Assembly (NCBI GenBank): GCA_028277745.1 | Contig: JANQFR010000068.1 | Coordinates: 110,676-174,675, forward strand | Length of the DNA: 64,000 nucleotides | Direction of reading: 5' to 3' | From: Phycisphaeraceae bacterium | GTDB lineage: Bacteria > Planctomycetota > Phycisphaerae > Phycisphaerales > Phycisphaeraceae | Shown here: positions 1 to 64,000 of the stretch, piece after piece | How the letters are laid out: every line of letters starts with the position of its first letter | Numbering within the stretch: the first letter of the stretch is position 1 | Notes under the pieces: generated by a model | What the model saw: only the letters and a program-made list of their open reading frames with translations | The model's database searches: none | What the model was told of the DNA's origin: nothing | Position numbers and translations under genes: made by a program

Positions 1-1383
1 CTTCTGCAGGTTCGCCCGCTTGGTCTGTTTGATCAATTCCTCGGCGTTGTCCCCGCCGACCGCCGGCCAATCGCCGGTCTCGATCTTCCCGAGGATCGCG
101 CGGTGGGCGGCGGCGAGCTGCGGGTCTTTCAGCTCTTCCTCGAGCCACGCCGGGGTGATGGTCTCGTCATCATGGTTGCCGTTGGTGCGTAGCAGCTTGT
201 CGCCTTCGCGGCGGACCGTGATCATCTCGCTGACCTCTTCGGGCGTCATCGACACGTAAGCGCCGGGGCTGGGGTCGACCCCCCAGGTGTCCTCGCCTTC
301 CCGCCGATGGATGTTGCGGCCGCTGGGCAGGTAGTAATACGCGTTAGTGATCTTGAGAGCGCCCAGCTCGCTGTCGAGCATCTTCACCTGCTGAACGCTG
401 CCTTTGCCGAACGTCCGGGCGCCGACGAACAGGGCCCGGCCGTTGTCCGACAACGCGCCGGTGAGGATCTCCGACGCCGATGCGCTGGCTTCGTTGGCGA
501 TGATCACGATGGGGATGTCCAGCGCGATCGTGTCATCGGTCGTGGCGTACACCTGCTCGGGCACGTTGCGGCCCTTGATCGACACCACGGTCTTGCCCTC
601 GGGCAGGAACATGTCGGCGATCGCCACCGCGGCGCTCAGCAGCCCGCCGGGGTCGAACCGCACGTCGAGGATGAGCCCCTGGGCCCCCTCGGCGATGAGC
701 TGCTCCACGATCGGCCGAAGCTGCTCCACCGTCGGCTCGCTGAACTGCGTGACGCGGATGTAGCCGATGCGGTTCGCATCGTCCATCATGTAGTCGTAGT
801 CCTGGTTCCTGTCGCGCCGGAAGCCGCGCACGGTCTGGATGTTGATCGTGTCGCGGGTGATGGTGATGTCGGCCTCTTCGCCCGACTCGCGGCGGACCTT
901 GATGGTCACGTCGGTCCCGCGCTCGCCGGTCAGGAGCTTGACCGCGTCGCGCACGTCCATGTCGAGCGTGGACGTGCCGTCGATCTCCAGGATCGTGTCG
1001 CCGGCCATGACCCCCGCGTTCCAGGCGGGCGAGTCCTCGAGCGGGGTGATGATCTTGAGCCGCCCCTCGGCCGTGCTGACCTCGGCGCCGATGCCCGAGA
1101 ACGAGCCCCGCACGTGCCGCTCGAAGCCCTCCAGCTCGTCCTTGGGCAGGTACTGGGTGTACGGGTCGTTGAGCGAATCGATCATCCCGCGGACCGCGGC
1201 CTCGACCATCGCGTCCTGGTCGGGTTCTTCGACGTAGCCGTTGAGGATCTCGTGCCGCACGTCCACCAGCAGGTCCAGGTGCGACCAGACGCTGTTCTGG
1301 CGGGCGAAGGTGTCGGTGAGCAGCAGCAATAACGCGGCCAGAACGACAATCACGACGAGTCGAAACTTAAACATCGGCTTCAT
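1..1383 (-). CDS. C-terminal processing peptidase (S41 family, tail-specific protease), partial: 3' end runs off window start
   Basis: Minus-strand translation from ATG at 1383 gives MKPMFKFRLVVIVVLAALLLL (signal/TM), then a PDZ-like region and the S41 motif IANEASASASEILTGAL...GARTFGKGSVQ. The + strand ORF 307..1332 is its antisense shadow. Confidence 0.8.
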   Translation of the reverse strand, partial: MKPMFKFRLVVIVVLAALLLLLTDTFARQNSVWSHLDLLVDVRHEILNGYVEEPDQDAMVEAAVRGMIDSLNDPYTQYLPKDELEGFERHVRGSFSGIGAEVSTAEGRLKIITPLEDSPAWNAGVMAGDTILEIDGTSTLDMDVRDAVKLLTGERGTDVTIKVRRESGEEADITITRDTINIQTVRGFRRDRNQDYDYMMDDANRIGYIRVTQFSEPTVEQLRPIVEQLIAEGAQGLILDVRFDPGGLLSAAVAIADMFLPEGKTVVSIKGRNVPEQVYATTDDTIALDIPIVIIANEASASASEILTGALSDNGRALFVGARTFGKGSVQQVKMLDSELGALKITNAYYYLPSGRNIHRREGEDTWGVDPSPGAYVSMTPEEVSEMITVRREGDKLLRTNGNHDDETITPAWLEEELKDPQLAAAHRAILGKIETGDWPAVGGDNAEELIKQTKRANLQK

Positions 1384-1488
1384 GAGGTTCTCGAAAAGGC
1401 GGGGGAGGGTCCGGTCCGAGCGACACATCATCATACGCCATCCACGGGCCGATCGTTCGCTTTCCATCCCAGATGCTATGCTCGGGAG

Positions 1489-2853
1489 ATGGCCAAACGG
1501 ACCGTGCAATTCATCTGCCGCTCGTGCGGGGCGGTGCAGGCCCGATGGATGGGCAAATGCCCGGAATGCGGGGCCTGGGACGCCTTGGAGGAGTACGTCG
1601 CCGACAAATCAGCGGCGCTCGACGCGCCCCGCGGCGGGGCGGCGGCCGAGCCGGTCGAGGCGGTCAAACTCCGCGAGATCGACGGCGACGGGGCCGGCCC
1701 CACACGGGTCGCGACCGGCATCGGCGAGTTCGATCGGGTCCTCGGCGGCGGGCTGGTCCCCGGCTCGGCGGTCCTCGTCGGCGGCGATCCGGGCATCGGC
1801 AAGTCCACCCTCCTGCTCCAGGCCGCCCACCGCCTCGCCCACGCCGGCCAACGCGTCCTCTACGTCACCAGCGAGGAGTCCGCCCAGCAGCTGCGGCTCC
1901 GCGCCCAGCGCCTCGCGGAGAACCCGCCCGATGACCTCTACATCCTCGCCGACACCAACCTCGCCCGCATCCTCGAGCAGGCCCGCAAGCTCCAGCCGAC
2001 TGTCTGCGTGATCGACTCGATCCAGATGATCTACAAGGGCGACCTCGCCGCCTCCCCCGGCAGCGTCACCCAGCTCCGGGCGTGCTGCATGGAACTGGTC
2101 TACCACGCCAAGGCCCACGCCGCGGCCATGCTCATGGTCGGCCACGTCACCAAGCAGGGCGCCCTCGCCGGCCCCCGGCTGCTCGAGCACATGGTCGACG
2201 CCGTGCTCTACTTCGAGGGCGACCGCTACCACGCCCACCGCATCGTCCGCGGCATCAAGAACCGGTTCGGCGCCACGCTCGAGGTCGGCCTCTTCGAGAT
2301 GACCGGCGCCGGGCTGCAGGAGGTCGCCGACGGCGCGGGCCTGCTCGCCGCCGAGTACGAAAGCCGCCCCGGCAGCGTGGTCTGCCCGATCCTCAGCGGC
2401 TCCCGCTGCCTCCTGCTCGAAGTCCAGGCCCTGACCGCGACCGGGTTCCTCGGCAGCGTCAAGCGCAAGGTCAGCGGCCTTGACGCGAGCCGGCTGGCGA
2501 TGCTCATCGCCGTGCTCGAGAAGCGGGGCGGGCTCCGCCTGGCCGACCAGGACGTGTTCGCGTCCAGCGTCGGGGGCATGAAGGTCGCCGAGCCCGCCGC
2601 CGACCTGGCCCTCGCCCTCGCGATCGCCGGCGCCCACTACAACCGCTCGGTCGAGCCCGGCGTCGCCGCGGTCGGCGAGATCGGCCTCGGCGGCGAGGTC
2701 CGACGCGCCCAGCAGCTCGACCAGCGCCTCAGCGAAGCCGCCCGCCTCGGCTTCAACCGCGTCATTTGTGCAAACGACCCGGCCAAGCCGCCGAAGAATA
2801 TGCAGTTGATCCAGGTCCGCACCCTCGACCAGGCGCTGCAGGCGATGGGGTGA
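1489..2853 (+). CDS. radA: DNA repair protein RadA/Sms
   Basis: N-terminal C4 zinc finger (CRSCGAVQARWMGKCPECGAW), RecA-like Walker A GDPGIGKSTLLLQ, KNRFG motif and a Lon-protease-like C-terminal domain; 454 aa. Confidence 0.9.
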   Translation: MAKRTVQFICRSCGAVQARWMGKCPECGAWDALEEYVADKSAALDAPRGGAAAEPVEAVKLREIDGDGAGPTRVATGIGEFDRVLGGGLVPGSAVLVGGDPGIGKSTLLLQAAHRLAHAGQRVLYVTSEESAQQLRLRAQRLAENPPDDLYILADTNLARILEQARKLQPTVCVIDSIQMIYKGDLAASPGSVTQLRACCMELVYHAKAHAAAMLMVGHVTKQGALAGPRLLEHMVDAVLYFEGDRYHAHRIVRGIKNRFGATLEVGLFEMTGAGLQEVADGAGLLAAEYESRPGSVVCPILSGSRCLLLEVQALTATGFLGSVKRKVSGLDASRLAMLIAVLEKRGGLRLADQDVFASSVGGMKVAEPAADLALALAIAGAHYNRSVEPGVAAVGEIGLGGEVRRAQQLDQRLSEAARLGFNRVICANDPAKPPKNMQLIQVRTLDQALQAMG

Positions 2854-2856
2854 GGA

Positions 2857-3005
2857 AAAGCAGGAAAGCAGGAAATACAGAAAAGCAGGAAATGCCGAAT
2901 AGCCAGCCATCGCGGGATGTCTCAAGGGCCGACAAACGCCGCCGCATGTCGGCTCGGGCGGTCCTGCTTCTCTTCATTTCCTGCTTTCCTGTTTTCCTGC
3001 TTTTC
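2857..3005. repeat. Imperfect inverted array of AAGCAGG(A)AA octamer repeats (about 4 units on each arm, about 70 bp spacer) spanning radA 3' end and the start of the next gene
   Basis: Left arm aaagcaggaaagcaggaaatacagaaaagcaggaaatg (2857-2894); right arm ttcctgctttcctgttttcctgcttttctgcttttctgc (2967-3005) is its reverse complement. The spacer contains the candidate start codons 2892 and 2949. Confidence 0.6.
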
Positions 3006-4208
3006 TGCTTTTCTGCAGAAGCCCAGCTTCTGCAAGCAGACTGGATCGACGAGAACAACCGGCGCATCGCCGACGCCCGGCAGACGGCCGTCCGGGTGAT
3101 CGTGCTCGATGAGAAGGGCGTCGCCCAGGCCGGCGTCCCCGTGCAGATCCAGCAGATCAGCCGCGACCTGCCCATCGGCTTCACGATCGGCCGCGACGGC
3201 TTCGAGGGCCTCGACCTCGACCAGCCGGTCTGGCGCGTCTTCAACGCCGTGGCGCTCGACCGGGTGACGCGGTGGGCCATCACCCAGCCCACGCCCGACG
3301 TGCGCGAGGACCTCACGCCCGCGATGTGGATCGTCGACGAGGCCCAACGCCGCGGCATGACCGTGCGCTGGGGCGGCATCGTCTCGGCCGACCCCGCCCA
3401 AAACCCCGACTGGCTCCTGGGCCTGACCGACCGCCTGCTCGAACAACTCCTGGACCTGCACGTCGCCGAGGTGCTCGAAGACTTCGGCCCGCGCGTCGGC
3501 CAGTTCGACATCTACACCGACAACCTCAGCCACCGCTTCATCGAGGACCGCCTCGGCCACGCCATGGTGCGCCGGCTGTACGAGCGCTCGAAAGCCATCG
3601 CCCCCCACGCCGCGATGTGCATGCGCTTCAACGACTCGCTCACCGGCCAACGCCTGCCCGCGATGGTCCGGGCCGTCACCGCCATGCGCGAGGACTTCAT
3701 CCCCGCCGACCTGATCGCCATCGAGCAGCGGATCGAGGGCAAGGTTAACCGCACCCCGCTCCGCCGGGCGCTGGAATGGATCGGCCGGCTGGGCATGGGC
3801 GTGGTCCTGGTCGACCTCGAGGTCGGCGGGGGCAGCGATGCGGCCGCCGCGGTCAACCTCGAGACCCTGTTCCGCGTGGTCATGGCCGACCCCAACGTCC
3901 AGGGCGTCTGGATGGGCCCGATACACGCCGGCGACGTGACCGACCCCGCCGCGGCCCTGCTCGACGCCGACGGCAGGCCCACCGCGTTGGGTGAGTTGTT
4001 CGATCGCCTTTTCACCGAGCTGTGGCGGACCGATGAACTGCTCAAGACCGACGAACTGGGCAACGCCCAGACCCCCGTTTTCGCCGGCGCCCATCAGATC
4101 ACCGCACTGCTCCCCGACGGCCGCGCGATCGAGACCACCGTCTGGGTCCCGCGCGACGACGAGGTGCGCGTCATCATCCTCCAGCCCCTCGCGCCCGCTG
4201 CGCGTTGA
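2949..4208 (+). CDS. Secreted putative glycoside hydrolase, distant GH10-like TIM barrel with an N-terminal beta-sandwich module
   Basis: Signal peptide MSARAVLLLFISCFPVFLLFCFSAEA. The N-terminal VRVIVLDEKGVAQAGVPVQIQQ module parallels the GH10-like protein at 10760. Weak GH10-like motifs (FNAVALDRVTRW; VLVDLEV). An alternative start at 2892 would give a long charged N-region. Confidence 0.45.
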   Translation, partial: SARAVLLLFISCFPVFLLFCFSAEAQLLQADWIDENNRRIADARQTAVRVIVLDEKGVAQAGVPVQIQQISRDLPIGFTIGRDGFEGLDLDQPVWRVFNAVALDRVTRWAITQPTPDVREDLTPAMWIVDEAQRRGMTVRWGGIVSADPAQNPDWLLGLTDRLLEQLLDLHVAEVLEDFGPRVGQFDIYTDNLSHRFIEDRLGHAMVRRLYERSKAIAPHAAMCMRFNDSLTGQRLPAMVRAVTAMREDFIPADLIAIEQRIEGKVNRTPLRRALEWIGRLGMGVVLVDLEVGGGSDAAAAVNLETLFRVVMADPNVQGVWMGPIHAGDVTDPAAALLDADGRPTALGELFDRLFTELWRTDELLKTDELGNAQTPVFAGAHQITALLPDGRAIETTVWVPRDDEVRVIILQPLAPAAR

Positions 4209-4217
4209 CGCGCCCCC

Positions 4218-4247
4218 GAAGCCCGGGGATTGTAATCCCCGGGCTTC
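4218..4247 (+). terminator. Perfect 12-bp stem hairpin after the GH10-like gene, with no U-tract
   Basis: gaagcccgggga-ttgtaa-tccccgggcttc, 10 nt after the stop codon. Confidence 0.35.
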
Positions 4248-4384
4248 CGGTAGCGGGTCAGTCTGAAATCACACCATGCCAAATTCACCCCACCGCCATC
4301 GCCTCATCTTTGGCAAGGGTCTGCAGCGCCATCATGATGGTTATCCCCAGCGGCGCTCACTGGAGTTGGCTTTATCGTAAAACC

Positions 4385-4903
4385 ATGGTTATGTCCCATA
4401 CGCAAAAATGCCCCGACGCAGATTTCCGCATCCGTCCGCTCAAGCCGGACGACGAGCCGTTCCTATGGAAGGCTCTTTATCACGCGATCCACGTTCCGAC
4501 CGGCCAAGTCGCTCCACCGCCTGAGATCGTTCATGACGCAGCGCTAGCCCGTTATGTTTCGGCATGGATGTGTCGGACGGGAGACCTCGGCTTCATCGCC
4601 GAGAAATCTCCAGAGCCGGTGGGCGCGGCTTGGCTTCGGCAATGGTCGGATGATCAACGCGGGTTTGGATTCATCGACGAAATGACGCCTGAACTGTCGA
4701 TGTCGGTACTACCGAACCACCGGGGTGAAGGTATCGGAACTCAGCTTCTTCGTCGTCTGTTATCGGCAGCGGACGAACGGTTTGATCGTGTGAGTTTGAG
4801 TGTCGCGGAGACTAATCCAGCCCGGCGGCTGTACGAACGCGAGGGGTTCATATCCGTCGGCCAGGTCCACGATGGTTCGATGACCATGATGCGAAAGCTC
4901 TAA
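4385..4903 (+). CDS. GNAT family N-acetyltransferase
   Basis: Acetyl-CoA binding core HRGEGIGTQLLRRLL...RLYEREGF; start taken at ATG 4385 (MVMSHTQKCP), because the upstream part of the ORF looks non-coding. Confidence 0.75.
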   Translation: MVMSHTQKCPDADFRIRPLKPDDEPFLWKALYHAIHVPTGQVAPPPEIVHDAALARYVSAWMCRTGDLGFIAEKSPEPVGAAWLRQWSDDQRGFGFIDEMTPELSMSVLPNHRGEGIGTQLLRRLLSAADERFDRVSLSVAETNPARRLYEREGFISVGQVHDGSMTMMRKL

Positions 4904-4978
4904 CACAAGATGTGACACAACCAACCGCATGAGAAACGGCAAGATTCCAACTGCCCCACTACCGGGTTTCCGGTCGAT

Positions 4979-5036
4979 GCTTAGCCGGCGGGCTACGCCC
5001 GCCTGGTCCGGGGCCGCGCAGCGACCCGGCTAAGCC
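4979..5036. repeat. Repeat family B: structured palindromic element (GCTTAGCCGG..CGGGCTACGCCCG..CCGGCTAAGC), copy 1
   Basis: Near-identical inverted copy at 20707-20764 and a short copy at 22423-22457; all sit at gene 3' ends. Confidence 0.6.
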
Positions 5037-5041
5037 ACCCC

Positions 5042-5917
5042 CTATCTCTCACCGCCCCGCGCCCGATAGGCGCGGGGCGGCTGGCCCATGACCTGGCGGA
5101 ACTGGCGGATGAACTGGGCCGGCCCGGCGTACCCGAACTGGTCGGCGATGACGTAGACCGGCAGGTCGGTTTGTTCGAGGAGGACCGCGGCCTCCTCCAG
5201 CCGGCGGCGGTTGAGCCAGACGCGCGGGCAGACGCCGAACGTGATCCGGAACCGCCGGCTGAAATAGTCCGGGCTGAGCATTAACACGTCGGCGAGGTCG
5301 GCGGGCGTCAGGTGGCCCGCGCCATCGGCGCGGACGCGATCGAGCAGCCGGGCCTGCTGGGCGCGCGTGAAACCCCTGGTCGACGCGTCGCCGGGCTGCT
5401 CCCACCGCCACAGGTCAATCGTCAGCCCGACCAGCAGCGCCCGCAGGCGGGCCTCGTGATGCGGCCCGCCGAGTTGAACCTCGTCGGCGATCCGGTCGAG
5501 TGTCCGTTTGTGTTCGCCGCATCCGTGATGCACGCGGGCCCGCCCCGTGAAGCACAGGTGACGGCCCGCCCGGATCACGGCGAAGTACACCTCCGCGAAG
5601 CGGAAGTGATCGGTCCAGCGGAGGCTGTGAGGTGTTCCCGGCGGGACCCAGCTGAGCATGCCGGGCTCGAGCACGACGTCCTCCCCCGCCACGGTTCCGA
5701 CGCTGCGTCCTTCCAGGGCCAGGAGGACCCAGTGGGCGTCGGCGCGTCGCCCCAAGCACGACCAGCCGTCGTCGCGCACGCCCGTGCCGACGCAGCGGCG
5801 GTGGACCCGCACCTCCGCCGCCCCGCCCGCCAGCGCCGCCAGCCACGGCTCGTCGCCCACCAGGCGACGGGGCAGGTGGACGTTCGATAGATCTACGTTT
5901 GGCGCATACATTTTCAC
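5042..5917 (-). CDS. AraC family transcriptional regulator (cupin sensor plus C-terminal HTH)
   Basis: C-terminal AraC-type HTH (LADVLMLSPDYFSRRFRITFGVCPRVWLNRRRLEEAAVLLEQTDLPVYVIADQFGYAGPAQFIRQFRQVMG); divergent from the GRE activase gene. Confidence 0.85.
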   Translation of the reverse strand: MKMYAPNVDLSNVHLPRRLVGDEPWLAALAGGAAEVRVHRRCVGTGVRDDGWSCLGRRADAHWVLLALEGRSVGTVAGEDVVLEPGMLSWVPPGTPHSLRWTDHFRFAEVYFAVIRAGRHLCFTGRARVHHGCGEHKRTLDRIADEVQLGGPHHEARLRALLVGLTIDLWRWEQPGDASTRGFTRAQQARLLDRVRADGAGHLTPADLADVLMLSPDYFSRRFRITFGVCPRVWLNRRRLEEAAVLLEQTDLPVYVIADQFGYAGPAQFIRQFRQVMGQPPRAYRARGGER

Positions 5918-6110
5918 TCCTCGCGCGATTGCCCGGATGGCCTTACATAATCATAATATTACCAGATTTTCCGGACGTTTTGGAGTCTTCGCCCGCCGCT
6001 CATGAGGCCGATGACCGGGCCTTGCCCCCACAATTGGCGCAATTTTCCAAACAGGCCATCCCGCGCCCGGCGCGGCCCGCGCACACCGCGACGCCGCGGC
6101 CGATCCTCAC
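5918..6110. promoter_or_regulatory. Divergent intergenic region between araC-like and the GRE-activase operon, with an AT-rich patch
   Basis: Embedded AT-rich segment ggccttacataatcataatattaccagattttccgg in otherwise 70% GC DNA; candidate divergent promoters and AraC operator. Confidence 0.35.
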
Positions 6111-6884
6111 ATGGACACCACCGAAACCAACCTCACGCTCCGGGTTCAGCGCATTCAACGGTTCTGCCTGCACGACGGGCCGGGCATCCGCACCACGGTG
6201 TTCGCGCAGGGCTGCGGCCTGCGGTGCTGGTGGTGTCACAACCCGCAGACGCATCCGCCGCGCGGCGCCGGCTCGCGCGGCTGGCCGATCGGGGCGTTGG
6301 CCGATGAGCTCGAGCGCGACCGCCGGTTCTTCGACCGCAGCGGCGGCGGGGTGACGCTGTGCGGCGGCGAGCCGCTGCTCCAGCCCGACGCGGCGGCGGC
6401 GCTGCTGGCTGAACTGGGCCGGCGGGGCGTTCACCGCACGATCGACACCGCGGGGCACGCGCCCCGCCGCGCGGTTGAGCAGGCGGCGCCGCACGCGGAC
6501 CTGTGGCTCTGGGACATCAAGCACACGGACGCCGACCGGTTCTTCCGGGGGACCGGCGGCGACGTGCGCCGGCCGCTGGACAACCTTCGCTGGCTGCTGC
6601 GGAATTACGCGACGCCGGTGCGGGTCCGCGTGCCGGTGATCGCGGGCTTCAACGACGACCCCGAAGCGATCTCGGGCATCGGCGATCTCCTCGCGTCGTT
6701 GCCGCGCGCGGTGGAGATGGAATTGCTGCGCGGGCACGACACGGGCCGCGACCCCCAGGCCCGCGGCGCCAGGTCGTCGTGCGTCAGCGACGAGCGGTTT
6801 CACCAGGCCGGCCGGTTGCTAGACGCCATGGGCCTGTCCGTTGGCGGCGTCCCCGCCGCCGCGGCGCCGGACAACAGCTCTTGA
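6111..6884 (+). CDS. Glycyl-radical enzyme activating protein (radical SAM, PflA-like short form)
   Basis: CxxxCxxC cluster motif GCGLRCWWCHNP, SAM-binding LCGGEPLLQ, 257 aa, no extra ferredoxin-like insert; overlaps the next ORF. Confidence 0.85.
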   Translation: MDTTETNLTLRVQRIQRFCLHDGPGIRTTVFAQGCGLRCWWCHNPQTHPPRGAGSRGWPIGALADELERDRRFFDRSGGGVTLCGGEPLLQPDAAAALLAELGRRGVHRTIDTAGHAPRRAVEQAAPHADLWLWDIKHTDADRFFRGTGGDVRRPLDNLRWLLRNYATPVRVRVPVIAGFNDDPEAISGIGDLLASLPRAVEMELLRGHDTGRDPQARGARSSCVSDERFHQAGRLLDAMGLSVGGVPAAAAPDNSS

Positions 6885-6903
6885 AAACAAAAGGAACTCG
6901 ACG

Positions 6904-9102
6904 ATGGTCTCGGCTCCGACCGCTCCGGAAATCTCAATGACCCCGATCCTCCAGGCATCGCAGCAGCGCCTGTTCGGCGCCGCCGACGGCGTGTGCCTCG
7001 AACGCGCCCGGCTCGTGACCGAGGCGTGGCGCCGCGGTGAAAACGACCCCACGCCCGTGAAACGCGCCCAGGCGCTCGCCCACGTGCTTCGCCGCATGAC
7101 CCTGGACGCCGACACCAACCCCGTCTTCGCCGGGGCGATGTCCAGCGGTCCGCGCCGGTGGATGCTGATCCCCGAGCACGGCTTCCAGGTCATGGGGCAG
7201 GTCGAAATCGAGCACGATGACCTGCGCGGCTTCCTCGACGACAAAATCCCCGAAGACCTGCGCGCCTTCTGGGCCGGCCGCAGCGGGCCCGGCGGGATGG
7301 GCCACCTCGCGGTGGATCAGGACATCGTGGTCAACCGGGGCCTGCGGTCGGTGATCGACGAACTGGCGGCGTATGACGACGACCGTGACGCCCGGCGCCG
7401 CGGCTATCGCCGGGCGATGCGGATCGCTCTGGAAGCGGTGATCGACTGGTCGCACCGCTGGGCGGACCGGGCCGCGCAGAGGGCCGAGGCCGAGCGTGAC
7501 CCCGCGGCCGCCGCGTATCACCGGCGGGTGGCCGAGGCGTGCCGGCGGGTCCCGGAACACCCGGCCCGCGACCTGTTCGAGGGGCTGCAGGCGATGGCGC
7601 TGGTTCATTCGGCGATCCACCTGGAGGGGCATCACATGTCGGTGTCGGTCGGGCTGCCCGACCGGGCGTTGGCGCGGTTCGCCGACGAGGCCGCCGCCGA
7701 CCCAAACCGCGCGGCCGACCTGTGCGCCGCCTTCGCGCTGAAACTTGCGGAGAACGCTTACACCGGCAAGGGGTCGCTGACGCAGTGCATCACGATCGGC
7801 GGGGCGGACCATCGCGGCGCCGACCAGACCAACGCCGTGACCCACGCGTTCCTTGAGAGCTTCGACCGCGTCGCGGTGTCGGACCCGCATCTTTTTTTGC
7901 GTTGGCATGAGAACCTGGCGCCGGCGGTGAAAGCGAAAGCCGCGGCCATGCTCGCCCGGGGCCGGAGCATGCCGCTGCTGGTAAACGACGAGCCGACCGC
8001 GGGCGGGCTGCTCGACGCCGGCGTCGCGCCGGCCGACGCCTGGGGCTACTGCGTCATCGGGTGCAACGAGTTGGGCGTCCCGGGCCGGCTTTTTGACTCG
8101 GCCGTGCCGATCGGCTGCTCGTTCAACGACCTGTCGCTTCTCAATCAACTGCTGATGGACGATCAGGACGGCGGTTGTCTGGCGAGCATGGAGGCGTTGG
8201 CCGCGGCGTTGGAGGAGCGATACGCCGCCCACCTCGAGCCGTTGCTGCGGCGGCGGCCAGAGACGAAACAGCGCATCGCGGAGACGTTCCCGACGCCGTT
8301 CACCTCCGCGTTGATGATCGACGGCCCCCGCCGCGGGTGCGACCTGATGGCGGGCATGCCCTACGACATCCCCTGCTGCTACACCCGCGGGCTGGCCAAC
8401 GCCGCCAACGCGCTGGCGGCGATCGAGCGCGTCGTGTTCGAGGACCGGGCGATGACGCCGGCGGCGTTGATCGATGCGCTGCGCGACGATCTGGCCGACC
8501 CGGCGGCCGCCGATCGGCTCGCGGCCGCGCCGAAGTGGGGCAATGATGACGACCGTGCCGACCGCTGGGCTTTGACGTTGACGGCGATGCGGGACCGGGC
8601 CCTGGACCGCCTGGCCGCGGCGGGTCTGCCGCGGCCGGTGGTCTGCCACGTGGTGCGGAGCCTGCATCACGTGGACGGCCGGCGGCTCGCCGCCTCGCCC
8701 GACGGCCGCCGCGCCGGCGAGCCCGTGGGCGACAGCCTCGGGGGTGTCTGCGGCACGATGAAGGAAGGGCCCACGGCGACGCTCGCCAGCGTCCTGAAGC
8801 TCGACGCGCGGCGCCAATTCGCCGGGGGCACGAACCTCAATCTGACGCTCCATGCCGGCCAGGCCGACCCGGTGATCCTGAGCGCATTGATCGAGGGTTT
8901 CTTCGACGGCGGCGGCCAGGAACTTCAGGTCGCGGTGCTTCACGCCGACACGCTGCACGCGGCCCGCGCTTGCCCGCAACGCTTCGCCGACCTGGTCGTG
9001 CGCATCGCCGGGCTCAACGCTCGCTTTATCGAGTTGTCGGCGGCAGAACAGGATGAACTCATCCGCCGGGCCGAAGAAGCCGAAGCAGGAGCTCCCGCTT
9101 GA
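6904..9102 (+). CDS. Glycyl radical enzyme, PFL2/eliminase-type (divergent, 733 aa)
   Basis: PFL2-type N-terminus (LERARLVTEAWRRGENDPTPVKRAQALAHVLRRMTLDADTNPVFAG), active-site loop VIGCNELGVPG (Cys-x-Glu), C-terminal glycine radical domain LVVRIAGLNARFIELSAAEQDELIRR; SD aaggaa 8 nt before ATG 6904. Confidence 0.8.
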   Translation: MVSAPTAPEISMTPILQASQQRLFGAADGVCLERARLVTEAWRRGENDPTPVKRAQALAHVLRRMTLDADTNPVFAGAMSSGPRRWMLIPEHGFQVMGQVEIEHDDLRGFLDDKIPEDLRAFWAGRSGPGGMGHLAVDQDIVVNRGLRSVIDELAAYDDDRDARRRGYRRAMRIALEAVIDWSHRWADRAAQRAEAERDPAAAAYHRRVAEACRRVPEHPARDLFEGLQAMALVHSAIHLEGHHMSVSVGLPDRALARFADEAAADPNRAADLCAAFALKLAENAYTGKGSLTQCITIGGADHRGADQTNAVTHAFLESFDRVAVSDPHLFLRWHENLAPAVKAKAAAMLARGRSMPLLVNDEPTAGGLLDAGVAPADAWGYCVIGCNELGVPGRLFDSAVPIGCSFNDLSLLNQLLMDDQDGGCLASMEALAAALEERYAAHLEPLLRRRPETKQRIAETFPTPFTSALMIDGPRRGCDLMAGMPYDIPCCYTRGLANAANALAAIERVVFEDRAMTPAALIDALRDDLADPAAADRLAAAPKWGNDDDRADRWALTLTAMRDRALDRLAAAGLPRPVVCHVVRSLHHVDGRRLAASPDGRRAGEPVGDSLGGVCGTMKEGPTATLASVLKLDARRQFAGGTNLNLTLHAGQADPVILSALIEGFFDGGGQELQVAVLHADTLHAARACPQRFADLVVRIAGLNARFIELSAAEQDELIRRAEEAEAGAPA

Positions 9103-10580
9103 ACACGCTGCTGATCCTGATGGACTCGTTGAACCGCCACTACCTGCCGGCCTACGGCGGGTCGGTGTGCCGCACGCCCAACATGGACCGGCTCGCCGCA
9201 CGCGGCGTGGTGTTCGACAACCACTGGGCCGGATCGCTGCCGTGCATGCCGGCGCGGCGGGACCTGATGACCGGTCGGCTGAGCTTCCTGGAAACCCCCT
9301 GGTCGCCCATCCAGCCGTGGGACCGGACACTCCCGGCTGAGCTGCGCAAGCAACGCCGCGTCGTCAGCCATCTCATCACCGACCACCACCACTACTTCCA
9401 CTCGGGCGGCGAGGCGTATCACACGCAGTTCGATGCGTGGGAGTTCGAGCGCGGGCAGGAGTGGGACCCGTGGCGGCCGCCTCTGGATAACGGCGCCGAC
9501 AAGCCGGCGCACCTCGGGCAGAACGACCGCTGGCCGACCTATTGGTCCAACCGCCGGGCGATGGACGTCCAGAACGACCTCGACCACCCGACGCCGCGCT
9601 GTTTTCAGCGGGCCATCGAATTCCTCGACCGACTCCCCCGCGCAGCGCCCGACTGGTTCCTGCAACTCGAGGTGTTTGACCCTCACGAGCCGTTCGCCTG
9701 CCCGGACGCGTACCTGCGTGAGTTGGGCGACGATTATGCCGGCCCGTTATGCGACTGGCCGAAATACGGACGCGTCACCGAGCCGCCGGAGATCGTGGAG
9801 CACGTGCGCCGGCGTTACGCGGCGTGCGTGCTCATGGCCGATCGCTGGCTGGGGCGGCTGCTCGATCGGCTCGACGACCTGGGCCTCTGGGAGGACACCC
9901 GCGTCATCCTCACCACGGACCACGGGCACCTGCTGGGCGAGGGCGGATGGTGGGGCAAGAACACGATGCGCGACCGGGCCGAGCTGCTGAACATCCCCCT
10001 GGTGGTCGCCGGCGGGGGCGCGCCCCGGGGCGAGCGCCGCGCCGGGCTGACCACCACCATCGACCTGATGCCGACGATCTGCCGCAACCACGGCGCCGAG
10101 CCGCCCGACATCGTCCGCGGCCGCGCCTTGCAGCCCCTGATCGAGAACGATGGGCCGCATCATGACGCGGTCCTCAGCGGTTACTTCGATAAAGACGTGA
10201 ACCTCACCGACGGCCGGTTTCTGTACCACCGGCAGCCCGCCGACGGGGCCGCGGTTTACGAACACACGCTGATGCCTCGCCGGTACAGGGGGTTCGTCAA
10301 GCCGGAGCAACTCGCGTCGGCCGAGTTTGGCTGCTTCCTGCCGCACGCGGGCGACACGCCCCAGATGCGGATCATGCATCGTTCCCGAAGACATGAGCGC
10401 GAGCCCGATGCGCCCTACGCCTCGGACGATCACCCGGTGTTTGACTTGATCGATGATCCTGAGCAACGGCGCCCGGTGAACGACCCGGCGGTGGAAACCC
10501 GCTTGGCGACACAAATGGCGGAACTGCTGGAACGCTGTGGTGCCCCCCCCAGCCAGGCTGACCGGCTGGGTTTCGGTTGA
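9099..10580 (+). CDS. Formylglycine-dependent sulfatase (type I, Cys-type), no signal peptide
   Basis: Sulfatase signature C-x-P-x-R (SLPCMPARRDLMTGR) plus metal-binding N-terminus LLILMDSLN. TTG start at 9099 overlaps the GRE stop (alternative ATG at 9120). Confidence 0.85.
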   Translation: MNTLLILMDSLNRHYLPAYGGSVCRTPNMDRLAARGVVFDNHWAGSLPCMPARRDLMTGRLSFLETPWSPIQPWDRTLPAELRKQRRVVSHLITDHHHYFHSGGEAYHTQFDAWEFERGQEWDPWRPPLDNGADKPAHLGQNDRWPTYWSNRRAMDVQNDLDHPTPRCFQRAIEFLDRLPRAAPDWFLQLEVFDPHEPFACPDAYLRELGDDYAGPLCDWPKYGRVTEPPEIVEHVRRRYAACVLMADRWLGRLLDRLDDLGLWEDTRVILTTDHGHLLGEGGWWGKNTMRDRAELLNIPLVVAGGGAPRGERRAGLTTTIDLMPTICRNHGAEPPDIVRGRALQPLIENDGPHHDAVLSGYFDKDVNLTDGRFLYHRQPADGAAVYEHTLMPRRYRGFVKPEQLASAEFGCFLPHAGDTPQMRIMHRSRRHEREPDAPYASDDHPVFDLIDDPEQRRPVNDPAVETRLATQMAELLERCGAPPSQADRLGFG

Positions 10581-10667
10581 TGAGCGGATTAACCATCGAA
10601 GACAGGGGTATGAGGGAGCGACCGCATGGGAATCGTTGAAAGAAATGGTCCCATCGATTCTGTGATG

Positions 10668-10747
10668 AAGCCGGACCTGAGCGGAGCGAAGGTCCGGATC
10701 GAATGGGTGAAAATCATCCGGACCTTCGCTCCGCTCAGGTCCGGCTT
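10668..10747. repeat. Repeat family A: 80-bp palindromic element (two inverted 33-bp units AAGCCGGACCTGAGCGNAGCGAAGGTCCGGAT), copy 1
   Basis: Perfect inverted arms 10668-10700 and 10715-10747; each unit is itself a hairpin (CCGGACCT...AGGTCCGG). Other copies are at 12169-12202 and 29895-29975. Confidence 0.7.
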
Positions 10748-10759
10748 CTCACGCAAGAC

Positions 10760-12151
10760 ATGAAGGATACTGCTTTCATGAGAACTGGATCAATATCGTT
10801 TGGTTGTCTATGTTGGATCATCATGAGCCTGCTCCCTGCCGCATCGTCGCATAGCGCTGAGATTCAAAAAGCGTATCCGGGCCGGGAAGCCGACGCGGCC
10901 TGGCGCAGTCAGGCCCGGCAACGGATCGCACAGCACCGCCAAGGCGAAATGACCGTGCAGGTTTTCGACGCCAATGGACAGCCCGCGCCCAACGTCCCGG
11001 TCCGTGTCGAACAGACCCGCCACGCCTTCGGCTTCGGGACGGCGGTCGGCTGCTACGCTTTTCAGCGAGCCGATGAGAAGGGCGAGAGCTACCGCCGGCT
11101 CATCAAGGACGTTTTCCGGTTCAACGAGATCGTGTTCGAAAACGACATGAAGCCCACCATATGGCGAGCCTACGCGACCGGCGAAGACCCCAAACGCCGA
11201 TGGGAAAACGTTCAGGCGACGCTGGACCACTTCAATCAACAGCAGATCCCCGTGCGCGGCCACTTCCTGCTGCACGGCATGCTCCGCTACGGCAGCCCGA
11301 GATGGGGGGTGAACGACCTCGCGGATTTCGACCGCGACCCACGCGCCCTCGAGGAGCGGCTCGTCGCCGAAGCCGCCGAGCGGGCCGCGTTCATCGGCGA
11401 TCGGGTGGTGGAATGGGACGCGCTCAACCACGTGGTCGGCTGGGGCAGGGACATCAACTGGATCAATCGCACAGGCGACCCCGCCTACGGCGTGAACATG
11501 CTCAAGGCCATGCGCCGAGCCGTCCCCGAAACGGTTGCGCTTTACCTGAACGAAGGCCACATCCTCTCGAACCGTGGGCGTCGCGCAGATCGTTACTTCG
11601 AGGCGGCCAAGGCGTTGCTCGACGCCGGCGCCCCGCTCGACGGGGTGGGCTTCATGGGCCACTTCGCGGTGCACGAAGAGACCGGCGACGTCGGCCGTCT
11701 GACGCCGCCCGCGATGCAGTACGACATCATCGACCGCTTCGCCGCACTCGGCCTCAAGCTCAAGATCACCGAGCTGGACGTGGACGCCGGCGATGACGAC
11801 CAGCTCCAGGCCGACTTCCTCCGCGACACGATGATCGCGGCGTTCAGCCACCCGGCCATGGAGTCCATCGTGATGTGGGGCTTCTGGGAGGGCAAGCACT
11901 GGCGCAAGCGGGCCGCCCTCGCCCGTCGCGACGGCTCGATGAAGCCCGCCGGCGAGGCCTGGATCGACTTGGTTTACAACCAGTGGTGGACCGATCAGAC
12001 CGTCATGACGGACGACCATGGCATGGTTTTGTTGCCCGCGTTTTATGGGCGGTACAACGTGAGCGCGGTCGTCGACGGCCAGCCCGTCAAGGTGTCGATC
12101 ACCCATACCGCCCAGGAGCCGGCGTCGGCCCAACTCCGCCCGGGGTCGTGA
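10760..12151 (+). CDS. Secreted glycoside hydrolase family 10-like protein (endo-1,4-beta-xylanase fold)
   Basis: Signal peptide, then GH10 motifs FNEIVFENDMKPTIW, RGHFLLHG, LKLKITELDV (nucleophile) and VMWGFWE. The acid/base region reads WDALNH rather than WDVVNE. Start at 10760 or 10778. Confidence 0.75.
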   Translation: MKDTAFMRTGSISFGCLCWIIMSLLPAASSHSAEIQKAYPGREADAAWRSQARQRIAQHRQGEMTVQVFDANGQPAPNVPVRVEQTRHAFGFGTAVGCYAFQRADEKGESYRRLIKDVFRFNEIVFENDMKPTIWRAYATGEDPKRRWENVQATLDHFNQQQIPVRGHFLLHGMLRYGSPRWGVNDLADFDRDPRALEERLVAEAAERAAFIGDRVVEWDALNHVVGWGRDINWINRTGDPAYGVNMLKAMRRAVPETVALYLNEGHILSNRGRRADRYFEAAKALLDAGAPLDGVGFMGHFAVHEETGDVGRLTPPAMQYDIIDRFAALGLKLKITELDVDAGDDDQLQADFLRDTMIAAFSHPAMESIVMWGFWEGKHWRKRAALARRDGSMKPAGEAWIDLVYNQWWTDQTVMTDDHGMVLLPAFYGRYNVSAVVDGQPVKVSITHTAQEPASAQLRPGS

Positions 12152-12168
12152 ACGTTTGGCCCTGGGAT

Positions 12169-12240
12169 CAAGCCGGACCTGAGCGAAGCGAAGGTCCGGA
12201 TAGATTTCACCGACCGGGGCCCGCGTCCGCATGCGGGGCT
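12169..12240. repeat. Half-copy of repeat A plus palindrome D (CCGCATGCGGGGCTTA) between convergent genes
   Basis: caagccggacctgagcgaagcgaaggtccggata (12169-12202), then gtccgcatgcggggctta (12225-12242), which is shared with 51203-51226. Confidence 0.5.
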
Positions 12241-12250
12241 TAGCAGCGGT

Positions 12251-15217
12251 TCAATCCGTTCCGCCCGGTTTGGGCTTGACCACCTCGACCCAGTGCTTCG
12301 CCTTGACGTTCAGGAAATCGTGCAACTGATGGCGGCAGGAGATGCCGCAGGCGATGACGGTCGCGTCGCGCTCGGCCGCTTGGCGCACGGCGGGGAAGAG
12401 GCGGTCTTCGCCGACTTTGCGCGAGACGTCGTAATGTTCGTAGCCGAACGACCCGGCCATGCCGCAGCAGCCGGCGCCGGCTTCTTCGCAATGGGTGTTT
12501 TCCATTTTGGCGAAGGCGTTTTCCATGGATCGCGTGCCGAAGAGGGCTTTCTGGTGGCAGTGGCCGTGCAGGAGGATGTCGGCGTGGTCGGAGGTGAGTT
12601 CGACGCCTTGTTCTTCAAGGAAAACGTCGATCATACGCACCTGGTCGGCCACGCGCTGGCCCATCTTGGCGTCATCCATCAGATCGGGCAGGTCGTCAAT
12701 TAAGGCGGAGGCGCAACTGGGTTCGAGGCAGACAATCGGCAGGTCCTGCTTGGCGTAAACATCGAGGTTCTGCATGGTCTTCGTGCCGTCGCGCTTGGCG
12801 TCCTTGACCAGGCCCTTGGACATGCGGGGGCGTTGGCAGCAGCCGGCGTCGGCGAGGAGGACCTCGTAGCCGCAGCCCTCGAGCAGGTCGACTGCGGCGA
12901 CGCCGACGTGCGGCTCCATGTAGCTGGCGTAGGTGTCGTTGAAGAGCACGACCCTGCCCCGCGGGGCGTCCTGGGGCTTGGTCCTGCCGCGCAGCCGGGC
13001 CTTGAGCGGCCGGGTGGCGAAGGCGGGGATCGGCCGGCGGCGGTCGATGCCGGCGATCTTTTCCATAAAGAAGCCGTACCCCGGCAGCCGGGCCATCGCG
13101 TTGGTCAGATGTGCTAGCGGTCCCGCCAGTCGCCTGGCCTGGATGGGCATCTCGCCCATGAGCTTGTAGCCGAGGGGCACACCGTGCTGGTCGTGGCGCA
13201 TCTGGAGGGTGTCGGACTTGAGCTTGGCCATGTCGACGGCGTTGGGGCACTCGCTCTTGCACGCCTTGCAGGCGAGGCAGAGGGCCATGACGCCGTCCTG
13301 GAGCTCCTGGGAGGCGAGGGCGTCGTCGCCGAGCTGGCCGGACATGGCGAGGCGCAGGGCGTTGGCGCGGCCGCGGGTGGTGGCGGACTCGTCGCGGGTG
13401 GCCATGTAGGACGGGCACATCGTGCCGTCGCCGAGTTTGCGGCAGGCGCCCACACCGTTGCACTGCTCGACCGCCAGCGCGAAACCGCCCTGGTCGCGGT
13501 ATTGATAGTTCGAGGCGACCTCGGCGATCCGCTGGGAATAGCCTTCCTGCTGATAACGGAGATTAGCGGTCATCGCGGGAGCGTCGACGACCTTGCCGGG
13601 GTTCATGAGGTTGTCGGGGTCGAAGATGGCCTTGACCTCACGGAAGGCGTGGTAGAGCGTGTCGCCGAACATGCGGGGGAGGAACTGGCCGCGGAGCTGG
13701 CCGTCGCCGTGCTCGCCGGACCACGAGCCGCCGTATTCCATGACCCAGGTGAACGCCTGTTCGGCGATGGCGGCCATTTTCTCGACGTCCTCGGGCTCGT
13801 GCAGGTCGAGGGAGGGGGCGATATGGATGACGCCGACGGAAGCATGGGCGTACTTGGAGACGCGGATGACGCCCATCGAGGCGCAGAGGTCCATGATCTT
13901 GCCGACGTACTCGGCGAGCTTGTCGGTGGGGACGCAGGCGTCTTCGATGAAGTCGCGTCCCTTGACCTTGCCTTTGACGTTGGTGATCAGGCCGAGGCCG
14001 AGCTTGCGGGTGTTCCAGATGTCGGCCTGGTTCTTCGCGTCGCCGAACACGGGCCAGGCGTAGCCGATCTTTCGGTCCTTCATGTCCCGGGCGAAGGCTT
14101 CGGCCCGGTGTTGGGCTTGGTCGGGGGCGTCGCCCATGAACTCGACGATCTGCACGGCCTTGGGCCAGCCGGCGATGAAGTGGGCCATGTGTTTGGTGGC
14201 GGCGTTGACGCGGGCCTCGTCCATGACGACGTCGTCGAGCAGCTCGACGGTGGACGGGCCGTGGTCGAGCATGGCGTCGACCGCGCTCAGCGCGTCGAGC
14301 AGTTGGTTGAAGTGGACGACGCAGACGGCGGTGGCCTTGGGCAGGGGGACGAGCCGGACCTTGGCTTCGAGGAGGACGCCGAGGGTGCCTTCTGAGCCGA
14401 CGATGAGGTTGGCGAGGTTCCAGGCGCGACGGCCCTGATTGTGTTCGCGTCGGGGGCCGATGGGCCCGGTGTAGCCGGCGCCGTCGACGAACTCGTCGAG
14501 GTTGTAGCCCGAGACGCGGCGCATCACCTTCGGGTAGCGGTCGCGGATCTCGTCCTGATGGCGGAGGATGATGTCTTTGACGCCGCGGTAGATGCGGGCC
14601 TCGGCGGACTCGCCCTGGGCCTTGTGTTGCCACTGCTCGTCGTCGACGGGGCCGCACTCGAGGACCGTGCCGTCGGCGAGGGCGACGCGGCAGGAGATGA
14701 CCTGATCGATGGTTTTGCCGTAGACGATGGAGCGGGTGCCGGAGGTGTTGTTGCCGAGCATGCCGCCGACGGTGGCGCGGTTGCCGGTGGCGGGGTCGGG
14801 GGTGAAGTGCAGGCCCAGGGGCTTGAGCTGCTGATTGATGCGGTCGCGCACGGCGCCGGGCTGGACGCGCATCCATTGCTCGTCTTCGTTGATCTCGACG
14901 ATCTGGTCCATGTACTTGGAGCAGTCGAGGATGAGGCCCGTGCCGAAGGTCTGTCCGGAGAGGGAGGTGGCGCCGCCCCGGGCGGTGATGGGCAGGCGGT
15001 GTTGGTGGGCGACGCGGATGGCGGCGACGCAGTCGGCCTCATCGCGGGGGACGACGACGCAGGTGGGCATGACCTGGTAATGCGAGGCGTCGGTGGCGTG
15101 GATGCCGCGGGAGATCGGGTCGAAGCTGACCTCGCCGCGGACGGCGGCGCGGAGTTGCGATTCAAGGTCGGGGGAGGGCGTCATGCGGGGCGGGGCGTCC
15201 GTAGCAGGCGTGGTCAT
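12251..15217 (-). CDS. FAD-binding oxidase fused to 4Fe-4S and CCG domains (YdiJ/GlcD-GlcF-like 2-hydroxyacid dehydrogenase)
   Basis: PCMH-type FAD domain (ARGGATSLSGQ), two ferredoxin motifs (CNGVGACRK...CPSY; CLACKACKSECP) and two C-terminal CCG cysteine-rich motifs (CCQRP, CCGMAGSFGYE); 988 aa. Confidence 0.8.
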   Translation of the reverse strand: MTTPATDAPPRMTPSPDLESQLRAAVRGEVSFDPISRGIHATDASHYQVMPTCVVVPRDEADCVAAIRVAHQHRLPITARGGATSLSGQTFGTGLILDCSKYMDQIVEINEDEQWMRVQPGAVRDRINQQLKPLGLHFTPDPATGNRATVGGMLGNNTSGTRSIVYGKTIDQVISCRVALADGTVLECGPVDDEQWQHKAQGESAEARIYRGVKDIILRHQDEIRDRYPKVMRRVSGYNLDEFVDGAGYTGPIGPRREHNQGRRAWNLANLIVGSEGTLGVLLEAKVRLVPLPKATAVCVVHFNQLLDALSAVDAMLDHGPSTVELLDDVVMDEARVNAATKHMAHFIAGWPKAVQIVEFMGDAPDQAQHRAEAFARDMKDRKIGYAWPVFGDAKNQADIWNTRKLGLGLITNVKGKVKGRDFIEDACVPTDKLAEYVGKIMDLCASMGVIRVSKYAHASVGVIHIAPSLDLHEPEDVEKMAAIAEQAFTWVMEYGGSWSGEHGDGQLRGQFLPRMFGDTLYHAFREVKAIFDPDNLMNPGKVVDAPAMTANLRYQQEGYSQRIAEVASNYQYRDQGGFALAVEQCNGVGACRKLGDGTMCPSYMATRDESATTRGRANALRLAMSGQLGDDALASQELQDGVMALCLACKACKSECPNAVDMAKLKSDTLQMRHDQHGVPLGYKLMGEMPIQARRLAGPLAHLTNAMARLPGYGFFMEKIAGIDRRRPIPAFATRPLKARLRGRTKPQDAPRGRVVLFNDTYASYMEPHVGVAAVDLLEGCGYEVLLADAGCCQRPRMSKGLVKDAKRDGTKTMQNLDVYAKQDLPIVCLEPSCASALIDDLPDLMDDAKMGQRVADQVRMIDVFLEEQGVELTSDHADILLHGHCHQKALFGTRSMENAFAKMENTHCEEAGAGCCGMAGSFGYEHYDVSRKVGEDRLFPAVRQAAERDATVIACGISCRHQLHDFLNVKAKHWVEVVKPKPGGTD

Positions 15218-15257
15218 AGCCCGGGCATGATAATCGCACCGCCCGTCGCGGACAGGC

Positions 15258-15641
15258 TCAGCGCTGGATGCTCTCGCGGGCGGAGGTGGTGTAGGTGTTC
15301 TGACGGAAGTTATCGAACACCCGGCCGGAGGTCTGGGTCTGGAAGTCGTAGGTGCGGACGAAGGTGGATTCGACGCGCGGGCTTTCGTAGCCGACGGTGA
15401 CGCTGGGCAGGTTGTCGTTGCGGCTGGCGTACCAGGGGGCGGTGTAGATCGGGTTGACGGCGAGGGCGTCGCGCTGGGCGGCGGAATCGAACGCCATGGA
15501 GCGGAAGCCGTGGGGGCCGTCGACCGGCCCGGCGTCGACCGCGGGCGCGGGCGGGGCGGAGCAGGCTTGCATCATGAGCACGAGGCATATGCCCAAGGCG
15601 ATGATCACACTGAGGGGAACCGATCGCATCATGTCGATCAT
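15258..15641 (-). CDS. Hypothetical small lipoprotein
   Basis: Start MIDMMRSVPLSVIIALGICLVLMMQAC (lipobox-like); the upstream part of the long ORF is low-complexity and probably non-coding. Confidence 0.4.
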   Translation of the reverse strand: MIDMMRSVPLSVIIALGICLVLMMQACSAPPAPAVDAGPVDGPHGFRSMAFDSAAQRDALAVNPIYTAPWYASRNDNLPSVTVGYESPRVESTFVRTYDFQTQTSGRVFDNFRQNTYTTSARESIQR

Positions 15642-15867
15642 AGTCGCCAACCCCGTGCCAGAGTTCGCCGAAATCCGGCGTGATGTGTCATAAAGTGATT
15701 TACAGAAGGGCCTTGAGGTTTTTGTGGATGGCCGTCGGGCGCTAGGCGGGCCCGTCGCATGAGGCGGGATGTGGCGTGGGCTCAACACCGCCGTTGACTT
15801 GGCGAGAGCCGGTCGGATAATCCGTGTCTGAAGCGGCGTCCGGGAGCGATCCACTGGGCCTGGCGCC

Positions 15868-16233
15868 GTGAACCGGCGGCTTAACGCTTTGGTGAGACGA
15901 GAGATGCAGCGTCGACCCGCACCCGCTTCGTTCAGACGCAAGACCCTCCTGGCGTTCGAGTTGAGCGGCCTGGCGTTGATGGCGGTGTGCGTTGTGTTCT
16001 TCTTTTCCCCGCCCCCCTGGCCGATCTGGGGCTATGGCCTGGTCCTCGGCGGCTGTTTCGTTGTCTTCCTGCTGGCCTTTCGGTGGTCGGCCCCGCCGTT
16101 CAAGTGCCCCGGGTGCGGCCGTGTTCTCCGACGCGCCAACCGGAAAGGTTTCGACGAGGGCGAGCCGATCCGTTTCGTCTGCAAGGGATGCGATATCGAA
16201 TGGGACACCGGCTTTCACGTTCCCGACGGATGA
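15868..16233 (+). CDS. Hypothetical membrane protein with C-terminal C4 zinc ribbon
   Basis: Two TM helices, then CPGCGRV...CKGCD. Confidence 0.45.
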   Translation: MNRRLNALVRREMQRRPAPASFRRKTLLAFELSGLALMAVCVVFFFSPPPWPIWGYGLVLGGCFVVFLLAFRWSAPPFKCPGCGRVLRRANRKGFDEGEPIRFVCKGCDIEWDTGFHVPDG

Positions 16234-16281
16234 TGGGCAGGGTCGGGGGTCCCTGCGGCTATATTTCATTCAGGGCGTACA

Positions 16282-17097
16282 TCACAACGGGTCGCGGCCG
16301 CCGATGCCCTCGTTGGGGGAGCGTGACTCGCCGGGCGCGGGCGCTTCGGCCTCTTCGGCGGCGGCCTCCTCTGACTCCATCAACTCCTGCCGGTCGCGCG
16401 TCGTGACCTGCGTCGACTCCAGCAGCCGGTCGATCCGCCGACGGACGAGGAAGATCAGCGGCACGTGCGGGATCCGGCGAAGCTCGCTGCGCCCGGTCGC
16501 GGAGTACACGATAAGCGTGCCCGAGCCCGCCAGCAGCAGCTCCAGCAGGTCGGGGTAGGTGCTGCGCACGCGTTTGGCGCCGCGCGCCAGCGAGTCGTCG
16601 GCCCGGCCCCACGAAAAATGCTCGAACTCGTTGTGCGTGATCCGCCACTTGTGCTGCACCCGCGCCCACAACCACATCACCGCGTACGGCGGGAGCAGCA
16701 GCAGGCTCAGCGCCAGGCCGAATGAGCGGTCGTAAGCCACGTCCAACGATGCGAACCCGCGGTAGATGTCGCCGAAGAGCGTGAAGCCCTGCACGTCCGC
16801 CAGCCATCGGCCGATGAAGAACACCGCGACGAAGAAGACCAGCCAGAAGATCGCGTGGTCGCGCTCCAGGTCGATGCCGATGGTCAGCAGCACGACGCCC
16901 ACCACCGCGAGGTAGATCCAGCCCTCCGTCTCGGGGCTCAGCCAGTTCCACGCGTCCACGGGCCAGAGCAGCAGCCCGGCGGCAATGATGGGCCAGATGA
17001 ACAGCAGCTTCGGGTAGGTGCGGAACACCACCTGGCTGGCCTTACGCTGTTTGCGCTGGCGTTTGCGTTCCTCGCGTTTCTGGGACATGCCGTCCAT
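16282..17097 (-). CDS. Hypothetical integral membrane protein
   Basis: Basic N-terminus (KREERKRQRKQRK), three or four hydrophobic helices, acidic C-terminal tail; coding-like composition. Confidence 0.45.
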   Translation of the reverse strand: MDGMSQKREERKRQRKQRKASQVVFRTYPKLLFIWPIIAAGLLLWPVDAWNWLSPETEGWIYLAVVGVVLLTIGIDLERDHAIFWLVFFVAVFFIGRWLADVQGFTLFGDIYRGFASLDVAYDRSFGLALSLLLLPPYAVMWLWARVQHKWRITHNEFEHFSWGRADDSLARGAKRVRSTYPDLLELLLAGSGTLIVYSATGRSELRRIPHVPLIFLVRRRIDRLLESTQVTTRDRQELMESEEAAAEEAEAPAPGESRSPNEGIGGRDPL

Positions 17098-17182
17098 GGT
17101 ACCGCCCCGGCCGTCTCAGGTCTGCGGGGGGCCGCCCCCGGTTTCGCAGGCCTGCCGCGGCGTGCGCGATAGACTGACCGTC

Positions 17183-18049
17183 ATGGCTGCGCAACACACC
17201 AAGCCCCTCCCGCCGGAATGGGGCGACTCGGGGATCGCACCGACGTCCGCACCGTGGCGCCATCGGCTGCACGAGATCCTCTTCGAGGCCGACACGACCG
17301 CCGGCAAAGTGTTCGACTTCGTCCTGCTCGCGGCGATCCTGCTGAGCACCCTCGCCGTGATGCTCGAGACGGTCGAACACCTCGACCGCGATTATCACGC
17401 GCTGTTCCGCTCGGCCGAGTGGGTGTTCACCATCCTGTTCACGGTTGAATACCTGTTGCGGCTGATCTGCGTGCGCAAGCCGTTGCGGTACGCCCGCAGC
17501 TTCTTCGGCATCGTCGACCTGGTCGCGGTGCTGCCGACGTACATCAGCCTGCTCGTGCCCGGGGCCCAGTCGGTGCTGATCGTGCGCACGCTGCGGCTGC
17601 TGCGGATCTTCCGCATCCTCAAACTCGCGCGCATGATCGACGAGGCCGCCGAACTCCGCCGGGCGCTGTGGCGGGCCCGCGGCAAGATCATCGTCTTCGC
17701 CTTCACGGTGGTCACCGTCGTCTCCATCATGGGCGCCGCGATGTATCTCGTCGAGCATTCCTACAACGACGGCTTCCGCAACATCCCCCAGAGCATGTAC
17801 TGGGCCATCATCACCATGACCACCGTCGGTTACGGCGACGTCATCCCCGTCACCACCCTCGGCAAGCTCCTCACCTCGGTGATCATCCTGATCGGCTACG
17901 CGATGATCGTGGTGCCCACCGGCTTCGTATCCGCTGAGTTCGTTCACGCCAAGCAGCACCCGGTCACGACCCAGGCGTGCCCCGAATGCATGAAGTACGG
18001 CCACGACGCCGACGCGACCCACTGCAAGTGGTGCGGCGCGGTCCTGTAG
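17183..18049 (+). CDS. Voltage-gated potassium channel (6TM Kv-type) with C-terminal zinc ribbon
   Basis: S4 voltage sensor LIVRTLRLLRIFRILKLARM, selectivity filter TMTTVGYGD, C-terminal CPECMKYGHDADATHCKWCG. Confidence 0.85.
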   Translation: MAAQHTKPLPPEWGDSGIAPTSAPWRHRLHEILFEADTTAGKVFDFVLLAAILLSTLAVMLETVEHLDRDYHALFRSAEWVFTILFTVEYLLRLICVRKPLRYARSFFGIVDLVAVLPTYISLLVPGAQSVLIVRTLRLLRIFRILKLARMIDEAAELRRALWRARGKIIVFAFTVVTVVSIMGAAMYLVEHSYNDGFRNIPQSMYWAIITMTTVGYGDVIPVTTLGKLLTSVIILIGYAMIVVPTGFVSAEFVHAKQHPVTTQACPECMKYGHDADATHCKWCGAVL

Positions 18050-18129
18050 CGTTGAGCCCCCGGCCCCGCCCGCTCCGCGTTTTTTCGTTGACGGCGGGCG
18101 GGCGTTGGCCGATGATTGGAGTGAGGCGT

Positions 18130-18161
18130 TTCCCGCGGGCATTGCCCGCGGCTTTACCTGC
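18130..18161. repeat. Repeat family C: 19-bp perfect palindrome CCGCGGGCATTGCCCGCGG followed by CTTTAC, copy 1
   Basis: Same motif at 42804-42834 and 25006-25036 (a C variant), all on the + orientation. Confidence 0.5.
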
Positions 18162-18177
18162 AATGACGGGGAAAACC

Positions 18178-18924
18178 ATGCGAAGCCGGGCGTTTTCACT
18201 GGTCGAACTGCTGACCGCGATCGGTATCGTCGCGCTGCTGATCGGCCTGGTGCTGCCCACGCTGGCCCGGACTCGCGACAAGGGGCGGTCGACGGTGTGC
18301 CTGAGCAACATCCGTTCGTGCGGGCAGGTGTCGCTGATGTTCGCCGCGGACCACGACGGGTGGCTGTCGGTCGGGTCGTCGCAGCCCGGGTTCGACACGC
18401 TGATCAACCCCGACGCGGCGCCGAAGACGTGGGTTGAGCACTTGGCGCCTTACTGGGACGAGCAGGAAGGCGCGCTGATCTGCCCGTCGGATAAGAGCCC
18501 GCATTTCGAGACGCCCGAGCCGGTGACGGGTCGGTTGCGCGACAGCAGCTACGTGGTCAACGGGATGCTGTGGTACGGCGATCGGTGGCGGCCCAGAAGC
18601 GACGGCGGGATCGACCTGCACCTCGCATCGGTGAAGCGTCCGACGTACGTGGTCCTGCTCGGCGAACGGATCGGCGGCACGCCTCTGGCGGTGATCGACC
18701 TGATCGTGGTCGAGCAACCGGGGCATGAAGACGGCCAGGAAGGGCTGGGCATTGATGATGAGCCGCAGATCAGCATCGACCTTCACGGCGACGGATCGAA
18801 CTACGCGTTTCTCGATGGGCACGCGGCCCTGCATCCGTGGGAGCAGTTGATGAAGCGTGACCGGGTTCCGAACAACGGCCGGGTTTGGGAGATCAACCGC
18901 TTGAACCCGCTTTTCGGGCGTTGA
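18178..18924 (+). CDS. DUF1559 family protein with prepilin-type N-terminal cleavage/methylation domain
   Basis: MRSRAFSLVELLTAIGIVALLIGLVLPTLA prepilin motif, the family that is expanded in Planctomycetota; alternative start at 18163. Confidence 0.8.
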   Translation: MRSRAFSLVELLTAIGIVALLIGLVLPTLARTRDKGRSTVCLSNIRSCGQVSLMFAADHDGWLSVGSSQPGFDTLINPDAAPKTWVEHLAPYWDEQEGALICPSDKSPHFETPEPVTGRLRDSSYVVNGMLWYGDRWRPRSDGGIDLHLASVKRPTYVVLLGERIGGTPLAVIDLIVVEQPGHEDGQEGLGIDDEPQISIDLHGDGSNYAFLDGHAALHPWEQLMKRDRVPNNGRVWEINRLNPLFGR

Positions 18925-18933
18925 GGACCAGAC

Positions 18934-19929
18934 GTGACCCGCCAGGCTTGTGAACGTTGCGGCGAATCGATCGAGCCCCCGCCGGACCCGCCGGCGGGCA
19001 AGTTTCGTTGCCCCCTCTGCCACGCGGTCAACCTGGTCCCGGTCGAGCAAACGGCGTCTGTCGGATTGCGGTTGGCCGAGTCCGCGCAAGACGCGCCGCC
19101 GCAGGCGGAGACGGGCGGGACGGCCTTGCTGACGTTTGACGCCGCCGCCGCCGACGACGAAGCGGCCGACCCCGTCGACCCGGCTACGCTCGACTGGGCG
19201 TTGGGGCCGCTGGATGAGACGTCCGCTCAAACGCCGGCGGACCCGGTGGTTTTGAGGGTCAAGACGCCGCTATGGGGCGGGGCCCGCCTCGCGATTGGCC
19301 TGGGTGTCGCGGCGGCGGTCGGCCTGGGCGTGATCTGGGCGGGGCTGGCGTATCTGACGGGATGGCCCTTGGGCGTCATGGCGGTGGTGATCGGCGCCGT
19401 CACGGCCTGGACGGCGTCGAGTCTTATGGATCGGCGGAATCAGGCCGTCGGGCTGCTGGCGGTGGGGCTGACCGTGCTGGCGTGCTTCAGCGGCAAGGCG
19501 CTGATCGCGGCGGCGGCCCGGCCGGCGCTGTCGCAGCACATGTCGACGGCTGACCCCGACCTCATCCGCGCGGCGGTGGGGCGGCAGATGATCGCGAACC
19601 GTGCGTTCGACCCGGCGCTCCAGGAGGCGTTGGACCACCTGGCCGAGACCGGCAACCGCACGCTCGACAAGCCCCCGGGGTCGCTCAATCGGCGGATCGA
19701 GGCCCAGGTCCAGGCCCGGGTCGAGCAGATGCCGCCCGCCCAACGCCGGGCCGCCGTTGCCCAACTGCTCCGTGACGAGCCCGGCTTGGCCCGGCTGCAC
19801 CCCGCGATGCCGGTCTTTTCCATCTGGGACATCGGCTGGCTGGCGCTGGCGTTGGCGCTGGCGTACCGCCTCGCCGCCGGGCCCCGGCCGGTGCGGAAGC
19901 CGAGCCTCGTCTTGACCGATCCGGAGTGA
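18934..19929 (+). CDS. Hypothetical membrane protein with N-terminal zinc ribbon
   Basis: GTG start; CERCGES...CPLCHAVN, then an acidic linker and several TM helices. Confidence 0.45.
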   Translation: MTRQACERCGESIEPPPDPPAGKFRCPLCHAVNLVPVEQTASVGLRLAESAQDAPPQAETGGTALLTFDAAAADDEAADPVDPATLDWALGPLDETSAQTPADPVVLRVKTPLWGGARLAIGLGVAAAVGLGVIWAGLAYLTGWPLGVMAVVIGAVTAWTASSLMDRRNQAVGLLAVGLTVLACFSGKALIAAAARPALSQHMSTADPDLIRAAVGRQMIANRAFDPALQEALDHLAETGNRTLDKPPGSLNRRIEAQVQARVEQMPPAQRRAAVAQLLRDEPGLARLHPAMPVFSIWDIGWLALALALAYRLAAGPRPVRKPSLVLTDPE

Positions 19930-20053
19930 TCCGGCACAATACGCGGCTCGAATCGCAGGCCGAGCGTCGGCCTGAACTTCGTTGGACCCGCGGAGCCGTA
20001 GCCACGGCCGAGCCCCAAGAGGCGCCCCCCGGAAACGGCGGGCGGAACGCGTT

Positions 20054-20656
20054 ATGGCCAACTACACCGGCCCCAAGGTCAAGCTCTCCCGCCGCGTCGG
20101 CGTTCCCATCGCCGACCTGCCCAAGCACACCACCAAGCGTCAGCTCAACCCCCCCGGCATGCACGGCTTCCGCGGCCGGCGCCTCCGCGACTACGGCGTC
20201 CGCCTCAACGAGAAGCAGAAGCTCCGTTACCACTACAACGTCCTCGAAAAGCAGTTCCGCCTCTACATGGCCAAGGCCGGCCGCACCAAGGGCAACACCG
20301 GCGAGGTCCTGCTCCGCCTGCTCGAGCAGCGCCTCGACAACGTCATCCGCCGCCTGGGCTGGGCCCGCTCCATCTGGGCCGCCCGCCAGCTCGTCAGCCA
20401 CGGCCACATCCTCGTCAACGGCAGGAAGGTCGACGTCGCGTCCTACCAGATCAGCGTCGGCGACGAGGTCACGATCAAGAAGGACAACGCCAAGAAGGTC
20501 ATCCGGGAGAACATGGAGTCCCTGCCCGGCCACGAGGTCCCCGGCTGGCTTACGTTCGACCCCTCGACCCTGACCGCCAAGGTCGTCGCCACCCCCACCA
20601 GCGACCAGGTGCCGTTCGACGTGAACCTGAACCTGATCATCGAGTTCTACCGCTAG
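20054..20656 (+). CDS. rpsD: 30S ribosomal protein S4
   Basis: MANYTGPKVKLSRRVGVP...S4 domain HGHILVNGRKVDVASYQISVGDEVTI; 200 aa. Confidence 0.9.
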   Translation: MANYTGPKVKLSRRVGVPIADLPKHTTKRQLNPPGMHGFRGRRLRDYGVRLNEKQKLRYHYNVLEKQFRLYMAKAGRTKGNTGEVLLRLLEQRLDNVIRRLGWARSIWAARQLVSHGHILVNGRKVDVASYQISVGDEVTIKKDNAKKVIRENMESLPGHEVPGWLTFDPSTLTAKVVATPTSDQVPFDVNLNLIIEFYR

Positions 20657-20706
20657 AGCGAGTCCGCTTGATACGCACCGCCTCCCGCTTATAGAGCGAC
20701 GGGGTT

Positions 20707-20764
20707 GGCTTAGCCGGGCCGCTACGCGGCCCTGGACCAGGCGGGCGTAGCCCGCCGGCTAAGG
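20707..20764. repeat. Repeat family B, copy 2 (inverted relative to copy 1)
   Basis: ggcttagccgggccgctacgcggccctggaccaggcgggcgtagcccgccggctaagg is the reverse complement of the 4979-5036 element with 3 mismatches. Confidence 0.6.
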
Positions 20765-20787
20765 CGATAAAACGATCGACTGAACGA

Positions 20788-20820
20788 AGCCCAGGGATTC
20801 CCATCCCTGGGCTTTTGTTG
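20788..20820 (+). terminator. Rho-independent terminator after rpsD
   Basis: Perfect 11-bp stem agcccagggat / atccctgggct with a tccc loop, followed by tttgttg. Confidence 0.7.
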
Positions 20821-20903
20821 TGTTTGATGGAAACTTCTTGCCACGCCCCCTCCCGCACGTATGATGGCTCAGCCGAATCAGGTCCGAGCGGAAAGGGTAA
20901 CTC

Positions 20904-22412
20904 ATGCGTGTCCTGCTGGTGCATCCGAGCCCGCTGCTGTACTCCGAGGTCTACCTCCGGCTGGAGCCGCTGGGCATGGAATGCGTGGGCGCCGCGCTGC
21001 TCGCGGCCGGCCATGACGTGCGGCTGATCGACCTGCAGGTCTTCAAACGCCCGGACCTGGAGCGGGAGCTGGCTCGGTTCCGGCCCCAGGCCGTGGGCTT
21101 CTCTGTCAACTACCTCGCCAATGTGCCCGAGGTGATCGACCTGGCTAAGCTCATCAAGCAGCGGCTGCCCGGCGCGTTCGTGTTCTGCGGCGGGCACAGC
21201 ATCTCGTTCATCACCGAAGAGGTGATCGCCCACGGCGACGGCGCGATCGACGCGATCGTCACCGGCGAGGGCGAGACCACCACGCCGATGATGCTGGAGC
21301 AGGCGCCGGACGTCGACGGGCTGCCCGGCGTCGCCACCGCCCGCGGCAAGGGGCCGCGCCCCACGCTGCAGACCGACATCAACGCCATCCGCCCCGCCCG
21401 CCACCTGACCCGGCGGCGGCGGCGGTACTTCATCGGCGAACTCGACCCCTGCGCCTCGATCGAGTTTTCCCGCGGCTGCCCGTGGGACTGCTCGTTCTGC
21501 TCCGCGTGGACCTTCTACGGCCGCAGCTACCGCCTGGCCGACCCCGCCGTCATTGGCGACGAGCTGCAGGCGATCCGCGAGCCCAACTGCTTCATCGTCG
21601 ACGACGTCGCGTTCGTCCACCCCGAACACGGCATGGCCATCGCCGACGAGATCGAGAAACGCGGCATCAAAAAACGCTACTACCTCGAAACGCGCTGCGA
21701 CGTCTTGATCCGCAATCGCGAGGTCTTCGCCCGCTGGGCGAAGCTCGGGCTGTGCTACATGTTCCTCGGCCTCGAGTCGCTCGACGCCGACCAGCTCAAG
21801 CTCTTCCGCAAGCGGGTGACGCCGAACCAGAACTTCGAGGCCCTCGAGATCGCGCGCGAGCTGGGGATCGAGGTGGCGATCAACCTCATCACCGACCCGT
21901 CGTGGGACGAGGAGAAGTTCACGGCGGCCCGCGAGTGGGCGACCCGGGTGCCCGAGATCGTCCACCTGACCGTCGCCACGCCGTACCCCGGCACCGAGCT
22001 GTTCCACACCGACCGCCGCCGGCTGACGACCGACGATTACCGCCTGTTCGACATCCAGCACGCGGTGACGCCCACGAAGCTGCCGCTGCGCGAGTTCTAC
22101 GCGCAGCTGGTCGAGACCCAGTCGATCATCAACCGCAAGTTCATGGGCTGGAAGACGGCGGTCGACGTCTCGCGGATCCTGGCCGGGCAACTGGCCCGCG
22201 GCCAGACCAACTTCCTGCGGATGTTGTTCAAGTTCGCTTCGGTCTACAACGTCGACCGCTTCCACGGCGACCACGACAAGCCGGTCGTCTACGGCATGCG
22301 CAAGCCCGAGGACTATCCCGTCAAGCCCACCCCCGATGACCTGATGGTTCACGTGAAGGTGTCGACCGGGAAACGCCGCGAGTCGGCCGAAGTGGCGTCG
22401 TCGTCGGTGTGA
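20904..22412 (+). CDS. B12-binding domain radical SAM protein (class B, HpnJ-like)
   Basis: N-terminal cobalamin-binding Rossmann-like domain, radical SAM CxxxCxxC (GCPWDCSFC), 502 aa. Confidence 0.8.
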   Translation: MRVLLVHPSPLLYSEVYLRLEPLGMECVGAALLAAGHDVRLIDLQVFKRPDLERELARFRPQAVGFSVNYLANVPEVIDLAKLIKQRLPGAFVFCGGHSISFITEEVIAHGDGAIDAIVTGEGETTTPMMLEQAPDVDGLPGVATARGKGPRPTLQTDINAIRPARHLTRRRRRYFIGELDPCASIEFSRGCPWDCSFCSAWTFYGRSYRLADPAVIGDELQAIREPNCFIVDDVAFVHPEHGMAIADEIEKRGIKKRYYLETRCDVLIRNREVFARWAKLGLCYMFLGLESLDADQLKLFRKRVTPNQNFEALEIARELGIEVAINLITDPSWDEEKFTAAREWATRVPEIVHLTVATPYPGTELFHTDRRRLTTDDYRLFDIQHAVTPTKLPLREFYAQLVETQSIINRKFMGWKTAVDVSRILAGQLARGQTNFLRMLFKFASVYNVDRFHGDHDKPVVYGMRKPEDYPVKPTPDDLMVHVKVSTGKRRESAEVASSSV

Positions 22413-22422
22413 ATCCCTTCAG

Positions 22423-22457
22423 ATAGCCGGCGGGCTACGCCCGCCTGGGCCGGCTAT
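22423..22457. repeat. Repeat family B, short copy 3
   Basis: atagccggcgggctacgcccgcctgggccggctat; overlaps the stop codon of the DUF72 gene. Confidence 0.45.
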
Positions 22458-23302
22458 TAAAACAGGCTGCCTTGCGCCGCCTCACCCGATGGCGTGGGCA
22501 GCCCCAGCAGCTTGTGCATCCGCCGGCACGTCGCCGGGGCGTGTCCCGCGTAGCTGTTGCCGAAGTACCCGTAAAGGTCCGGCGTCGGCCCGCTCTGCCC
22601 CATGAGCGGCTGGAGTTGATCGGCCCACCATCGCAGGCGCGGGGTCGGGTCGACTTTTTCCTGCGCCCGCGTGCCGAACTGGCCGTGGTTGCCCACCCAC
22701 CGGATATACAGGAAATCGCTCGTCACGATCACCGGCCGGGGGCGGTGCGCCGCGCCGCCCTGAAGCGTATCCGCGGGCGAGACCCCGGCGACCTCGGGCG
22801 TCGGCTGGTCTGATCCGACCCACGCGATGCGGCGCTCCCGCAGCAGGTCGGCGGTGGCGTCCGACCACCACGACGGGTGCCGCAGCTCCACCGCGAAGCG
22901 GATGTCCGCGGGCAGCCGCCGCAGGAAACGCCCCAACTCGTCCCGACGCTCAGCCCGGAACCGCGGGGGGAACTGCATCAGCACCACGCCGAGCCGGTCG
23001 CCCAGCTCACGCACCGTCTTGAGAAACAGGCGCATCACGTCGCCCACCGCCACCGTCCCCAGCGGGCCCTCGTGCGTGACCGCACGCGGGGTCTTGACGC
23101 TGAACGTGAACCCCTCGGGGACCGACTCGGCCCACCGACGCACCCGCTCGGCCGGAGGCACCGCATGGAACGTCGTGTCCAGTTCCAGCGACGAGAAATG
23201 CTGCGCATACCACCCAAGCCGGCGCGTCGGCTTCAGGCCCCGCGGGTAGAAGACCCCCGACCAGTCGTCATAGACAAAGCCGATCGTGCCGAGACGATGC
23301 AT
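22457..23302 (-). CDS. DUF72 (YecE-like) family protein
   Basis: N-terminus MHRLGTIGFVYDDWSGVFYPRGLKPTRRLGWYAQHFSSLELDTTFHAVP is typical of DUF72; 281 aa. Confidence 0.8.
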   Translation of the reverse strand: MHRLGTIGFVYDDWSGVFYPRGLKPTRRLGWYAQHFSSLELDTTFHAVPPAERVRRWAESVPEGFTFSVKTPRAVTHEGPLGTVAVGDVMRLFLKTVRELGDRLGVVLMQFPPRFRAERRDELGRFLRRLPADIRFAVELRHPSWWSDATADLLRERRIAWVGSDQPTPEVAGVSPADTLQGGAAHRPRPVIVTSDFLYIRWVGNHGQFGTRAQEKVDPTPRLRWWADQLQPLMGQSGPTPDLYGYFGNSYAGHAPATCRRMHKLLGLPTPSGEAAQGSLF

Positions 23303-23325
23303 CCATTAAGTGTAGACGCGGCGCC

Positions 23326-24864
23326 TCAGCGTCGCCGCACCAGGAGCGTGACGGTCAGGACGCCTAGAGCCGCGGCCGTGCCCGGCTCGGGGATGAACGA
23401 GGCGAAGGTCAGGCCGACGCGGTTGTCGGTCTCGTCGTAAATAATGAAGTCGAACAGGCCCGGCAGGATCGTCAGATCGCCGACGCCGGTGGGGTCGATC
23501 GCGCCGTCGACAAAGGCGGAGGCGAGCAGCGTGTTGACGCCGAGCACGGCGGGGAGGGTGTAGCTGTCGACGCCGTTGTCGATGCTGATATCGGCGATCG
23601 CAAACGGGACCCCCTCGAACGTGAGCGGCCGCTCGACGCGCACGCCGTTTTCATCGATGAAATAGGTGGGCAGGGTCAACTCATCGAGGATCACGCCGAT
23701 GAGCGTGCTGCCCGACTCGTCGCCGACGCCGGCGACCTGGAGCTCGAAAGTTTCGACCGCGGAGCCGTCGTCGGCGGTGACGCCGGTGACCGCGCCCTGG
23801 GCGTCGCGCTGGATCGCGAAGCCGATCTGGTCGAGGACGTCGGGGTTGATGACGCTGATGGACCCGCCGGTGTCGAAGAGGGCGGAGACCTCGATGGTCA
23901 GGCCGGCAAAGCCGAGGGTGATGCCCGGGGCGCTGTCGCTGGCGTCGCCGATGGTCTCGTTGACCAGGTCGGGTAGCCCGCCGCCGACCATGGGGTTGTG
24001 GGCGATGGTGGGGGGCGTGCCGTTGGTGGTGGTGGTGAGGGGGCCGAAGTCGGCGAAGTCGAGGTCCATGACCAGGTCGACCTCGTCCCAGTCGGGCACG
24101 CCCGGCTCATCGGTGCTGTCGGGGTTCCAGGCCGGGCCGGTCCCGTGGTTGTAGAGGCGGTTGACCAACACCGGCAGGGCGTCGGGGTCGGAGGTGTCGC
24201 CGAGCGCGAACGCGTTGAGGCCGCGGGCGTCGATCACCATGGTCCGCCCCTCCAGCAGGGGCATGCCGAAGACGTTGAACTCGGAGTACGCCGCGAGGAA
24301 GGCGTCGAAGTCGGTGAGATCGCCCGACAGATCGGCGGCGTCGACCGCCGCTTGGATATTGCTGGACTGGAGCGAGTAGTTGGCGATGTCGTTGTTGCTG
24401 CCCGAAGGCGTGGCGGGCGCGATCGCGAAGTTGAGCGGCGTGGAGATGTCGAAGGTCTCCGTCCCGCCGATGCCCACGTCGGTGAACGTCGCGCCCAATT
24501 GCTTGGGGATCAAAAAGTTCGCCGCGGTGAACGGGCCGAGGGTCACAACGCTGGCGCCGGTGTCGGTGAAGCCCTCGATGGTGAACGGCCCCGAGCCGAG
24601 CAGGCCGCCAAAGTCGAACGCCCCGTCGAAGATCGGGTCGCTGAACAGGTCGTCAAAGAAATCGCCCAGATCGAATAGGCTCTCCTGCGGGTCGGTCATC
24701 CCCGGCAGGAAGACGGCCACCTGGACCTGGGGCAGGTCGAGAGCCGCGTTGCCGATGCTGAAGCTCTCTCCCGGCAACCGCTCCACCACCAACCCGCTTT
24801 GCGCCGAAGCGACGGCAGCCCCGAAAACCATCACGACCCCCGCGAACAAACCGCGAACACACAT
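23326..24864 (-). CDS. Secreted PEP-CTERM sorting domain protein
   Basis: Signal peptide MCVRGLFAGVVMVFGAAVASAQS; C-terminal FIPEPGTAAALGVLTVTLLVRRR (PEP motif, TM helix, basic tail). Confidence 0.65.
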   Translation of the reverse strand: MCVRGLFAGVVMVFGAAVASAQSGLVVERLPGESFSIGNAALDLPQVQVAVFLPGMTDPQESLFDLGDFFDDLFSDPIFDGAFDFGGLLGSGPFTIEGFTDTGASVVTLGPFTAANFLIPKQLGATFTDVGIGGTETFDISTPLNFAIAPATPSGSNNDIANYSLQSSNIQAAVDAADLSGDLTDFDAFLAAYSEFNVFGMPLLEGRTMVIDARGLNAFALGDTSDPDALPVLVNRLYNHGTGPAWNPDSTDEPGVPDWDEVDLVMDLDFADFGPLTTTTNGTPPTIAHNPMVGGGLPDLVNETIGDASDSAPGITLGFAGLTIEVSALFDTGGSISVINPDVLDQIGFAIQRDAQGAVTGVTADDGSAVETFELQVAGVGDESGSTLIGVILDELTLPTYFIDENGVRVERPLTFEGVPFAIADISIDNGVDSYTLPAVLGVNTLLASAFVDGAIDPTGVGDLTILPGLFDFIIYDETDNRVGLTFASFIPEPGTAAALGVLTVTLLVRRR

Positions 24865-25005
24865 AACCGGGGCTCCTCGCGAAACGAATGGACACGATGC
24901 CGATCCGCCCGGCTCAGATAGTTTACCCCGTTCGGCTTGCGATACGAAGCTTTTTGAACGGTAAAGTCGTGTTTGTGCGCGCGGGGAAACCCTCGCGGTT
25001 GTCCA

Positions 25006-25036
25006 ACCGCGGGCCTTGCCCGCGGCTTTCCATCCG
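25006..25036. repeat. Repeat family C, copy 3 (CCGCGGGCCTTGCCCGCGGCTTTCC)
   Basis: Lies between the hpf stop and the PEP-CTERM gene start. Confidence 0.45.
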
Positions 25037-25042
25037 TATGAA

Positions 25043-25342
25043 TCAGCGGCCGAGGCTTCGGCTGACGGCCCGGCCGAGTTTATCGGCGGTCTGCGTGATG
25101 GTCGCGTACAGGTCTTTGCCGGTGTTGTCCACGGTCAGCGGCTTCTTGCCCGCGATCCGGGCCTCCATGACGCAGCGCTTGTCGGATTCGCCGACCCGGC
25201 CCTGCTTGTCATCCCGCAGATGCACCTCGACCCGGGTCACCGCGTCGCGCACATGCCGGAGGGCGTGCTCCGCCCGGGTCACCGCGTGTTCCTTGAGGGT
25301 TTCGCTGTGATCGACATCGCCAAAGTTGACCAGGACCTGCAT
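25043..25342 (-). CDS. hpf: Ribosome hibernation promoting factor (short HPF/RaiA family)
   Basis: MQVLVNFGDV...DLYATITQTADKLGRAVSR matches the HPF C-terminal signature; start at ATG 25342. Confidence 0.8.
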   Translation of the reverse strand: MQVLVNFGDVDHSETLKEHAVTRAEHALRHVRDAVTRVEVHLRDDKQGRVGESDKRCVMEARIAGKKPLTVDNTGKDLYATITQTADKLGRAVSRSLGR

Positions 25343-25435
25343 AGGCGGGCTCCTTCGTATGGGTGAACAAGCAGGATACATACGCCGCGTCGGCGCCGAG
25401 GGTTCTGTCTCAGCCGGTTAGTGTAACCGTGTCAT

Positions 25436-26368
25436 TCACGCCCGGCCCGCCAGCGCGCCGACCCCGCCCGCGATCCCGACGATCGATTGCGTGAGCCGGT
25501 CATAGTCCAGCGTGTCGGGCGTGTCGCTGCCCTGGTGGTAATGCGGGTTCCGATAAAAGCTCGTGTCGGTGACCATCAGCGCCTTGAAACCCTCGTCCCA
25601 GAACGGGCCGTGGTCCGAGAGGCGGATGTCGTGGATCGCCTCGGGCAGCGGCACGGCGATCAGCGGCAGCCGGGTCGCGCGCTTGAACCCCCGGCGGAAC
25701 GTGTACAGCACGCCCGTCGAGCGCGGGTTGCCGACGACGCTGAGAAAGTCCCCCGCCGACCGCAGCATCTTCATCGCCAGCCGCGGCAACTGGACGGGAT
25801 AACGCTGGCTGCCCGGCGTCGGGTCGAAGTAGCCGATCATCTCGAGGCAGACCATCGCGGCGACGTGTTCGCCTTGCTCCCGGCATCGGCGCGCGTGGAC
25901 CTGGCTGCCCATCGTGTCGGTGTAGAAATGCGGCGGCTCCTCGTTGGCGAACGTGATGAACCGGATCGTCCGCTTGAACCGGCGTGGCGTCAGTAGACGC
26001 GAGGCCTCGAGCAGCCCGGCGACCGCCGAGGCGTTGTCGTCGGCGCCGGGGGTCTCGGGCACGGTGTCGTAATGCGCGCCGAGGATGACGATCTCGTCCG
26101 CCCGCGAGGTCCCGGGGTGTTCGACGATGAGGTTGACCGCAGGCCCCTGTTCGGTCGGGTAGGTTTCACGGATCACCTCAACCCGCATCTCACGCCACTG
26201 CCGCTCGACATAAGCGGCTGCCGCCTCGATCGAACTTGGCCGCCCCGCGTGGCGTGAACCGATCAAACCCGCCAGCGTGTCGACGTGACTCGCAGCCGCG
26301 TCGCGGATACGCCGTTCGTCGTCGCTGAGCGCGGGGGGTTTTGAGCCGGAACGACCGAAAGGGATCAT
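25436..26368 (-). CDS. M28 family metallopeptidase
   Basis: Zinc-ligand signature ILGAHYDTVPETPGADDNASAVAG and FANEEPPHF. Confidence 0.8.
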   Translation of the reverse strand: MIPFGRSGSKPPALSDDERRIRDAAASHVDTLAGLIGSRHAGRPSSIEAAAAYVERQWREMRVEVIRETYPTEQGPAVNLIVEHPGTSRADEIVILGAHYDTVPETPGADDNASAVAGLLEASRLLTPRRFKRTIRFITFANEEPPHFYTDTMGSQVHARRCREQGEHVAAMVCLEMIGYFDPTPGSQRYPVQLPRLAMKMLRSAGDFLSVVGNPRSTGVLYTFRRGFKRATRLPLIAVPLPEAIHDIRLSDHGPFWDEGFKALMVTDTSFYRNPHYHQGSDTPDTLDYDRLTQSIVGIAGGVGALAGRA

Positions 26369-26469
26369 TCAAGGATCATAACGAAACGCCGCCCATTCGA
26401 TTCCCCCGACGCTTCACCTGCACCGGGCGGGATGATAGATTGACGGCAAAGCAAAGATCGGACCGCCTC

Positions 26470-27369
26470 ATGCATGACGTTGTGATCATAGGGGGAAGCC
26501 ACGCGGGGCTCTCCGCCGCTCTGGTTCTCGGGCGGGCGGGCAGACGCGTTCTCGTGATCGACGGCGGCTCGCCCCGCAGCGTGCGGTCCGCTTCGGTCCA
26601 CGCGTTCCACACCCGCGATGGCGAACACAGCACCGTCGAGCTGCTCCAGATCGCGCGGGACCAGTTGGCCATGTACCCGAACGTCACACTGGAGCGGGGC
26701 GAGGTTGGTCGCGCCACGCAAGCCGACGGCGGCTTCTGCGTCGCGACCCGTGAACGCGAGCAGCTCGGCCGCATGCTCGTGCTGGCGACCGGCGTCCGGG
26801 ATGTGCTGCCCCCGATCGTCGGCCTCGATGCGTTGTGGGGCACGCTCGCGATCCGTTGCCCGTACTGCGACGCGTGGGAGCTGCGCGACCATCCCCTGGC
26901 CGTGATCGGCAATGACGAGCAGACCCTCCGCCACCTGCGCTTCGTGCGCCTCTGGTCGGAGCGTCTCACCCTGTACACGAACGGCCGCGCACTGCCGGCC
27001 GACGCCGCGGACCAACTCGCGGTGATGGGCGTCCGCGTCGTGGAGGCGCCCATCACCGAGATGGTCACCGCCGAGGGGATGGCGGAGATTGCTGCTGGCG
27101 ATCAGCGTTCGGCTTACCGGGGCGTCTTCCTCTGGCCGGTGATCGAGTTTCAGAATTCACTTGCTCAACAGCTCGGCTGCGCCGTACAGGCCTGCGGCGC
27201 CGTCGTGGTCGACCCCACGCGCCAGACCACGACCCAAGGGGTTTATGCCGTCGGCGATCTGGTTGAACCGGAAATGCATATGGTGGCGCTGGCGGCGTCA
27301 ACCGGGTTGCAGGCCGCATTCGCGATCAATACCGCGTTGTTTGAGCAGGACGACGCGAACACTCCGTGA
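26470..27369 (+). CDS. FAD/NAD(P)-binding oxidoreductase (pyridine nucleotide-disulfide oxidoreductase/TrxR-like)
   Basis: Dinucleotide-binding GxGxxG (VVIIGGSHAGLSAA), a second Rossmann-like segment, CPYCD redox motif; start at ATG 26470. Confidence 0.7.
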   Translation: MHDVVIIGGSHAGLSAALVLGRAGRRVLVIDGGSPRSVRSASVHAFHTRDGEHSTVELLQIARDQLAMYPNVTLERGEVGRATQADGGFCVATREREQLGRMLVLATGVRDVLPPIVGLDALWGTLAIRCPYCDAWELRDHPLAVIGNDEQTLRHLRFVRLWSERLTLYTNGRALPADAADQLAVMGVRVVEAPITEMVTAEGMAEIAAGDQRSAYRGVFLWPVIEFQNSLAQQLGCAVQACGAVVVDPTRQTTTQGVYAVGDLVEPEMHMVALAASTGLQAAFAINTALFEQDDANTP

Positions 27370-27412
27370 CCGCAATGGGCCGGCTGCGCCGACAACTGAT
27401 AGACTCCCCGCC

Positions 27413-28225
27413 ATGCCCGCCCGCACGCCGGTCAAGACCCTGGACGCGCAGCGATATGCGCAAACCTTCGCCGCCTTCGTCGCACGTTCGTACGAATACC
27501 CGGCCATGACCGATCGGCTGGTCGGGTTCGCCGACCAACTGCCCGAGGGGTTCGCGTGCCTCGACATCGGGGCCGGCACGGGCAAGGTCATCCGCGACTG
27601 GCTTGCGTGCGGCGGCCGGCGGCCCGAGCGCTACGCCGCCGTCGAGCCCAACCCCGCCCACGCCGCCGAGCTGCATGAGGCCGTTGCGTCGCTCGGGATT
27701 GACGCACGCGTCGACGAGGCGCCGTTCGATGCCGCATACCCGATCCCCGGCCGATTCGACCTCGTGCTGTTTTCCCACTCGCTCTATTGGCTGGCGGATC
27801 CCGTCGGCTGCGTGCGTCACGCCTGCGACGCGCTGACCCCCGCCGGCCGCGTCGTCGCCTTCCTCCAGGGCCCGTTCGGCATCCACCCGCTCTACCGCCT
27901 GTTCAACCCCCGCTTCGACCGCGACCACCCCCCCGGCCCCCACCACGGCTTCTCCAGCGCCGAACTCGTCGTTGGCCTCCGTGACGCCGGCCTCCGACCC
28001 GCTGTCCATTTCGACCCCACCCCCCTCGACCTCACCGGCCTGTTCGACCCCGGCCAGGAACGCCAACGCGACGAGTACCTGTCCTTCTGCCTCCAGATCG
28101 AGTTCGCCCAGCTGCCCGAGCCCCTCAAGTCCGACGTCGTCGCCTACCTCCACGCCGCCTGCGTCCAAGACAACGGCCGCCTGCTGTGGTACGAGCCTAA
28201 CGCCACGGTGGTGGTGGAGCGGTGA
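27413..28225 (+). CDS. Class I SAM-dependent methyltransferase
   Basis: Motif I LDIGAGTGK, motif post-I AVEPN, motif II/III DLVLFSHSLYWL; start at ATG 27413. Confidence 0.7.
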   Translation: MPARTPVKTLDAQRYAQTFAAFVARSYEYPAMTDRLVGFADQLPEGFACLDIGAGTGKVIRDWLACGGRRPERYAAVEPNPAHAAELHEAVASLGIDARVDEAPFDAAYPIPGRFDLVLFSHSLYWLADPVGCVRHACDALTPAGRVVAFLQGPFGIHPLYRLFNPRFDRDHPPGPHHGFSSAELVVGLRDAGLRPAVHFDPTPLDLTGLFDPGQERQRDEYLSFCLQIEFAQLPEPLKSDVVAYLHAACVQDNGRLLWYEPNATVVVER

Positions 28226-28261
28226 TGGGAATCGCTCCCCGGACGCCTGCCGCCTCACGTC

Positions 28262-28948
28262 ATGATGTTTAGGGATTGGCCGAAGGGTATACTCAACCGC
28301 ATGGAGTCGCCGGGTCCTCAAGCCAATGAAAGTCAGCGCCGCCCCAGGCCTCGCCCGGTTTACGGCTGGTGCGCGGTTGCGGCGTCGATGATCGCTTTGT
28401 TGGCCTTGGTGGTTGGGCCCTGGCTGGTGGATTGGCTGACCCCTCCCCCTCCCCCGCCGTCCCAGGTGACCCGGCATCTTTCCTTGAAGGATCTGGCTTC
28501 AAGCCTGATCGACAAGGTGCGCAACCAGGGAGAAGCGGCGGAAGATCCGGAGTCTCCGCTTGACGCCGAAGAACCGGACCCCGTATCGATCGACCTCGAC
28601 GTGAACGACCAGAGCAGCGGCCAGTGGGTGCGCTTCTCTTTCTCAACGGGGCCAACGCCAAGCATGACGGTCATCACGCCCCCGAAGCCGGCCTGGCTCG
28701 TCGCCCTGGAAAAGGCCCTGGTCGGGATGATCCTCGGTGGCGGGACGCTCGCATGGGCGTTGGGGGTGGTGTCGCAATTCCGTGGCGAGTTCTGGGTCTA
28801 CGGCGCGGCCGCCCAGTTCACCGGAACACTGACGGTGACGCTTTTCCTGCTCGCGATGTTCATCGCCGCGTTGATGATGCTGGTTGTGCTGATCGTTGTC
28901 GCGGCGGTGATCGCCTTGTTGTTAGGCGTGGACCTGCCTTCCATCTGA
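28262..28948 (+). CDS. Hypothetical membrane protein
   Basis: N-terminal TM helix, polyproline stretch (PPPPPPS), acidic region and three C-terminal TM helices; start uncertain. Confidence 0.4.
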   Translation: MMFRDWPKGILNRMESPGPQANESQRRPRPRPVYGWCAVAASMIALLALVVGPWLVDWLTPPPPPPSQVTRHLSLKDLASSLIDKVRNQGEAAEDPESPLDAEEPDPVSIDLDVNDQSSGQWVRFSFSTGPTPSMTVITPPKPAWLVALEKALVGMILGGGTLAWALGVVSQFRGEFWVYGAAAQFTGTLTVTLFLLAMFIAALMMLVVLIVVAAVIALLLGVDLPSI

Positions 28949-28968
28949 ATCCGGCAACACCCCCCGCC

Positions 28969-29481
28969 TTAAAGACGGAGCCGCATCACCGCTTCGCCGT
29001 CCTCGTATTCGCCCGTGAGTTCAAACCCGTTTTTTTCGTAGAACCCTTGCGGGCCGCCCTCAGCCTGGACCACACTGGTCAGCAACTCGGTCGCGCCCGG
29101 CCGGGTCCTGACGTGCTCGATCAACAGCGCCAGCGCCCGCTGGCCATAACCCATCCCCTGATAGCGGGCGTCGATCATAAAACGCCATAAATAGTACTCC
29201 GGCGGTTCCGGCTGGTCCGCCAGCATCACGAAGCCGACCGGCGTCTCGTCGGCGTACACCGCCCGGAACCACGCGTGCTCCGAGAAATAGGCCTGCGCGA
29301 TGGACACCGCGTTCGGCGCCACGAACTTTGTCTGCTCGTCACGGACCGACAGCCCGCAGATCGTGCGCACGCTGTCCCCGGTCACCTCACGGAGCGCCAC
29401 TTCATCACGGCCGGATGGCGTCGCCTGGGACTCTGTCATCGATCTCCTCAAATCTCGGGTTGCCCCGTGTTGTTCCATCAA
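28969..29481 (-). CDS. GNAT family N-acetyltransferase
   Basis: YQGMGYGQRALALLIEHV...GFYEKNGF acetyl-CoA binding motifs; the start may be at the internal Met (MTESQ). Confidence 0.7.
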   Translation of the reverse strand: MMEQHGATRDLRRSMTESQATPSGRDEVALREVTGDSVRTICGLSVRDEQTKFVAPNAVSIAQAYFSEHAWFRAVYADETPVGFVMLADQPEPPEYYLWRFMIDARYQGMGYGQRALALLIEHVRTRPGATELLTSVVQAEGGPQGFYEKNGFELTGEYEDGEAVMRLRL

Positions 29482-29831
29482 CCGTCATCGGCGGTGGCGC
29501 CGTCTTCATTGGGGGCGATGCGCTCGAAGGTTTCAAAGATCGATGGGTCGTCATCCCAGGCATGGAGTTGGCCGTCGGCCTGCCGCAGCCACAGCGCCGT
29601 GGGGTCGGCCTCGGCTCCGCTCAACACCCGCCAGACCTCCCCCGCGGCATAGACCTTTCCCGTCGGATTCCCGTCTTCATCCAACCTCGGCAGGTCATTC
29701 CTGAGGCGGACCAGGTCTCCCGCACGAAGCCCGCATGAATACTGCTGAATGTTGAATTCGGTGACCGGCACGTAGCGATCTCCGCCCGATTCATCGCCGA
29801 TGCGAAGGATGTACTCGCGCTCCTCGCTCAT
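29478..29831 (-). CDS. Hypothetical protein, 4-nt overlap (ATGA) with the downstream GNAT gene
   Basis: 117 aa with coding-like composition, translationally coupled. Confidence 0.45.
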   Translation of the reverse strand: MSEEREYILRIGDESGGDRYVPVTEFNIQQYSCGLRAGDLVRLRNDLPRLDEDGNPTGKVYAAGEVWRVLSGAEADPTALWLRQADGQLHAWDDDPSIFETFERIAPNEDGATADDG

Positions 29832-29894
29832 GATCGTGAGTCTACCTGACGCCGATGGATCAAGAAAGTATGTTACGAACGCCTGCGACTCGTG

Positions 29895-29975
29895 AAAGCC
29901 GGACCTGAGCGCAGCGAAGGTCCGGATGAGTTGTTTCGACCGTATCCGGACCTTCGCTGCGCTCAGGTCCGGCTT
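29895..29975. repeat. Repeat family A, copy 3 (full palindromic element)
   Basis: aaagccggacctgagcgcagcgaaggtccggat (29895-29927) and its inverted partner atccggaccttcgctgcgctcaggtccggctt (29944-29975). Confidence 0.7.
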
Positions 29976-30022
29976 GATTCAAACAGATAGCCTTGATGTA
30001 TTGAGAAGCAAGCCTGACGGAA

Positions 30023-30114
30023 TGGCTTGACATCATACGATCGAAAAACCCAGCACGCAGGGCGTTTGCGCTGCGCTTGTTCTTTGACAATCTGATATCT
30101 GTGCTTAACCGGCC
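30023..30114. repeat. Repeat family E: about 90-bp direct repeat, copy 1 (left boundary of a low-GC segment)
   Basis: ggcttgacatcatacgatcgaaaaacc...gtttgcgctgcgcttgttctttgacaatctgatatctgtgcttaaccggcc; about 85% identical to 32500-32592; contains two TTGACA hexamers. Confidence 0.6.
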
Positions 30115-30461
30115 GGGCCGCGGAGTGTCGCGGGCAGTTCAAACCAGCCGTCACGACCCGGCTCAAACGGCAGCACCTGTTCAACGGCGTCGATATTGAT
30201 CGGCCCATAGATGTGCGGAAAGAGCTGTTCGCCGCCTTCAAGATTTTCGTAACGGATCTCGGAATCCACTTTCTCGCTGTCGATGCACAACAGCACCAAT
30301 CCGGTTTGCCCCTTGAAAAGGAAGTTGGCGATCGAGATCACCTGGTCGGGTTTCGAGCAATGCAGGAAACCGTCCGAGTGAAGGCTCGGAGCCCGATACC
30401 GGCCTGAGGCCTGCGACGCTTCCCAGGCTTCGCGTGAGGTGATGTGCAGGATGGTGCTCAT
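30105..30461 (-). CDS. DUF952 domain protein
   Basis: LHCSKPDQV...QLFPHIYGPINID is characteristic of DUF952; about 56% GC against a 68% background. Confidence 0.7.
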   Translation of the reverse strand: MSTILHITSREAWEASQASGRYRAPSLHSDGFLHCSKPDQVISIANFLFKGQTGLVLLCIDSEKVDSEIRYENLEGGEQLFPHIYGPINIDAVEQVLPFEPGRDGWFELPATLRGPAG

Positions 30462-30652
30462 GGCTGGATCACGTCAATGGGGCTCAGGCGTCGCGATGCA
30501 CGGCGTCGGGGCGTCTGTCCCGGCTCGGACCAGCCCGCCGGGCTGACCATCCGCGCCCGGCCGTTCGAGATGTTGCCGCAGATGATCCGCTGTGAGCATG
30601 AACGCGAATTCTACTGAAAATAAAACCACAAGATTGGGCAGCCCACCAGAGA

Positions 30653-31114
30653 GTGGATGGCGGCACGATACAGGTGGTTGACCCGGATGGCGTTACAACC
30701 AGCACCGGCGCTGTCAAAACGACTGATACCCAAAACAGCACATTGGTGACGCAGCGGGTGAGTTGGCAGTTAACATATCAAGATCAAAATCTGCCCTGGC
30801 GCGGCACCATCAAGGAAGAGATCACCGAATTGTCTATCAGCCAAAATGTGGATGACCCCAAGGGCGATACAATCGGCGCCGCTTTTACGGACGGCGTGTC
30901 TTGGGAGACAGACCCAGATGGGTCGTTTGATGAAACTCACGTTTCAAATTTTCCCGACCCTCTCCCAAATGCAAATAAGTATCACTCTGTAGGCAATCAC
31001 CAAAAGTTTAAGAACATGGAGGATGGGGGCAACGGGTTCGGCGCCACCTTCGAAACATATCACTGGGTGGATGATGCGGGCGCCGGCGGCGCTGACCATA
31101 AAAAGAAGGAGTGA
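30653..31114 (+). CDS. Hypothetical protein (low-GC islet), weak GTG start
   Basis: 153-aa ORF at about 50% GC, Asp/Thr-rich, AT-rich upstream region; coupled (GTGA overlap) to the next ORF. Confidence 0.35.
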   Translation: MDGGTIQVVDPDGVTTSTGAVKTTDTQNSTLVTQRVSWQLTYQDQNLPWRGTIKEEITELSISQNVDDPKGDTIGAAFTDGVSWETDPDGSFDETHVSNFPDPLPNANKYHSVGNHQKFKNMEDGGNGFGATFETYHWVDDAGAGGADHKKKE

Positions 31115-32262
31115 CCGACGTGCCGGCGCCTATCGGTCGATGGCGAATCGTGTTGGGGGTCTTGGTGATCCCCGCGTTTGTCTTTACGGCGTATTATGGG
31201 TTTTCATGGGTCACGCACAAAGAGCGGACCCAAGCCAATCCGTCCCATCCTGCTCCTGCTGGCTCCATGTCAATTGATAGAGAGCCGCGGTCCGGTCCGG
31301 CGGATCCAAGACAGGAACATACGGGGCGGCGCCCGACGCCAAGCTCGGTCACGGCATCTGATTTGGCCGAGGCCAGGCGCGACGAGGCGCCAAAGAAGGA
31401 TCCGTCAGATTTAGAGCGGCTGCCAGAATCATGGTCTTGGAATTTACTGGGCCCGTCTGGGGAAGTGCTTGAGGCGGATACCTGGGAAGAGGCGTTCGCG
31501 GCTATCGATCATTTTGCTTCGAGCGAAGAAGCGACCCAACTTGAGGTGCTTAGAAAATATCAGAGCCTTCTTGATCGCGGGGACCTGCCCCGGGAAGTTG
31601 AAGCCAATGTGCGTCTGCGCATGGGTGCTCATCTTATAGCGCAATACAACGCAGCCAAGGGCGAAGAATCCCGTGATGAAGAGGCCATCCGTTGGTATCG
31701 CGATCTGTTGACACGGTTCAACGGCTGGGAAAATCACTCATCCGTCATGCGCGCAAGGATCCACCTGGGCAATCTATACGACCGTAACAACACCGGAGGT
31801 CCCGCGGCTTCGAAGTCGTTATACCAACGTGTGCTGGATGTTCCTGCCGAAGAGATCGTTTTTGATCATCCAGAGAAACAGCGGTTTAATGTCAATCATA
31901 TCGAAGCCGCTAAAGCGCCGCGGGCCGGGCGGGCGGCCGCTTTTTTGAGCCCGGAACAATCCGAGTTTTGGGATCAGCGTGATCAGGAGCATCAAAGGGA
32001 TCTCTGGGGGCAGCGCATGTATGAGATTGACTGGATCCGCCAAGGCGCGGCTAAATCATTAGCTTATCTTTATATCGAACCTGGGTTAGGGTTCGTCACG
32101 CGTGAGCGTTTGCAGGGGCTTAAAGACTCGCGCCCCGATGACCCTGTGTTTCAGCAAGCCGTCCAGAAGGTGTACGATTGGTACGACGAAGTTAATTCCA
32201 AGCGTCAGACACCCAACTGGGACAGCCTTGAAGAAGATCGGGTCATTGCCACCTTTCAATAA
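31111..32262 (+). CDS. Hypothetical membrane-anchored protein (low-GC islet)
   Basis: N-terminal TM helix (IVLGVLVIPAFVFTAYYGFSWV), then a 340-aa helical soluble domain; GTG start overlapping the upstream stop. Confidence 0.5.
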   Translation: MTDVPAPIGRWRIVLGVLVIPAFVFTAYYGFSWVTHKERTQANPSHPAPAGSMSIDREPRSGPADPRQEHTGRRPTPSSVTASDLAEARRDEAPKKDPSDLERLPESWSWNLLGPSGEVLEADTWEEAFAAIDHFASSEEATQLEVLRKYQSLLDRGDLPREVEANVRLRMGAHLIAQYNAAKGEESRDEEAIRWYRDLLTRFNGWENHSSVMRARIHLGNLYDRNNTGGPAASKSLYQRVLDVPAEEIVFDHPEKQRFNVNHIEAAKAPRAGRAAAFLSPEQSEFWDQRDQEHQRDLWGQRMYEIDWIRQGAAKSLAYLYIEPGLGFVTRERLQGLKDSRPDDPVFQQAVQKVYDWYDEVNSKRQTPNWDSLEEDRVIATFQ

Positions 32263-32499
32263 TGTGCGGTCACCAAGGCCCCTTGCAGAGATCGGCAAGA
32301 CGATCGTCTTGTGACGCTGCTCAGCTGTCCCGTTGAACTGCTTCAGGCGAGAACGCGGGCAGGCAGACCGCTACGTACTCGGCGCCGCCGGGTCGAGCGT
32401 CTACGCCGACTCGGCCCGGCCAGCCCATTGTCCTCCGCCGCCGCCGTTCCTGGTCAACCGACATTCGGGGCTCGCTGCTGTACCCGACGGGAGGCAAGT

Positions 32500-32592
32500 G
32501 GGCTTGACATAATGCAATCAAAAACCTAACATATAGGAGGTTTGCGTTACGCTTGTTCTTTGACAATCCGATATCTGTTGTAAAGCCGGCCG
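32500..32592. repeat. Repeat family E, copy 2 (right boundary of the low-GC segment)
   Basis: ggcttgacataatgcaatcaaaaacctaacatataggaggtttgcgttacgcttgttctttgacaatccgatatctgttgtaaagccggcc; TTGACA-17nt-TAACAT promoter-like spacing and an AGGAGG motif. Confidence 0.6.
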
Positions 32593-32890
32593 CGGGGCGA
32601 GCAACGGGCCGGTAAGGACGGGAATCCGGGGGCCGAGAATCCGGGGTCCGGCGATCCGGGGGTCGGATCGGCGGTTTCCGCGCCTTCCGGCTTCCCGCTC
32701 CCTCCGGCCGGTCCCGTTTGACGCCGCGATTGGCGGGCCGGTCTTGACGGCCTGTGGAGACGGAGCCGGGCGCCCCGCGGTTGATCTTCGCCGGCCTGGG
32801 CGGTTGTGTGATCGCCCGTCGTCCGCGCCGCAGCCGTTCATTCCGCCAAGACCTGACGCGTAGTGAGGCCCACCCCCTTCCGGGGTCGGG

Positions 32891-33982
32891 TCACCGCACG
32901 ATCCGCGCCCCGCCGCCGCCGGCGACGTGTTCCAGCTCCTTGAGCGTGATCTGGCTGGTGTCGCCTCGGGTGGTCTGGAGCAGCGCGCCGTGGGCGGTGC
33001 CCAGGTTGACGGCGGTCTGGGGGTCCTGGCCGGTGAGAAAGGCGTAGGCGAACCCGGAGGCGAACCCGTCGCCGCCGCCGACGCGGTCTTCGAGGATCAG
33101 GCGTTCGAAGTCGGGGCCCTTGTAGAACGTGTCGGTCTCGGACCAGTAGAGGATGGCCGACCAGTTGTTCTCGCTGGCGCTGAGGACCTCGCGGAGGGTG
33201 GTGCCGATGACCTTGAGGTTGGGGTAGTCCTTGGCGACCTGGCGGACCATGTTTTTGTAATGCTCGATGGGCAGTTCTTTGAGGTTTTCGTCGGTCCCTT
33301 CGATCTCGTAGCCGAGGACCTTCTGGAAGTCCTCTTCGTTGCCGATGAGGCAGTCGATGTAAGGGACCAGGGGCTTGGTGGTGGCGATGGCCTCCTGGGA
33401 GGACCAGAGCTTGGAGCGGAAGTTGAGGTCGTAGGAGACGACGGTCCCGGCCTCGTGGGCGGCCTTGAGGGCCTCGGCGGCGACCTGGCGGGTGGTTTCG
33501 GAGAGGCAGGTGAAGATCCCGCCGGAGTGGAGCCATCGGACGCCGCGTTTGTCGAAGAGCAGGTCCCAGTCGACGTCGCCGGGCTTCATTTTGGAGGTGG
33601 CGGAGTGGCCGCGGTCGTAGAGGGTGACGGCGGCGCGGGGCCCGACGCCGACCTCGGTGAAGTTGAGGCCCATGCGGGCCTCGCGGCCGACGCCGTCGTA
33701 GGGCAGGGTGACGACGTGCTGGGTGTCCATGCCGCCGGAGTGGGCGTGGTTGAGCACGAGCCGGCCGACGGGGTTGTCGACGACGCCGCCGACCCAGCCG
33801 GTGTTGAGGCCCAGGCGGGAGAGGGCGTAGGCGACGTTGTACTCGCCGCCGCCGACGTGGACTTCGAGCTGGTGGGCGAACTCGACCCGGCCGTGGCCGG
33901 GGGGCGAGAGCCGGATCATGCATTCGCCGAGGGAGACGAGGTCGAGTTCACACTCACTGTGGTCAAGCAGGTTGAGCGCCAT
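32891..33982 (-). CDS. PfkB family sugar kinase (2-dehydro-3-deoxygluconokinase-like)
   Basis: Ribokinase-fold motifs GGGEYNVAYALSRLG near the N-terminus and the anion-hole/ATP motif DRVGGGDGFASGFAYAF near the C-terminus; start at ATG 33982. Confidence 0.8.
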   Translation of the reverse strand: MALNLLDHSECELDLVSLGECMIRLSPPGHGRVEFAHQLEVHVGGGEYNVAYALSRLGLNTGWVGGVVDNPVGRLVLNHAHSGGMDTQHVVTLPYDGVGREARMGLNFTEVGVGPRAAVTLYDRGHSATSKMKPGDVDWDLLFDKRGVRWLHSGGIFTCLSETTRQVAAEALKAAHEAGTVVSYDLNFRSKLWSSQEAIATTKPLVPYIDCLIGNEEDFQKVLGYEIEGTDENLKELPIEHYKNMVRQVAKDYPNLKVIGTTLREVLSASENNWSAILYWSETDTFYKGPDFERLILEDRVGGGDGFASGFAYAFLTGQDPQTAVNLGTAHGALLQTTRGDTSQITLKELEHVAGGGGARIVR

Positions 33983-34110
33983 GACGATGCGGGTCCTTTG
34001 CAATCAAGAGATCGAACGGGCCGAACATCTTAGCGAAAACGCCGCCGCGGCGGCGCGCCGAAACGGACGCCGGTACTGTCGGATGTGGTCAACCGCGTTG
34101 TGGGGCGGGG

Positions 34111-34551
34111 TCAATGAGCGTGATCGTGCCCGTGGTGATCATGTCCGTGATGGTCGTGGCCGTCGCCGGCGGCCAGGTCCATCTCGGTGTCGGCGGGCAG
34201 CTTCGCGATCCGGGTCACCTCGATGCCGGGCCGGGGCTTCCACCACACCGCGAAGGTGAACGCGACGGGGTCGCCGACCTTCAGCCCTTCGAGCGACACG
34301 CCTTTTCCGACCCCCATCCCCATGGTGTGGCTGAGCATCGGCTCGACCGAGCCGTCCGCCGCCTTGAACTGAGGCACCGCCTCATGAAGGATTCTCAGCT
34401 CGCTTTTGGGGTCGCCGGCCACGGGCAGGGCTTTGATGACGCCGCGGGTCTCGTAGCTCGCCGACGGTTCGCCGCGGGGCGGTGGGGCGGTCTCGGAACA
34501 GGCGGCCAAGGCGAGCAGCGTGAGGGCGGCGAAAAGGGCGACGGCTTTCAT
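34111..34551 (-). CDS. CusF-like periplasmic copper-binding lipoprotein with His-rich tail
   Basis: Lipobox LALAAC; CusF-like core LRILHEAVPQFKAADGSVEPMLSHTMGMGVGKGVSLEGLKVGDPVAFTF; C-terminal GDGHDHHGHDHHGHDHAH. Confidence 0.6.
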   Translation of the reverse strand: MKAVALFAALTLLALAACSETAPPPRGEPSASYETRGVIKALPVAGDPKSELRILHEAVPQFKAADGSVEPMLSHTMGMGVGKGVSLEGLKVGDPVAFTFAVWWKPRPGIEVTRIAKLPADTEMDLAAGDGHDHHGHDHHGHDHAH

Positions 34552-34585
34552 GAAGCAACTCCGGGGTAAGGTGAAGACGGTCAGT

Positions 34586-35317
34586 TTACGCGTAGATCAT
34601 CTGCCGTGTCTTGCCGCCGTCGGCGATGAAGTTCTGGCCGGTGATGAAGCCGGCCTCGTCAGAACAGAGAAACGCGGCGAGGGCGGCGATGTCTTCGGGC
34701 CGGCCCACGCGGCCGACCGCGTGCTGGGCGTGGTCCCGGTCGGTGAGTTGGGCCGGGTCCTGCCGGGTGTTGATCCAGCCGGGGCTGATGCAGTTGACGC
34801 GGACGTCGGGGCCGAGGCTGATCGCCAGGGCGTGGGTGAGGCCGATGAGCCCGGCCTTGGAGGCGCTGTAGGCCTCGGTGTGGGGCTCGCTCATCAGGGC
34901 GCGGGTCGAGGCGATGTTGACCACGCGTCCGCCGCCGGGCGCGGCGCGGAGCATCGGCTCGGCGGCCTGGACGGTCAGCAGGGCCGACCGCAGGTTAACC
35001 GCCAAAACGCGGTCCCATTCCTCGACGGTCAGCCGGTCCGGGGGCTTGCCGCGCCCGATGCCGGTGTTATTCACCACGATGTCCAGCCGCCCGAAGGCCT
35101 GCTGGGCCCGCTGAACGGCCTCCCGCACGTCCGCCGGCTCGCCCACGTCCGCCGGGACCGCCAGCGCGGCCGAGCCCAGGGCGGAGGCGGCCTCGTTCGC
35201 CGCCGCCTCATCGATCTCCACGATCGCGACGCGGCAGCCCCGCTGGGCCAACGTCGCGGCGATCGCCCGCCCGATGCCGCGCCCCGCGCCGGTGATCAAC
35301 GCCGCTCGTCCCTGCAT
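34586..35317 (-). CDS. SDR family oxidoreductase
   Basis: TGAGRGIGRAIA cofactor motif, NNTG, catalytic S...YSASKAG; 243 aa. Confidence 0.85.
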   Translation of the reverse strand: MQGRAALITGAGRGIGRAIAATLAQRGCRVAIVEIDEAAANEAASALGSAALAVPADVGEPADVREAVQRAQQAFGRLDIVVNNTGIGRGKPPDRLTVEEWDRVLAVNLRSALLTVQAAEPMLRAAPGGGRVVNIASTRALMSEPHTEAYSASKAGLIGLTHALAISLGPDVRVNCISPGWINTRQDPAQLTDRDHAQHAVGRVGRPEDIAALAAFLCSDEAGFITGQNFIADGGKTRQMIYA

Positions 35318-35466
35318 GTTTGGCTCCTGTTTTCAAACGTGATGAACGCGGGGTCGACCCCGCCGCGGAACAGACGCAATCGGGCCGATCTTGTGACGGT
35401 TTTTAGACCCGCGGGCCTCCAGGCATCGTATCCTGTATGAATCAAACCGTACTGAGGAGCCTGACC

Positions 35467-36933
35467 ATGATCCAGCCTCGCCTCATCGTCATGACGCTTC
35501 TGTTGATCGGCCTGGGTTGGCCGGCGGCCGCCGACGAGCTGCGGCTGAAAGACGGCCGCGTGTTCCAGGGGGTGGTCGCCGAAGACGCCGACAACCCCGA
35601 GGCCCCGGTGACCATCGACGCGATGGTCAGCGGGATCCGCGCCACCCTCGCGTTTCCGCGCGACCAGGTGGACCAGATCGCGCGAGACCCGGTGCCGGAG
35701 GGCTTCTTCGACGCCCCCGAAGCGATCTCGCTGCCGCCCGAAGCCATGTTGAGCGGCGACCCGTACATGGTGATCCCGATCGAGGGCAACATCGGCCGGG
35801 AGGTCGATCCGCTGGCGGTCAGGGCGGCGCTGGACCACGCGGTCCAGCGGGGCATCGGTCACGTGGTGTTCACAGTCAACAGCAACGGCGGCGACCCGGA
35901 GGCGACGCGCGAGCTGGCCCGGGTGCTGGAGGATTATGACGACGCGCTGCAATACCACGCCATCGTCACCAAGGCCGAGGGGCTGGCGCTGACGCTGCCG
36001 GTGTGGGCGGACACGCTGCACATGATCCCCGGCTCGACGCTGGGCGGGCTGAACCTGGACGACCTGGACCTCCCGAACATCGACGCCGGCGTGGTCGCCG
36101 CCCGCGCCGCGGCGGTGGCGCAGTCCAAGGGACGCGACGGCTACCCGGTCATGGCCATGATCCTCCCCGAAGAGCGGATCGCCGCGTGGGAGGATGACGA
36201 CGGGACGATGGTCGTCACCGACGGCGTGCCTGAGGACGTGCCGGCCGACCGGGTCGTGTTCGAGGACCTCCCCAACACCCGCCTGGTCCTGTCGGCGAAA
36301 GACGCGGCCGCCATCGGCTTCGCCGAGCCCTTTTCCGGGTCGCCTCAGGACTTGGGCCGGGCGTTGGGCCTCAGCGATTGGAACGCGGCCTCCGATTACG
36401 GCAACCAGGTGATGCAACGCGCCGCCCACCTCAGCGAGCAGCAGGAGCGCCGCGAAGAGGCCCTCGCCATCAAGCGCGAGAACGACATCGCCAACAACCT
36501 CCGCCGGCACGACGAGCTGATCAGCTACGTGCTGTCCAACATACGTGAGTACGAGCAGGTCCGCCCCAGCGAAGGGCAGTACGCCACCTACATCACACGC
36601 GACCGCTTCCGCAATAACCGCACGGGGCGCTACCGCTACGTCATCGCCCGCGACACCAACCGGTTCACCAAGGATTCCCGCAACGAGTGGCGGTACCGCA
36701 CCGACCGCGCGATCAACGCGCTGCAGCGCGTCCGCAGAGGGCTGTCCAGCCTGAACCGGCTCGACACCCAGGCCAGGACGCTGGGGATCGTGCGCGACAC
36801 CAACACGCTGCTCAGCGAAGCCCTGACCGACGCGGAAGGCCGAGCGGTGCGGGTGACGGTCAACCAGCTTTCAAGCTGGGCTCAGCGTGAGATCAACTCG
36901 CTGCGGGCGGGGCGCAATCGGACGGGGAATTGA
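35467..36933 (+). CDS. Secreted hypothetical protein with NfeD/ClpP-like (crotonase-fold) N-terminal domain
   Basis: SD gaggag 8 nt before ATG 35467; signal peptide MIQPRLIVMTLLLIGLGWPAAA; MVIPIEGNIGREVDPLAVRAALDHAVQRGIGHVVFTVNSNGGDP resembles the NfeD/S49 ClpP-class domain; Arg-rich C-terminal half. Confidence 0.45.
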   Translation: MIQPRLIVMTLLLIGLGWPAAADELRLKDGRVFQGVVAEDADNPEAPVTIDAMVSGIRATLAFPRDQVDQIARDPVPEGFFDAPEAISLPPEAMLSGDPYMVIPIEGNIGREVDPLAVRAALDHAVQRGIGHVVFTVNSNGGDPEATRELARVLEDYDDALQYHAIVTKAEGLALTLPVWADTLHMIPGSTLGGLNLDDLDLPNIDAGVVAARAAAVAQSKGRDGYPVMAMILPEERIAAWEDDDGTMVVTDGVPEDVPADRVVFEDLPNTRLVLSAKDAAAIGFAEPFSGSPQDLGRALGLSDWNAASDYGNQVMQRAAHLSEQQERREEALAIKRENDIANNLRRHDELISYVLSNIREYEQVRPSEGQYATYITRDRFRNNRTGRYRYVIARDTNRFTKDSRNEWRYRTDRAINALQRVRRGLSSLNRLDTQARTLGIVRDTNTLLSEALTDAEGRAVRVTVNQLSSWAQREINSLRAGRNRTGN

Positions 36934-37204
36934 GCCCGGGTTCGAGAGCGTCATTCATTACGACTGGCAGTACCCGCGCCTTCTCAGGTAGGCCGGCGGG
37001 TCGCTCGCCGACCTCGAACCGCACGTGATCGAACCGGCCGACTCGCCGCGGCTTAGGGCCGCGAGGATTTTCGCCATCCGTGACCTCCAGCAACAGGAAA
37101 GCCACATCAAGACACACTGCCGTAAAATGCGCCAGCAACTCTGATATAGAAGTGAGATACGCCGTGGAGGCACGTCAATTGACAAGGTTTTTGCAAGGTA
37201 AAAC

Positions 37205-38338
37205 ATGATTTTATGTGTCTTTATCATTATCACAATGGCTGCGGTAAGTGACGTGTCGAATCCAAATAAAGAAGTGGCTCAAACTATGTTAGTTGTCGCA
37301 AAGGCATGGCAGGCAAACCAGAATCATCTCCAGACATGGACAGGCGATGTTGATCTTTCGCATTCTCTTAGTGATCAAGGCGGGGCAATTGTTGATAACA
37401 AAGGAAAAATTGATTTTGCTTATGATTCCATGACGAGGAATTATTACTCCAAATGGAATCGGGGGGAGGCAAAAGATCAGGCGACTTTCAGATATGCTGA
37501 AATGCGCAAGGATGGAAAATTTTTTACTTATTCAGATTTAAGCGGGAGCAGGGTGTTAACGATTGATGTGGAAAAGCAAAGTAACTTTAATCGACACGAT
37601 CGGCGTTTTGTGCCCCAGGAATTGTTTTCTCCAAATGGATTAGATGTCTACGGATTATTTACGAAGCTATCGACGCAACCTGATGTAGAGCAATTTTCAT
37701 CAGTGGAAAAGATCGGTGAGATTGTAACCGTGACGATCGAGGATGATGACGTTCTAAACATATATGAGTTTGACGTCGGGAAAGGAAATTTGATTTCGTA
37801 TAGAGGTATTTCAAAGGACAAAAGTGCCGATGAAAAATGGACATGGGAATATACGAATATTTCGGGTGTTTGGGTGCCAACGAAGATCATTCACTCGGTC
37901 ACTGCTGCAGGTTCGAGTGGGCCGGTAAAAATTGATCGAGTCACCACGATAGTCAAGCAGACAGTGAATCAGCCGCTGCCTCCGGATGCGTTTGCAATTG
38001 ATCATTTGGGCGTTAAGGCTGGCGACTTCGTTAAGGATCATATATTGAACTTTGTGTACGAATACTCGGGAGAGGATGCGATTGCGAAGGTCACAGACAT
38101 GCCGGAAGATCCATCATATTTTGTGGCGGACGCAGAGATGCCTGTTGACATAGAGGCAAATTCTGATCTTTCTGAGCCGTCGCCTTCTGTTAGATCTAAC
38201 GAGAGAACCGCAAATAGCAATGGTGAATATCGCTACGCTGTAGCAGGTGCGGTAAGCGTATTAGTTGTGATGCTTATTATCTTCGCCTTGCGGTTTTATC
38301 GAAGCCGTAGCGGATGGCCAAAGAATCCTAAGATATGA
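37205..38338 (+). CDS. Hypothetical membrane-anchored protein encoded in a 42% GC islet
   Basis: N-terminal anchor MILCVFIIITMAAV, C-terminal TM AVAGAVSVLVVMLIIFAL; codon usage is AT-rich (Lys/Asn/Ile-rich), unlike any neighbour. Confidence 0.55.
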   Translation: MILCVFIIITMAAVSDVSNPNKEVAQTMLVVAKAWQANQNHLQTWTGDVDLSHSLSDQGGAIVDNKGKIDFAYDSMTRNYYSKWNRGEAKDQATFRYAEMRKDGKFFTYSDLSGSRVLTIDVEKQSNFNRHDRRFVPQELFSPNGLDVYGLFTKLSTQPDVEQFSSVEKIGEIVTVTIEDDDVLNIYEFDVGKGNLISYRGISKDKSADEKWTWEYTNISGVWVPTKIIHSVTAAGSSGPVKIDRVTTIVKQTVNQPLPPDAFAIDHLGVKAGDFVKDHILNFVYEYSGEDAIAKVTDMPEDPSYFVADAEMPVDIEANSDLSEPSPSVRSNERTANSNGEYRYAVAGAVSVLVVMLIIFALRFYRSRSGWPKNPKI

Positions 38339-38426
38339 TTGCCAAAGTCATAATCATATCTGTAGCTGGTGTTGGCGTGGTCGCTGCCTTGACTTGCGGC
38401 GGGTGAGCGCGGGGCAGGCCCCGCGG

Positions 38427-39539
38427 CTATATGGGGGCTTTTTCATCGCGAGGATGGCGGTGCTCGTGGCGTAGCTGCCCGCAAGCGGCGGCGATGTCGC
38501 GGCCGCGGCTGGCGCGGATGTGGATGTTGACGCCCCGGCTTCGGAGGATCGCCTGGAAACGATGAACGTCATCGTCCTCCGGCCTCTCGAAAGGCAGCCC
38601 GTTGACTTCGTTGTACCGGATCAGGTTGACGTTGCTGCGCAGGCGTCGGGCGACGCCGGCGAGCTCGTGGGCGTGGCCGGGCTGATCGTTGACCCCGGCC
38701 AGGAGGATGTACTCCAGGGTGACCTCGCGGCCGGTGCGGTCGAAGTAGAACCGGCCGGCGTCCACGAGTTGCTCGATGGTGACGAACTCCGCCCAAGGGA
38801 TGATCCGACGGCGGATCTCATCGTTGGGCGCGTGCAGCGAGACGGCGAGGGTGATGGGCAGGTCGAGTTCGGCGAGGCGCCGGACCTGGGCGGGCAGGCC
38901 GACGGTGCTGAGGGTAATGCGTCGGGCGGCGATCGCCGGGCCCCAGTCGGCGTTGAGGATGCGGATCGCGCGGGTCACGTTCTCGTAGTTCGACAGCGGT
39001 TCGCCCATGCCCATGAAGACCACGTTGCTGATCCGTTCGACCCCGGGGAGACGGGCGAGCTGCCAGACCTGCTGCACGATCTGGCCGGCGGTCAGGTTGC
39101 CGTCCAGTCCCCCCAGGCCCGACGCGCAGAATCTGCACCCGACGGGGCAGCCGACCTGGCTGGAGATGCACGCGGTGCGGCGGCCGGGGGCGGGGATCAT
39201 GACGCATTCGGTCTGCGACGCGGTGTCGCCCAACACGGGCAGGGCGGCGCCGGCGTTCGACGGGCCGCCCGCCTCGAGCGACCAGTCGATCAGGAGTTTC
39301 TGAACGCCGTCGGTCGCCTCCTGGCGTTGGATCACGCCCCCGTCAACGAAGGTGAGCCGGTCGCGGAGGGTGTCGCGGTCGCGCCTGGAGAGGTTGGTCA
39401 TGGCCGCGGGGTCGGCGACGCCGTGGCGGTAGACCCATTCGAGGACCTGGTCGGCGCGGAAGCGGGGCATGCCCCAGGACGCGACGAGGTCGCGCAGGGC
39501 CCCGGGCGTGAGTTCGAACAGGTGCGGCCGGTCCGTCAT
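38427..39539 (-). CDS. rlmN: 23S rRNA (adenine2503-C2)-methyltransferase RlmN (radical SAM)
   Basis: ACISSQVGCPVGCRFCASG cluster motif and an RlmN-type N-terminus; start at ATG 39539 (MTDRPHLFELTP). The upstream in-frame extension looks non-coding. Confidence 0.85.
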   Translation of the reverse strand: MTDRPHLFELTPGALRDLVASWGMPRFRADQVLEWVYRHGVADPAAMTNLSRRDRDTLRDRLTFVDGGVIQRQEATDGVQKLLIDWSLEAGGPSNAGAALPVLGDTASQTECVMIPAPGRRTACISSQVGCPVGCRFCASGLGGLDGNLTAGQIVQQVWQLARLPGVERISNVVFMGMGEPLSNYENVTRAIRILNADWGPAIAARRITLSTVGLPAQVRRLAELDLPITLAVSLHAPNDEIRRRIIPWAEFVTIEQLVDAGRFYFDRTGREVTLEYILLAGVNDQPGHAHELAGVARRLRSNVNLIRYNEVNGLPFERPEDDDVHRFQAILRSRGVNIHIRASRGRDIAAACGQLRHEHRHPRDEKAPI

Positions 39540-39572
39540 GAAACCCCGTATTGTATCGCTATGATTTAAGCC

Positions 39573-39974
39573 ATGGTGACCGACAGGGACCGGCGCATCT
39601 TTGACGCGATATTGGATCAGGAGGTCGACGCGCTGCCGGACGATGTTTACGGCTGGCTCGACGAGGTGCCGCTGATTGTGGAGGACGAGCCCTCGGCGGC
39701 GGTGCTCGAAGCGATGGGGATGGAGGCGGACGACGAGGAGCTGTGCGGCCTGCACTGGGGCACGCCGCTGACCGACCGCTCGGTCGAGGGCGGGCAGGCG
39801 TCCCTGCCGGACCGGATGATGCTGTTCCGCGGGCCGATCATCCGTCTGGCGCGAGAATCCTATCGGGGCGGTCGGGCGGAGCTTCGGCGGCAGATCCGGA
39901 TCACGCTGCTGCACGAGATCGGGCACCATTTCGGGCTGGACGAAGACGACCTCGACGCCTTGGGTTACGGTTGA
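39573..39974 (+). CDS. Metallopeptidase family protein (zincin-like, HExxH)
   Basis: LLHEIGHHFGLDEDDLDALG, a small acidic protein of the DUF1025-type family. Confidence 0.65.
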   Translation: MVTDRDRRIFDAILDQEVDALPDDVYGWLDEVPLIVEDEPSAAVLEAMGMEADDEELCGLHWGTPLTDRSVEGGQASLPDRMMLFRGPIIRLARESYRGGRAELRRQIRITLLHEIGHHFGLDEDDLDALGYG

Positions 39975-40060
39975 TCGAGGGGATCGGCCAAGCTAACTTG
40001 ACCGTCCGGAAACCTCCTGCCCGCGTCCGGCCGCGCCGCCGCTGACTCCCCGAACCGCTC

Positions 40061-41713
40061 ATGCTGAAGCTCGCCACCCTCTTGGAAAACCCCGGAGAAC
40101 CCCCGTCCGACTCGCAGTACCGCGACCCCGCCGTGCTCAAGGAATTGGGTTACACCGGCCTGGTCGTTTACGAAACCACGGCGTTGTCGGGCGTGGAGAG
40201 CCCGGACCTGTTGGGCGACGGCGAGATGAGGCGGTGGGTGTCGAATCATTTCGACCACGTGGGGCAGACGATCGAAGCGGCGGACCGGGCGGGGCTGTCG
40301 GTCTATGTGTTCTACGACGTTCCTGTGTTGCCGCGCGATGTGGTGGACCGCAACGTGGCGGGGCTGACCTGCAAGCACCGTCCGTCGACGCTGTGTCCGG
40401 CGAGCGAGGCGATGCTGGAGTTGTCGGCGCGGGCGCTGGACGCCCAGTTGAGGCGGTGGCCGGATGTGGCGGGGATCGCGCTTCGGTTTGGCGACACGGA
40501 CGCGGGGCGGTTGCCGTACCTGGTGGGGAACGATCTGTATTCGCCGCACTGCCCGCGTTGCAGTCAGTTCGGCCGGGCGGACCGGATCGTCGCGCTGCTG
40601 GAGCGGTTTTATGACCTGGTGGTGCGGCAACACGGCAAGCGGCTGATCGTGCGGGCCTGGAACGTCCGGCCCGGCGGGCTGCACGACTCGGTGGACCTGG
40701 CGCAGCGCGTCATCGATCGCATGCCCGGCGACGAGGCCGACGACCGGCTGATGCTGTCGTTCAAATTCACGCACACCGATTTCTGGCGCTATCAGCAATG
40801 GAACCCGTGCAGCCTGCTGTGCACCGAACGGCCGGTGATCTACGAGTTGCAGTGCCAGCGGGAGTTTGAAGGCAAGGGTGGGATCCCCAACTGGCAGGCC
40901 CCGTTGTGGCGTGACGGTTATCCCGAGACCTCGCACGAGTCGCGGGTGAACGGGCTGGCCGAGGCGAGCAAGGCGGTGAACCTTGCGGGGCTCTGGGCGT
41001 GGGTGCGTGGCGGGGGCTGGGGCGGTCCGTTTGTGAGCAACGAGGCGTGGATCGACGCCAACGTGTACGCCGTGCCGCGGCTGGCGGACGATCCGGAGAG
41101 CGAGTCGGGCGAACTGGGGCGCGAATGGATCAGACGGCGGCTGGGCGTGGAGGACGAAGATGCGGCCTCGCAGTTGCTCGATATCCTCGCGCACTCGCCC
41201 GAGATGATCCGCCACGCGTTTTACATCGGCCCGGCGGCCCGGGCGAAGGGCGATCCCTGGCACCCCAGCGCCGACTGGGTGCAGGACGACGTGCTGGACG
41301 CCAACGCGGCGTGGCGGATGATCCAGCGGCTCCCGGATGACCAGCTGGACGCCGTGGTCGCCGAGAAGCAGGCCGCCGCCGCCCAGATCGCCGCCGACCG
41401 CGCCCACCTCCAGCAACTCGTCGGCGACCGCAACCACCCCAAGCTGGAGCGTCTGCTTAACACGCTGCTGTACACCGAATCGTTCTTCGAGGCCCTGCGC
41501 GACCTGCTCGCGGGCCTCGTCGCCTATCGTCGCTACCAGAAAAGCAAGAACGCCGGCGCCGCCGACATCGTTCGGCAGAAGCTGTTCGCCGCCCAGGCTC
41601 ATTGGAATCATCACACTCAACGTTTCAGCGCCCTGCCCGGCGCCGCCACCGCTTTCCGCGAGCGCGGCTTCTGGGACCTGACGCAACGCATCCTCGCCGA
41701 GGTCGGCGGCTGA
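40061..41713 (+). CDS. Hypothetical protein (possible carbohydrate-active TIM-barrel enzyme)
   Basis: 550-aa ORF with balanced coding composition; the overlapping 704-aa minus-strand ORF is an Arg/Pro/Val-rich shadow. Confidence 0.5.
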   Translation: MLKLATLLENPGEPPSDSQYRDPAVLKELGYTGLVVYETTALSGVESPDLLGDGEMRRWVSNHFDHVGQTIEAADRAGLSVYVFYDVPVLPRDVVDRNVAGLTCKHRPSTLCPASEAMLELSARALDAQLRRWPDVAGIALRFGDTDAGRLPYLVGNDLYSPHCPRCSQFGRADRIVALLERFYDLVVRQHGKRLIVRAWNVRPGGLHDSVDLAQRVIDRMPGDEADDRLMLSFKFTHTDFWRYQQWNPCSLLCTERPVIYELQCQREFEGKGGIPNWQAPLWRDGYPETSHESRVNGLAEASKAVNLAGLWAWVRGGGWGGPFVSNEAWIDANVYAVPRLADDPESESGELGREWIRRRLGVEDEDAASQLLDILAHSPEMIRHAFYIGPAARAKGDPWHPSADWVQDDVLDANAAWRMIQRLPDDQLDAVVAEKQAAAAQIAADRAHLQQLVGDRNHPKLERLLNTLLYTESFFEALRDLLAGLVAYRRYQKSKNAGAADIVRQKLFAAQAHWNHHTQRFSALPGAATAFRERGFWDLTQRILAEVGG

Positions 41714-41735
41714 CCCGACCGCAGGAGATTCGATC

Positions 41736-42779
41736 ATGGCCATGCGCACGCTCCGTGTTCTGGTGTGTCTGTTGCCCGCCTTGTGCGCGGCCGCCGACGA
41801 CAAGCCCAACGTCCACGTCCTGGCGACCGGCGGCACGATCGCCGGGGTGGCGGCGTCGGACGTCGATAAGGCGTACCAGCCCGCGAAACTGACGGTCCAG
41901 ACCCTGCTCGCGTCCGTGCCGCCGCTGGCCGGTATCGCCGAGATCGACGGCGAGCAGGTGGCGCAGATCGCCAGCCAGGACATGGATGATGCGATCTGGC
42001 TCAAGCTCGGTCGGCGTGTGAATGAGCTCCTTGTCGATCCGGATGTCGACGGCATTGTCATCACGCACGGCACCGACACCGTGGAGGAGACGGCTTATTT
42101 CCTCGAACTCATCTCCAAGAGTGATAAGCCGGTGGTCCTCACCGGCGCCATGCGTCCGGCGACGTCGCTGAGCGCTGATGGGCCGCTTAACCTCTACAAC
42201 GCGGTCGCCCTTGCCGCCCATCCCGACGCCGCCGGCCGAGGCGTGCTGGTCGTGGCGGATGACGCGGTCCACTTCGCCCGCGATGTCACCAAAGCCAACA
42301 CGACGCGGGTCGACGCGTTCATGTCGCCCAACAGCGGCCCGATCGGCGAGATCTACTACGGCAAGCCGCGGTTTTACCGCGTCCCGAGCCGGGCCGGCGA
42401 CGGCTTCGACCTCGCCGGGCTCGAGGCCTTGCCGCGGGTCGACATCGTTTACGCCCACACCAATATGGACGGCCGGCTCATCGACGCGGCGGCGGAGATC
42501 GGCGCCGAGGGCCTCGTCATCGCGGGCACGGGCAACGGCAACATGTCGCAGGCCGCGTTGGCGGCCGTCAAACGCGCCATTGACAAGGGCGTCGTCGTGG
42601 TGCGCAGCAACCGGACCGGATCGGGCGAGACCACCCGCAACCACGAGATCAACGACGACAAGCTTGGAACCGTGGCGGCCGACAACCTGAATCCCCAGAA
42701 GGCCCGCGTCCTGCTGAAGCTGGCCTTGACGCGGACCCACGAGCCGCGCGAGTTGCAGGAGATTTTTTACCGTTACTGA
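41736..42779 (+). CDS. ansB: L-asparaginase, type II (periplasmic)
   Basis: Signal peptide; active-site signatures LATGGTIAG and IVITHGTDTVEETAYFL. Confidence 0.9.
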   Translation: MAMRTLRVLVCLLPALCAAADDKPNVHVLATGGTIAGVAASDVDKAYQPAKLTVQTLLASVPPLAGIAEIDGEQVAQIASQDMDDAIWLKLGRRVNELLVDPDVDGIVITHGTDTVEETAYFLELISKSDKPVVLTGAMRPATSLSADGPLNLYNAVALAAHPDAAGRGVLVVADDAVHFARDVTKANTTRVDAFMSPNSGPIGEIYYGKPRFYRVPSRAGDGFDLAGLEALPRVDIVYAHTNMDGRLIDAAAEIGAEGLVIAGTGNGNMSQAALAAVKRAIDKGVVVVRSNRTGSGETTRNHEINDDKLGTVAADNLNPQKARVLLKLALTRTHEPRELQEIFYRY

Positions 42780-42803
42780 TCGCGGTCATCCGTCGGCTTG
42801 AAG

Positions 42804-42834
42804 ACCGCGGGCATTGCCCGCGGCTTTACTCTGC
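42804..42834. repeat. Repeat family C, copy 2 between the convergent ansB and amrS genes
   Basis: gaccgcgggcattgcccgcggctttactctgc. Confidence 0.5.
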
Positions 42835-42855
42835 GGGGCCGGCGCTAAACGACAA

Positions 42856-43965
42856 TCACCCCACCAGGACCGGCAGCCGCCGTCGCCCCCACTGGCCCGC
42901 CTCGCGTTCGAAGACGCCCGGCAGCGTCCGACCGCACTTCGGGCAGCCGCCGCGTTCGAGCGCAAAGCGGCCGATCGCGTAGCGGTTGCGTTCGATGAGC
43001 AACTCGCCGCACGCGGCGCAGCGCGTGCTTTCACGCCCGGGGTCGTAAACATTGCCGACGTAAACGTGATGCAGCCCAGCGTCGATCGCGATGTCGCGCG
43101 CATCGACCAGCGTTCGATGGGGCGTGGGAGGATGGTCCAGCATCTTGTAGTCGGGGTGGAAAGCCGTGAAGTGAAGCGGGACATCCGGGCCCAGGTGCTC
43201 GACGATCCAATCGCACATGCGGCGCGTTTCATCAGGGTCGTCGTTTTCGCCGGGGATGACGAGGGTGGTGATTTCAAACCAGACCGGGGTTTCACGTTTC
43301 AGGTAGACCAGCGTGTCGAGCACCGGCTGAAGCGAGGTCTGGGTCAGCTTGCGATAGAAGGCTTGGTTAAACGCCTTGAGGTCCACATTGGCGGCGTCCA
43401 TGTGCGCAAAAAATTCGCGGCGGGGCTCGGGGTCGATATAGCCCGCGGTCACCGCGACGGTCCGGACGCCGTGCTCCCGGGCGGTCCGGGCGATGTCGAT
43501 CGCGTACTCGGCCCATATCACCGGGTCGTTGTACGTAAACGCGATCGAGCGGCAGCCGTGTTCCAACGCCGCCCGCACAATGGCCTGGGGCGACGCCTCC
43601 CCGGCGAGCGTGTCCATCTGCCGTGACTTGGAGATGTCGTGGTTCTGGCAGAACTTGCAGCCGAGATTGCAGCCCGCGGTCCCCAGCGAAAGCACGGCCG
43701 TGCCGGGCAGGAAATGATTGAGCGGTTTCTTCTCGATCGGGTCGATGCAGAACCCGGAACTGCGCCCATACGTAGTAAGGATCAGACGCCCATCGACGTT
43801 GGCCCGCACGAAGCAGAAGCCGCGCGAACCGTCGGGGATGCGGCAATGCCTCGGGCACAACGTGCAGACCACTTTCCCGGTTTGCGGGTCGCGATGCCAC
43901 CAGCGGGTGGTGTCGGTCACGGTGGGCCTCCGCGTTTGGGTTGCTCGGCTGCCTTTATTTTCCAT
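42856..43965 (-). CDS. amrS: AmmeMemoRadiSam system radical SAM enzyme
   Basis: TTRWW...CTLCPRHCRIPDGSRGFCFVR N-terminal module and radical SAM GCNLGCKFCQN; 369 aa. No AMMECR1 or Memo partner genes nearby. Confidence 0.85.
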   Translation of the reverse strand: MENKGSRATQTRRPTVTDTTRWWHRDPQTGKVVCTLCPRHCRIPDGSRGFCFVRANVDGRLILTTYGRSSGFCIDPIEKKPLNHFLPGTAVLSLGTAGCNLGCKFCQNHDISKSRQMDTLAGEASPQAIVRAALEHGCRSIAFTYNDPVIWAEYAIDIARTAREHGVRTVAVTAGYIDPEPRREFFAHMDAANVDLKAFNQAFYRKLTQTSLQPVLDTLVYLKRETPVWFEITTLVIPGENDDPDETRRMCDWIVEHLGPDVPLHFTAFHPDYKMLDHPPTPHRTLVDARDIAIDAGLHHVYVGNVYDPGRESTRCAACGELLIERNRYAIGRFALERGGCPKCGRTLPGVFEREAGQWGRRRLPVLVG

Positions 43966-44025
43966 TCATCCGGCCGATGATCCAAGGACAAGTTCTGGCA
44001 TCCTGAAAACAAAGAGAGAATCGAC

Positions 44026-44271
44026 ATGAAAAAAGTCACCACCGCTCGCGACATCAACGGACACGACATGAAAAAGGGCGACATGGTCACGACCCTCCAC
44101 GGCGAGATGACCGGACGGGTCTGCGACCTGGCGATGGAGGACGGCATGGAGTTCGTACAGCTTCGGCCGATCTATCAGCCCTACGGCATCGGCGTGTGGC
44201 ACTCGGCGGATCGCGTGATCTTCGCCGCGGCCGGCCGGAAGCGGACCCGGTCCCAAACCACTGATAATTGA
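44026..44271 (+). CDS. Small hypothetical protein (81 aa)
   Basis: SD aagagaga upstream; followed by a strong intrinsic terminator. Confidence 0.4.
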   Translation: MKKVTTARDINGHDMKKGDMVTTLHGEMTGRVCDLAMEDGMEFVQLRPIYQPYGIGVWHSADRVIFAAAGRKRTRSQTTDN

Positions 44272-44338
44272 GCCGCCGGGCCCGCCAGCCCCTCCCTGGC
44301 CCCGCAATCATGAAAAACCGCCTATTTCGACCATTTGG

Positions 44339-44375
44339 CCTGCCGATCTTGAGAAAGATCGGCAGGTTTTTTTGC
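44339..44375 (+). terminator. Rho-independent terminator
   Basis: cctgccgatct-tgagaa-agatcggcagg followed by ttttttt. Confidence 0.75.
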
Positions 44376-44499
44376 CTATTTTCTCCCGTGAGGTAAAATA
44401 CCCCGCTTCAGGGGAGCCTCCTGAGGGCTCCCTGCCTTGGCGAAAACGGACGTCAAGGCCGTCGTTCGGGAGGGCGACGAAATAGGGATTAAGAGGGAA

Positions 44500-45135
44500 A
44501 TGAGACGACTTTCGAAGCTTCAACCCCGCCGTGCGCCAGCGTGGAAGCTGGCCGCAGCCGCCTGTTTCGCCGTAGCGGGCCTCGTCGCGGCCGTCGTGCT
44601 GTACGCCTCGCTGCGGGACGCCACGGGGCCCGCGGCCGTTGCGTCGTCCGCCCAACTCATGGCGGTAGACCCGCTCGAGCCCCGCGGAGACGACAGCCTC
44701 CCCCCGCCGGGCCGGTTGATCCGCTTCCTCGAAACGCCCGCCGCTTTGGCGCCGGCCACGACGCCTGCCGCCGCCGATCGGGATGTCCCGACGTTTGACG
44801 GGCGGCCGATCCGCCCCGTTCGGCAGATGCAGATGCTCGTGACCGCCTACAGCCCGGACGAGCGATCGTGCGGGATCTTCGCCGACGGGGTGACCGCCTC
44901 GGGCTACAGCGTCTGGACCAACGGGATGAAGCTGGTCGCGGCCGACACCCGGATCCTTCCGTTCGGCACCATTGTCTCGATCCCCGGCTACAACGGCGGC
45001 CGTCCGGTCCAAGTCCTCGACCGCGGGGGCAAGATCAAGGGCCATCGCCTGGACGTTCTCTATCCGACCCACGAGATCGCCTTGCAGTTCGGGGCGCAAC
45101 GGCTCGGGGTGACGGTGTGGGAATACGCCGACTGA
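44500..45135 (+). CDS. 3D domain-containing (MltA-like cell-wall-binding) membrane-anchored protein
   Basis: SD agaggga before ATG 44500; TM anchor; 3D-domain residues in LVTAYSPDERSCG...ADG...VAAD...LPFGT...IPGYNGG...VLDRGGKIKGHRLD. Confidence 0.7.
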   Translation: MRRLSKLQPRRAPAWKLAAAACFAVAGLVAAVVLYASLRDATGPAAVASSAQLMAVDPLEPRGDDSLPPPGRLIRFLETPAALAPATTPAAADRDVPTFDGRPIRPVRQMQMLVTAYSPDERSCGIFADGVTASGYSVWTNGMKLVAADTRILPFGTIVSIPGYNGGRPVQVLDRGGKIKGHRLDVLYPTHEIALQFGAQRLGVTVWEYAD

Positions 45136-45222
45136 CCCGGACAGACGCGGCAACTGAAACTTCCAAAGCCCGCCCGATTGGGCGGGTTTTTGTTTGAGGG
45201 AAGGCCGGGGCGTGTCCGCCGT

Positions 45223-45846
45223 TTACGTGGGCGGAGCCACATGCTCCAGCAGGTCGTCGAGAACGTCTTCGAGGTCGCCTTCGAGGACGTCGAGGCGGCC
45301 GGCGATGGCGAGGGTGGCCAGGCCGTGGAGGCCGATCCAGTAGCGGCCGGCCACCGTGCGCGTCAGGCGGTCGAGCTGCGGGGGTTGATGGCCATGGGCC
45401 GCCAGGCGCTCGCGGACCTTGTCAAGCAACGGCTGGAAGCCGCCGTGGAGCAGGTCGTGGTCTTCCGCGGGCATCGGGGTGTCGAACATCAGGCGGTAGA
45501 GATTGGGGTTTTCGAGGGCGAACGAGATGTAAGACACGGCGCCGCCGCGCCAGGAGTGGCAATCCTCAAGGGTGGAATGGGACTGACAATTGCTCTGGAG
45601 CATTTCAAACCCGCGTCGGGTCATGGAGCGTCGGAGCTCGTGCTGGCCATCGAAATAGGTGTAGAGGGTCATGGCGCCGACGTTGAGGCGGCCGGCGACG
45701 CCGCGGATGGTGACGGCGTCAGGCCCGTCCTCGTGGAGCAGGGCGAGGGCCGCGTCGACAATCAGCTCTCGCCGTTGCTCGTGATCGGCGTCTTTCCAGG
45801 CCGGCCGCTCGCCGGGGGTCATGGGATCAGCCGAGGTCTGGGTCAT
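45223..45846 (-). CDS. TetR/AcrR family transcriptional regulator
   Basis: N-terminal HTH VTIRGVAGRLNVGAMTLYTYF; divergent from the MFP-RND genes. Confidence 0.85.
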   Translation of the reverse strand: MTQTSADPMTPGERPAWKDADHEQRRELIVDAALALLHEDGPDAVTIRGVAGRLNVGAMTLYTYFDGQHELRRSMTRRGFEMLQSNCQSHSTLEDCHSWRGGAVSYISFALENPNLYRLMFDTPMPAEDHDLLHGGFQPLLDKVRERLAAHGHQPPQLDRLTRTVAGRYWIGLHGLATLAIAGRLDVLEGDLEDVLDDLLEHVAPPT

Positions 45847-45987
45847 GAGATCGAGAGGACCGAAATTCCTTGGGGGTCAAGTTGAATTATACCCGAAACT
45901 CTCGTACACTGTACCGAGTGTATCGTACAGCGTACGGTTCGTAAAGCGTTTTTTTGGGGTTAACGGGGGTCCGTTTACGCAGGGAAG

Positions 45988-47193
45988 GTGCGTTTCGTGT
46001 CTGAAACGAAGAGTCATTCGGGCGTGATGGCCGGGGCCGTCGTCGCGGCATTGGTGGTCGGGTTGTTGGCTGGAGCAGCTGCGGTCTGGTTCCTGGCCGG
46101 TGGAGGCGGGCCCCCGATGGCCGGCCCCGCGGGTGGGCCGCCGGACGGGATGCAGGGGCCGCCGCCGGCGCTGGTGCGTCTGGGTCAGGTCGAGATGCAG
46201 GAGCTGCAGCACCGGGTGCCGATCGTCGGCCGGCTGCGCGAACTGCAACGGTCGACCGTCGCGGCGGAGGTCGAGGGCAAGATCGTCAAACTGCCCGTCG
46301 AAGAGGGCGACCCGGTGGAGGGCGGCAAGACCGTGCTCGCGGAGATCGAAGAGACCTGGACCCAACTCGCGTTGAAGGCCGCCACGGCGGACGTGGCCTC
46401 GGCGAAGGCGACGCTGGACCAGTCGCTGCTCGACCTGACGCAGCTGGAACACTTGGCCGGCGTCAGCAGCGCCAAGCCGAAGGAGGTGGCCGACGCCCGC
46501 GCCCTGGCCGATTCGAATCAAGCCCGATACGACGCCGCGGTGGCCGCGCTGGAGCGTGTCGAGGAAGAGGTGGAGCGTCTGACCATCCTCGCGCCATTCA
46601 CGGGCGTGGTGACGGAGAAGTACGCCGAGGTCGGCGAATGGGTTGAACGCGGGACCGATGTGATCCAGCTGATCTCCTCGGGCCAGATCGATGCGCTGAT
46701 CGATGTGCCCGAGGCCCTGGTTAACAACCTCGATCTGGGAGACGTCGTCGCGGTGCGGATCGATCCGCTGGGCGTCGAGCGTGAAGGGGAGGTGGTGTCC
46801 ATCACGCCGTTGGGGATGAGCTCGGCCCGGACGTTCCCGGTGAAGGTGCGGATGGCGAATGAGGACGGCGTGCTGAAGGCGGGGATGAGCGTGACCGCCG
46901 AGGCGCCGGTGGGCGAGGTGTCGCATTGTCTGACGGTGCCGCGGGACGCGGTGTTGCAGACGGCAACGGGCCAGCAGGTCTGGGTGGCGTTGTCGGGCGA
47001 GGGCCCGATGCCGGCGGCCGTTCCGGTGCCGGTCAAGGTGCTGTTCGGCGCCGGTGATCGGTACGTGGTTCAACCGATCGGCGAGGCGCCGATGTTCGAG
47101 GGGGTGGGCGTGGTGATCGAGGGGGCTGAGCGTTTGTTCCCGGGGCGGCCGTTGCAGGACGCGGATGCCGGGCCGCGGGCGGCGGCGGAGTAG
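45988..47193 (+). CDS. Efflux RND transporter periplasmic adaptor subunit
   Basis: Lipoyl/barrel-sandwich hybrid motifs (VEGKIVKLPVEEGDPVEGGKTVLAEIE), coiled-coil hairpin, beta-barrel and MP domains; GTG start. Confidence 0.85.
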   Translation: MRFVSETKSHSGVMAGAVVAALVVGLLAGAAAVWFLAGGGGPPMAGPAGGPPDGMQGPPPALVRLGQVEMQELQHRVPIVGRLRELQRSTVAAEVEGKIVKLPVEEGDPVEGGKTVLAEIEETWTQLALKAATADVASAKATLDQSLLDLTQLEHLAGVSSAKPKEVADARALADSNQARYDAAVAALERVEEEVERLTILAPFTGVVTEKYAEVGEWVERGTDVIQLISSGQIDALIDVPEALVNNLDLGDVVAVRIDPLGVEREGEVVSITPLGMSSARTFPVKVRMANEDGVLKAGMSVTAEAPVGEVSHCLTVPRDAVLQTATGQQVWVALSGEGPMPAAVPVPVKVLFGAGDRYVVQPIGEAPMFEGVGVVIEGAERLFPGRPLQDADAGPRAAAE

Positions 47194-47200
47194 TTTGACG

Positions 47201-50200
47201 ATGGACCTCATTCGTTTCTCAATCAACAACCCGGTCAAAGTGGCGGTCGGCGTGCTGCTGGTGATCCTGTTTGGGCTCATCTCGGTCTATACGATCCCCA
47301 TTCAACTCGTGCCCGATGTCGACGAGCCGATCATCACGGTGCAGACCGAGTGGACCGGCCGCAGCCCGCAGGAGATCGAGAAGGACATCATCGAAGAGCA
47401 GGAGGACAAGCTCAAGAGCTTGGCCAACCTGAAGAAGATGGTGGCCACCGCGTCGCAGGGGCAGGCCAATATCGAGCTGGAGTTCTACATCGGCACGGAT
47501 ATCAGCCGGGCCCTCCAGGAGGTGAGCGACAAGCTGCGCGAGGTGCCGGATTATCCCGACGACGTGGACGAGCCGGTGATCGAAGCGGCGGACGGGGCGA
47601 GCGAGAACGCGATCGCGTGGGTGATCCTGGATTCGACCGATCCGGACTACGACATCCAGAGCCTGTACGACTTTGCCGACAAGCGGATCAAGCCGCGCCT
47701 GGAGCGGGTTTCGGGGTTGAGCGAGGTCAACGTCTACGGCGGGCGTGAGCGTGAGGTGCATGTCCGTCTCGATCCGGGCAAGGTCGCCCATCGCGGCATC
47801 ACGTTCAATGAGTTGGCCAACGCCTTGTCGAACGACAACACCAACGTCTCGGCCGGCGACCTGGTGGATGGCCGGCTGGATGTTCGGATCCGCACCGTCG
47901 GTCAGTATGACGCCTTGGACCAGATCGCCAACACCGTCGTCCGCCACGACGACGGCGACGGCCCGATCCGCGTCAAGGACCTGGGCGACGTCGTGCTGAC
48001 GCTCGAGAAACGCCGCAGTTTTGTACGCGCCAACGGCAAGCCCGCCCTGGCGATCAACGCGATCCGAGAGACCGGCGCCAACGTTATCACCGCGATGGAG
48101 GGGTTTAAAGAAGGTATCGCGGACATCAATCAGAACATCCTGCCCTACTATGAAAATGACCGGTACGGGCTGCGGATGCGCCAGGTTTACGACGAAACGG
48201 TCTACATCTACGACGCCATCAGCCTGGTGCAGACCAACCTCTGGATCGGCGGCGTGCTCGCGGTCTGTGTCTTGTTGCTGTTTCTCCGCAGCATCCGGCC
48301 GACCGTCATTGTCGCGCTGGCGATCCCGGTGTCCGTGGTCGGCACGTTTGTGGTGATGACCGCCGCGGGCCGCAATGTCAATGTCATCAGCCTGGCGGGG
48401 ATGGCGTTCGCGGTGGGGATGGTGGTGGACAACGCGATCGTGGTGATCGAGAACATCGACCGTCACCTCAAGCACGGCAAGACGCCACGCGAGGCCGCGT
48501 ACGCGGCGACCAAGGAGGTCTGGGGCGCCATCCTGGCGTCGACCCTGACCACGATCGCGGTGTTCGTGCCGGTGCTCACGATTGAGGAAGAAGCCGGCCA
48601 GCTCTTCTTCGACATCAGTCTCGCCATCTGTGCGGCTGTGACCCTGTCGCTGATCGTTTCGGTGTCCGTTATCCCGTCGGCGTCGGCCCGGTGGCTGCGC
48701 CAACCGGTGGCGGCCCCGTCACAACTCCGCAAACAACTGGTCGGGCTCTTCGGATTGATCCCGCTGTTTAAAGCGTTTGGCCAGGGTTACGCCAACCTGA
48801 TTCACCGCCTCACCGCGCCGACGGCGTTGCGCTTCATGAGCCGCCTGGCCATCGTGGCGGTCTTCACGATCGTCTCCCTGGGCTTGTCTTATTCGCTGAT
48901 GCCGCCCGCGTCGTACCTGCCGGCCGGGAACCAGAACCTCATCTTCGGCATCATGCTGACGCCGCCGGCCTACAACATCGAACAGGCCCAGTTTATCGGT
49001 GAGCGGATCGAGCATGGCGTCCGTCCCTACTGGGAGGTCGATACGATTGAAGAGGCCACCGCGCTGGGACCCGTCGTCAACTTCTTCACCGGCGAAACGT
49101 ACCCACGTGTCCCGGCCATCAAAAATTACTTCTACGTCAGCTTTGACGGCACGATTTTCATGGGGGCCCAATCCATCGACGACGAGCTGGTCAAGCCTCT
49201 GGCTCCGATCCTCTCCAACAGCATGATGGCGATCCCCGGCTCGTTCGGCTTCGCGATGCAACGCTCGATTTTCGGGCGGGGCCTCTCGGGCACCAACGGG
49301 ATCGATATCGAGATCACGGGGAGCGATCTTGACCGTGTCCGCGGCGCCGCCGAGGTCCTTTACATGGCGCTGACCGGAACCTACGGCTTCATGAACGTTC
49401 AGCCGGACCCGCTCAATTTCAACCTCTCGGGCCCAGAGCTTCAGTTCAAGATCGATCAGGTGAAAGCCAAGGACATGGGCATCGACACCGCGGCGATCGG
49501 CGCCGGGATCCGTGCGCTGGTCGACGGGCTCGTGATCGGGGATTACCGACTCGAAGGTGAAAACATCGACCTGTTGCTGACGCGTCACCCCGAATACAAC
49601 CTGTCCGTGGACGAGCTGAGGAGCGTGCCGGTCACGGTTTTCGAGCCGGGTGGCGCCCGGGGAGTGGTTCCGATCAGTGAGATCGGCACTTTCGTTGAAA
49701 CCACGGCCCCTCAGCAGATCAAGCGGATCGAGCTGCTACGCGCGATCTCTTTCACCGTCACCCCGCCGGGCAGCGTGCCGTTGGAAGCGGCTCAGGACGA
49801 CATCATGCAGACGGTCGCCGGGCTCCGGGAGGCCGGCGCGATCCCGCCCGATGTCGCCGTTGCCCCTGCGGGCACCGCCGATAAGCTCCGCGACGTTCGC
49901 CGGGCGCTGCTCGGCCACTGGACCGGCTTCAACCTGGAGTCGATCTTCAGCCTGATCACCAGCCGGTTTTTCCTCGCGCTGTTGATCACGTTCCTGCTCA
50001 TGGCGGCGCTGTTTGAGAGCTTCATCTACCCGCTCGTGATCATGTTCACCGTGCCGCTGGCGACCGTGGGCGGGTTCCTCGGGCTCGCCCTGATGCACGC
50101 CTACGACCCGACCCAGCAGCTGGACACGCTGACCATGCTGGGCTTCGTGATCCTTGTCGGCATCGTCGTCAATAACGCGATTCTCATCGTTCACCAGGCG

Positions 50201-50542
50201 CTCAACTTTATGCGCGGCGTGAGCGAGTCAGAAGACATGACCGTCACCGCGATGCAGCCGCGCGAGGCGATCGCCGAGTCGGTCCGCACCCGAATCCGCC
50301 CGATTTTCATGACCACCTGCACCAGCGTCTTCGGCATGCTGCCGCTCGTTCTGATGCCCGGCGCGGGCAGCGAACTCTACAAGGGGCTCGGCAGCGTGGT
50401 GGTGGGCGGGCTCATCGTCTCGACGCTTTTTACACTTGTCGTCGTCCCCCTGCTGTTCAGCGTGGTGCTCGACATCAAGGCCTGGCTCTTCGGGGCTCTG
50501 GGGTGGCGGATGCCCGAGGCCCGCGCTACGGCCGGGATCTGA
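47201..50542 (+). CDS. Efflux RND transporter permease subunit (AcrB/HAE family)
   Basis: 1113 aa, 12-TM architecture with large periplasmic loops, a conserved TM4 region (AGMAFAVGMVVDNAIVVIENI) and its duplicated partner (LGFVILVGIVVNNAILIV). Confidence 0.9.
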   Translation: MDLIRFSINNPVKVAVGVLLVILFGLISVYTIPIQLVPDVDEPIITVQTEWTGRSPQEIEKDIIEEQEDKLKSLANLKKMVATASQGQANIELEFYIGTDISRALQEVSDKLREVPDYPDDVDEPVIEAADGASENAIAWVILDSTDPDYDIQSLYDFADKRIKPRLERVSGLSEVNVYGGREREVHVRLDPGKVAHRGITFNELANALSNDNTNVSAGDLVDGRLDVRIRTVGQYDALDQIANTVVRHDDGDGPIRVKDLGDVVLTLEKRRSFVRANGKPALAINAIRETGANVITAMEGFKEGIADINQNILPYYENDRYGLRMRQVYDETVYIYDAISLVQTNLWIGGVLAVCVLLLFLRSIRPTVIVALAIPVSVVGTFVVMTAAGRNVNVISLAGMAFAVGMVVDNAIVVIENIDRHLKHGKTPREAAYAATKEVWGAILASTLTTIAVFVPVLTIEEEAGQLFFDISLAICAAVTLSLIVSVSVIPSASARWLRQPVAAPSQLRKQLVGLFGLIPLFKAFGQGYANLIHRLTAPTALRFMSRLAIVAVFTIVSLGLSYSLMPPASYLPAGNQNLIFGIMLTPPAYNIEQAQFIGERIEHGVRPYWEVDTIEEATALGPVVNFFTGETYPRVPAIKNYFYVSFDGTIFMGAQSIDDELVKPLAPILSNSMMAIPGSFGFAMQRSIFGRGLSGTNGIDIEITGSDLDRVRGAAEVLYMALTGTYGFMNVQPDPLNFNLSGPELQFKIDQVKAKDMGIDTAAIGAGIRALVDGLVIGDYRLEGENIDLLLTRHPEYNLSVDELRSVPVTVFEPGGARGVVPISEIGTFVETTAPQQIKRIELLRAISFTVTPPGSVPLEAAQDDIMQTVAGLREAGAIPPDVAVAPAGTADKLRDVRRALLGHWTGFNLESIFSLITSRFFLALLITFLLMAALFESFIYPLVIMFTVPLATVGGFLGLALMHAYDPTQQLDTLTMLGFVILVGIVVNNAILIVHQALNFMRGVSESEDMTVTAMQPREAIAESVRTRIRPIFMTTCTSVFGMLPLVLMPGAGSELYKGLGSVVVGGLIVSTLFTLVVVPLLFSVVLDIKAWLFGALGWRMPEARATAGI

Positions 50543-50735
50543 TGCTGCGCGGACTCGTCGGTCGGGATAGCGTGTCTGGGCCGGAGATGAACCGCGTCCT
50601 GTAGATTTTGATCGCCGGAATGAAATGTGGCCGATACGGGTTGTATCATTAGAATATGAGCCGGCCGGTGTCGATTTGACCCGAAAGAAAGTGGCGTCAA
50701 TAATCGTTTCGGCCTAGCGACGGGAGGTATCGGCC

Positions 50736-51164
50736 ATGACATACCACGACAACGCCACCGCCTCGCTTCAAGACGCCCCCGAGGCGGACAAGACGTATTT
50801 CACCCTTGAACACGCCAACCGCGCTTTGCCTTACGTTCGGCGCATTGTGGATGACATTATGGCCGTCTATCGCGACGTCGTTGCCCTGCGCCGTCGGATG
50901 GAAACCGATGAGTCGGATGGGAGCGGCGTCGAGCGGCAATACCAAGAAGCGATCGATCGATTGGGCGAACTGGTCGATGAGGTTCAGGCCGTCGGCGTCG
51001 AGCTCAAAGATTTTGAACGCGGATTGGTCGATTTCCCCGCGCTGGCGGATGACCGGGAGGTCATGCTTTGCTGGCGAGCTGGGGAAGAGCACGTGAGCCA
51101 CTGGCACGAGGTCGACGCCGGGTACGCCGGCCGTCAACCGACTGACTCGCTTGGGCGGGCGTAA
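50736..51164 (+). CDS. Conserved hypothetical protein (DUF2203-like)
   Basis: SD gggagg before the ATG; 142-aa acidic protein; FTLEHANRALPYVRRIV...LKDFERGLVDFP resembles DUF2203. Confidence 0.45.
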   Translation: MTYHDNATASLQDAPEADKTYFTLEHANRALPYVRRIVDDIMAVYRDVVALRRRMETDESDGSGVERQYQEAIDRLGELVDEVQAVGVELKDFERGLVDFPALADDREVMLCWRAGEEHVSHWHEVDAGYAGRQPTDSLGRA

Positions 51165-51202
51165 TCCGCATCACAAGAAAACACAGCCGTCGAGAGTACC
51201 GG

Positions 51203-51226
51203 AGCCCCGCATGCGGGGCTTAGGGG
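51203..51226. terminator. Palindrome D (CCCCGCATGCGGGG + CTTAGGGG) between convergent genes; candidate bidirectional terminator
   Basis: 14-bp perfect palindrome; the 16-mer ccgcatgcggggctta is shared with 12225-12242. Confidence 0.45.
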
Positions 51227-51272
51227 TATTGAGTGGGTCGTATAAACTGCTCAACCCCCCGCAGGAAGTTCT

Positions 51273-53117
51273 CTACTGATGCGGTGTTGATTCGAGTTCC
51301 CGCAGTTCACGGCGCCACGCTTCGCGCTGCGCTTCGTCGATGCCGGGCTCCGGCAATAGAGACCGTCTGGTGCAGTTCACCAGGGCCTGAAGCGTCTGAT
51401 ATCGCCGTGCGGCGCCGATGTCTGCGGGCAGCAGGTCGTCGACGATCGTTTTGAGTTCATCTTCCCGCAAAGGTCTGTTTTTGATGGTTGATGCGGCTCG
51501 CAGCCGCGAACGCAACGCGGCGTATCCCGCAGCGGAATATCCTTCTGTCATCACACCGATCCGTTCCACCGCCTCGGGGCTCAACGTGTCGGTGGATTGA
51601 CCGATCGCCCATTTCACAAACTCGAGCCGATCCTCGCCTTCCGGGTCCAACACCGGGATGATCAGGTCGCCGACACGTCCCGGGCGGCGGATATCGGGGC
51701 TCAGCCGCTCGATGCGTGCGGTCATCAGCAGCCAGACCACCTTCCCCCGTAGTTTCGGGTCGCTCATCATCTGCTGCACCTTGCCGGTCAGCCGTCGTTC
51801 CGTCGCGTGGGCGTCCGGCCCAACCCCGCCGAACTGCGTGTCCGCCTCGTCGACAAACAGGATCACTTTGTCGAGCGCTTCAAGCATGCGTCGTAGTCGT
51901 TCAAAGATGACATCGGTCTGGCCGAAATACTGGCTGCGGATGTTTTTCAGCACCAGCACGGGCAGTCCGAGCGATCCGGCGACGGCTTCGAAGATGAACG
52001 TTTTCCCGGCGCCGATCGGCCCCGCGACGGCGGCGCCCGGCAACGCGGATTCATCTTCCGCTTTGACCCGTGGAATGAATTCGTCTTGGAGAAAGCGTTT
52101 CAGCCCGCTGTAGCCCACGACATCCTGCAACGTGTGTGCCGGTTTCTTGAACTCCACCACACCGGGCCCGACCTGGGACGTGATGAAAGTCTCGACATGC
52201 TCGATGGCGGCGTCGGCCGTGACCGCTTTGTTTGTATGCGCCGCCTCCATCAGCACCTGGCGTAACGCATGGATCGATAGGCCCGCGGTGGATTTGGCGA
52301 GTTCTTCGATACTGCATGAAAGCGATGGTTGGGGGCGTTGATGACGCAGGAACCAGTCGACGTAATGCCGGCGGGTCGCCGCATCAGGCGATGGCGCTTC
52401 CACGGTTAACACCTGCGGCAGCCGCGTAATCCGAGGATGCACCTGGCTCTCGGATTCGGCCAGAAGCACCACGCTGTCTTCGCCGTTGCAGAAAGCCGGA
52501 TCGCTGAACCAGTCCTGCATCACCGACACCCGGTGGCGGTCCGCTACCGGCAGCCGCGTGATCTCTCCGTCTCCCGCGGGGACGAGCATGTCGGCCGCTT
52601 CGATAAAAATCATCAGCCGAAAGCGTTTGGCGCTGCGGGAGCAGAGCGTCACCTGACGAAGAAACTCCAGCGCGACCGTGGGCCGGCCGATCGCGTCACG
52701 CAACGACTCATCGAAGCTGTTCTCGGCCTCGGCTTTCCGGCTCGCCGCGGCTTGATCGCTTAAGCCTCTCAGGACCAGGGTGTCAAGTTCTACGCCCGTT
52801 TTCCAAGCCACCCAGGCATGACGGACCTTTTGGGCGTCTCCGTCGTCAATAAACCGTATGGGGCCATTGAGTTCATAGACAATCCGGACAAGGTTGTCGA
52901 CGTTGCAGCGGGCGATCAAATAGTGCAGCAAGGGCTGATAGGAGCCGTCAAAGGGATCGGCCCCGCCGTCGTCATCTTCGAGTTGTGAGGTCCGGTTGGG
53001 CGTGTAGAAGAGGTCGTGCACGTCGCCGGCAACAAGCAGACTCCTTGATTGGCCGCTGTTGAATACGCGGGCCAATCGTCTGAAGAAAGCGTAGCTTGGG
53101 GCCGGGGGAGTGCTCAT
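51273..53117 (-). CDS. Classic-clade AAA ATPase with a 330-aa unknown N-terminal domain
   Basis: Walker A GPIGAGKT, Walker B ILFVDEAD, second region of homology LLMTARIERLSPDIRRPGRVGDLIIPVLDPE; start 3 nt after the PspA-like stop. Confidence 0.8.
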   Translation of the reverse strand: MSTPPAPSYAFFRRLARVFNSGQSRSLLVAGDVHDLFYTPNRTSQLEDDDGGADPFDGSYQPLLHYLIARCNVDNLVRIVYELNGPIRFIDDGDAQKVRHAWVAWKTGVELDTLVLRGLSDQAAASRKAEAENSFDESLRDAIGRPTVALEFLRQVTLCSRSAKRFRLMIFIEAADMLVPAGDGEITRLPVADRHRVSVMQDWFSDPAFCNGEDSVVLLAESESQVHPRITRLPQVLTVEAPSPDAATRRHYVDWFLRHQRPQPSLSCSIEELAKSTAGLSIHALRQVLMEAAHTNKAVTADAAIEHVETFITSQVGPGVVEFKKPAHTLQDVVGYSGLKRFLQDEFIPRVKAEDESALPGAAVAGPIGAGKTFIFEAVAGSLGLPVLVLKNIRSQYFGQTDVIFERLRRMLEALDKVILFVDEADTQFGGVGPDAHATERRLTGKVQQMMSDPKLRGKVVWLLMTARIERLSPDIRRPGRVGDLIIPVLDPEGEDRLEFVKWAIGQSTDTLSPEAVERIGVMTEGYSAAGYAALRSRLRAASTIKNRPLREDELKTIVDDLLPADIGAARRYQTLQALVNCTRRSLLPEPGIDEAQREAWRRELRELESTPHQ

Positions 53118-53120
53118 GCA

Positions 53121-53945
53121 TCATTCCGGCAGTTTCGCGCCGCCCCCATCAGGGGAATCGCCGTTTTCTCGATCCGATTCCCCCGCCAGTCCTATCAACC
53201 GATCAAACTCATCGTTCGCGAGGCTCTTCTGTGCGTAGTCCAGGAACTCCGCTTCCTGCGCCTTGGTGTCAGAGCCGGCCAGTTCTTTGCTGACGCGCGC
53301 CTTGGCCTTCATCTCATCACGCAATTGGCGCATATCCGCCAATTCGCGGGATGTACGGTCCTGGCTGATGCCCGCCAACATGTCGTTGATCTCTTGCTCC
53401 TCCTTGGCGGTGATCATCTCCGCGACCGCGGTCGCCTGTTCTTCTCGCAATGTCTCAATGTCCTGAAGCATCTGCTGGAGTTGAATCTTGTGGCCCTTGA
53501 TGGATTCGTCCATCTCGGTGACTTCCTGCTCAAGTTCTACGATTCGATTGCCTTTCTCTTCGATCTTGGCGGTGAATCCATTGAAAGCCACCAGGCATTT
53601 CTGGTAATCTTCATTGGATTTGATCGTCTCCATGCCAACCCCCGACGTCTTGAGTTCGCCAATGACGGTCCGGGCTTTCGCCGCCGCCCCTTCTTTCAAT
53701 TGTTCGAGCCGGTTGACTTCATCGGTCTCCGCCTTGATTTTGCCCATCTTGTTTTCGTGTTGAACGATGAGCCTGGCGATGGCGTCTTTGAATTGCTGGA
53801 TGCTCTTGCGTTTTTCCTCAATAACGTTGTCGTAGGTTGCGTTGACGACGTGCGGGTTTGTGCTGAGCGTACGTCTGGCGGCGTCGATCCGGCCGGTGAC
53901 CATGTAGCCGAGAGCTCTGAAATATCGACTTACAGCTTTAAACAT
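53121..53945 (-). CDS. PspA/IM30 family protein (ESCRT-III superfamily, phage-shock/Vipp1-like)
   Basis: PspA-like N-terminal amphipathic segment MFKAVSRYFRALGYMVTGRIDAARRTLSTNP, then about 230 aa of heptad-repeat coiled coil with an acidic tail; start at ATG 53945. Confidence 0.6.
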   Translation of the reverse strand: MFKAVSRYFRALGYMVTGRIDAARRTLSTNPHVVNATYDNVIEEKRKSIQQFKDAIARLIVQHENKMGKIKAETDEVNRLEQLKEGAAAKARTVIGELKTSGVGMETIKSNEDYQKCLVAFNGFTAKIEEKGNRIVELEQEVTEMDESIKGHKIQLQQMLQDIETLREEQATAVAEMITAKEEQEINDMLAGISQDRTSRELADMRQLRDEMKAKARVSKELAGSDTKAQEAEFLDYAQKSLANDEFDRLIGLAGESDRENGDSPDGGGAKLPE

Positions 53946-53989
53946 GTTGGGCTCCTTTACCGTGATCCTAAATCCCCGAGCCGGATTTG

Positions 53990-56900
53990 TCACTCTTCGG
54001 GCGATCGGCTTCGTTCAAGCTTGGCGATCATCGTGTCATACTTGGTGACCATATCCTGGAGAGTTGCGCCAAGCTGTTTGAGCTGCCCGTCTTGATCAGC
54101 GGTGATCCGTGTCAGGGGTTCAAGCCAGCCTTTCATGAGGTTGAACTGTTCTTTCATGACATAAAGAAATGTTGACGGCACTTTATTGACGACCCGGATC
54201 TCATGCGGCGGGCTTTCTTGACCGGATTTGGGCGGTGGGACGGGGCGGCTTGCCGCCGCGGCGCGGATCGCATCGATTGTTTCTTCATCGAGTTTCGCCT
54301 CGACCACGCGTGAGGCGTCAATCGCTTCCCCGATCGATGCGAGGGCGGTGTTGAGCCTTGTGACCTGTTCCATGAGCGGAACGAGTTCTGTCTGATCTTT
54401 AGCGGATAGTCCTGTGCTGATCGCCTGATGGATCTCGTCAAGCCCCTCGTTGAACGACGCAAGTTGTACAAGCACTTGCGCCGTTCGGTCGTCGCCGTCG
54501 ATCCCGGCCAAATGGTTGTTTCGGCGAAATGTCTTTTTGATTTCTTCCCATCGGCCTTGTTCCTGATCGTTGATGATGCCGATCAATTCCTTGAATTTGA
54601 GGAGGTTCGCCTCCGCGCCGGTGGTCAGCGTTTGGGCGTCTTGTTCGTAGCTGGACAGGATCAGGGTCTGGAGCTCATCATCGTTCATGACGGACGATAC
54701 TTTCTCAGCAATCCGATTCATATTGCGATACGAACCCTGTAACCCAAAAGCCGGTTCAGTTCGATATTTGGTTTCCATGCCCGCCGAACGAATGTATTCC
54801 TGATTAACCGCCAGAATTACGTCACGCACACGCATGAGCTTGCGCATCACACCGACCATTTCATTGATTTCGTCAGATGAATAATTGCCTTCAAAATCGA
54901 TGTCATCGCGAGAGTTTGTTTCGGCGATTTTGATGATGCTATAGACGTCTTCCTGACTTCGGCTGGCGAGTTGGTTCAATGCAGGGTTGCTGGTCAGCGC
55001 ATTTTCCAAGTAGCTCATCACAAATGCGTCACGGTGGTCGCCGATGATATCGCCGAGGTTGTAGGTGTCGGCCCGATTGGCAAGCATATCGGGGATGTGA
55101 AATTTCTCTCCGGATTCGGTGTATGGGTTGCCCGCCATGACGACGGCGACTTTGCGGCCGCGGAAATCATACGTTCTCGGCCTGCCTTTATAGACCCCTT
55201 CGATCTTCCGTTGCGCATCGCAGAGGCTGATGAATTTCTGAAGAAATTCACTGCTGCAATGCTGGATGTCATCAACGTAGATCATAACGTTGTCGCCCAT
55301 CTCGAAAGCTAGATTGAGTTTGTTTAACTCATCCCGGGCGGCGGCATTGGAGGCTTCCTGAGGGTCGAGCGATGTCACGGAGTGTCCGATCGCGGGGCCG
55401 TTGATTTTCATGAAAATCACCCCCAGTCGATTGGCGATGTACTCCATGAGCGTGGTTTTTCCATACCCCGGCGGCGAGATGAGCAGCAGCATGCCCATCC
55501 GGTCGGTGCGGGTGTTTTCGCCTGCAGAACCCATCTGTTTGGCGAGGTTGTCGCCGATGAGCGGGAGAAAAACCTTGTCGATCAGCTTGTTTCGGACAAA
55601 CGAGGTCAGCACGCGAGGCTTGAACTCGTCGAGCCTCATCTCCTCACGAGCCTGCTCGGCGAGCATGCGTTTCCTGTGGGTGTATTGTTCAAAAGCCGGC
55701 GCCTGTAGCGTTACAAACCGATCAAGTCGATTTGTGAACTCGTTGTAATTTAATTCCAAAACACCGTCGATAATGCGTTGGTGTGAACCGGTCAGATTCT
55801 CAATGGTTCGGGCGACGCTGGCCTGTACAATGCGGGAATGATCGAACGGTTTATCGAGGAGCATGAGCGCGGCTTCACTGAGATAGCCTTCATGCTTGGA
55901 CGGATCGATTTCATTGGTTTCAAGAAAAGCACGGAGCCAATCACAAGCAAGTAAAAACTGCGTAACCGGTTGATCAGCGACGTTATCAAGTGAACGTTGG
56001 AACTTCTGAACGGCGCGGAATGTTTTTAGCCGACCCAGGAACGCATCGTACAGCGCGGCGGCTTCCGGACTGGCGACGAAACGGTTGTTTCCTGTTGTCA
56101 ATTCATGAAACAGATAGACCCCAGCGTCTTTGGTTTTTGCAGGATTAAACAGTTGGTGAGTGTCATTGAAAGCGGTGATATCATGGCGGATATCGTCGAT
56201 GTAACGGCCTTGTTCGTCATTCTCAGGAAAATAACCTGAGATCGCGCCGTAGCCGCATAGCCTCAACGTCATCAAGCGCTTGTCATCGTCTTCAGGACGG
56301 GTCCGCCAATAGAGGCCGGCCATGGCTCGTGATTCACTGGGGTACCGCAGCAGGCCGATACTTCCGTCTAACTCCATTAAGGCTTTGAGAATTTTGGAGC
56401 TGTCGTGGTCGTGAACGCCTTTAATATACCCTTCACTGTAGCGCGAACTCATGAACTTCTGAGTGTGCGCAAGCAGTGCGTTGTCATCAAGATCCGCCAA
56501 ATGGACAGCGTTGCTGTCGATTGACATCAGGTAGGCGAGATATTCGCTTCGATAGACATCAGGATTCTCAGATACGATCTCTTGTGTCCAGATGCTGTGA
56601 TCAGAGTTGAGCGCCTCATCTTCGATGGGCTCGAAGAACCGTGTCCCGCTGATGTGAAGATTCATTCTGTCATCACGGAGCACCATCGTGAGGTCCACCG
56701 CTTGCGTATTAACGCTAAATACATGTTTGCCGAAGCGGATGGTGTTAGGTCCATCGACCATCAACTCCTGACGGTCTTTGAGTTGCCGTACGGCATCCTC
56801 CCGGATGGTTTTGATCTGCGAGTGAATATCATCGACTTTGACGGTGTCTTCAAGATCGGAGAGCTCATCAATAAGGTCCCGGAGTTTTTCAACCATCAAG

Positions 56901-59296
56901 TCTGACGCGAAATAGGAATTGATGGCATTGACCGTATCCAGGCCGTCGACCCGGCTTTTAATGCCGCGTAAAATCCTGTCTGCGGCGGCGGCTAACGCGG
57001 TAGATCGTTTGTTGCGCTTTTCGGTGATCTGTAGTTTACGGTTTTCGAAAGCGTTGTAGATCTCATCACGTTTTTCGGTTAACTGCAGCACGAAGTCATC
57101 AAACTCCGCGAATCGTCCTTCGACCTCTTCGATCTGAACCATCATCTTGGTCAGGTATTGGTCTGTTTTTTCCGCGGTGTCGCAGAGGTCAAGGTAATTG
57201 ATGACGGATTGATTGAGCAGTTTGAGTTGGCTGTTGAACTCGGCGATGCCCTCAGAGCGGCCGAGGTCTTGGTTTTTGTTGCGGAGGCGGCTGCGCGCGG
57301 CATTCAACTCGCTGAAAATGATCGAGACGGAGTCGAGGATCGCAGTGCGCTGCGTAGCGTCATCGATTTTGAGATTGCTGACGATGTCAATCAGCATCTC
57401 CAGTTCGTTCGATGTCGAAGTAATCTGAGTATCGAGCTCGCTTGCGTCCGCCGCTTTCGTAAGGCTGTCGATCCTGTCCGCCTGTTGCTTAACCGCGTGC
57501 TCATAAGGCGACAGCGCGTCGGGCTGCAGCAGGAAATCTACGGTTCTACGACTCAAGCTTTCCGTCTGATCCTGAACGGAAACCTCCAGAGCATTGACCT
57601 GGGTTTCGTCTATGTAACGCAAGTCACGTAAACTGATAATCTTTCCCCGAATTTCACGGAGTGATGCCAGCGACTCCACAAAGGAATGAATGCTCTCGTA
57701 AATCCGGCTTGCATTGCGATTTATTAATTCGCTGGCGGCGGCTGACGTTTCTTTGAGGTGCGCCTCTGTCGCACGCCGGACGCGCGTGACTTTTTCAAAC
57801 TCCCCCACCGCAGCCAGGCCGGCGTCCTTGATCTGGGTGAGTGTTTCCGCCAGATTGAAACACTCGGAGTGTCCGAGCCAGAAAAAAGAATCCAGCAGGT
57901 CGCTGGTCGCTTTTACAATGTCAACATACAGATCGGCATAGCGTTCTTCGCGTCGGATCAGATTGAGTATGCCGACGCATTCCGCCATACCGCGGACGAT
58001 CTCTTTGTTTCCGATTTTAGATAGATAGGTATCAGACTGTTTTTCTGGGACATAATTCGGGCCGACGTAAGGCGTTTGCCAGATCTGGATGGCGTGGTGT
58101 TTCTGTGGCTCTTCACCGGCTTTGAAGAAGATCAATTCGCCATTGGAAAAGAAACTGTAGCCATTGCAAAGGGTTGGCGTGTCGATCTGCTGCTCGATCA
58201 GGTTGTAGGAAAGCAGCACGTAGACGCCATGCGTCCGGTTATAGAAAACATACAGAAAATCTTCGCCGTTCGGCGCCGCGATGCGGCGCTCAAACACCAT
58301 AGATTCGGTCAGGTCCTGAAGAGTCGGGAAGGTTTGAGTGCGTCCGTCAGCAAGGTAATAGCCATCAGCGAAGATCAGGCCCTGGTCGTCGGGAAGCAGG
58401 ATGCATGCGTGTTCGATAGCATCTAATCGAACGACATTCTGAAGTTTTTCATTAAAGATGAAATAACGATAGTTTGATTCCTGGTAAGGCCTGATGCGTA
58501 GCAGGATAAGATGGCCATGCGCGATGTATGTAATGTCCGCGTCATCTAAGGTCTGATCCGGATCATCGACGGGCTCGGCATAGATCCCGGCGCCGGCGGC
58601 GGTGTTGTTTTCAACCTTGATCGTTAGATCGCCGCCTACGGTTTCGACGAAAACACGGTCCTGGATCGATGCATGGGGATGTTGACCGGTGACGAAATCA
58701 TCACGGGTGACGCGGACCCAATCGAGTTCGTGCTGATCGGGGTAGCGGACTTCGTGGTCAGATCGGTTGTCGATGTAGGTTAGGCGGCCATCTTTTGATA
58801 ACCACTTGAAAGCCTTAAAGTCATCGGGGTGATTGCCGACATGAAATTTCATGTAGATATGCGGCCCGCTGCGGAAGAATTTAGCGAAGGCCGTATTTTT
58901 ATAGAATCGGTAAAGGTCGCGAAAATCTTTTTTGAACCGTTCGTCACCGATGAGTTCGAGGGGCTCTTCATGGAAGGTTGAGCCGTCGAACCGGTAAACG
59001 GAAAAGACATCGGCGAGTTCGATCTCGGTGCGGAGCCCGAACTGGACGTTATATCCAAAGAGGAACCGGTCGCCGATCGGGACCATATCCCGGGGGACGC
59101 AGTTGTTGCTGGTGGTGACGCGTTCCGCACCGACCAGCTTGGTTTCGATCGATCCGAAGACGCTCATACGCGCTTCGTTAAGCTGATCGAGTCGAGACCT
59201 CAGTTCGCGGCCATGATCGGCGAGCCGTTTCTGGATGATCTCATAAGCGCCCTGTTCAAGCTGGGCTTCGGGTTGTTTTGCAGCTTGGTCTGGCAT
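53990..59296 (-). CDS. Giant (1768 aa) uncharacterized protein: N-terminal beta-rich domain, long central coiled coil, MoxR/AAA_5-like P-loop ATPase domain and helical C-terminal region
   Basis: Single uninterrupted ORF at about 51% GC; Walker A LLISPPGYGKTTL, Walker B-like VMIYVDDIQH, AAA_5-like RGRKVAVVMAGNPYTE; coiled-coil segment about residues 520-900. Confidence 0.75.
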   Translation of the reverse strand: MPDQAAKQPEAQLEQGAYEIIQKRLADHGRELRSRLDQLNEARMSVFGSIETKLVGAERVTTSNNCVPRDMVPIGDRFLFGYNVQFGLRTEIELADVFSVYRFDGSTFHEEPLELIGDERFKKDFRDLYRFYKNTAFAKFFRSGPHIYMKFHVGNHPDDFKAFKWLSKDGRLTYIDNRSDHEVRYPDQHELDWVRVTRDDFVTGQHPHASIQDRVFVETVGGDLTIKVENNTAAGAGIYAEPVDDPDQTLDDADITYIAHGHLILLRIRPYQESNYRYFIFNEKLQNVVRLDAIEHACILLPDDQGLIFADGYYLADGRTQTFPTLQDLTESMVFERRIAAPNGEDFLYVFYNRTHGVYVLLSYNLIEQQIDTPTLCNGYSFFSNGELIFFKAGEEPQKHHAIQIWQTPYVGPNYVPEKQSDTYLSKIGNKEIVRGMAECVGILNLIRREERYADLYVDIVKATSDLLDSFFWLGHSECFNLAETLTQIKDAGLAAVGEFEKVTRVRRATEAHLKETSAAASELINRNASRIYESIHSFVESLASLREIRGKIISLRDLRYIDETQVNALEVSVQDQTESLSRRTVDFLLQPDALSPYEHAVKQQADRIDSLTKAADASELDTQITSTSNELEMLIDIVSNLKIDDATQRTAILDSVSIIFSELNAARSRLRNKNQDLGRSEGIAEFNSQLKLLNQSVINYLDLCDTAEKTDQYLTKMMVQIEEVEGRFAEFDDFVLQLTEKRDEIYNAFENRKLQITEKRNKRSTALAAAADRILRGIKSRVDGLDTVNAINSYFASDLMVEKLRDLIDELSDLEDTVKVDDIHSQIKTIREDAVRQLKDRQELMVDGPNTIRFGKHVFSVNTQAVDLTMVLRDDRMNLHISGTRFFEPIEDEALNSDHSIWTQEIVSENPDVYRSEYLAYLMSIDSNAVHLADLDDNALLAHTQKFMSSRYSEGYIKGVHDHDSSKILKALMELDGSIGLLRYPSESRAMAGLYWRTRPEDDDKRLMTLRLCGYGAISGYFPENDEQGRYIDDIRHDITAFNDTHQLFNPAKTKDAGVYLFHELTTGNNRFVASPEAAALYDAFLGRLKTFRAVQKFQRSLDNVADQPVTQFLLACDWLRAFLETNEIDPSKHEGYLSEAALMLLDKPFDHSRIVQASVARTIENLTGSHQRIIDGVLELNYNEFTNRLDRFVTLQAPAFEQYTHRKRMLAEQAREEMRLDEFKPRVLTSFVRNKLIDKVFLPLIGDNLAKQMGSAGENTRTDRMGMLLLISPPGYGKTTLMEYIANRLGVIFMKINGPAIGHSVTSLDPQEASNAAARDELNKLNLAFEMGDNVMIYVDDIQHCSSEFLQKFISLCDAQRKIEGVYKGRPRTYDFRGRKVAVVMAGNPYTESGEKFHIPDMLANRADTYNLGDIIGDHRDAFVMSYLENALTSNPALNQLASRSQEDVYSIIKIAETNSRDDIDFEGNYSSDEINEMVGVMRKLMRVRDVILAVNQEYIRSAGMETKYRTEPAFGLQGSYRNMNRIAEKVSSVMNDDELQTLILSSYEQDAQTLTTGAEANLLKFKELIGIINDQEQGRWEEIKKTFRRNNHLAGIDGDDRTAQVLVQLASFNEGLDEIHQAISTGLSAKDQTELVPLMEQVTRLNTALASIGEAIDASRVVEAKLDEETIDAIRAAAASRPVPPPKSGQESPPHEIRVVNKVPSTFLYVMKEQFNLMKGWLEPLTRITADQDGQLKQLGATLQDMVTKYDTMIAKLERSRSPEE

Positions 59297-59339
59297 GCAA
59301 ATCTAGTATGAAAAAAACTGGTTCTGGTCCGGGAATAAA

Positions 59340-61442
59340 TCACTTGGCGCCGTCGAGAAGGCCGAGTTTGCCGACCTTCTTGTCCGCCAGGCCAGCGGAT
59401 TTGGCGGCGCCGAGCAGGTTCTGCAATTCGGATTTAAGCATGTCGTCGCTGGAAAGACTGATCATCCGCGTGACCAGCGCCGCGACGGTCAGGTTCTTGG
59501 CGTCTTCCGCGTCGATGCCGAACTGCCCGACGAACTGTCGGACCTTACGCTGGAAGTACTCGGGCGAACCATTGAAGAAAGTCGACTTGATGTCGGAGAG
59601 CACCTCGGAGTTGCCGACCATGCGGTCGACTTGTTTGCCGGAGGTGATGGAGTTGATGATGCGGTCGAAGAACTGGCCGTCGCCGCCGACGATATCGATG
59701 TTCGCCTGCTTGAGGGCCTCGGCCAGCACCGCGGCCTGCTCGGCCGCGATCTTCGCCTTGATCTCGATCTCCGCCAGCTCCACCGCTTTTTCTTTGTCGA
59801 GATGGAGCTTGAACTCTTCGTGCTCCTTGCCCACGCCGTCGAGCTTCTTCATGGCTTCGGCCTTGGCGGCGACGCCCTCGGCCTCGGCGGAGTAGTGCTG
59901 GTTCAACGCGCCCGCTTCGGCTTCGCCCCTCTTGGCGATCACATCGGCCTCGGCTTCGCCCTTCCTGGCGGTGACTTCCGCCTCGGCCGTGCCGTAGTTG
60001 CGCACGGCGCCGGCCTTGGCGTCCATCACTTCCGCCTCGGCCAAACCGGAGGCGGCGGTTTCGGCCTGGACCGCCTCGGCGAGCTTCATCTTGCCCAGGG
60101 CTTCCTTCTCCGCGGCCTGGCGCTGAGCCTCGGCCTCGATGAGGACCTCGTCGGCCTGGAACTTGGCGGCGGTCTTGCCCGCCTCGGCCGCCTTGACCTC
60201 CTTGATCAACGCTTCCTCGGCCAACGCCTCGGCGGCGGTGACCTGCACACCCTTTGCACGCGTCGCGGCCGCCAGCTCTTCGGTATCCTTGATGCGCTCC
60301 TGCTCCTCCACCACCGCCCGCTCGACGATGACGCGTTCGCGGATCACGTCCTGGATCTTCTTGCGCTCCACCTCGAGGGCTTTTTCCTTCTCGATCCGGG
60401 CCAGTTCGACCACGCGTTCGCGCTCGGTGGCTTCGAGATCACGTTCGCGCTGGACCCGCTCCTGCTCCACCGCGTGAGTGCGTAGCTTGGACTGTTCGGC
60501 CACAATAACCTGGCGGAGCTTGTTCTCTTCCTGGACACCCAGCTCTTCTTCGGTGGAGATGCGGGCGCGCTCTGATTTAAGTTTTTCCTCTTCGCGAGCT
60601 TTGTCAGCTTGGGCCTGCTCACGTACGGTGATCTCGGCGATCTCGCGCTTCTGCCGCTGCTCGGCTTCGGCCTGCTGTTTCTCCAATTCAAGAATCGCTT
60701 CACGGGCCTCGACGTCCTGCTTGGTGATCGTCTTCTCTTTTTCGCGATTGATGTCGTTGGCGAAGACCTGTTCCCTGGCGGTCAGGTCGGTGATCTTCTT
60801 GATGCCCTCGGCGTCGAGGATGTTGCTGGGGTCAAGCTTGGTGACGTCAGTCTGTTCGAGGTAATCGATGGCGGCGTCGTCCAGGACGTAACCGTTCAGG
60901 TCGGTGCCAAGATGGGCGAGGATTTCCTCTTTAAACTTTTCCCGTTCGGTGTATAGATCGGTGAAGTCAAATTTTTTACCAACGGTTTTGAGGGCTTCGG
61001 AGAACTTGGCGTCAAAGAGTTCGATCAGAGCAGCTTGATCGGATGCTCGCTTGCAACCAATGGACTGAGCGACTTGGAGGACATCTTTCGCCGAATTATT
61101 GACCCGGACAAAGAATGCAACTTTGATATCAGCACGAACATTATCTTTGCAGATCAATCCTTCAGATCCATGTCGATAAATTTCAATCCGTTTGACAGAG
61201 ATGTCCATGATCTCTTCACGGTGGAAAACGGGCCAGACTAAAGTGCCGCTGAAACTAACTTTTACTCCCGAACTGCCCCGCAAAGTGACCCCGGTTCTGA
61301 CCAGCGCCGTTCCCTGCTCAACTTTCCGGAAGCATTTCACAAAAGTAATGACAAAGACAAAAATGATCAGAAGGCCAAACAGGGCGGCTAACGCCCCCAG
61401 GATGCCTAGACTGTTAAGCAATGCGAGTGACGGCATGTACAT
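59340..61442 (-). CDS. Flotillin family protein (SPFH/band-7 domain plus extended Ala/Glu-rich coiled coil, YqiK-like)
   Basis: N-terminal TM helix, SPFH domain, about 350 aa of EA-repeat coiled coil (flotillin domain), C-terminal oligomerization region; 700 aa. Confidence 0.85.
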   Translation of the reverse strand: MYMPSLALLNSLGILGALAALFGLLIIFVFVITFVKCFRKVEQGTALVRTGVTLRGSSGVKVSFSGTLVWPVFHREEIMDISVKRIEIYRHGSEGLICKDNVRADIKVAFFVRVNNSAKDVLQVAQSIGCKRASDQAALIELFDAKFSEALKTVGKKFDFTDLYTEREKFKEEILAHLGTDLNGYVLDDAAIDYLEQTDVTKLDPSNILDAEGIKKITDLTAREQVFANDINREKEKTITKQDVEAREAILELEKQQAEAEQRQKREIAEITVREQAQADKAREEEKLKSERARISTEEELGVQEENKLRQVIVAEQSKLRTHAVEQERVQRERDLEATERERVVELARIEKEKALEVERKKIQDVIRERVIVERAVVEEQERIKDTEELAAATRAKGVQVTAAEALAEEALIKEVKAAEAGKTAAKFQADEVLIEAEAQRQAAEKEALGKMKLAEAVQAETAASGLAEAEVMDAKAGAVRNYGTAEAEVTARKGEAEADVIAKRGEAEAGALNQHYSAEAEGVAAKAEAMKKLDGVGKEHEEFKLHLDKEKAVELAEIEIKAKIAAEQAAVLAEALKQANIDIVGGDGQFFDRIINSITSGKQVDRMVGNSEVLSDIKSTFFNGSPEYFQRKVRQFVGQFGIDAEDAKNLTVAALVTRMISLSSDDMLKSELQNLLGAAKSAGLADKKVGKLGLLDGAK

Positions 61443-61460
61443 TGAAATAACCTCCGGGTT

Positions 61461-62120
61461 TCAAAAACCCCTGATGTAATAGACGTTCCGCGTATCGTCC
61501 TCGGATACGATGACGGCTTCGTCGCCTTTTTTTAAGGTTGATTTGGAATCGCTGGTCCGAGCGTTGAGCAGCAGCGGGGCGCCGTCGGTGTCGACTTCGA
61601 CCTGACCGCGGCGATGGTCGACCGTCAGAGAAACCACGCGGCACCGAGAGCCCACGATATGGATCATTGCCTCGGCTTCTTCCTGGTCCTTGATCTTCTT
61701 GTACAAGATCTTGGCCGGATGCGTGAGGATTTTGGTCACAAAAACAGCTCCGACGATCATGAGCGGCAGGGCGATGAGTTGCGTTAGCACCGCGAGGCTG
61801 CCCGCGATCAGGTAAGTCCCGACGCTGATCGTCCACAGCGTCAGGACAAACACGCTCAGTAGGATCGTCACCGGCACGTAGCCGATGTTGAGGAACCGCA
61901 TCATCGAAACCCCGACCGACGCGTCGCCGATCGACGCGTCGATATCGACGTCGGCGTCTACATCCACGTCCACGTCGGTGTCCACGTCAAAATCGAAGTC
62001 GAGGGACTCGAGGTCGAGGGCGCCGAGGATGACGAACAGCCAATAGATCACGCACAGGCCGAGGATGACGGTCAGCGTCAGGTTGACGGGTGCAAGGCAG
62101 GCTTCGATGAACTCGGTCAT
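61461..62120 (-). CDS. YqiJ/NfeD-like membrane protein with C-terminal OB-fold
   Basis: Two to three TM helices, an acidic DxD repeat loop (DFDFDVDTDVDVDVDADVDID), C-terminal beta-barrel-like VGSRCRVVSLTVDHRRGQVEVDTDGAPLLLNARTSDSKSTLKKGDEAVIVSEDDTRNVYYI; ATG at 62120, with a possible GTG at 62144. Confidence 0.6.
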   Translation of the reverse strand: MTEFIEACLAPVNLTLTVILGLCVIYWLFVILGALDLESLDFDFDVDTDVDVDVDADVDIDASIGDASVGVSMMRFLNIGYVPVTILLSVFVLTLWTISVGTYLIAGSLAVLTQLIALPLMIVGAVFVTKILTHPAKILYKKIKDQEEAEAMIHIVGSRCRVVSLTVDHRRGQVEVDTDGAPLLLNARTSDSKSTLKKGDEAVIVSEDDTRNVYYIRGF

Positions 62121-62257
62121 GGCGTTTGGCCCCCGATGGGTCACGCCAAGGATAGCGGCTTCCGAGGTGGCGTGGGTGGGAATCGGGCCCGGCCTTTCAA
62201 CGAAATTGGGACACCGAACAATCTGGTAACAGTCGGGGGAGTCGGTAGACTGTGGCG

Positions 62258-63973
62258 ATGCTGAGCGAACTGCACATCTCCAATCTCGCGGTGATCGAAG
62301 ACGTGAAGATCGAATTGGCCGGGGGGCTGAATGTGTTCACGGGGCAGACCGGAGCGGGCAAGAGCCTGGTGCTGGGGGCGTTCGAGGTCCTGCTGGGGCT
62401 GCGCAGTGCGGGCGACATGCTCCGGCCGGGCGCGGAGGAGGGGCGGGTGTCGGGGATGTTTGAGGTCGTGGGCGAGCGGAACGTCGTGGCGTTGAGCGCG
62501 ATCGCCGACCAGTCGGTGCAGCCGGGCGAACCGCTGCTGGTGACGCGGAAGCTGTTCGCGTCGGGCCGGTCGAGCTTCTCGATCAACGGCCAGCCGGCCA
62601 CGTCGGGCATGGTCAAGCGGCTGGGGCAGGCGCTGGTGGACATCCATGGCCAGCACGACCACCAGTACCTCCTGCGGCCGTCCAACCAGCTGGAGATCCT
62701 CGACGACTTTGCGGGCTGCTCCGAACCGCGGCGAGCGTTCGCCCAGGCGCATCACGACCTGCGCGAACGCCGGGAGCGTCGGGAGACGCTGATGGCGTCA
62801 CGGACGCTGCGGACCCAGCAGTTGGATTTGTACGTCTTTCAGGCCGAGGAGATCGATTCGGCGGGCCTGACGGAGGGTGAGTTCGCCGAGTTGCAGGCCC
62901 GGCACGCGGTCCTGTCGAATGTGACGAAAATCCAGGCCCAGGCGAGCGGGGTGCAGGCGGCGTTATACGAGACGGAAGGCTCGGTCGTGGCCCGGCTTGA
63001 GATGATGACGCATGTCCTGCAGGGCCTGACCGAGTTGGATGAGACGCTGAGCCCGCTTGCCGAGCAGGTGCGCGGGGCGACGCTCGGGCTCCAGGAAGCC
63101 GCGTTTGAGCTGACGCGCTATCTCGACCGGCTCGAGGCGGATCCGGGCGAGCTGGCGGAGGTGGAAGACCGGCTGAACCTGTTGAACCGCCTCGTGCAGA
63201 AATACGGCGACGCCACGCCCGGCGAAGACCCCGTCGCTTCCGTGCTGGCCTACCGCGAACAGATCGGCGCCGAGATCGCGTCGTTGCGCGAGCAGGATCA
63301 CGACCTGTCCCAGATCGACCGGGAGATCGCCGAGCTCGAAGCGCGCCTGGCGGAGATCGGCACGTCGCTGACCACGGCCCGGGCCAAGGCGGCGAAAAAG
63401 CTCAAGCCGTTGGTTGAGGCGCAGCTCCAGGAGCTGGGGATGGCGGACGCCAAGTTCACGTTTGACATCCAGCCCAGCGAAGACCCCGGCGCCTCGGGGA
63501 TGGACACGGTCGAAATCGTCGTCCAGACCAACCCGGGCCAGGCGTTCCGGCCCCTGCGTCAGATCGCCAGCGGCGGCGAGCTGTCGCGGGTGATGCTCGC
63601 GATCAAGTCGATCCTGGCGGGCCCCGACCGGATCAGCGTGCTGGTGTTCGACGAGGTCGACGCCAACATCGGGGGCCGACTGGGCAGCGTCATCGGCCGG
63701 AAGCTGAGGGAGCTGGCGTGTGCGCCGCGGACGGGCGGGCGCCAGGTGTTGTGTATCACGCACCTGCCGCAGATCGCGGCGTTCGGGGACCGTCACCTGC
63801 GGATCACCAAGCGGGTGGTCGGCCGGGGCGGGCGGAAGCAGGCCCGGACCGAGGTGACGCGGCTGGAAGGCAAAGCCCGGATCGAAGAATTGGCGGAGAT
63901 GATGGCGGGCAAGCAGGTCACCGGCGTCAGCCGCAAGCAGGCGGAGGAGCTGATCGCCGCGGCGACGGCTTGA
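62258..63973 (+). CDS. recN: DNA repair protein RecN
   Basis: MLSELHISNLAVIEDV...FTGQTGAGKSL Walker A, long coiled coil, C-terminal signature ASGGELSRVMLAIK and Walker B VLVFDEVDANIGG. Confidence 0.9.
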   Translation: MLSELHISNLAVIEDVKIELAGGLNVFTGQTGAGKSLVLGAFEVLLGLRSAGDMLRPGAEEGRVSGMFEVVGERNVVALSAIADQSVQPGEPLLVTRKLFASGRSSFSINGQPATSGMVKRLGQALVDIHGQHDHQYLLRPSNQLEILDDFAGCSEPRRAFAQAHHDLRERRERRETLMASRTLRTQQLDLYVFQAEEIDSAGLTEGEFAELQARHAVLSNVTKIQAQASGVQAALYETEGSVVARLEMMTHVLQGLTELDETLSPLAEQVRGATLGLQEAAFELTRYLDRLEADPGELAEVEDRLNLLNRLVQKYGDATPGEDPVASVLAYREQIGAEIASLREQDHDLSQIDREIAELEARLAEIGTSLTTARAKAAKKLKPLVEAQLQELGMADAKFTFDIQPSEDPGASGMDTVEIVVQTNPGQAFRPLRQIASGGELSRVMLAIKSILAGPDRISVLVFDEVDANIGGRLGSVIGRKLRELACAPRTGGRQVLCITHLPQIAAFGDRHLRITKRVVGRGGRKQARTEVTRLEGKARIEELAEMMAGKQVTGVSRKQAEELIAAATA

Positions 63974-64000
63974 CGATGGGAAAGGTTGGGTGCTGATGCT

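Follow-up and report, generated by a model that had tools for sequence, protein, structure and literature searches.

A lower-GC five-gene operon of a Phycisphaeraceae genome that appears to join a YqiJ–flotillin–DUF3686 triad to a PspA-like/tandem AAA ATPase dyad

Does a bacterial protein of the ESCRT-III superfamily have an AAA ATPase at its side that turns over its polymer, and how would a flotillin enter such a system? These questions are raised by five closely packed genes that ORF calling placed on the minus strand at positions 51273-62144 of the window, the 64-kb stretch of a Phycisphaeraceae (Planctomycetota) genome that was analyzed here and to which all coordinates refer. The block has a lower GC content than its surroundings. 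We favor, with a probability of roughly 0.55, the reading that it is a five-gene operon, probably acquired laterally, that fuses two membrane modules and in which a flotillin scaffold operates together with a PspA-like polymer that is recycled by a tandem AAA protein, termed AAA2.

The genes encode, in order of transcription, a YqiJ/NfeD-type protein (62144-61461; 227 aa), a flotillin/SPFH protein (61442-59340; 700 aa), a giant DUF3686 protein (59296-53990; 1768 aa), a PspA-like protein (53993-53121; 290 aa), and AAA2 (53117-51273; 614 aa). Independent gene calls on identical public contigs place the start of the PspA-like gene at ATG 53945 (274 aa, as compared to 290 aa if GTG 53993 is used) and that of the YqiJ/NfeD-type gene at ATG 62120, making a 219-aa product more likely than the 227-aa form from GTG 62144. 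With ATG 53945 for the PspA-like gene, the spacers are 18, 43, 44, and 3 nt, as an earlier sequence-only reading of this DNA had stated for five minus-strand genes spaced by 3-44 nt. That reading had delimited the block by recN and a palindromic terminator. The recN gene (62252-63973, plus strand) is indeed divergent, and the intergenic region that it shares with the operon (62145-62251) presumably contains the operon promoter; a scan of this region for promoter-like sites gave none. The downstream edge is formed by a perfect, GC-rich palindrome of 18 nt read from the sequence, AGCCCCGCATGCGGGGCT (51204-51221), between the AAA2 gene and a convergent DUF2203 gene. It is a candidate bidirectional terminator, but the terminator scan did not report it because it has no T-run. 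Since the order recN–cluster–DUF2203–AcrB recurs on contigs from two separate assemblies (SRR20820733 and SRR20820739), the cluster is not an assembly artefact.

All five family assignments made in the sequence-only reading were essentially right, although those of the flotillin, the PspA-like protein, and the AAA+ module of the giant protein required more than a direct Pfam match. Judged from homology, the first module is a widespread triad composed of a YqiJ/NfeD-type protein with three transmembrane (TM) segments, a flotillin/SPFH protein, and the giant soluble DUF3686 protein. The YqiJ/NfeD-type protein (61461-62144, minus strand) has about three TM segments (hydropathy peaks at residues 12-48, 82-117, and 110-142), an Asp-rich loop, DFDFDVDTDVDVDVDADVDID, and a C-terminal NfeD-like β domain. 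It matches Pfam YqiJ_N with E=1.6e-4 and 22.2 bits (cut-off 23 bits) and is 31% identical (E=2e-27) to the protein at the same position in Hymenobacter, named "DUF1449 family" by NCBI. The flotillin (59340-61442, minus strand) is composed of an N-terminal membrane anchor (residues 3-42, a TM segment by hydropathy), an SPFH region (~34-190), a long coiled coil of Glu/Ala-rich repeats, and a C-terminal domain; in the DNA, the EA repeats appear as a 33-nt periodicity at 59851-60190. This protein gave no direct Pfam match and a weak match to NCBIfam FloT (E=1.6e-3). It has more than 8000 homologues, many of which are named "flotillin family protein" or YqiK, and its residues 34-615 are 39% identical (E=1e-114) to an "SPFH domain-containing protein" of plasmid pQBR103, residues 33-183 of which match Band_7 with 42.5 bits (E=9e-11; cut-off 23.6 bits).

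The giant protein (53990-59296, minus strand), publicly annotated as "DNA repair ATPase", has no TM segment in hydropathy analysis and matches Pfam DUF3686, DUF7902, AAA, and AAA_5. Residues 31-472 (57881-59206) cover positions 1-448 of the 448 of the DUF3686 profile (PF12458; E=1e-186), a region described as β-propeller repeats (Ravi et al. 2024, PMC11237479), and DUF7902 (PF25472; E=3e-25) lies at residues 593-676 (57269-57520) within a coiled-coil middle part. The AF2 model, Foldseek, motifs, and the AAA_5 match (23.3 bits; cut-off 22 bits) place an AAA+ module at residues ~1268-1460 (54917-55495), followed by a helical region up to the C-terminal residue 1768. This module has a Walker A (SPPGYGKTT), a Walker B (YVDDIQH, with Asp replacing the usual Glu), a β-hairpin ahead of sensor 1, the sensor-1 Asn, an Arg finger in ANRAD, and a lid, and its motifs are invariant across 36 sequences from several phyla. 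The Walker B DD, in place of DE, was counted against the main reading. Foldseek returned NorQ and CbbQ of the MoxR family, RuvB, and MCM as best matches (E about 4e-6), and on the model of residues 1150-1768 (pLDDT 77) the module is predicted to be closest to NorQ and CbbQ. Colinear homologues of ~1600-1900 aa occur at 17 Phycisphaeraceae loci and in Hymenobacter, Pseudomonas, Proteus, Streptomyces, and Deinococcus, with 35-60% identity across Planctomycetota, Bacteroidota, Actinomycetota, Deinococcota, and Gammaproteobacteria; at the homologous loci the gene is always immediately downstream of the flotillin gene. These homologues in many genomes, along with the DUF3686 match, led us to reject the idea, raised in the sequence-only reading as a possible objection, that the ORF is a fusion artefact or a pseudogene.

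The public annotation would imply that the giant protein is a true DNA-repair ATPase and the operon part of a DNA-damage response. The Pfam text for DUF3686 ("ATPase involved in DNA repair") and the PGAP name of the homologues ("DNA repair ATPase") agree with this idea, as do the divergent recN gene, a LexA-family regulator divergent from the Hymenobacter cluster, and the resemblance of the AAA+ fold to RuvB and MCM. However, this resemblance is one shared across the AAA+ superclade, with NorQ scoring above both; Pfam and NCBIfam searches found no DNA-binding, nuclease, or helicase domain; the gene is always linked to genes for membrane proteins (YqiJ and flotillin) and often to PspA; and the adjacency to recN is missing from all related loci. 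A literature search found no paper that mentions DUF3686 or ties "DNA repair ATPase" to flotillin or PspA, and provided no support for the name. A role in DNA repair was thus already disfavored, and we consider it the least probable of the readings weighed here.

Homology likewise indicates that the second module is a Planctomycetota-wide dyad of a divergent PspA/Vipp1-family protein (ESCRT-III superfamily; 53121-53945, minus strand) and a tandem AAA protein with a dead first and an intact second copy. The former has an amphipathic N-terminal helix (residues 2-16; hydrophobic moment μH 0.67), an invariant Pro opening α1, a long helical hairpin, an ELAGxD motif, and a C-terminal tail (DEFDxLIGL – acidic linker – KLPE) that is conserved in 80 loci. 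Its match to Pfam PspA_IM30 (E=0.0065; 16.5 bits) does not reach the curated cut-off of 33.9 bits, and of the members of its own family, 17 of the 34 close ones and 18 of the 64 diverse ones match PspA_IM30 (best E=3.4e-7). A profile comparison with single PspA sequences gave no signal, but the profile of the diverse family matches Vipp1/PspA PDB chains in register (E=4.8e-9). The AF2 model (pLDDT 79; helices 31-100 and 112-241) has Vipp1 structures 6zvr, 8qbw, and 7o3w as best Foldseek matches. The concern that this is an unrelated coiled-coil protein was hence not borne out, given the profile match and the Vipp1 fold. Essentially all family members end in [KRQ][LI]PE; the exceptions are two copies at cluster-type loci without an adjacent AAA2 gene, which end in KLRE and represent one lineage of two closely related genomes. 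As the motif is changed only in copies lacking an adjacent AAA2, this hints at an engagement of the tail by AAA2.

Residues 1-330 of AAA2 (52128-53117, minus strand) are a degenerate, inactive AAA domain without GK[ST] P-loop and with IEAAD at the Walker B position; hhalign aligned residues 142-318 with the C-terminal AAA half (probability 90%; E=1.5e-6). Residues 331-614 (51273-52127, minus strand) form an intact classic-clade AAA domain (Pfam AAA, E=7e-15) that carries GPIGAGKT as Walker A, QYFGQT as pore loop, FVDEAD as Walker B, and RRPGRVGD as second region of homology (SRH); a C-terminal helix, RRYQTLQALxNCTRRSLLP, is also conserved. Across 36 homologues, conservation reaches at least 90% for Walker A and B, the aromatic pore loop, and the SRH arginines. 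NCBIfam matches are CDC48 (1.2e-15) and CdvC (5e-8), and in the PDB Afg2/VAT/p97 (E about 1e-22) are nearer than Vps4 (E=1e-9). The previous placement of the last gene in the classic clade thus stands, and the layout fits the "Inactive-Classical-AAA+Classical-AAA" architecture in Table S3 of PMC11237479. The proposed ESCRT-III/Vps4-like pairing is reasonable as a functional analogy. In contrast to Vps4, AAA2 has no MIT domain, its N-terminal region being a degenerate AAA copy, and together with the closer Afg2/VAT/p97 this led us to reject it as a Vps4 orthologue; in function, it may be the counterpart of what Vps4 is to ESCRT-III. As AAA2 has no MIT domain and the PspA-like tail is not a canonical MIM, the recognition of the tail by AAA2 is something that we purely infer.

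The block had been proposed as a candidate undescribed, self-contained system, but neither attribute holds. Ravi et al. (PMC11237479) predicted both halves: an operon class of PspA, YqiJ/YuaF, Band-7/flotillin, and a "β-propeller+coiled-coil+AAA ATPase" and, as a separate case, a pairing of PspA with an "inactive classical AAA + classical AAA" protein, to which an ABC transporter and a PBPB-OmpA protein are sometimes added. Judged from gene neighborhoods, the novelty appears to lie in the lineage-specific fusion of two separable modules, the YqiJ–flotillin–DUF3686 triad and the dyad. The latter is found throughout the Planctomycetota, usually in a VWA/OmpA/ABC-transporter operon. A sample of 80 species-level Planctomycetota loci with a PspA-like gene contained 67 evaluable loci, and in 54 of these the AAA2 gene was on the same strand within 10 kb. 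This linkage holds even at 27-28% identity of the PspA-like protein, where the full-length AAA2 proteins retain 46-48% identity. One distant dyad operon encodes an MVP_shoulder/Vault_3 protein, a domain with an SPFH-like fold.

Given these usual neighbors, the native role of the dyad may have to do with envelope or transport complexes and not with flotillin. Moreover, E. coli PspA acts on the AAA+ protein PspF as a regulator and does not serve as its substrate; by analogy, control could run in the direction opposite to our proposal. The PspA-like protein would then be a regulator or adaptor that keeps AAA2 in an inactive state, and once this protein has been titrated away by membrane stress, the freed AAA2 would act on other clients, such as envelope/transporter complexes or the flotillin cage. 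No PspA/AAA+ pair has been studied better than PspA–PspF (review PMC7619361), the VWA, OmpA, and ABC-transporter genes around the canonical dyad could encode real clients, and the higher conservation of AAA2 (46-48%, as compared to 27%) at distant loci is expected of a multi-client enzyme. Nevertheless, AAA2 has no Pfam or NCBIfam match to the PspF-type σ54-activator family or to a DNA-binding domain, it shows the aromatic pore loop and RPGR-type SRH of classic-clade unfoldases, and the PspA-like protein ends in an invariant tail that resembles a degron or engagement tag. We therefore view this regulatory alternative as possible but unlikely.

The PspA-like gene immediately follows YqiJ–flotillin–DUF3686 at 19 Phycisphaeraceae loci (L003-L021). 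All five genes are present in at least 10 of these, each from a different species, confirming the co-occurrence for which the sequence-only reading had called; 7 run into a contig end, and 2 are without AAA2, which is encoded at a second locus of the same genome. In neighbor-joining trees, the PspA-like and AAA2 copies of the fused loci are each monophyletic, which points to a single capture followed by co-divergence. Alternatively, the adjacency may be a neutral rearrangement in one clade, with modules as independent as elsewhere. In most genomes examined, each module occurs without the other; AAA2 was lost from the two fused loci mentioned; and in some fused loci an extra ORF of ~330 aa or a spacer of ~1.2 kb separates the giant and PspA-like genes. 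On the other hand, order and strand are kept in 19 species-level genomes although protein identity has dropped to 56-72%, the captured copies form clades of their own, and genomes OY771506 and OY763327 have a separate canonical dyad locus besides the cluster copy of the PspA-like gene, implying specialization. The YqiJ–SPFH–DUF3686 order without dyad is found in Hymenobacter, P. fluorescens pQBR103, Proteus, Streptomyces, and Deinococcus. Since the Hymenobacter and pQBR103 triads are accompanied by a different PspA (Tir/YjfI + PspA/IM30), the triad has gained an ESCRT-III-superfamily partner more than once; other PspA families joined it independently in Bacteroidota and Proteobacteria, and Ravi et al. 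also describe this repeated association (PMC11237479). A neutral origin is accordingly rather improbable.

Windowed GC is 0.50-0.55 at 53.0-59.5 kb and 60.5-62 kb, 0.60-0.65 in the rest of the block, and 0.65-0.69 outside. Individual cluster genes have a GC of 0.52-0.61 and a GC3 of 0.62-0.80, as compared to a GC3 of 0.82-0.95 for correctly framed neighboring genes and of about 0.86-0.93, or roughly 0.9, for host genes, in agreement with the reported lower-GC block. Orthologous five-gene clusters elsewhere match the composition of their own flanks and hosts, so recent lateral acquisition in this genome is likely, which supports and sharpens the horizontal origin suggested before. The flanking genes, including recN, are not kept in relatives, and a search around the island for mobility genes, tRNA, and flanking repeats found none. 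This composition and variable location would also suit an accessory anti-phage or abortive-infection island working at the membrane, with the two ATPases as sensors or effectors. Triad homologues are present on large plasmids (pQBR103 and those of Hymenobacter, Streptomyces, and Deinococcus), and the AAA domains weakly match PADLOC IetA (E=6e-7 to 2e-4) and NCBIfam IteA (E=4.6e-5). The PADLOC models, however, match only at the generic P-loop/coiled-coil level, the block encodes no nuclease, protease, toxin, or pore-forming effector, the dyad is a phylum-wide chromosomal feature whose operon stably includes transporter and envelope genes, and the orthologous clusters have host-like composition. 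A defense function thus seems very improbable.

The favored reading, a flotillin scaffold with an AAA2-recycled PspA-like polymer, draws its computed support from gene content, homologies, intact catalytic motifs, and a conserved, co-diverging linkage. Flotillin and its NfeD partner would form a membrane-anchored cage or microdomain that recruits or patterns the PspA-like protein, which would bind via its amphipathic helix to stressed or curved membrane and polymerize there. An AAA2 hexamer would then grip the C-terminal tail (EFDxLIGL – linker – LPE) and thread it through its YFG pore loops, extracting subunits and turning over the polymer in the way Vps4 acts on ESCRT-III, whereas the giant MoxR-like ATPase may serve as an assembly or remodeling chaperone of the flotillin scaffold. 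A precedent for the recruitment step comes from B. subtilis, where, as summarized in PMC10936438, the SPFH protein YdjI brings PspA to the membrane (PMC8581546). With both halves predicted by comparative genomics, this operon offers a way to ask whether bacteria possess a Vps4-like partner for ESCRT-III.

The cluster comprises five genes on the minus strand with recN as their divergent neighbor upstream, an arrangement read from the bare sequence and confirmed by ORF calls. In the order of transcription these are a YqiJ/NfeD-type gene (62144-61461), a flotillin gene (61442-59340), the gene of a giant DUF3686 protein (59296-53990), a PspA-like gene (53993-53121), and the gene of a tandem AAA protein termed AAA2 (53117-51273). 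Gene calls on identical public contigs place the start of the YqiJ-type gene at ATG 62120 (219 aa) and that of the PspA-like gene at ATG 53945 (274 aa); with these two starts, the successive spacers are 18, 43, 44, and 3 nt. A 290-aa PspA-like product initiated at GTG was also considered, but an exact look-up was empty and the 274-aa version is the one recorded. A perfect 18-nt GC palindrome without a T-run (51204-51221) separates AAA2 from the small, convergent DUF2203 gene (50736-51164), and the other downstream neighbors are the two genes of an RND efflux pair, encoding a HlyD-type membrane-fusion protein (45988-47193) and an AcrB-type pump (47165-50542). Since an identical gene order, flanks included, was found on two contigs that had been assembled separately, the junctions in the window are not an assembly artefact. 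Close homologues are all from Planctomycetota, in most cases from Phycisphaeraceae, which places the source of the window there.

The fourth product had been taken for a PspA/IM30 protein, and this was borne out, albeit below the Pfam threshold. PF04012 (PspA_IM30) matched it with 16.5 bits (E=0.0065), below the gathering threshold of 33.9 bits, but this was by far the commonest Pfam family match among its relatives, of which 17/34 were matched at E<=0.05 and 18/64 at E<=0.01 (best E=3.4e-7). Homology was settled by a diverse 64-member profile, for which Vipp1/PspA chains (6zvr, 8qbv, 8qbw, and 7o3w) were the eight best matches in the PDB, at E=4.8e-9 to 1.6e-7, residues 39-97 and 133-250 of the PspA-like protein aligning with 30-88 and 99-213, the latter segment including the ELAGxD motif. 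A shallow profile of 34 sequences with at least 54% identity reached Vipp1 at a mere E=0.05, and hhalign of this profile against a Hymenobacter PspA/IM30 and an E. coli PspA sequence gave probabilities below 1%, the comparison of a profile with a single coiled-coil sequence being a test of low power. The AlphaFold2 (AF2) model (pLDDT 79) contains helices 3-16, 19-28, 31-100, and 112-241, in agreement with an ESCRT-III-type fold of amphipathic α0, long α1/α2-3 hairpin, and further helices, although the hairpin is longer than that of PspA; residues 2-16 are strongly amphipathic (μH 0.67). In Foldseek searches with this model, Vipp1 was the best match over about 250 columns (E=3e-3 to 4e-2), interspersed with other coiled coils. 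We conclude that the protein belongs, as a divergent member, to the PspA/Vipp1 branch of the ESCRT-III superfamily. When 1.84 billion representatives were searched with a profile, 581 clusters were recovered at E<=1e-3, and, judged by sequence, the family is a discrete one. Its C-terminal tail is near-invariant and consists of EFDxLIGL, an acidic linker, and a terminal [KRQ][LI]PE, sometimes followed by one further residue.

The adjacent AAA2 (614 aa) had been proposed to be a classic AAA ATPase, in agreement with its Pfam AAA match (E=7e-15) and its motifs. Its C-terminal half carries GPIGAGKT, QYFGQT, FVDEAD, and RRPGRVGD, each at least 90% conserved in 36 homologues, and thus has the Walker A and B motifs, the aromatic-hydrophobic-Gly pore loop 1, and the second region of homology (SRH) with two arginines that characterize the classic clade. 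The N-terminal half (residues 142-318) is a degenerate AAA copy that lacks the P-loop (hhalign against the C-terminal half: probability 90%, E=1.5e-6). AAA2 thus has two AAA copies, unlike the single AAA domain of the meiotic/Vps4 clade, and neither Pfam nor NCBIfam matched an MIT domain in it. Among solved structures, those of Afg2, VAT, and p97 are nearest (E about 1e-22), compared with E=1e-9 for Vps4, and NCBIfam likewise favored CDC48 (1.2e-15) over CdvC (5e-8).

These two genes form a dyad that extends far beyond the cluster. A scan with one genome per species identified 80 Planctomycetota loci with a PspA-like gene, which fall into two groups. In the second of these, found in Phycisphaerae and Planctomycetia, the dyad is part of another conserved operon of about nine genes, seen among others in L022, L025, L029, L067, L068, L074-L077, and L081 (e.g., L081:2666-13832; L numbers denote related loci in other genomes). 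The products of this canonical operon are a secreted protein (about 615 aa), a VWA protein, an OmpA-domain protein (515 aa), a TM coiled-coil protein (about 245 aa), the PspA-like protein, a further protein (about 365 aa), and the permease and ATPase of an ABC system, with AAA2 at either end. The 365-aa protein has faint Phosphonate-bd/NMT1 matches and is probably a binding protein. When the TM coiled-coil protein was compared with the PspA-like profile by hhalign, no signal was obtained (probability 4%), and its possible identity with the TM+Snf7 protein of Ravi et al. (2024) was not confirmed. No second, canonical dyad locus was found within the 64-kb window. In 54 of the 67 evaluable loci, AAA2 lies at most 10 kb from the PspA-like gene, and this linkage persists where the PspA-like protein has fallen to 27% identity, at which point AAA2 is still 46-48% identical. 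In two distant loci, AAA2 (L088:17289-19124 and L089:18250-19902) shares 46-48% identity with that of the window, and the neighboring PspA-like proteins just 27-29%. A tblastn search of 72,556 plasmid records with the PspA-like protein and the AAA2 N-domain returned no match. The L088 dyad operon, whose PspA-like protein is 27% identical to that of the window, also encodes a 711-aa MVP_shoulder/Vault_3 protein (L088:6025-8160) and, farther along, a Peptidase_M50. An SPFH-like fold is attributed to the vault shoulder domain; if that is right, the 711-aa product would be another cage-type protein beside this PspA family.

The first three genes of the cluster form a triad with a distribution of its own. 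The YqiJ-type protein, with about three TM segments and an Asp-rich loop, was matched by YqiJ_N at 22.2 bits, just below the 23-bit Pfam cut-off; with a Hymenobacter protein named "DUF1449 family" and encoded at the equivalent gene position it shares 31% identity (E=2e-27), its positional homologue in Deinococcus has a weak NfeD match (E=0.0024), and its gene adjoins that of the flotillin (SPFH) protein. Direct scans of the latter gave neither a Pfam match nor a PDB sequence match, and among 15 of its homologues just one had a Band_7 match. This is the pQBR103 SPFH protein (42.5 bits over its residues 33-183), with which residues 34-615 of the window flotillin share 39% identity (E=1e-114), so that homology to SPFH proteins holds by transitivity. 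The flotillin has more than 8000 homologues, many of them named flotillin or YqiK. It begins with a TM segment (residues 3-42) and has, C-terminal to the predicted SPFH domain, the Glu/Ala-rich coiled-coil region of this family, whose EA-rich stretch (residues about 230-560) has an 11-residue periodicity visible as 33-nt repeats in the DNA; its profile matched the coiled-coil region of QmcA at E=0.014.

The giant protein of 1768 aa belongs to the DUF3686 family, as PF12458 covers it over profile positions 1-448/448 (E=1e-186) and an AAA domain follows toward the C terminus (residues 1270-1394); DUF7902 is also present, and no TM segment was found. In an AF2 model that spans residues 1150-1768 (pLDDT 77), an AAA+ core is followed by a helical C-terminal region, and a β-hairpin (residues 1364-1377) precedes sensor 1 as in the pre-sensor-1 β-hairpin/helix-2-insert group. 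Among the members of this group the MoxR proteins are closest: NorQ heads the Foldseek list (E=4e-6; target TM-score 0.52-0.59) together with CbbQ, with RuvB and MCM close behind, and AAA_5 scored 23.3 bits, just over its 22-bit threshold. With this fold and with NorQ and CbbQ on top, the label "MoxR/AAA_5-like" of the sequence-only reading is a fair one, and the family guesses of that reading as a whole were essentially right. In an alignment of 36 sequences, some of them named as Bacteroidota, Verrucomicrobiota, Lentisphaeraceae, and Kiritimatiellia, the C-terminal 620 residues are 54-68% identical and the catalytic motifs are invariant across phyla. The Walker B motif of the AAA+ module (window 54917-55495, residues about 1268-1460) is unusual in that it reads hhhhDD instead of ending in DE in 36/36 of these sequences, from several phyla. 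DUF3686 proteins are widespread in Bacteroidota, Actinomycetota, Deinococcota, and Proteobacteria, Proteus and Vibrio among them.

In databases this family carries the name "DNA repair ATPase," and a function in DNA repair was therefore considered. The name is one of three circumstances that together may hint at control by DNA damage, the others being the divergent recN in the window (62252-63973) and a LexA-family regulator that diverges from the Tir–PspA–DUF1449–flotillin–DUF3686 cluster of a Hymenobacter plasmid (L083:2610-3395). Against this, the recN adjacency is not kept in relatives. Our literature search found no mention of DUF3686 and nothing relevant that joins "DNA repair ATPase" with flotillin or PspA; a preprint on flotillin-associated rhodopsins proved irrelevant. 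The name is probably wrong.

The triad order YqiJ–SPFH–DUF3686 occurs without the dyad in Hymenobacter, P. fluorescens pQBR103, Proteus mirabilis, Streptomyces, and Deinococcus, and in Hymenobacter and on pQBR103 it adjoins a different PspA with a Tir/YjfI chaperone. The triad of the Deinococcus grandis plasmid pDEGR-1 is immediately preceded by genes for an IS4/5-type transposase pair and for a GGDEF diguanylate cyclase (L087:2447-4991). The fusion with the dyad was found in 19 Phycisphaeraceae loci, the first of the two groups (Group A), in the order YqiJ–flotillin–giant–PspA-like–AAA2. At least 10 of them have all five genes, so the five do co-occur in other genomes as the initial proposal required, and 7 loci end at contig edges. 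The PspA-like and AAA2 proteins of Group A are each monophyletic in neighbor-joining trees, which fits an origin in which the triad captured the dyad once, in a common ancestor. Two of these clusters, L020 and L021, lack AAA2, and the second PspA-like loci of the same genomes (L029 and L025) have it. It is solely in the two Group A PspA-like copies without an adjacent AAA2 (L020:10001-10819 and L021:10001-10819) that the terminal KLPE has lost its proline and become KLRE, a coincidence that offers no more than a single-lineage hint of engagement between the tail and AAA2. In some Group A loci, an additional ORF of about 315-330 aa without a Pfam match stands between the giant and PspA-like genes (L003:8912-9853, L009:8916-9914, and L017:8890-9879); in the window this position is taken by just the 44-nt spacer.

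The lower GC content that had been noticed for the block was reproduced, with values of 0.50-0.55 over most of it as compared with 0.65-0.69 outside; the rise within the flotillin gene is due to its Ala/Glu repeat region. GC at third codon positions (GC3) is 0.62-0.80 in the five genes and 0.82-0.95 in correctly framed host genes (recN 0.90, AcrB gene 0.86). Amino acid composition contributes, since codon positions 1 and 2 are low in GC as well. However, a mere effect of Lys/Glu-rich coiled coils was rejected: GC3 is depressed too, and in 19 related loci the GC3 of the cluster equals that of its flanks, so that composition alone is insufficient. Furthermore, recN, DUF2203, and AcrB flank the cluster in no relative. 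Taken together, low GC3, host-matched GC3 in relatives, and unshared flanks make a recent lateral acquisition from a lower-GC relative likely; horizontal acquisition as such had been suggested from the sequence. The DUF2203 gene (GC3 0.71) may be part of the low-GC patch. As to island edges, no tRNA was found in the window, no convincing direct repeats flank the cluster, and there was no integrase or transposase among the flanking ORFs scanned. Other low-GC patches in the window are two adjacent plus-strand ORFs at 30653-32262 (153 and 383 aa, GC 0.53-0.56) and a 377-aa ORF at 37205-38338 (GC 0.44); they have no Pfam match and may be further foreign DNA. A defence island was also considered. 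The five proteins do have matches in PADLOC-DB 2.0, namely to IetA (E=6e-7 to 2e-4) and to LmuB and JetC (E about 1e-3), but these are weak, generic P-loop/coiled-coil matches, and identity with a known anti-phage defence system was rejected.

A possible mechanism starts from the dyad. Its deep conservation, the intact pore loops of AAA2, and the near-invariant tail suggest that AAA2 engages the C-terminal tail of the PspA-like protein and would extract subunits in this way. A rival reading, on the model of PspF, is that the PspA-like protein regulates AAA2; the pore loops and the tail are what points to engagement instead. The SPFH scaffold, in turn, may be functionally linked to ESCRT-III-type polymers, as suggested by the recurrent, independent association of the triad with PspA-family proteins and by the SPFH–PspA precedent of B. 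subtilis. Neutral adjacency of the two modules was weighed here: each occurs without the other, the triad in several phyla and the dyad in the canonical operon, whereas the repeated recruitment of PspA-family proteins by the triad argues for a functional tie. The giant MoxR-like ATPase may help to assemble or remodel the flotillin scaffold, which is the least constrained of the proposed roles. In its full form, this mechanism would make the PspA-like protein and AAA2 a true bacterial counterpart of ESCRT-III/Vps4, in which an ATP-driven unfoldase recognizes the tail and turns the polymer over. Physically coupled to a flotillin cage and the giant protein, the pair would be part of a machine with two motors, by which membrane microdomains are built, remodeled, or pinched off. 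We give this reading a probability of about one in four. Planctomycetota, across which the pair is conserved, are known for elaborate membrane invaginations.

The question bears on how bacterial ESCRT-III-superfamily polymers such as PspA and Vipp1 are disassembled or regulated. The dyad offers a small candidate pair: the PspA/Vipp1 homologue of 274 aa, whose tail is near-invariant, and the tandem AAA protein of 614 aa, in which the unfoldase motifs are intact. The pair is conserved and co-diverging across the whole phylum and can be tested directly in vitro by polymer assembly and disassembly. The fusion adds a further independent case in which the triad has recruited an ESCRT-III-superfamily protein, strengthens the inferred functional tie of SPFH cages to ESCRT-III-type polymers, and provides a genetic handle on the DUF3686 family. 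The interest of the cluster is moderate and comes chiefly from this clean, testable pair; the mechanism as a whole is one that we infer.

Comparison with known systems places each part of the cluster. The structurally nearest relatives of the AAA+ module of the giant protein are NorQ and CbbQ, of the MoxR chaperone systems NorQ/NorD, CbbQ/CbbO, and RavA/ViaA. Unlike these chaperones, the module forms part of a much larger protein (1768 aa) that also contains DUF3686 and coiled-coil regions, and its Walker B motif has DD in place of DE. The cluster also lacks their VWA partner: no VWA match was found in the five proteins or in the annotated neighbors of triad loci elsewhere, and the VWA gene of the canonical dyad operon accompanies the other ATPase, AAA2. 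As in the NfeD–SPFH pairs E. coli yqiJK and B. subtilis yuaF-floT, a probable NfeD/YqiJ-type gene lies directly upstream of the flotillin gene, but the window flotillin (700 aa) is longer than those SPFH proteins and has diverged beyond what the Pfam Band_7 model recognizes. To our knowledge, the yqiJK, yuaF-floT, and pspA-ydjGHI loci contain neither a DUF3686 ATPase nor an AAA partner for PspA. In B. subtilis, an SPFH protein is functionally tied to PspA, as YdjI brings it to the membrane (PMC8581546, summarized in PMC10936438).

The dyad resembles ESCRT-III/Vps4 (CdvB/CdvC in archaea) in that the gene of a predicted ESCRT-III-superfamily polymer-former lies beside that of a classic-clade AAA protein with threading pore loops, and in that an acidic linker, itself variable, lies between the core and a conserved C-terminal tail. 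However, AAA2 has no MIT domain, has two AAA copies, and is closer to Cdc48/VAT/Afg2 than to Vps4, whereas the PspA-like protein belongs to the PspA/Vipp1 rather than the Snf7 branch and its EFDxLIGL…LPE tail is not a canonical MIT-interacting motif (MIM). According to a 2025 review, a Vps4-like ATPase "appears absent in bacteria" (PMC7619361), and Makarova et al. (2024) found systems of Vps4 and ESCRT-III confined to archaea and eukaryotes (PMC10936438); the mechanism proposed here, if true, would contradict the statement that bacterial ESCRT-III proteins lack a Vps4-like partner. The latter authors also described Halo_adaptin loci, in which a weak PspA-like gene lies upstream of an MIT-less Vps4-like ATPase with a VAT-type N domain (PMC10936438). 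By this description, they share with the window a PspA-like gene directly upstream of a Cdc48-related, MIT-less AAA gene, but they are archaeal, the N domain of their ATPase is a double-psi β-barrel instead of a degenerate AAA copy, and their neighbors encode winged-helix and adaptin-like proteins.

The closest precedents are those of Ravi et al. (2024), who described both halves of the cluster by comparative genomics (PMC11237479). Their first class, a computational prediction, joins PspA with the YqiJ–flotillin–giant ATPase triad (PMC11237479). Its triad genes (YqiJ/DUF1449, flotillin, and DUF3686 giant) and their order are those of the window, the Hymenobacter proteins being 31%, 53%, and 50% identical to those of the window, and a PspA-superfamily gene lies within the same operon. 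In that class, however, a YjfJ-type PspA/IM30 and a CesT/Tir (YjfI) chaperone lie upstream of the triad and a second ATPase is absent, whereas in the window the PspA-like protein is of another, planctomycete family, is encoded downstream of the triad, and has its own tandem AAA partner; a CesT/Tir gene is absent. Their dyad (Text S2.2 and Table S3) pairs PspA with an "inactive classical AAA + classical AAA" protein; an ABC ATPase/permease, a PBPB-OmpA protein, and a TM-Snf7 protein may or may not accompany it. It was exemplified by AEY64320/1 of Clostridium and OGG56892.1 of Handelsmanbacteria; Planctomycetes go unmentioned in the portions of the paper that treat it (PMC11237479). As described there, its core is that of the window, a PspA-like protein and a tandem AAA protein whose first copy is dead, and its context is the usual planctomycete one of VWA, OmpA-domain, TM coiled-coil, and solute-binding-like proteins with an ABC permease and ATPase. 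From this likeness of architecture and context alone, the planctomycete dyad may be orthologous to theirs. In the window, the dyad lies outside the ABC/OmpA context and is attached to the flotillin triad instead. Our literature search found no description of triad and dyad fused and no experimental work on either. What had been put forward as a candidate undescribed system is therefore one whose halves had both been predicted by comparative genomics (PMC11237479), and the cluster is a lineage-specific fusion of computationally known kinds.

Follow-up and report, generated by a model that had tools for sequence, protein, structure and literature searches.

In the 64,000-nt window analysed here, the whole stretch of DNA taken from contig JANQFR010000068.1 of a Phycisphaeraceae bacterium (GCA_028277745.1), a gene for a PspA/IM30-like protein is followed by one for an AAA ATPase with two AAA domains, and this pairing is real, widespread and conserved. 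The interpretation that we favour, with a little more confidence than doubt, is that a polymer-forming cytoplasmic PspA/IM30 protein is made together with a dedicated, co-transcribed classic-clade AAA unfoldase, which would remodel the PspA-like polymer with ATP. On this reading the ATPase would be a functional analogue, and not an orthologue, of Vps4 acting on ESCRT-III.

It is still debated by what means the bacterial ESCRT-III relatives PspA and Vipp1 are disassembled or recycled in cells that lack Vps4. [quoted passage not shown] The dyad is a concrete and testable candidate for Vps4-like activity in bacteria, and the analysis offers several experimental handles on it; a dead first AAA domain (D1) joined to a live second one (D2), the lack of an MIT domain, and the LPE tail conserved in its partner.

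The PspA-like protein

The PspA-like protein is soluble and all-helical with zero transmembrane (TM) segments. Its start, the ATG at 53945, is used by all homologues and by independent gene calls, and is preceded at 7 nt by an SD sequence, AAGGAG. An alternative GTG lies 48 nt upstream of this ATG and would give 290 aa.

The similarity to PspA, proposed by the original prediction, is weak for the single sequence and becomes convincing only with family profiles. The single sequence scores 16.2-16.5 bits against Pfam PspA_IM30 (PF04012), below the cut-off of 33.9, and sub-threshold matches to this model are found in 22/41 and 30/131 members of the family (best E 3.4e-7). A profile of close homologues (A2) is also too weak against PDB sequences (best E 0.07) and a diverse profile (A3) is needed, with which hmmsearch ranks Vipp1/PspA chains at the top of the PDB sequences (E 9e-9) through two collinear segments. 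Alignment of A3 with 120 Vipp1 sequences by hhalign (96.5%, E 8e-10) covers 212 columns from alpha0 to alpha5 and places residues 6-253 on Vipp1 5-216, the Vipp1 side of this comparison being shallow since its sequences are >90% identical to one another. The family profiles give no significant hhalign alignment with a single E. coli PspA sequence, a comparison that is not informative either way. The AF2 model is a long hairpin, and its top Foldseek match is Vipp1 (6zvr). Judged by its family profiles, the protein is a true but divergent member of the PspA/IM30/ESCRT-III superfamily.

Both ends of the protein are conserved. At the N-terminus, AF2 predicts helices at residues 3-16 and 19-27, the hydrophobic moment of residues 1-14 is 0.68, and Y14, T17, G18, D21 and R24 are invariant in a strongly conserved segment that hhalign aligns with the Vipp1 N-terminus; through this helix the protein would bind the membrane. 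In the C-terminal tail, EF, L.IGLA and L-P-E are invariant or nearly so among homologues, the apparent conservation of EFDxLIGLA being biased by the use of patterns including this motif in the A2 search for relatives' loci. All close relatives end in an LPE-type C-terminus (49/49 and 27/27), as do 72/131 diverse representatives of the family. The tail might conceivably be the element recognised by the ATPase, but hhalign matches EFDxLIGL with the last part of Vipp1 alpha5, so that this motif may serve in polymer contacts and not in ATPase binding. Comparison of relatives with and without an adjacent ATPase gives no discriminating signal on this point, because every one of them carries the tail.

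The tandem AAA ATPase

The ATPase has no TM segment and consists of two AAA domains (Table 1). Its N-terminal 330 aa had been described as a domain of unknown fold, but residues 1-320 are actually a degenerate AAA domain, D1, which begins about 25 residues from the N-terminus with no N-domain before it. An MIT-like helical bundle, also raised in the original prediction, has no match in the Pfam search, and no other recognisable substrate-binding domain was found in the ATPase. Although the nucleotide motifs have been lost from D1, it is strongly conserved and is therefore probably a scaffold or binding platform.

Walker A and Walker B remain in D2, as do its two arginine fingers and the aromatic pore loop. 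The canonical Walker motifs and the SRH with RRPGR noticed at the outset are intact, and together with the pore loop they are invariant among 38 homologues (K372, D423/E424, R477/R478/R481, and YFG in the pore loop). At sensor-1, where classic AAA proteins have Asn, the family has an invariant Ala (A467), and hydrolysis may therefore be atypical. Assignment to the classic clade holds as proposed, with VAT, Rix7, Vps4, FtsH, spastin and p97 as the best solved relatives and Pex1 also among the closest; AFG2, VAT, p97 and Vps4 are among the PDB sequence matches. The ATPase is a Cdc48/Pex1-like tandem (type II-like) classic-clade AAA protein.

Table 1. Positions in the window of the genes, domains and motifs discussed in the text
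Feature	Position	Strand	Support or remark
AAA ATPase, 614 aa	51273-53117	-	ORF
D1, ATPase residues 1-320, degenerate AAA domain	52158-53117	-	Walker A absent; Walker B position reads IFIEAAD
D2, ATPase residues 321-614, active-looking classic-clade AAA domain with conserved C-terminal helical extension	51273-52157	-	Pfam AAA 7e-15
D2 Walker A GPIGAGKT, residues 366-373	51999-52022	-	
D2 pore loop SQYFGQTD, residues 394-402	51912-51938	-	
D2 Walker B ILFVDEAD, residues 419-426	51840-51863	-	
D2 SRH, ...SPDIRRPGRVGD, to residue 484	51666-51725	-	Holds RRPGR
Conserved C-terminal segment of ATPase	51345-51407	-	
Spacer tgc (3 nt), PspA-like stop TGA to ATPase start ATG	53118-53120	-	
PspA/IM30 (ESCRT-III superfamily)-like protein, 274 aa	53121-53945	-	ORF; start from homologues, gene calls and SD
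N-terminal amphipathic helix (alpha0-like) of PspA-like protein, residues 1-27, candidate membrane anchor	53865-53945	-	AF2, hydrophobic moment, conservation
Conserved C-terminal tail of PspA-like protein; DEFDRLIGLA, low-complexity linker, terminal KLPE	53124-53213	-	Homologue alignment
DUF3686 + DUF7902 + AAA+ protein, 1768 aa	53990-59296	-	Pfam DUF3686 1e-186, DUF7902 3e-25, AAA 9e-7
Membrane-anchored coiled-coil protein, 700 aa, tentatively flotillin/SPFH-like	59340-61442	-	N-terminal TM; NCBIfam FloT E 0.0016
YqiJ/NfeD-like multi-TM protein, 227 aa, first operon gene	61461-62144	-	Pfam YqiJ_N E 1.6e-4, just under cut-off

Linkage of the two genes in relatives

The junction reads ...CTG CCG GAA TGA tgc ATG AGC, which bears out the reported distance of 3 nt between the stop of the PspA-like gene and the start of the ATPase gene, and the two genes are probably translationally coupled in the window. 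This tight spacing is not conserved, however; the gap ranges from 0 to ~370 nt in the 25 relatives that share the gene order.

Adjacency itself is widely kept. A PspA-like gene lies on the strand of the ATPase gene in 37 of the 44 well-flanked AAA-centred genome loci, directly upstream of it in 25, and the ATPase gene lies downstream in 18 of 27 PspA-centred metagenome loci. The combination that would have refuted the original prediction, an N-domain clearly from a protease-adaptor or unrelated family with the PspA linkage not kept elsewhere, is not what is seen. Recurrence in dozens of independent genomes puts the pairing far beyond chance. It is not obligatory, since the ATPase gene is without a nearby PspA-like gene in 7/44 loci and about one third of the PspA-like loci have no ATPase gene within 10 kb. 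The motif patterns of the ATPase are present in 535 stretches of the species-genome collection, and relatives of the dyad are found mostly in Planctomycetota. This phylum, where the dyad is commonest, is known for elaborate membrane invaginations.

The tandem AAA is accompanied by the PspA-like family in 50/80 AAA-centred loci, compared with 12/80 for DUF3686. A TM-helical protein of ~248 aa, absent from the window, is what most often stands immediately beside the PspA-like family (41/56 loci). In three relatives' loci (L012, L025 and L037), the dyad occurs in an operon variant with ABC-transporter and OmpA genes.

The five-gene operon

The two genes of the dyad form the 3′-terminal part of an operon of five genes, overlooked in the original prediction, which also encodes a second, giant AAA+ protein (DUF3686) and flotillin-like and YqiJ-like proteins. 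All five genes are on the minus strand in the order YqiJ/NfeD-like, flotillin-like, DUF3686 AAA+, PspA-like and tandem AAA, with spacings of 3-44 nt. GC3 of the block is 0.62-0.79, compared with 0.86-0.90 in its flanks, and a promoter and terminator scan gave counts near shuffled-sequence expectation and no informative sites.

The DUF3686 gene is directly upstream of the PspA-like gene, its stop being 44 nt before the PspA-like ATG, and its product has no TM segment. A counterpart is listed as "beta-propeller + coiled-coil + AAA-ATPase" in Table S3 of Ravi et al. (PMC11237479), and a literature search on DUF3686 returned nothing. The 700-aa protein is tentatively called flotillin-like, mainly because its gene, like that of the flotillin in the published operon, comes after the YqiJ-like gene and before that of DUF3686; the collinear NCBIfam FloT match is its sole sequence support, with no Pfam or PDB match even at permissive thresholds. 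The YqiJ-like protein is conserved in relatives, and its TM segments fall within residues 12-142 (19-residue windows starting at 12-124).

The YqiJ, flotillin-like and DUF3686 module recurs together with the dyad in 12 of 80 AAA-centred loci, whose hosts, where named, are Phycisphaeraceae, Phycisphaerae or unclassified Planctomycetota. The composition of the operon suggests a role in envelope stress or membrane remodelling, exercised at membrane microdomains of the flotillin type. An anti-phage system was also considered and rejected; with PADLOC the operon proteins gave only short P-loop matches with IetA (residues 364-427, E 6e-7) and one with LmuB through a coiled coil.

Possible roles of the pair

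For the pair, the structure of the genes, the homologies and domain make-up of their products and the conservation of the linkage are established. The reading as a polymer and its unfoldase adds membrane binding, polymerisation, tail recognition and disassembly, which we infer to proceed as follows. The N-terminal amphipathic helix would dock the PspA-like protein on the inner face of the cytoplasmic membrane, where the protein would polymerise. The exposed, conserved C-terminal tail would be engaged by the ATPase hexamer, and ATP use by D2 would extract or unfold PspA-like subunits, so that the polymer is recycled or remodelled.

Other roles can be assigned to the same genes. The tandem AAA might act on other substrates, such as damaged membrane proteins in flotillin-type microdomains, with the PspA-like protein as a membrane-targeting adaptor or stress sensor and not as the substrate. 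There are parallels in FtsH inside HflK/C cages and in Cdc48 and Msp1, which extract proteins, and the closest solved relatives of the ATPase are general unfoldases (VAT, p97, AFG2, Pex1 and FtsH). The ATPase is without a membrane anchor of its own, the operon supplies two membrane proteins with TM segments (flotillin-like and YqiJ/NfeD-like), and the dyad adjoins an ABC transporter and an OmpA-domain protein in other lineages. However, the PspA-like gene is the only partner kept across operon types, the flotillin/DUF3686 module being found in only 12/80 loci, and the operon encodes no protease or other obvious client; we regard an adaptor role as unlikely, though not negligibly so. We give still less weight to regulation in the style of PspA and PspF, in which the PspA-like protein would bind and inhibit the ATPase without stress and free it upon membrane stress, the ATPase being an effector, or else a holdase for soluble PspA-like subunits, and not a disassemblase of polymers. 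Negative regulation of the AAA+ protein PspF by E. coli PspA is well established (PMC7619361), the conserved D1 might offer a surface for docking, and with its invariant sensor-1 Ala the ATPase may be slow or regulated. An intact aromatic pore loop and intact arginine fingers, however, are signs of a machine that threads substrates.

It is very improbable that the giant DUF3686 AAA+ protein is the functional partner of the PspA-like protein in the operon, leaving the tandem AAA as a passenger with an unrelated role, or that the module is an anti-phage or other accessory island. The DUF3686 gene is the immediate upstream neighbour of the PspA-like gene, published operons tie PspA to a DUF3686-type AAA+ (Ravi et al., PMC11237479), and the GC3 of the block, lower than that of its flanks, is as expected for an acquired island. 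Nevertheless, in relatives the PspA-like family accompanies the tandem AAA far more often than it accompanies DUF3686, and PADLOC, which matches only the generic P-loop, recognises no defence system.

A bolder form of the polymer-unfoldase reading is conceivable, although we rather doubt it. Planctomycetota and some other bacteria might have a genuine ESCRT-III plus disassemblase machine built on a Cdc48/Pex1-like tandem AAA, in which a dead D1 ring and not an MIT domain reads the EFDxLIGLA...LPE tail, and which is joined in Phycisphaeraceae with the flotillin/NfeD microdomain and the DUF3686 AAA+ into a five-component membrane-remodelling apparatus. If true, this would contradict the review statement that Vps4-like activity is lacking in bacteria, and the tandem AAA could stand for the Cdc48-like stage that is believed to have given rise to Vps4.

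Comparison with known systems

The E. coli PspA-PspF pair also links a PspA-family protein genetically to an AAA+ ATPase. PspF, which PspA inhibits, activates transcription as an NtrC-type protein with an HTH domain, whereas the window ATPase is a classic-clade tandem protein, without a DNA-binding domain, encoded co-directionally with its partner in one operon. A PspF-type transcriptional regulator was thus rejected; for an ATPase that is not an NtrC-type enhancer-binding protein and has no DNA-binding domain, an output through transcription of the PspF type is impossible.

The type II classic AAA unfoldases whose D1 is inactive (Pex1/Pex6 and NSF-like; Cdc48, VAT, Rix7 and AFG2) differ from the window ATPase, which has no N-terminal double-psi-barrel or adaptor-binding domain. 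The CDC48 family model TIGR01243 matches only one domain of it, at 56.9 bits against a cut-off of 802.65, and the window family is distinguished by the sensor-1 Ala and a unique conserved C-terminal segment, RRYQTLQALVNCTRRSLLP.

Archaeal and eukaryotic ESCRT-III with Vps4 (CdvB and CdvC) is the comparison drawn in the original prediction. Like Vps4 and CdvC, the window ATPase is of the classic clade, with an SRH, an aromatic pore loop and a pair of arginine fingers, but Ala467 replaces its sensor-1 Asn, an MIT domain is absent and there are two AAA domains, not one. The NCBIfam score for CdvC is 32.2 bits against a cut-off of 650, and Vps4 is the last-listed (60th) PDB sequence match (E 1e-9), behind AFG2, VAT and p97. 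The polymer protein is on the PspA/Vipp1 branch and not on the Snf7/CHMP branch of ESCRT-III. Superfamily membership, a classic AAA partner and conserved linkage are what survives of the proposed ESCRT-III/Vps4-like pairing; the ATPase is not a Vps4 orthologue, and the pair is an analogue at most.

The upstream part of the operon resembles operons of the YqiJ(NfeD)-YqiK(flotillin) type that carry a beta-propeller/coiled-coil AAA+ and CesT/Tir-PspA and are listed by Ravi et al. (Table S3, PMC11237479; Dokdonia ANH61663.1). The order YqiJ-like, TM flotillin-like and giant AAA+ (DUF3686) is the same, with a PspA-family gene in the operon. The window differs in having no CesT/Tir gene, in the weak assignment of its flotillin, and in its 3′-terminal PspA gene, which belongs to the tail-bearing subfamily travelling with the tandem AAA.

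The dyad itself has already been described through comparative genomics, as "PspA + inactive-classical-AAA + classical-AAA" (Ravi, Anantharaman, Aravind, Gennaro et al., mSystems 2024; PMC11237479), with AEY64320.1/AEY64321.1 and OGG56892.1 as examples, and ATP-dependent membrane remodelling analogous to Snf7/Vps4 was proposed for it there. As in the window, a PspA-family gene stands beside that of a two-AAA-domain protein with an inactive N-terminal copy, and assignment of the window ATPase to this family rests on architecture and operon identity. The same study describes an operon variant of PspA, PBPB/OmpA, permease, ABC ATPase, TM-Snf7-like and inactive-AAA+AAA (Table S3, Text S2.2), and relatives of the window share this extended operon with its OmpA/solute-binding protein, permease, ABC ATPase and TM-helical "Snf7-like" protein. 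In the window, by contrast, the TM-helical partner is missing and the dyad is attached 3′ of the YqiJ, flotillin-like and DUF3686 module; PspA precedes AAA there, whereas AAA precedes PspA in the Clostridium example. Both the association and its ESCRT-III/Vps4 analogy are therefore already in the literature and the dyad is not a new kind of system, while its attachment to a YqiJ-like, flotillin-like and DUF3686-AAA+ module is a minor new arrangement.

Identity of the PspA-Like Protein

Taken as a single sequence, the PspA-like protein is a marginal match to PspA: it scores 16.5 bits against Pfam PspA_IM30 (gathering score, 33.9), and a profile from its close homologues reaches Vipp1 among PDB sequences only at E 0.07. 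When 1.84 billion cluster representatives were searched exhaustively with HMMER, a discrete family emerged, of 580 clusters at E≤1e-3 (446 at E≤1e-10). With a diverse profile built from 131 members (25-51% identity to the query), Vipp1/PspA chains rank top among PDB sequences (E 9e-9), through a pair of collinear stretches (39-96 to 30-87, then 132-250 to 98-213) that take in the ELAG-D motif; some artificial coiled-coil constructs nearly equal them in score, over the first helix only. Against 120 Vipp1 sequences from cyanobacteria, profile-profile alignment gave 96.5% probability (E 8e-10, 212 columns), spanning the N-terminal helix to α5 (residues 6-253 to 5-216). From the diverse-profile and profile-profile matches we conclude that this protein belongs to a divergent subfamily within the PspA/IM30/ESCRT-III superfamily, in agreement with the PspA/IM30-like identity first assigned to it. 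Its first 14 residues are conserved and form a strongly amphipathic stretch (hydrophobic moment 0.68). At the C-terminal end, a conserved DEFDxLIGLA element is joined by a variable acidic linker to (K)LPE, with which the chain ends.

On sequence grounds, the ATG at 53945 is the correct start of this gene, because all homologues start there, independent gene calls agree and AAGGAG lies 7 nt upstream. The 3 nt noted earlier between its stop and the ATPase start were found as described (CTG CCG GAA TGA tgc ATG), and this spacing lies towards the tight end of the range among relatives. At least one Phycisphaeraceae genome, OY771506.1 (locus L012), has two different PspA-like paralogues of this family on one 5.5-Mb chromosome (homologue rows P0169/P0199); therefore several such systems may coexist per genome.

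The Tandem AAA ATPase

Residues 361-560 of the ATPase form a classic-clade AAA domain (Pfam AAA, 7e-15). Among proteins of solved structure, AFG2, VAT and p97 match it best by sequence and Vps4 follows at E 1e-9; its NCBIfam matches, to CDC48, PAN, CdvC and FtsH, are all partial and score far below threshold. All the Walker A/B and SRH motifs quoted in the original prediction are present and invariant across 38 homologues. The N-terminal domain was there called one of unknown fold, which has to be revised: in the confident AF2 model (pLDDT 88.9), residues 1-320 adopt a beta-alpha-beta core with a helical lid, and are therefore a degenerate AAA domain (D1) preceding the second one (D2, residues 321-614). 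D1 has no Walker A, and its DE is changed to EA; neither an MIT domain nor a Cdc48-type N domain was found in the ATPase. Since conservation of D1 equals that of D2 in the homologue alignment, D1 has some role, docking being the likeliest. The sensor-1 Asn of classic AAA proteins (N in ATNRP) is replaced by Ala (A467, 51720-51722; MTARI), invariant in the 38 homologues, while every other catalytic residue is canonical; ATP hydrolysis may thus be atypical. Beyond the AAA lid, the segment RRYQTLQALVNCTRRSLLP (residues 571-591; 51345-51407) is very strongly conserved, including an invariant Cys, and has no recognised counterpart in Vps4 or Cdc48.

Conservation and Gene Neighbourhoods

In the species-genome collection, 555 stretches were hit by the two signature peptides of the ATPase, and 535 of them encode a relative. 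The great majority of these belong to Planctomycetota (Phycisphaerae, Pirellulales, Gemmatales and others); a few are from Hydrogenedentes, Acidobacteriota and unclassified genomes. Among 80 AAA-centred genome loci taken with no flank requirement, a PspA-like gene occurs in 49-50, always on the same strand. Of the 44 flanked by 5 kb or more on each side, 37 have it: directly upstream in 25 (gap 0-368 nt), upstream with intervening genes in 6 and downstream in 6. Conversely, 18 of 27 PspA-centred metagenome loci with at least 6 kb downstream encode a tandem AAA. The adjacency is hence conserved elsewhere, and the linkage is strong, yet not obligatory.

Two operon contexts recur. In 12 of the 80 AAA-centred loci the dyad lies downstream of DUF3686, as in the window, with flotillin-like and YqiJ-like genes further upstream wherever the fetched flank extends far enough; those with names are Phycisphaeraceae, Phycisphaerae or unclassified Planctomycetota. 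In some DUF3686-bearing relatives, although not in the window, an extra gene separates DUF3686 from the PspA-like gene; in locus L001 (7701-8642) it encodes 313 aa with two TM segments and a helical region. The order in the other context (L012, L025, L037) is OmpA-domain protein, TM-helical protein of ~248 aa, PspA-like protein, solute-binding protein, permease, ABC ATPase and tandem AAA. No other gene adjoins the PspA-like gene as often as that for this ~248-aa protein, which likewise has two TM segments plus a helical region and is a more constant neighbour than the ATPase: it lies directly upstream in 41 of 56 PspA-centred loci, and occurs in L012 (5365-6111), L013, L016, L025, L037 and at least 36 metagenome loci. 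It is probably the 'SIG+TM+Snf7' of Ravi et al. (2024). tblastn finds nothing of it in the window, and phmmer detected no similarity to the 313-aa protein.

The Five-Gene Block

Genes of the block and its borders
Feature	Position	Strand
RecN-like gene (SMC ATPase), divergent, bordering the block	62252-63973	plus
YqiJ-like protein, 227 aa, multi-TM	61461-62144	minus
Flotillin-like protein, 700 aa, single N-terminal TM segment and long Glu/Ala/Lys-rich region	59340-61442	minus
DUF3686 protein, 1768 aa	53990-59296	minus
PspA-like protein, 274 aa, helical	53121-53945	minus
AAA ATPase, 614 aa	51273-53117	minus
DUF2203 gene, convergent, bordering the block	50736-51164	plus
RND efflux pump and its membrane-fusion protein, flanking	45988-50542	

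Spacers between the five ORFs are 3-44 nt. GC and GC3 of the block (51273-62144) are markedly below those of adjacent genes, which suggests horizontal acquisition of the module; the genes for the RND pump, the membrane-fusion protein and RecN have GC3 of 0.86-0.90, those of the block 0.62-0.79, with DUF3686 lowest (0.62). Two more low-GC patches lie at 30001-32000 and 36001-38000 (0.56-0.57 vs about 0.65-0.70 around). None of the flanking RND pump, membrane-fusion, DUF2203 and RecN genes is kept beside the dyad in relatives (DUF2203, 0 of 80 AAA-centred loci). The sole match of the flotillin-like protein is a weak, collinear one to NCBIfam FloT (E 0.0016), with no Pfam or PDB sequence match even at E≤1-10, and three homologues tested gave the same outcome; if an SPFH protein, it would be a very divergent one.

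Proposed Mechanism and Alternatives

The dyad pairs a predicted soluble PspA-superfamily protein, whose N-terminus is amphipathic and whose tail is conserved, with a predicted soluble tandem AAA in which D1 appears dead and D2 catalytically equipped; their linkage is co-directional and conserved, and the window operon also encodes membrane proteins. We modestly favour remodelling of a PspA-like polymer by the ATPase, the full mechanism being inferred. The PspA-like protein would polymerise on the cytoplasmic face of a membrane, and an ATPase hexamer would recognise its tail, possibly via D1; the D2 pore would then thread the subunits, so that the polymer is recycled or reshaped, at a site set by the flotillin/NfeD/DUF3686 proteins. 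That the PspA-like protein is instead an adaptor bringing a general unfoldase to the membrane seems a good deal less probable, and a PspF-like inhibitory or holdase relation between the two is rather unlikely. Low GC3 speaks for the block being an accessory island; even so, this reading, or one in which DUF3686 is the true partner and the tandem AAA a passenger, is quite improbable, and against a defence function PADLOC recognised no system in the block.

Comparison with Known Systems

ESCRT systems have been described as confined to archaea and eukaryotes, with Vps4 derived from Cdc48 (Makarova et al., 2024), and a Vps4-like ATPase "appears absent in bacteria" (2025 review, PMC7619361). The ESCRT-III/Vps4-like pairing originally proposed for the dyad is partly supported, in that it may stand as a functional analogy; as architecture or orthology it fails, given the tandem AAA and the lack of an MIT domain. 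No experimental work on the dyad was found in the literature. In the portions available, Ravi et al. (2024, PMC11237479) propose for it ATP-dependent membrane remodelling "comparable to Snf7 and VPS4", and note that it may form part of larger operons that also encode an ABC ATPase, a permease, a PBPB/OmpA protein and a divergent Snf7 anchored in the membrane. The dyad is thus of a kind already described computationally, and is of moderate importance: its kind bears on an open question, the hypothesis is computational so far, and it is not a new discovery. What is slightly new is the operon arrangement. The same portions join operons of YqiJ/YuaF, Band-7/flotillin and beta-propeller/coiled-coil AAA+ proteins to a CesT/Tir-PspA pair, and their text and tables yielded no combination of the flotillin/DUF3686 module with the PspA-tandem-AAA dyad; compared with the operons described there, the window merges that module, without CesT/Tir, with the dyad.

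What the first reader, a model, noticed from the sequence alone, without database searches (positions are those of the whole stretch)
53990..59296. 1768-aa uninterrupted ORF: coiled-coil giant with a single MoxR/AAA_5-like ATPase module
This is the largest gene in the window and its composition (about 51% GC) differs from the host. The architecture is an N-terminal beta-rich region, then a coiled coil of roughly 400 aa, then a P-loop domain whose Walker B is followed by Gln/His (VDDIQH) and which has an AAA_5-like sensor region, then a helical C-terminal domain of about 350 aa. I cannot assign it to a characterised family. Its position between flotillin and PspA suggests a mechanochemical partner of those membrane scaffolds.
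Basis: partly seen in the sequence, partly recalled or inferred. Interest (0 to 1): 0.7.

Follow-up and report, generated by a model that had tools for sequence, protein, structure and literature searches.

The report
Flotillin-linked giant propeller–rod–AAA+ ATPase
The 1768-residue gene is real and belongs to a widespread, strongly conserved but untested family of giant ATPases that almost always sits just after a flotillin membrane-scaffold gene, so it is probably an ATP-driven partner of that scaffold; the family and its operon were already described computationally in 2024.

The parts
53990..59296 (-). Giant ATPase gene, 1768 aa, soluble (no predicted transmembrane segment)
   Evidence: ORF list and translation; identical protein on two other contigs; hydropathy scan finds no TM segment, maximum 19-residue Kyte-Doolittle mean 1.05
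57881..59206 (-). aa 31-472: N-terminal helix plus ~7-bladed beta-propeller (Pfam DUF3686)
   Evidence: PF12458 E=1e-186 covering profile positions 1-448 of 448; AlphaFold model with helix 15-47 and about 28 strands between aa 53 and 407 at pLDDT ~85-93; Foldseek PDB hits are generic propellers at probability ~1
56762..57853 (-). aa 482-845: helical rod of repeated long-helix bundles, spectrin-repeat-like; contains Pfam DUF7902 (aa 593-676)
55637..56749 (-). aa 850-1220: small beta unit, all-alpha domain (about aa 916-1147), then a long connecting helix; no match to any known fold or family
54497..55609 (-). aa 1230-1600: AAA+ ATPase module (alpha/beta core about 1260-1420 plus helical lid and extension), MoxR-like
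55451..55477 (-). Walker A, aa 1274-1282, SPPGYGKTT
   Evidence: S1274 through T1281 invariant across phyla; T1282 invariant among the closer relatives
55259..55285 (-). Walker B, aa 1338-1346, MIYVDDIQH (Asp-Asp instead of Asp-Glu)
   Evidence: Y1340, D1342, D1343, I1344, Q1345 and H1346 invariant across phyla
53993..54409 (-). aa 1630-1768: clade-specific C-terminal tail (low-confidence Pro-rich linker, then a long terminal helix)
   Evidence: Relatives outside Planctomycetota align only up to about aa 1620-1630; 6-9% identity across phyla; pLDDT 40-65 followed by helix 1708-1762
59340..61442 (-). Flotillin/SPFH-like scaffold gene, 700 aa, one N-terminal hydrophobic segment (aa 3-42)
   Evidence: 47% identical to a Streptomyces 'flotillin family protein' and 39% to the pQBR103 'SPFH domain-containing protein', each directly upstream of its giant homolog; weak NCBIfam FloT hit; no Pfam hit; hydropathy
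61461..62120 (-). YqiJ/NfeD-like membrane protein, 219 aa as called by the gene caller (ORF list extends to 62144), about 3 TM segments
   Evidence: Pfam YqiJ_N E=1.6e-4, 22.2 bits, just under the 23-bit cutoff; unmarked YqiJ_N hit in the ortholog of L085; gene call; hydropathy; present upstream in 60 of 66 testable loci
53121..53945 (-). Divergent PspA/IM30-like (ESCRT-III superfamily) protein, 274 aa
   Evidence: PF04012 E=0.0065, below threshold, in this protein, but 13 of 33 homologs match with best E=4e-6; the family profile hits Vipp1/PspA chains at E~0.05 in consistent register; some homologs are named PspA/IM30 by NCBI or JGI
51273..53117 (-). Classical-clade AAA ATPase, 614 aa (active AAA domain aa 361-556; the N-terminal half looks like a degenerate AAA domain)
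   Evidence: Pfam AAA 7e-15; NCBIfam CDC48 subfamily 1.2e-15; PDB sequence hits Afg2/VAT/p97 at E~1e-22 and Vps4 at 1e-9. The N-terminal degeneracy is my reading of the sequence and agrees with the description in PMC11237479

Best explanation
The ORF encodes a soluble ~200-kDa member of a widespread family of giant ATPases. From N to C terminus it has a beta-propeller, a spectrin-repeat-like helical rod, an unmatched alpha domain and one MoxR-like AAA+ module. It is the third gene of a conserved operon: YqiJ/NfeD-like membrane protein, flotillin (SPFH scaffold), giant ATPase. Proposed mechanism, inferred and not shown: the AAA+ modules form a ring, probably a hexamer as in other AAA+ proteins. 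The rods hold the propellers tens of nanometres away from the ring. The propellers bind the cytoplasmic face of the flotillin/NfeD assembly or proteins held by it. ATP hydrolysis then drives assembly, disassembly or remodelling of that scaffold during membrane stress. In this genome's clade the triad is followed by an independent PspA-like plus Cdc48-like AAA pair (an ESCRT-III/Vps4-like module). The five genes would then couple a flotillin scaffold to PspA-type membrane repair. Shown here: the ORF, family membership, domain folds, motif conservation and the gene linkage. Inferred: oligomeric state, the physical interaction with flotillin, and the direction of remodelling.
Confidence: 0.55

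Rival explanations
1. The giant acts mainly on PspA/ESCRT-III polymers, as a Vps4-like disassembly or recycling ATPase, and flotillin serves only as the membrane platform.
For: PspA genes join the operon in three independent layouts. In the Bacteroidota and pQBR103 layouts no other AAA+ gene accompanies PspA, so the giant is the only ATPase present. Three more PspA_IM30 genes appear among the immediate flanking genes.
Against: Most of the 80 scanned loci have no PspA within 10 kb, while flotillin is nearly always present. In the window's clade the PspA-like gene brings its own Cdc48-like AAA partner, and that pair also occurs alone elsewhere. The AAA+ fold is closest to MoxR proteins and not to Vps4.
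Confidence: 0.15
2. The triad is an anti-phage or other conflict system, with the giant as an NTPase sensor or effector at the membrane.
For: Distribution is patchy but spans many phyla at unusually high identity, which suggests horizontal transfer. GC3 in this genome is atypical for the host. Copies occur on large plasmids. Small selfish or defence-type genes (AbiEii, DUF559 endonuclease, IS200 transposase, DMP19) are inserted between flotillin and the giant in some loci. A divergent HTH plus S24 peptidase repressor, of the CI/LexA type, flanks the Bacteroidota form.
Against: No significant PADLOC match for any of the operon proteins. Of 134 immediately flanking genes only a few scattered ones match defence models, and the rest are varied housekeeping genes. 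No nuclease, TIR, pore-forming or other effector domain was detected. Identity of 70-80% across phyla in the motor is unlike fast-evolving defence genes. No homolog was found in 50,697 phage records.
Confidence: 0.12
3. It is a MoxR-type maturation chaperone that inserts a cofactor into, or activates, a membrane enzyme complex, with flotillin only concentrating the client.
For: The closest structures are CbbQ (Rubisco activase) and NorQ (nitric oxide reductase maturation), and AAA_5 is above threshold.
Against: No VWA-domain partner and no conserved client enzyme gene is linked. The architecture, about 1300 extra residues of propeller and rod, is unlike any characterised MoxR protein. Apart from the membrane-scaffold triad and PspA, no neighbouring gene family recurs across lineages.
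Confidence: 0.1
4. It is a DNA repair ATPase, as the database name says.
For: The Pfam and NCBI names; a recN-like gene lies next to the operon in this window; an S24-type (LexA-like) regulator flanks the Bacteroidota form.
Against: RecN is adjacent only in this genome (1 of 88 loci held). No DNA-binding, nuclease or SMC/ABC-type head domain was detected. RuvB similarity is limited to about 45 residues around the P-loop. The conserved partners are membrane proteins. No paper supporting the name was found.
Confidence: 0.03

Closest known systems
The 'beta-propeller + coiled-coil + AAA-ATPase' protein of the CesT/Tir-PspA-YqiJ/YuaF-flotillin operon, described by comparative genomics in PMC11237479 (mSystems 2024); Pfam DUF3686 + DUF7902; NCBI name 'DNA repair ATPase'
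   Same: Same family. There are full-length Pfam matches and relatives that are collinear over 99-100% of the length. The domain order is the same, and so is the position after the YqiJ-like and flotillin genes.
   Different: Here PspA is not upstream with CesT/Tir. A divergent PspA-like gene and a Cdc48-like AAA gene follow the giant instead. This copy also carries a ~140-aa clade-specific C-terminal tail. The paper reports no structure-based assignment of the rod or the AAA+ class.
MoxR-class AAA+ ATPases (CbbQ, NorQ, RavA)
HflK/C-FtsH and other pairings of SPFH scaffolds with AAA+ machines (own knowledge; papers cited within PMC13086221 and PMC10936438)
   Same: An SPFH-family membrane scaffold with an NfeD-type partner is functionally tied to an AAA+ ATPase.
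   Different: FtsH is a membrane-anchored classical AAA protease enclosed by the cage. The giant is soluble, has no protease domain, and is far too large as a hexamer to fit inside such a cage.
ESCRT-III/Vps4 and PspA membrane repair systems
   Same: The genes following the giant are a PspA-like protein and a classical-clade AAA ATPase. This pairing was noted for bacteria in PMC11237479 and recurs as a stand-alone module.
   Different: The giant itself is neither ESCRT-III-like nor Vps4-like. The PspA-like protein scores below the Pfam threshold (16.5 against 33.9 bits).
Spectrin/plakin repeat rods
   Different: There is no sequence similarity (no Pfam Spectrin hit). The rmsd is 10-15 A across repeats. 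This is resemblance of fold only, not membership.

Membership tests
DUF3686/DUF7902 giant ATPase family (NCBI 'DNA repair ATPase') | Full-length match to PF12458 above the gathering score | tested here: met
   621 bits against a cutoff of 25; profile positions 1-448 of 448; aa 31-472
DUF3686/DUF7902 giant ATPase family (NCBI 'DNA repair ATPase') | PF25472 (DUF7902) within the helical region | tested here: met
   88.7 bits against a cutoff of 26; aa 593-676
DUF3686/DUF7902 giant ATPase family (NCBI 'DNA repair ATPase') | End-to-end collinearity with family members, including the C-terminal AAA+ module | tested here: met
   The 120 best relatives cover 93-100% of the query (nearly all 99-100%) at 54-60% identity; 253 residues are invariant across 13 phyla
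DUF3686/DUF7902 giant ATPase family (NCBI 'DNA repair ATPase') | Gene position directly after YqiJ/NfeD-like and flotillin genes | tested here: met
   Same order and strand in the window and in 67 of 71 (flotillin) and 60 of 66 (YqiJ) testable loci
MoxR-class AAA+ (Pfam AAA_5) | AAA_5 profile match above the gathering score | tested here: met
   23.3 bits against 22, which is marginal; aa 1270-1394 on profile positions 2-126 of 139
MoxR-class AAA+ (Pfam AAA_5) | ATPase fold closest to solved MoxR proteins | tested here: met
MoxR-class AAA+ (Pfam AAA_5) | Beta-hairpin insert before sensor 1 | tested here: inconclusive
   The model has two strands (aa 1365-1369 and 1372-1376) between the helix after Walker B and the sensor-1 strand. 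They were not superposed residue by residue on a MoxR structure.
MoxR-class AAA+ (Pfam AAA_5) | Linked VWA-domain partner gene | tested here: not met
   No VWA family among recurrent neighbours or immediate flanking genes
MoxR-class AAA+ (Pfam AAA_5) | Compact stand-alone ATPase of about 250-500 aa | tested here: not met
   1768 aa, with about 1230 residues before the AAA+ module
Classical AAA clade (PF00004: Cdc48/Vps4/FtsH type) | Full AAA domain match, including the second region of homology | tested here: inconclusive
   PF00004 scores 29.8 bits but covers only profile positions 1-69 of 131. PDB sequence hits to p97/VAT cover only about 40 residues around Walker A.
SMC/RecN/SbcC-type DNA repair ATPases (implied by the database name) | ABC-type head split by a coiled coil; SMC_N or AAA_23 profile match | tested here: not met
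   No such Pfam or NCBIfam match. The P-loop and Walker B lie 65 residues apart in one contiguous AAA+ domain.
SMC/RecN/SbcC-type DNA repair ATPases (implied by the database name) | Conserved linkage to DNA repair genes | tested here: not met
   RecN is adjacent in this genome only, 1 of 88 loci held
Known anti-phage defence systems (PADLOC-DB 2.0) | Significant match of a component to a defence protein model | tested here: not met
   Best hits are IetA at 1.9e-4 and mad8 at 8e-4, generic P-loop similarity
Known anti-phage defence systems (PADLOC-DB 2.0) | Location in defence islands | tested here: not met
   Only scattered single matches among 134 flanking genes from 80 loci. No formal background comparison was made.
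PspA/IM30 (ESCRT-III superfamily), for the downstream 274-aa neighbour | PF04012 match above the gathering score | tested here: inconclusive
   16.5 bits against 33.9 for the window protein. 13 of 33 homologs match at E<0.01, best 4e-6. The family profile hits Vipp1/PspA chains at E~0.05.
Spectrin repeat | Sequence-profile match to spectrin repeats | tested here: not met

The most novel reading that the evidence does not exclude
The family is a dedicated flotillin-remodelling motor. A ring of MoxR-like AAA+ modules would carry six spectrin-like arms tipped with beta-propellers, and these would grip and reshape or take apart the flotillin/NfeD membrane cage, much as uncoating or disassembly ATPases act on eukaryotic coats. 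In this Phycisphaerae-like clade it would be coupled to a PspA/Cdc48-like pair, giving a five-gene membrane repair machine. That would be the first enzymatic partner assigned to bacterial flotillins.
Probability: 0.3. Interest if true: 0.7.

Novelty: new member of a known kind. Interest (0 to 1): 0.4.

Why it matters
What bacterial flotillins do, and how their assemblies are built and turned over, is still unclear. This family is a large, very strongly conserved ATPase that almost never separates from one flotillin subtype across at least seven phyla, and nobody appears to have tested it. If it does remodel the flotillin scaffold, it gives a direct experimental handle on flotillin function and on its link to PspA-type membrane repair. 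Copies exist in culturable organisms (Proteus mirabilis, Pseudomonas fluorescens SBW25 plasmid pQBR103, Streptomyces, Hymenobacter, Gimesia). The analysis also shows that the database name 'DNA repair ATPase' has no support and is probably misleading. For this particular window the finding is not new biology. It is one more member of a family whose operon was described in 2024.

Full report
OBSERVATION. The ORF list shows an ATG-initiated reading frame of 1768 codons at 53990..59296 on the minus strand, with no internal stop. The identical protein is in the public collection and is encoded on two independent assemblies of sequencing runs with the same neighbours. A frameshift or assembly artefact is therefore unlikely. 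The gene has GC 52.2% and GC3 62.1%. The window outside the operon has GC 65.8%, and the flanking RecN-like and AcrB-like genes have GC3 90% and 86%. All five genes of the cluster have lowered GC3 (62-79%), so the cluster as a whole looks compositionally foreign.

FAMILY. The protein can be assigned to a family. It matches Pfam DUF3686 (PF12458, described as 'ATPase involved in DNA repair') over the whole profile at E=1e-186 (aa 31-472). It matches DUF7902 (PF25472) at 3e-25 (aa 593-676). It also gives weaker AAA, RuvB_N, AAA_22 and AAA_5 hits around aa 1260-1394. A search of 5.8 billion proteins returned more than 4800 relatives. The best 120 cover 93-100% of the query, nearly all 99-100%, at 54-60% identity. 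Most are from Planctomycetota, and many carry the NCBI name 'DNA repair ATPase'. These span Planctomycetota, Bacteroidota, Verrucomicrobiota, Kiritimatiellota, Desulfobacterota, Omnitrophota and Clostridia, at 47-55% identity. A translated search of plasmid records added Streptomyces, Nonomuraea, Deinococcus, Pseudomonas (pQBR103), Proteus, Vibrio, Photobacterium and Halomonas at 35-41%. In a library clustered at 50% identity, the C-terminal half finds 453 clusters below 1e-30, and the full-length members are 1590-1930 aa. Conservation is unusually strong. In an alignment of 13 lineages from Streptomyces to Proteus to Clostridia, 253 of 1768 positions are invariant and the AAA+ region is 70-80% identical.

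ANATOMY. Two AlphaFold models built on 68-sequence alignments have mean pLDDT 84.5 (aa 1-880) and 81.6 (aa 861-1768). Six parts can be distinguished.
- aa 15-47 is a helix, and aa 53-407 holds about 28 strands arranged as roughly seven four-stranded blades. Foldseek against the PDB returns only beta-propellers of many unrelated families at probability near 1: Utp proteins, CyRPA, prolyl-oligopeptidase propellers, YncE, Kelch, Vps11 and the clathrin N-terminal domain. It is a generic propeller.
- aa 850-1220 is a small beta unit, a confidently modelled all-alpha domain and a long helix. No structural or profile match was found. It is the least conserved part of the core.
- aa 1630-1768 is a tail found only in the Planctomycetota subset.
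- The protein has no hydrophobic segment. The flotillin-like partner has one and the YqiJ-like partner about three.

CONTEXT. I called ORFs in the 80 loci from the genome scan and searched them with the window's proteins.
- The order YqiJ-like, flotillin-like, giant on one strand is found in nearly every locus. Flotillin is upstream in 67 of 71 loci with at least 2.5 kb of upstream DNA, and YqiJ in 60 of 66 with at least 4.5 kb.
- The same triad is present on Pseudomonas pQBR103 and in Proteus. The Streptomyces plasmid has flotillin followed by the giant, with an upstream gene that did not match YqiJ.
- The partner flotillin is itself well conserved, at 47% identity to Streptomyces and 39% to Pseudomonas.
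- Four giants lack an adjacent flotillin, and they show no common substitute partner.
- Downstream genes vary. Clustering all neighbours finds no further family shared by most loci.

PSPA LINKAGE. The window's downstream genes, a 274-aa PspA-like protein and a 614-aa AAA protein, are absent from all 80 scanned loci. They are present after the giant in the closest relatives (58-60% identity), although one of these has the PspA-like gene only.
- The 274-aa protein is a divergent PspA. Its own Pfam score is below threshold, but 13 of 33 homologs match PspA_IM30. The family profile hits Vipp1/PspA chains in consistent register at E about 0.05, and some homologs are named PspA by their sources.
- The 614-aa protein is a classical-clade AAA, matching Afg2/VAT/p97 at about 1e-22 and Vps4 at 1e-9.
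- This pair is an independent module. In other Planctomycetota genomes it stands alone, or sits in an operon with ABC transporter, OmpA and VWA genes, with no giant nearby.
- In 11-13 Bacteroidota loci the triad is instead preceded by CesT_Tir_1 (4e-54) and a clear PspA_IM30 (4.5e-41), with a divergently transcribed HTH plus Peptidase_S24 regulator.
- On pQBR103 a PspA/IM30, DUF2491, DUF350, DUF1190 and glutathionylspermidine-synthase operon runs directly into the triad.
- PspA therefore joins the triad repeatedly and independently, but most loci lack it.

PRIOR KNOWLEDGE. The comparative-genomics paper on the phage shock protein system (PMC11237479) describes this same operon. [quoted passage not shown] It notes that shorter operons without PspA are more widespread, and that PspA elsewhere pairs with a two-domain AAA+ protein whose N-terminal copy is inactive. 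Its Table S3 gives the Dokdonia example with the divergent HTH-protease gene. I found no experimental work on the giant.

MECHANISM. Shown here are an intact, strongly constrained ATPase site, a soluble protein with a binding-type domain at the far end of a long rod, and near-obligate gene linkage to a membrane scaffold pair. The rest is inferred. The AAA+ modules would form a ring. The propellers would contact the flotillin/NfeD assembly or its clients. ATP turnover would drive assembly, disassembly or reshaping of the scaffold, in cooperation with PspA-type repair where that module is present. From my own knowledge, the HflK/C-FtsH and prohibitin/m-AAA pairs are precedents for SPFH scaffolds working with AAA+ machines. 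I put 0.55 on this reading as a whole. Family identity is near certain, and the remodelling mechanism is roughly even odds.

RIVALS.
- A PspA-directed, Vps4-like role (0.15) fits the Bacteroidota and pQBR103 layouts, but it does not fit the many loci that lack PspA.
- A defence or conflict role (0.12) is suggested by the patchy, transfer-like distribution, plasmid copies, the foreign GC3, selfish-gene insertions between flotillin and the giant and the CI/LexA-type regulator. Against it, there are no PADLOC matches, no defence enrichment among 134 flanking genes, no effector domain, no phage copies and very slow sequence evolution.
- A MoxR-type maturation role (0.10) lacks a VWA partner and a conserved client.
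- The 'DNA repair' name (0.03) has no support. RecN is adjacent only in this genome, and the RuvB similarity is confined to the P-loop.

VERDICT. However, the protein is a member of a recognised, already described and still uncharacterised family, so this is a new member of a known kind. What this analysis adds:
- structure-based domain assignments (propeller, spectrin-like rod, MoxR-like motor);
- numbers for the flotillin linkage;
- evidence that the PspA-like/AAA pair is a separate module placed next to the triad in this clade;
- evidence against the defence and DNA-repair readings.
Interest is moderate at 0.4. The locus itself is not surprising, but the family is a good and tractable target for working out what bacterial flotillins do.

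Noticed in passing
L013:8612-9695, L037:8664-9380, L049:9500-9943, L050:9278-9907, L052:6718-7248: In several Bacteroidota, Verrucomicrobiota and Desulfobacterota loci the short gap between the flotillin gene and the giant holds unrelated small inserted genes: DUF559 (Vsr-like endonuclease), an IS200-type transposase, an AbiEii toxin, and DMP19 plus DUF3997. This intergenic site seems to tolerate or attract mobile genes.
   Followed up: partly
L014:3935-4756 (-), and equivalents in L018, L025, L034, L038, L041, L049, L050, L053, L067, L068: A divergently transcribed HTH_3 plus Peptidase_S24 (LexA/CI-like, self-cleaving repressor type) gene flanks the CesT-PspA-YqiJ-flotillin-giant operon in 11 Bacteroidota loci. 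This suggests the operon is induced by a damage or stress signal. The same gene appears as 'cHTH+Protease' in Table S3 of PMC11237479.
   Followed up: partly
L089:9001-11853 and L090:5314-14577: The divergent PspA-like gene and its ~610-630-aa AAA partner occur without any giant in other Planctomycetota genomes. In one case they stand alone, and in the other they sit in an operon with VWA, OmpA-domain, ABC transporter and permease genes.
   Followed up: partly
window 59340-61442 (-): The flotillin-like partner gets no Pfam Band_7 or Flotillin hit even at E<0.1, and only a weak NCBIfam FloT hit. Yet it is 39-47% identical to proteins that NCBI annotates as flotillin/SPFH in Streptomyces and Pseudomonas. 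It appears to be a distinct SPFH subtype that current Pfam profiles miss.
   Followed up: partly
window 30000-32000 and 36000-38000: Two other low-GC patches (0.56-0.57 against about 0.66) lie elsewhere in the window. Their ORFs (31111-32262, 37205-38338) match no Pfam or NCBIfam family. The ORF at 35437-36933 gives only a sub-threshold NfeD1b_N hit (25 against 40 bits). No Rfam family was found in 28-39 kb.
   Followed up: partly
window 62252-63973 (+) and 50736-51164 (+): The operon is bracketed by a recN-like gene (SMC_N/AAA_23) transcribed divergently and a DUF2203 gene transcribed convergently. Neither is conserved next to the operon in other lineages.
   Followed up: yes
L027:9917-15238 and L045:7340-9791: In the Rubripirellula locus the giant is split into three reading frames, and in one Verrucomicrobiae locus the flotillin is split. 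These may be pseudogenes or assembly errors in those metagenome-derived genomes.
   Followed up: no
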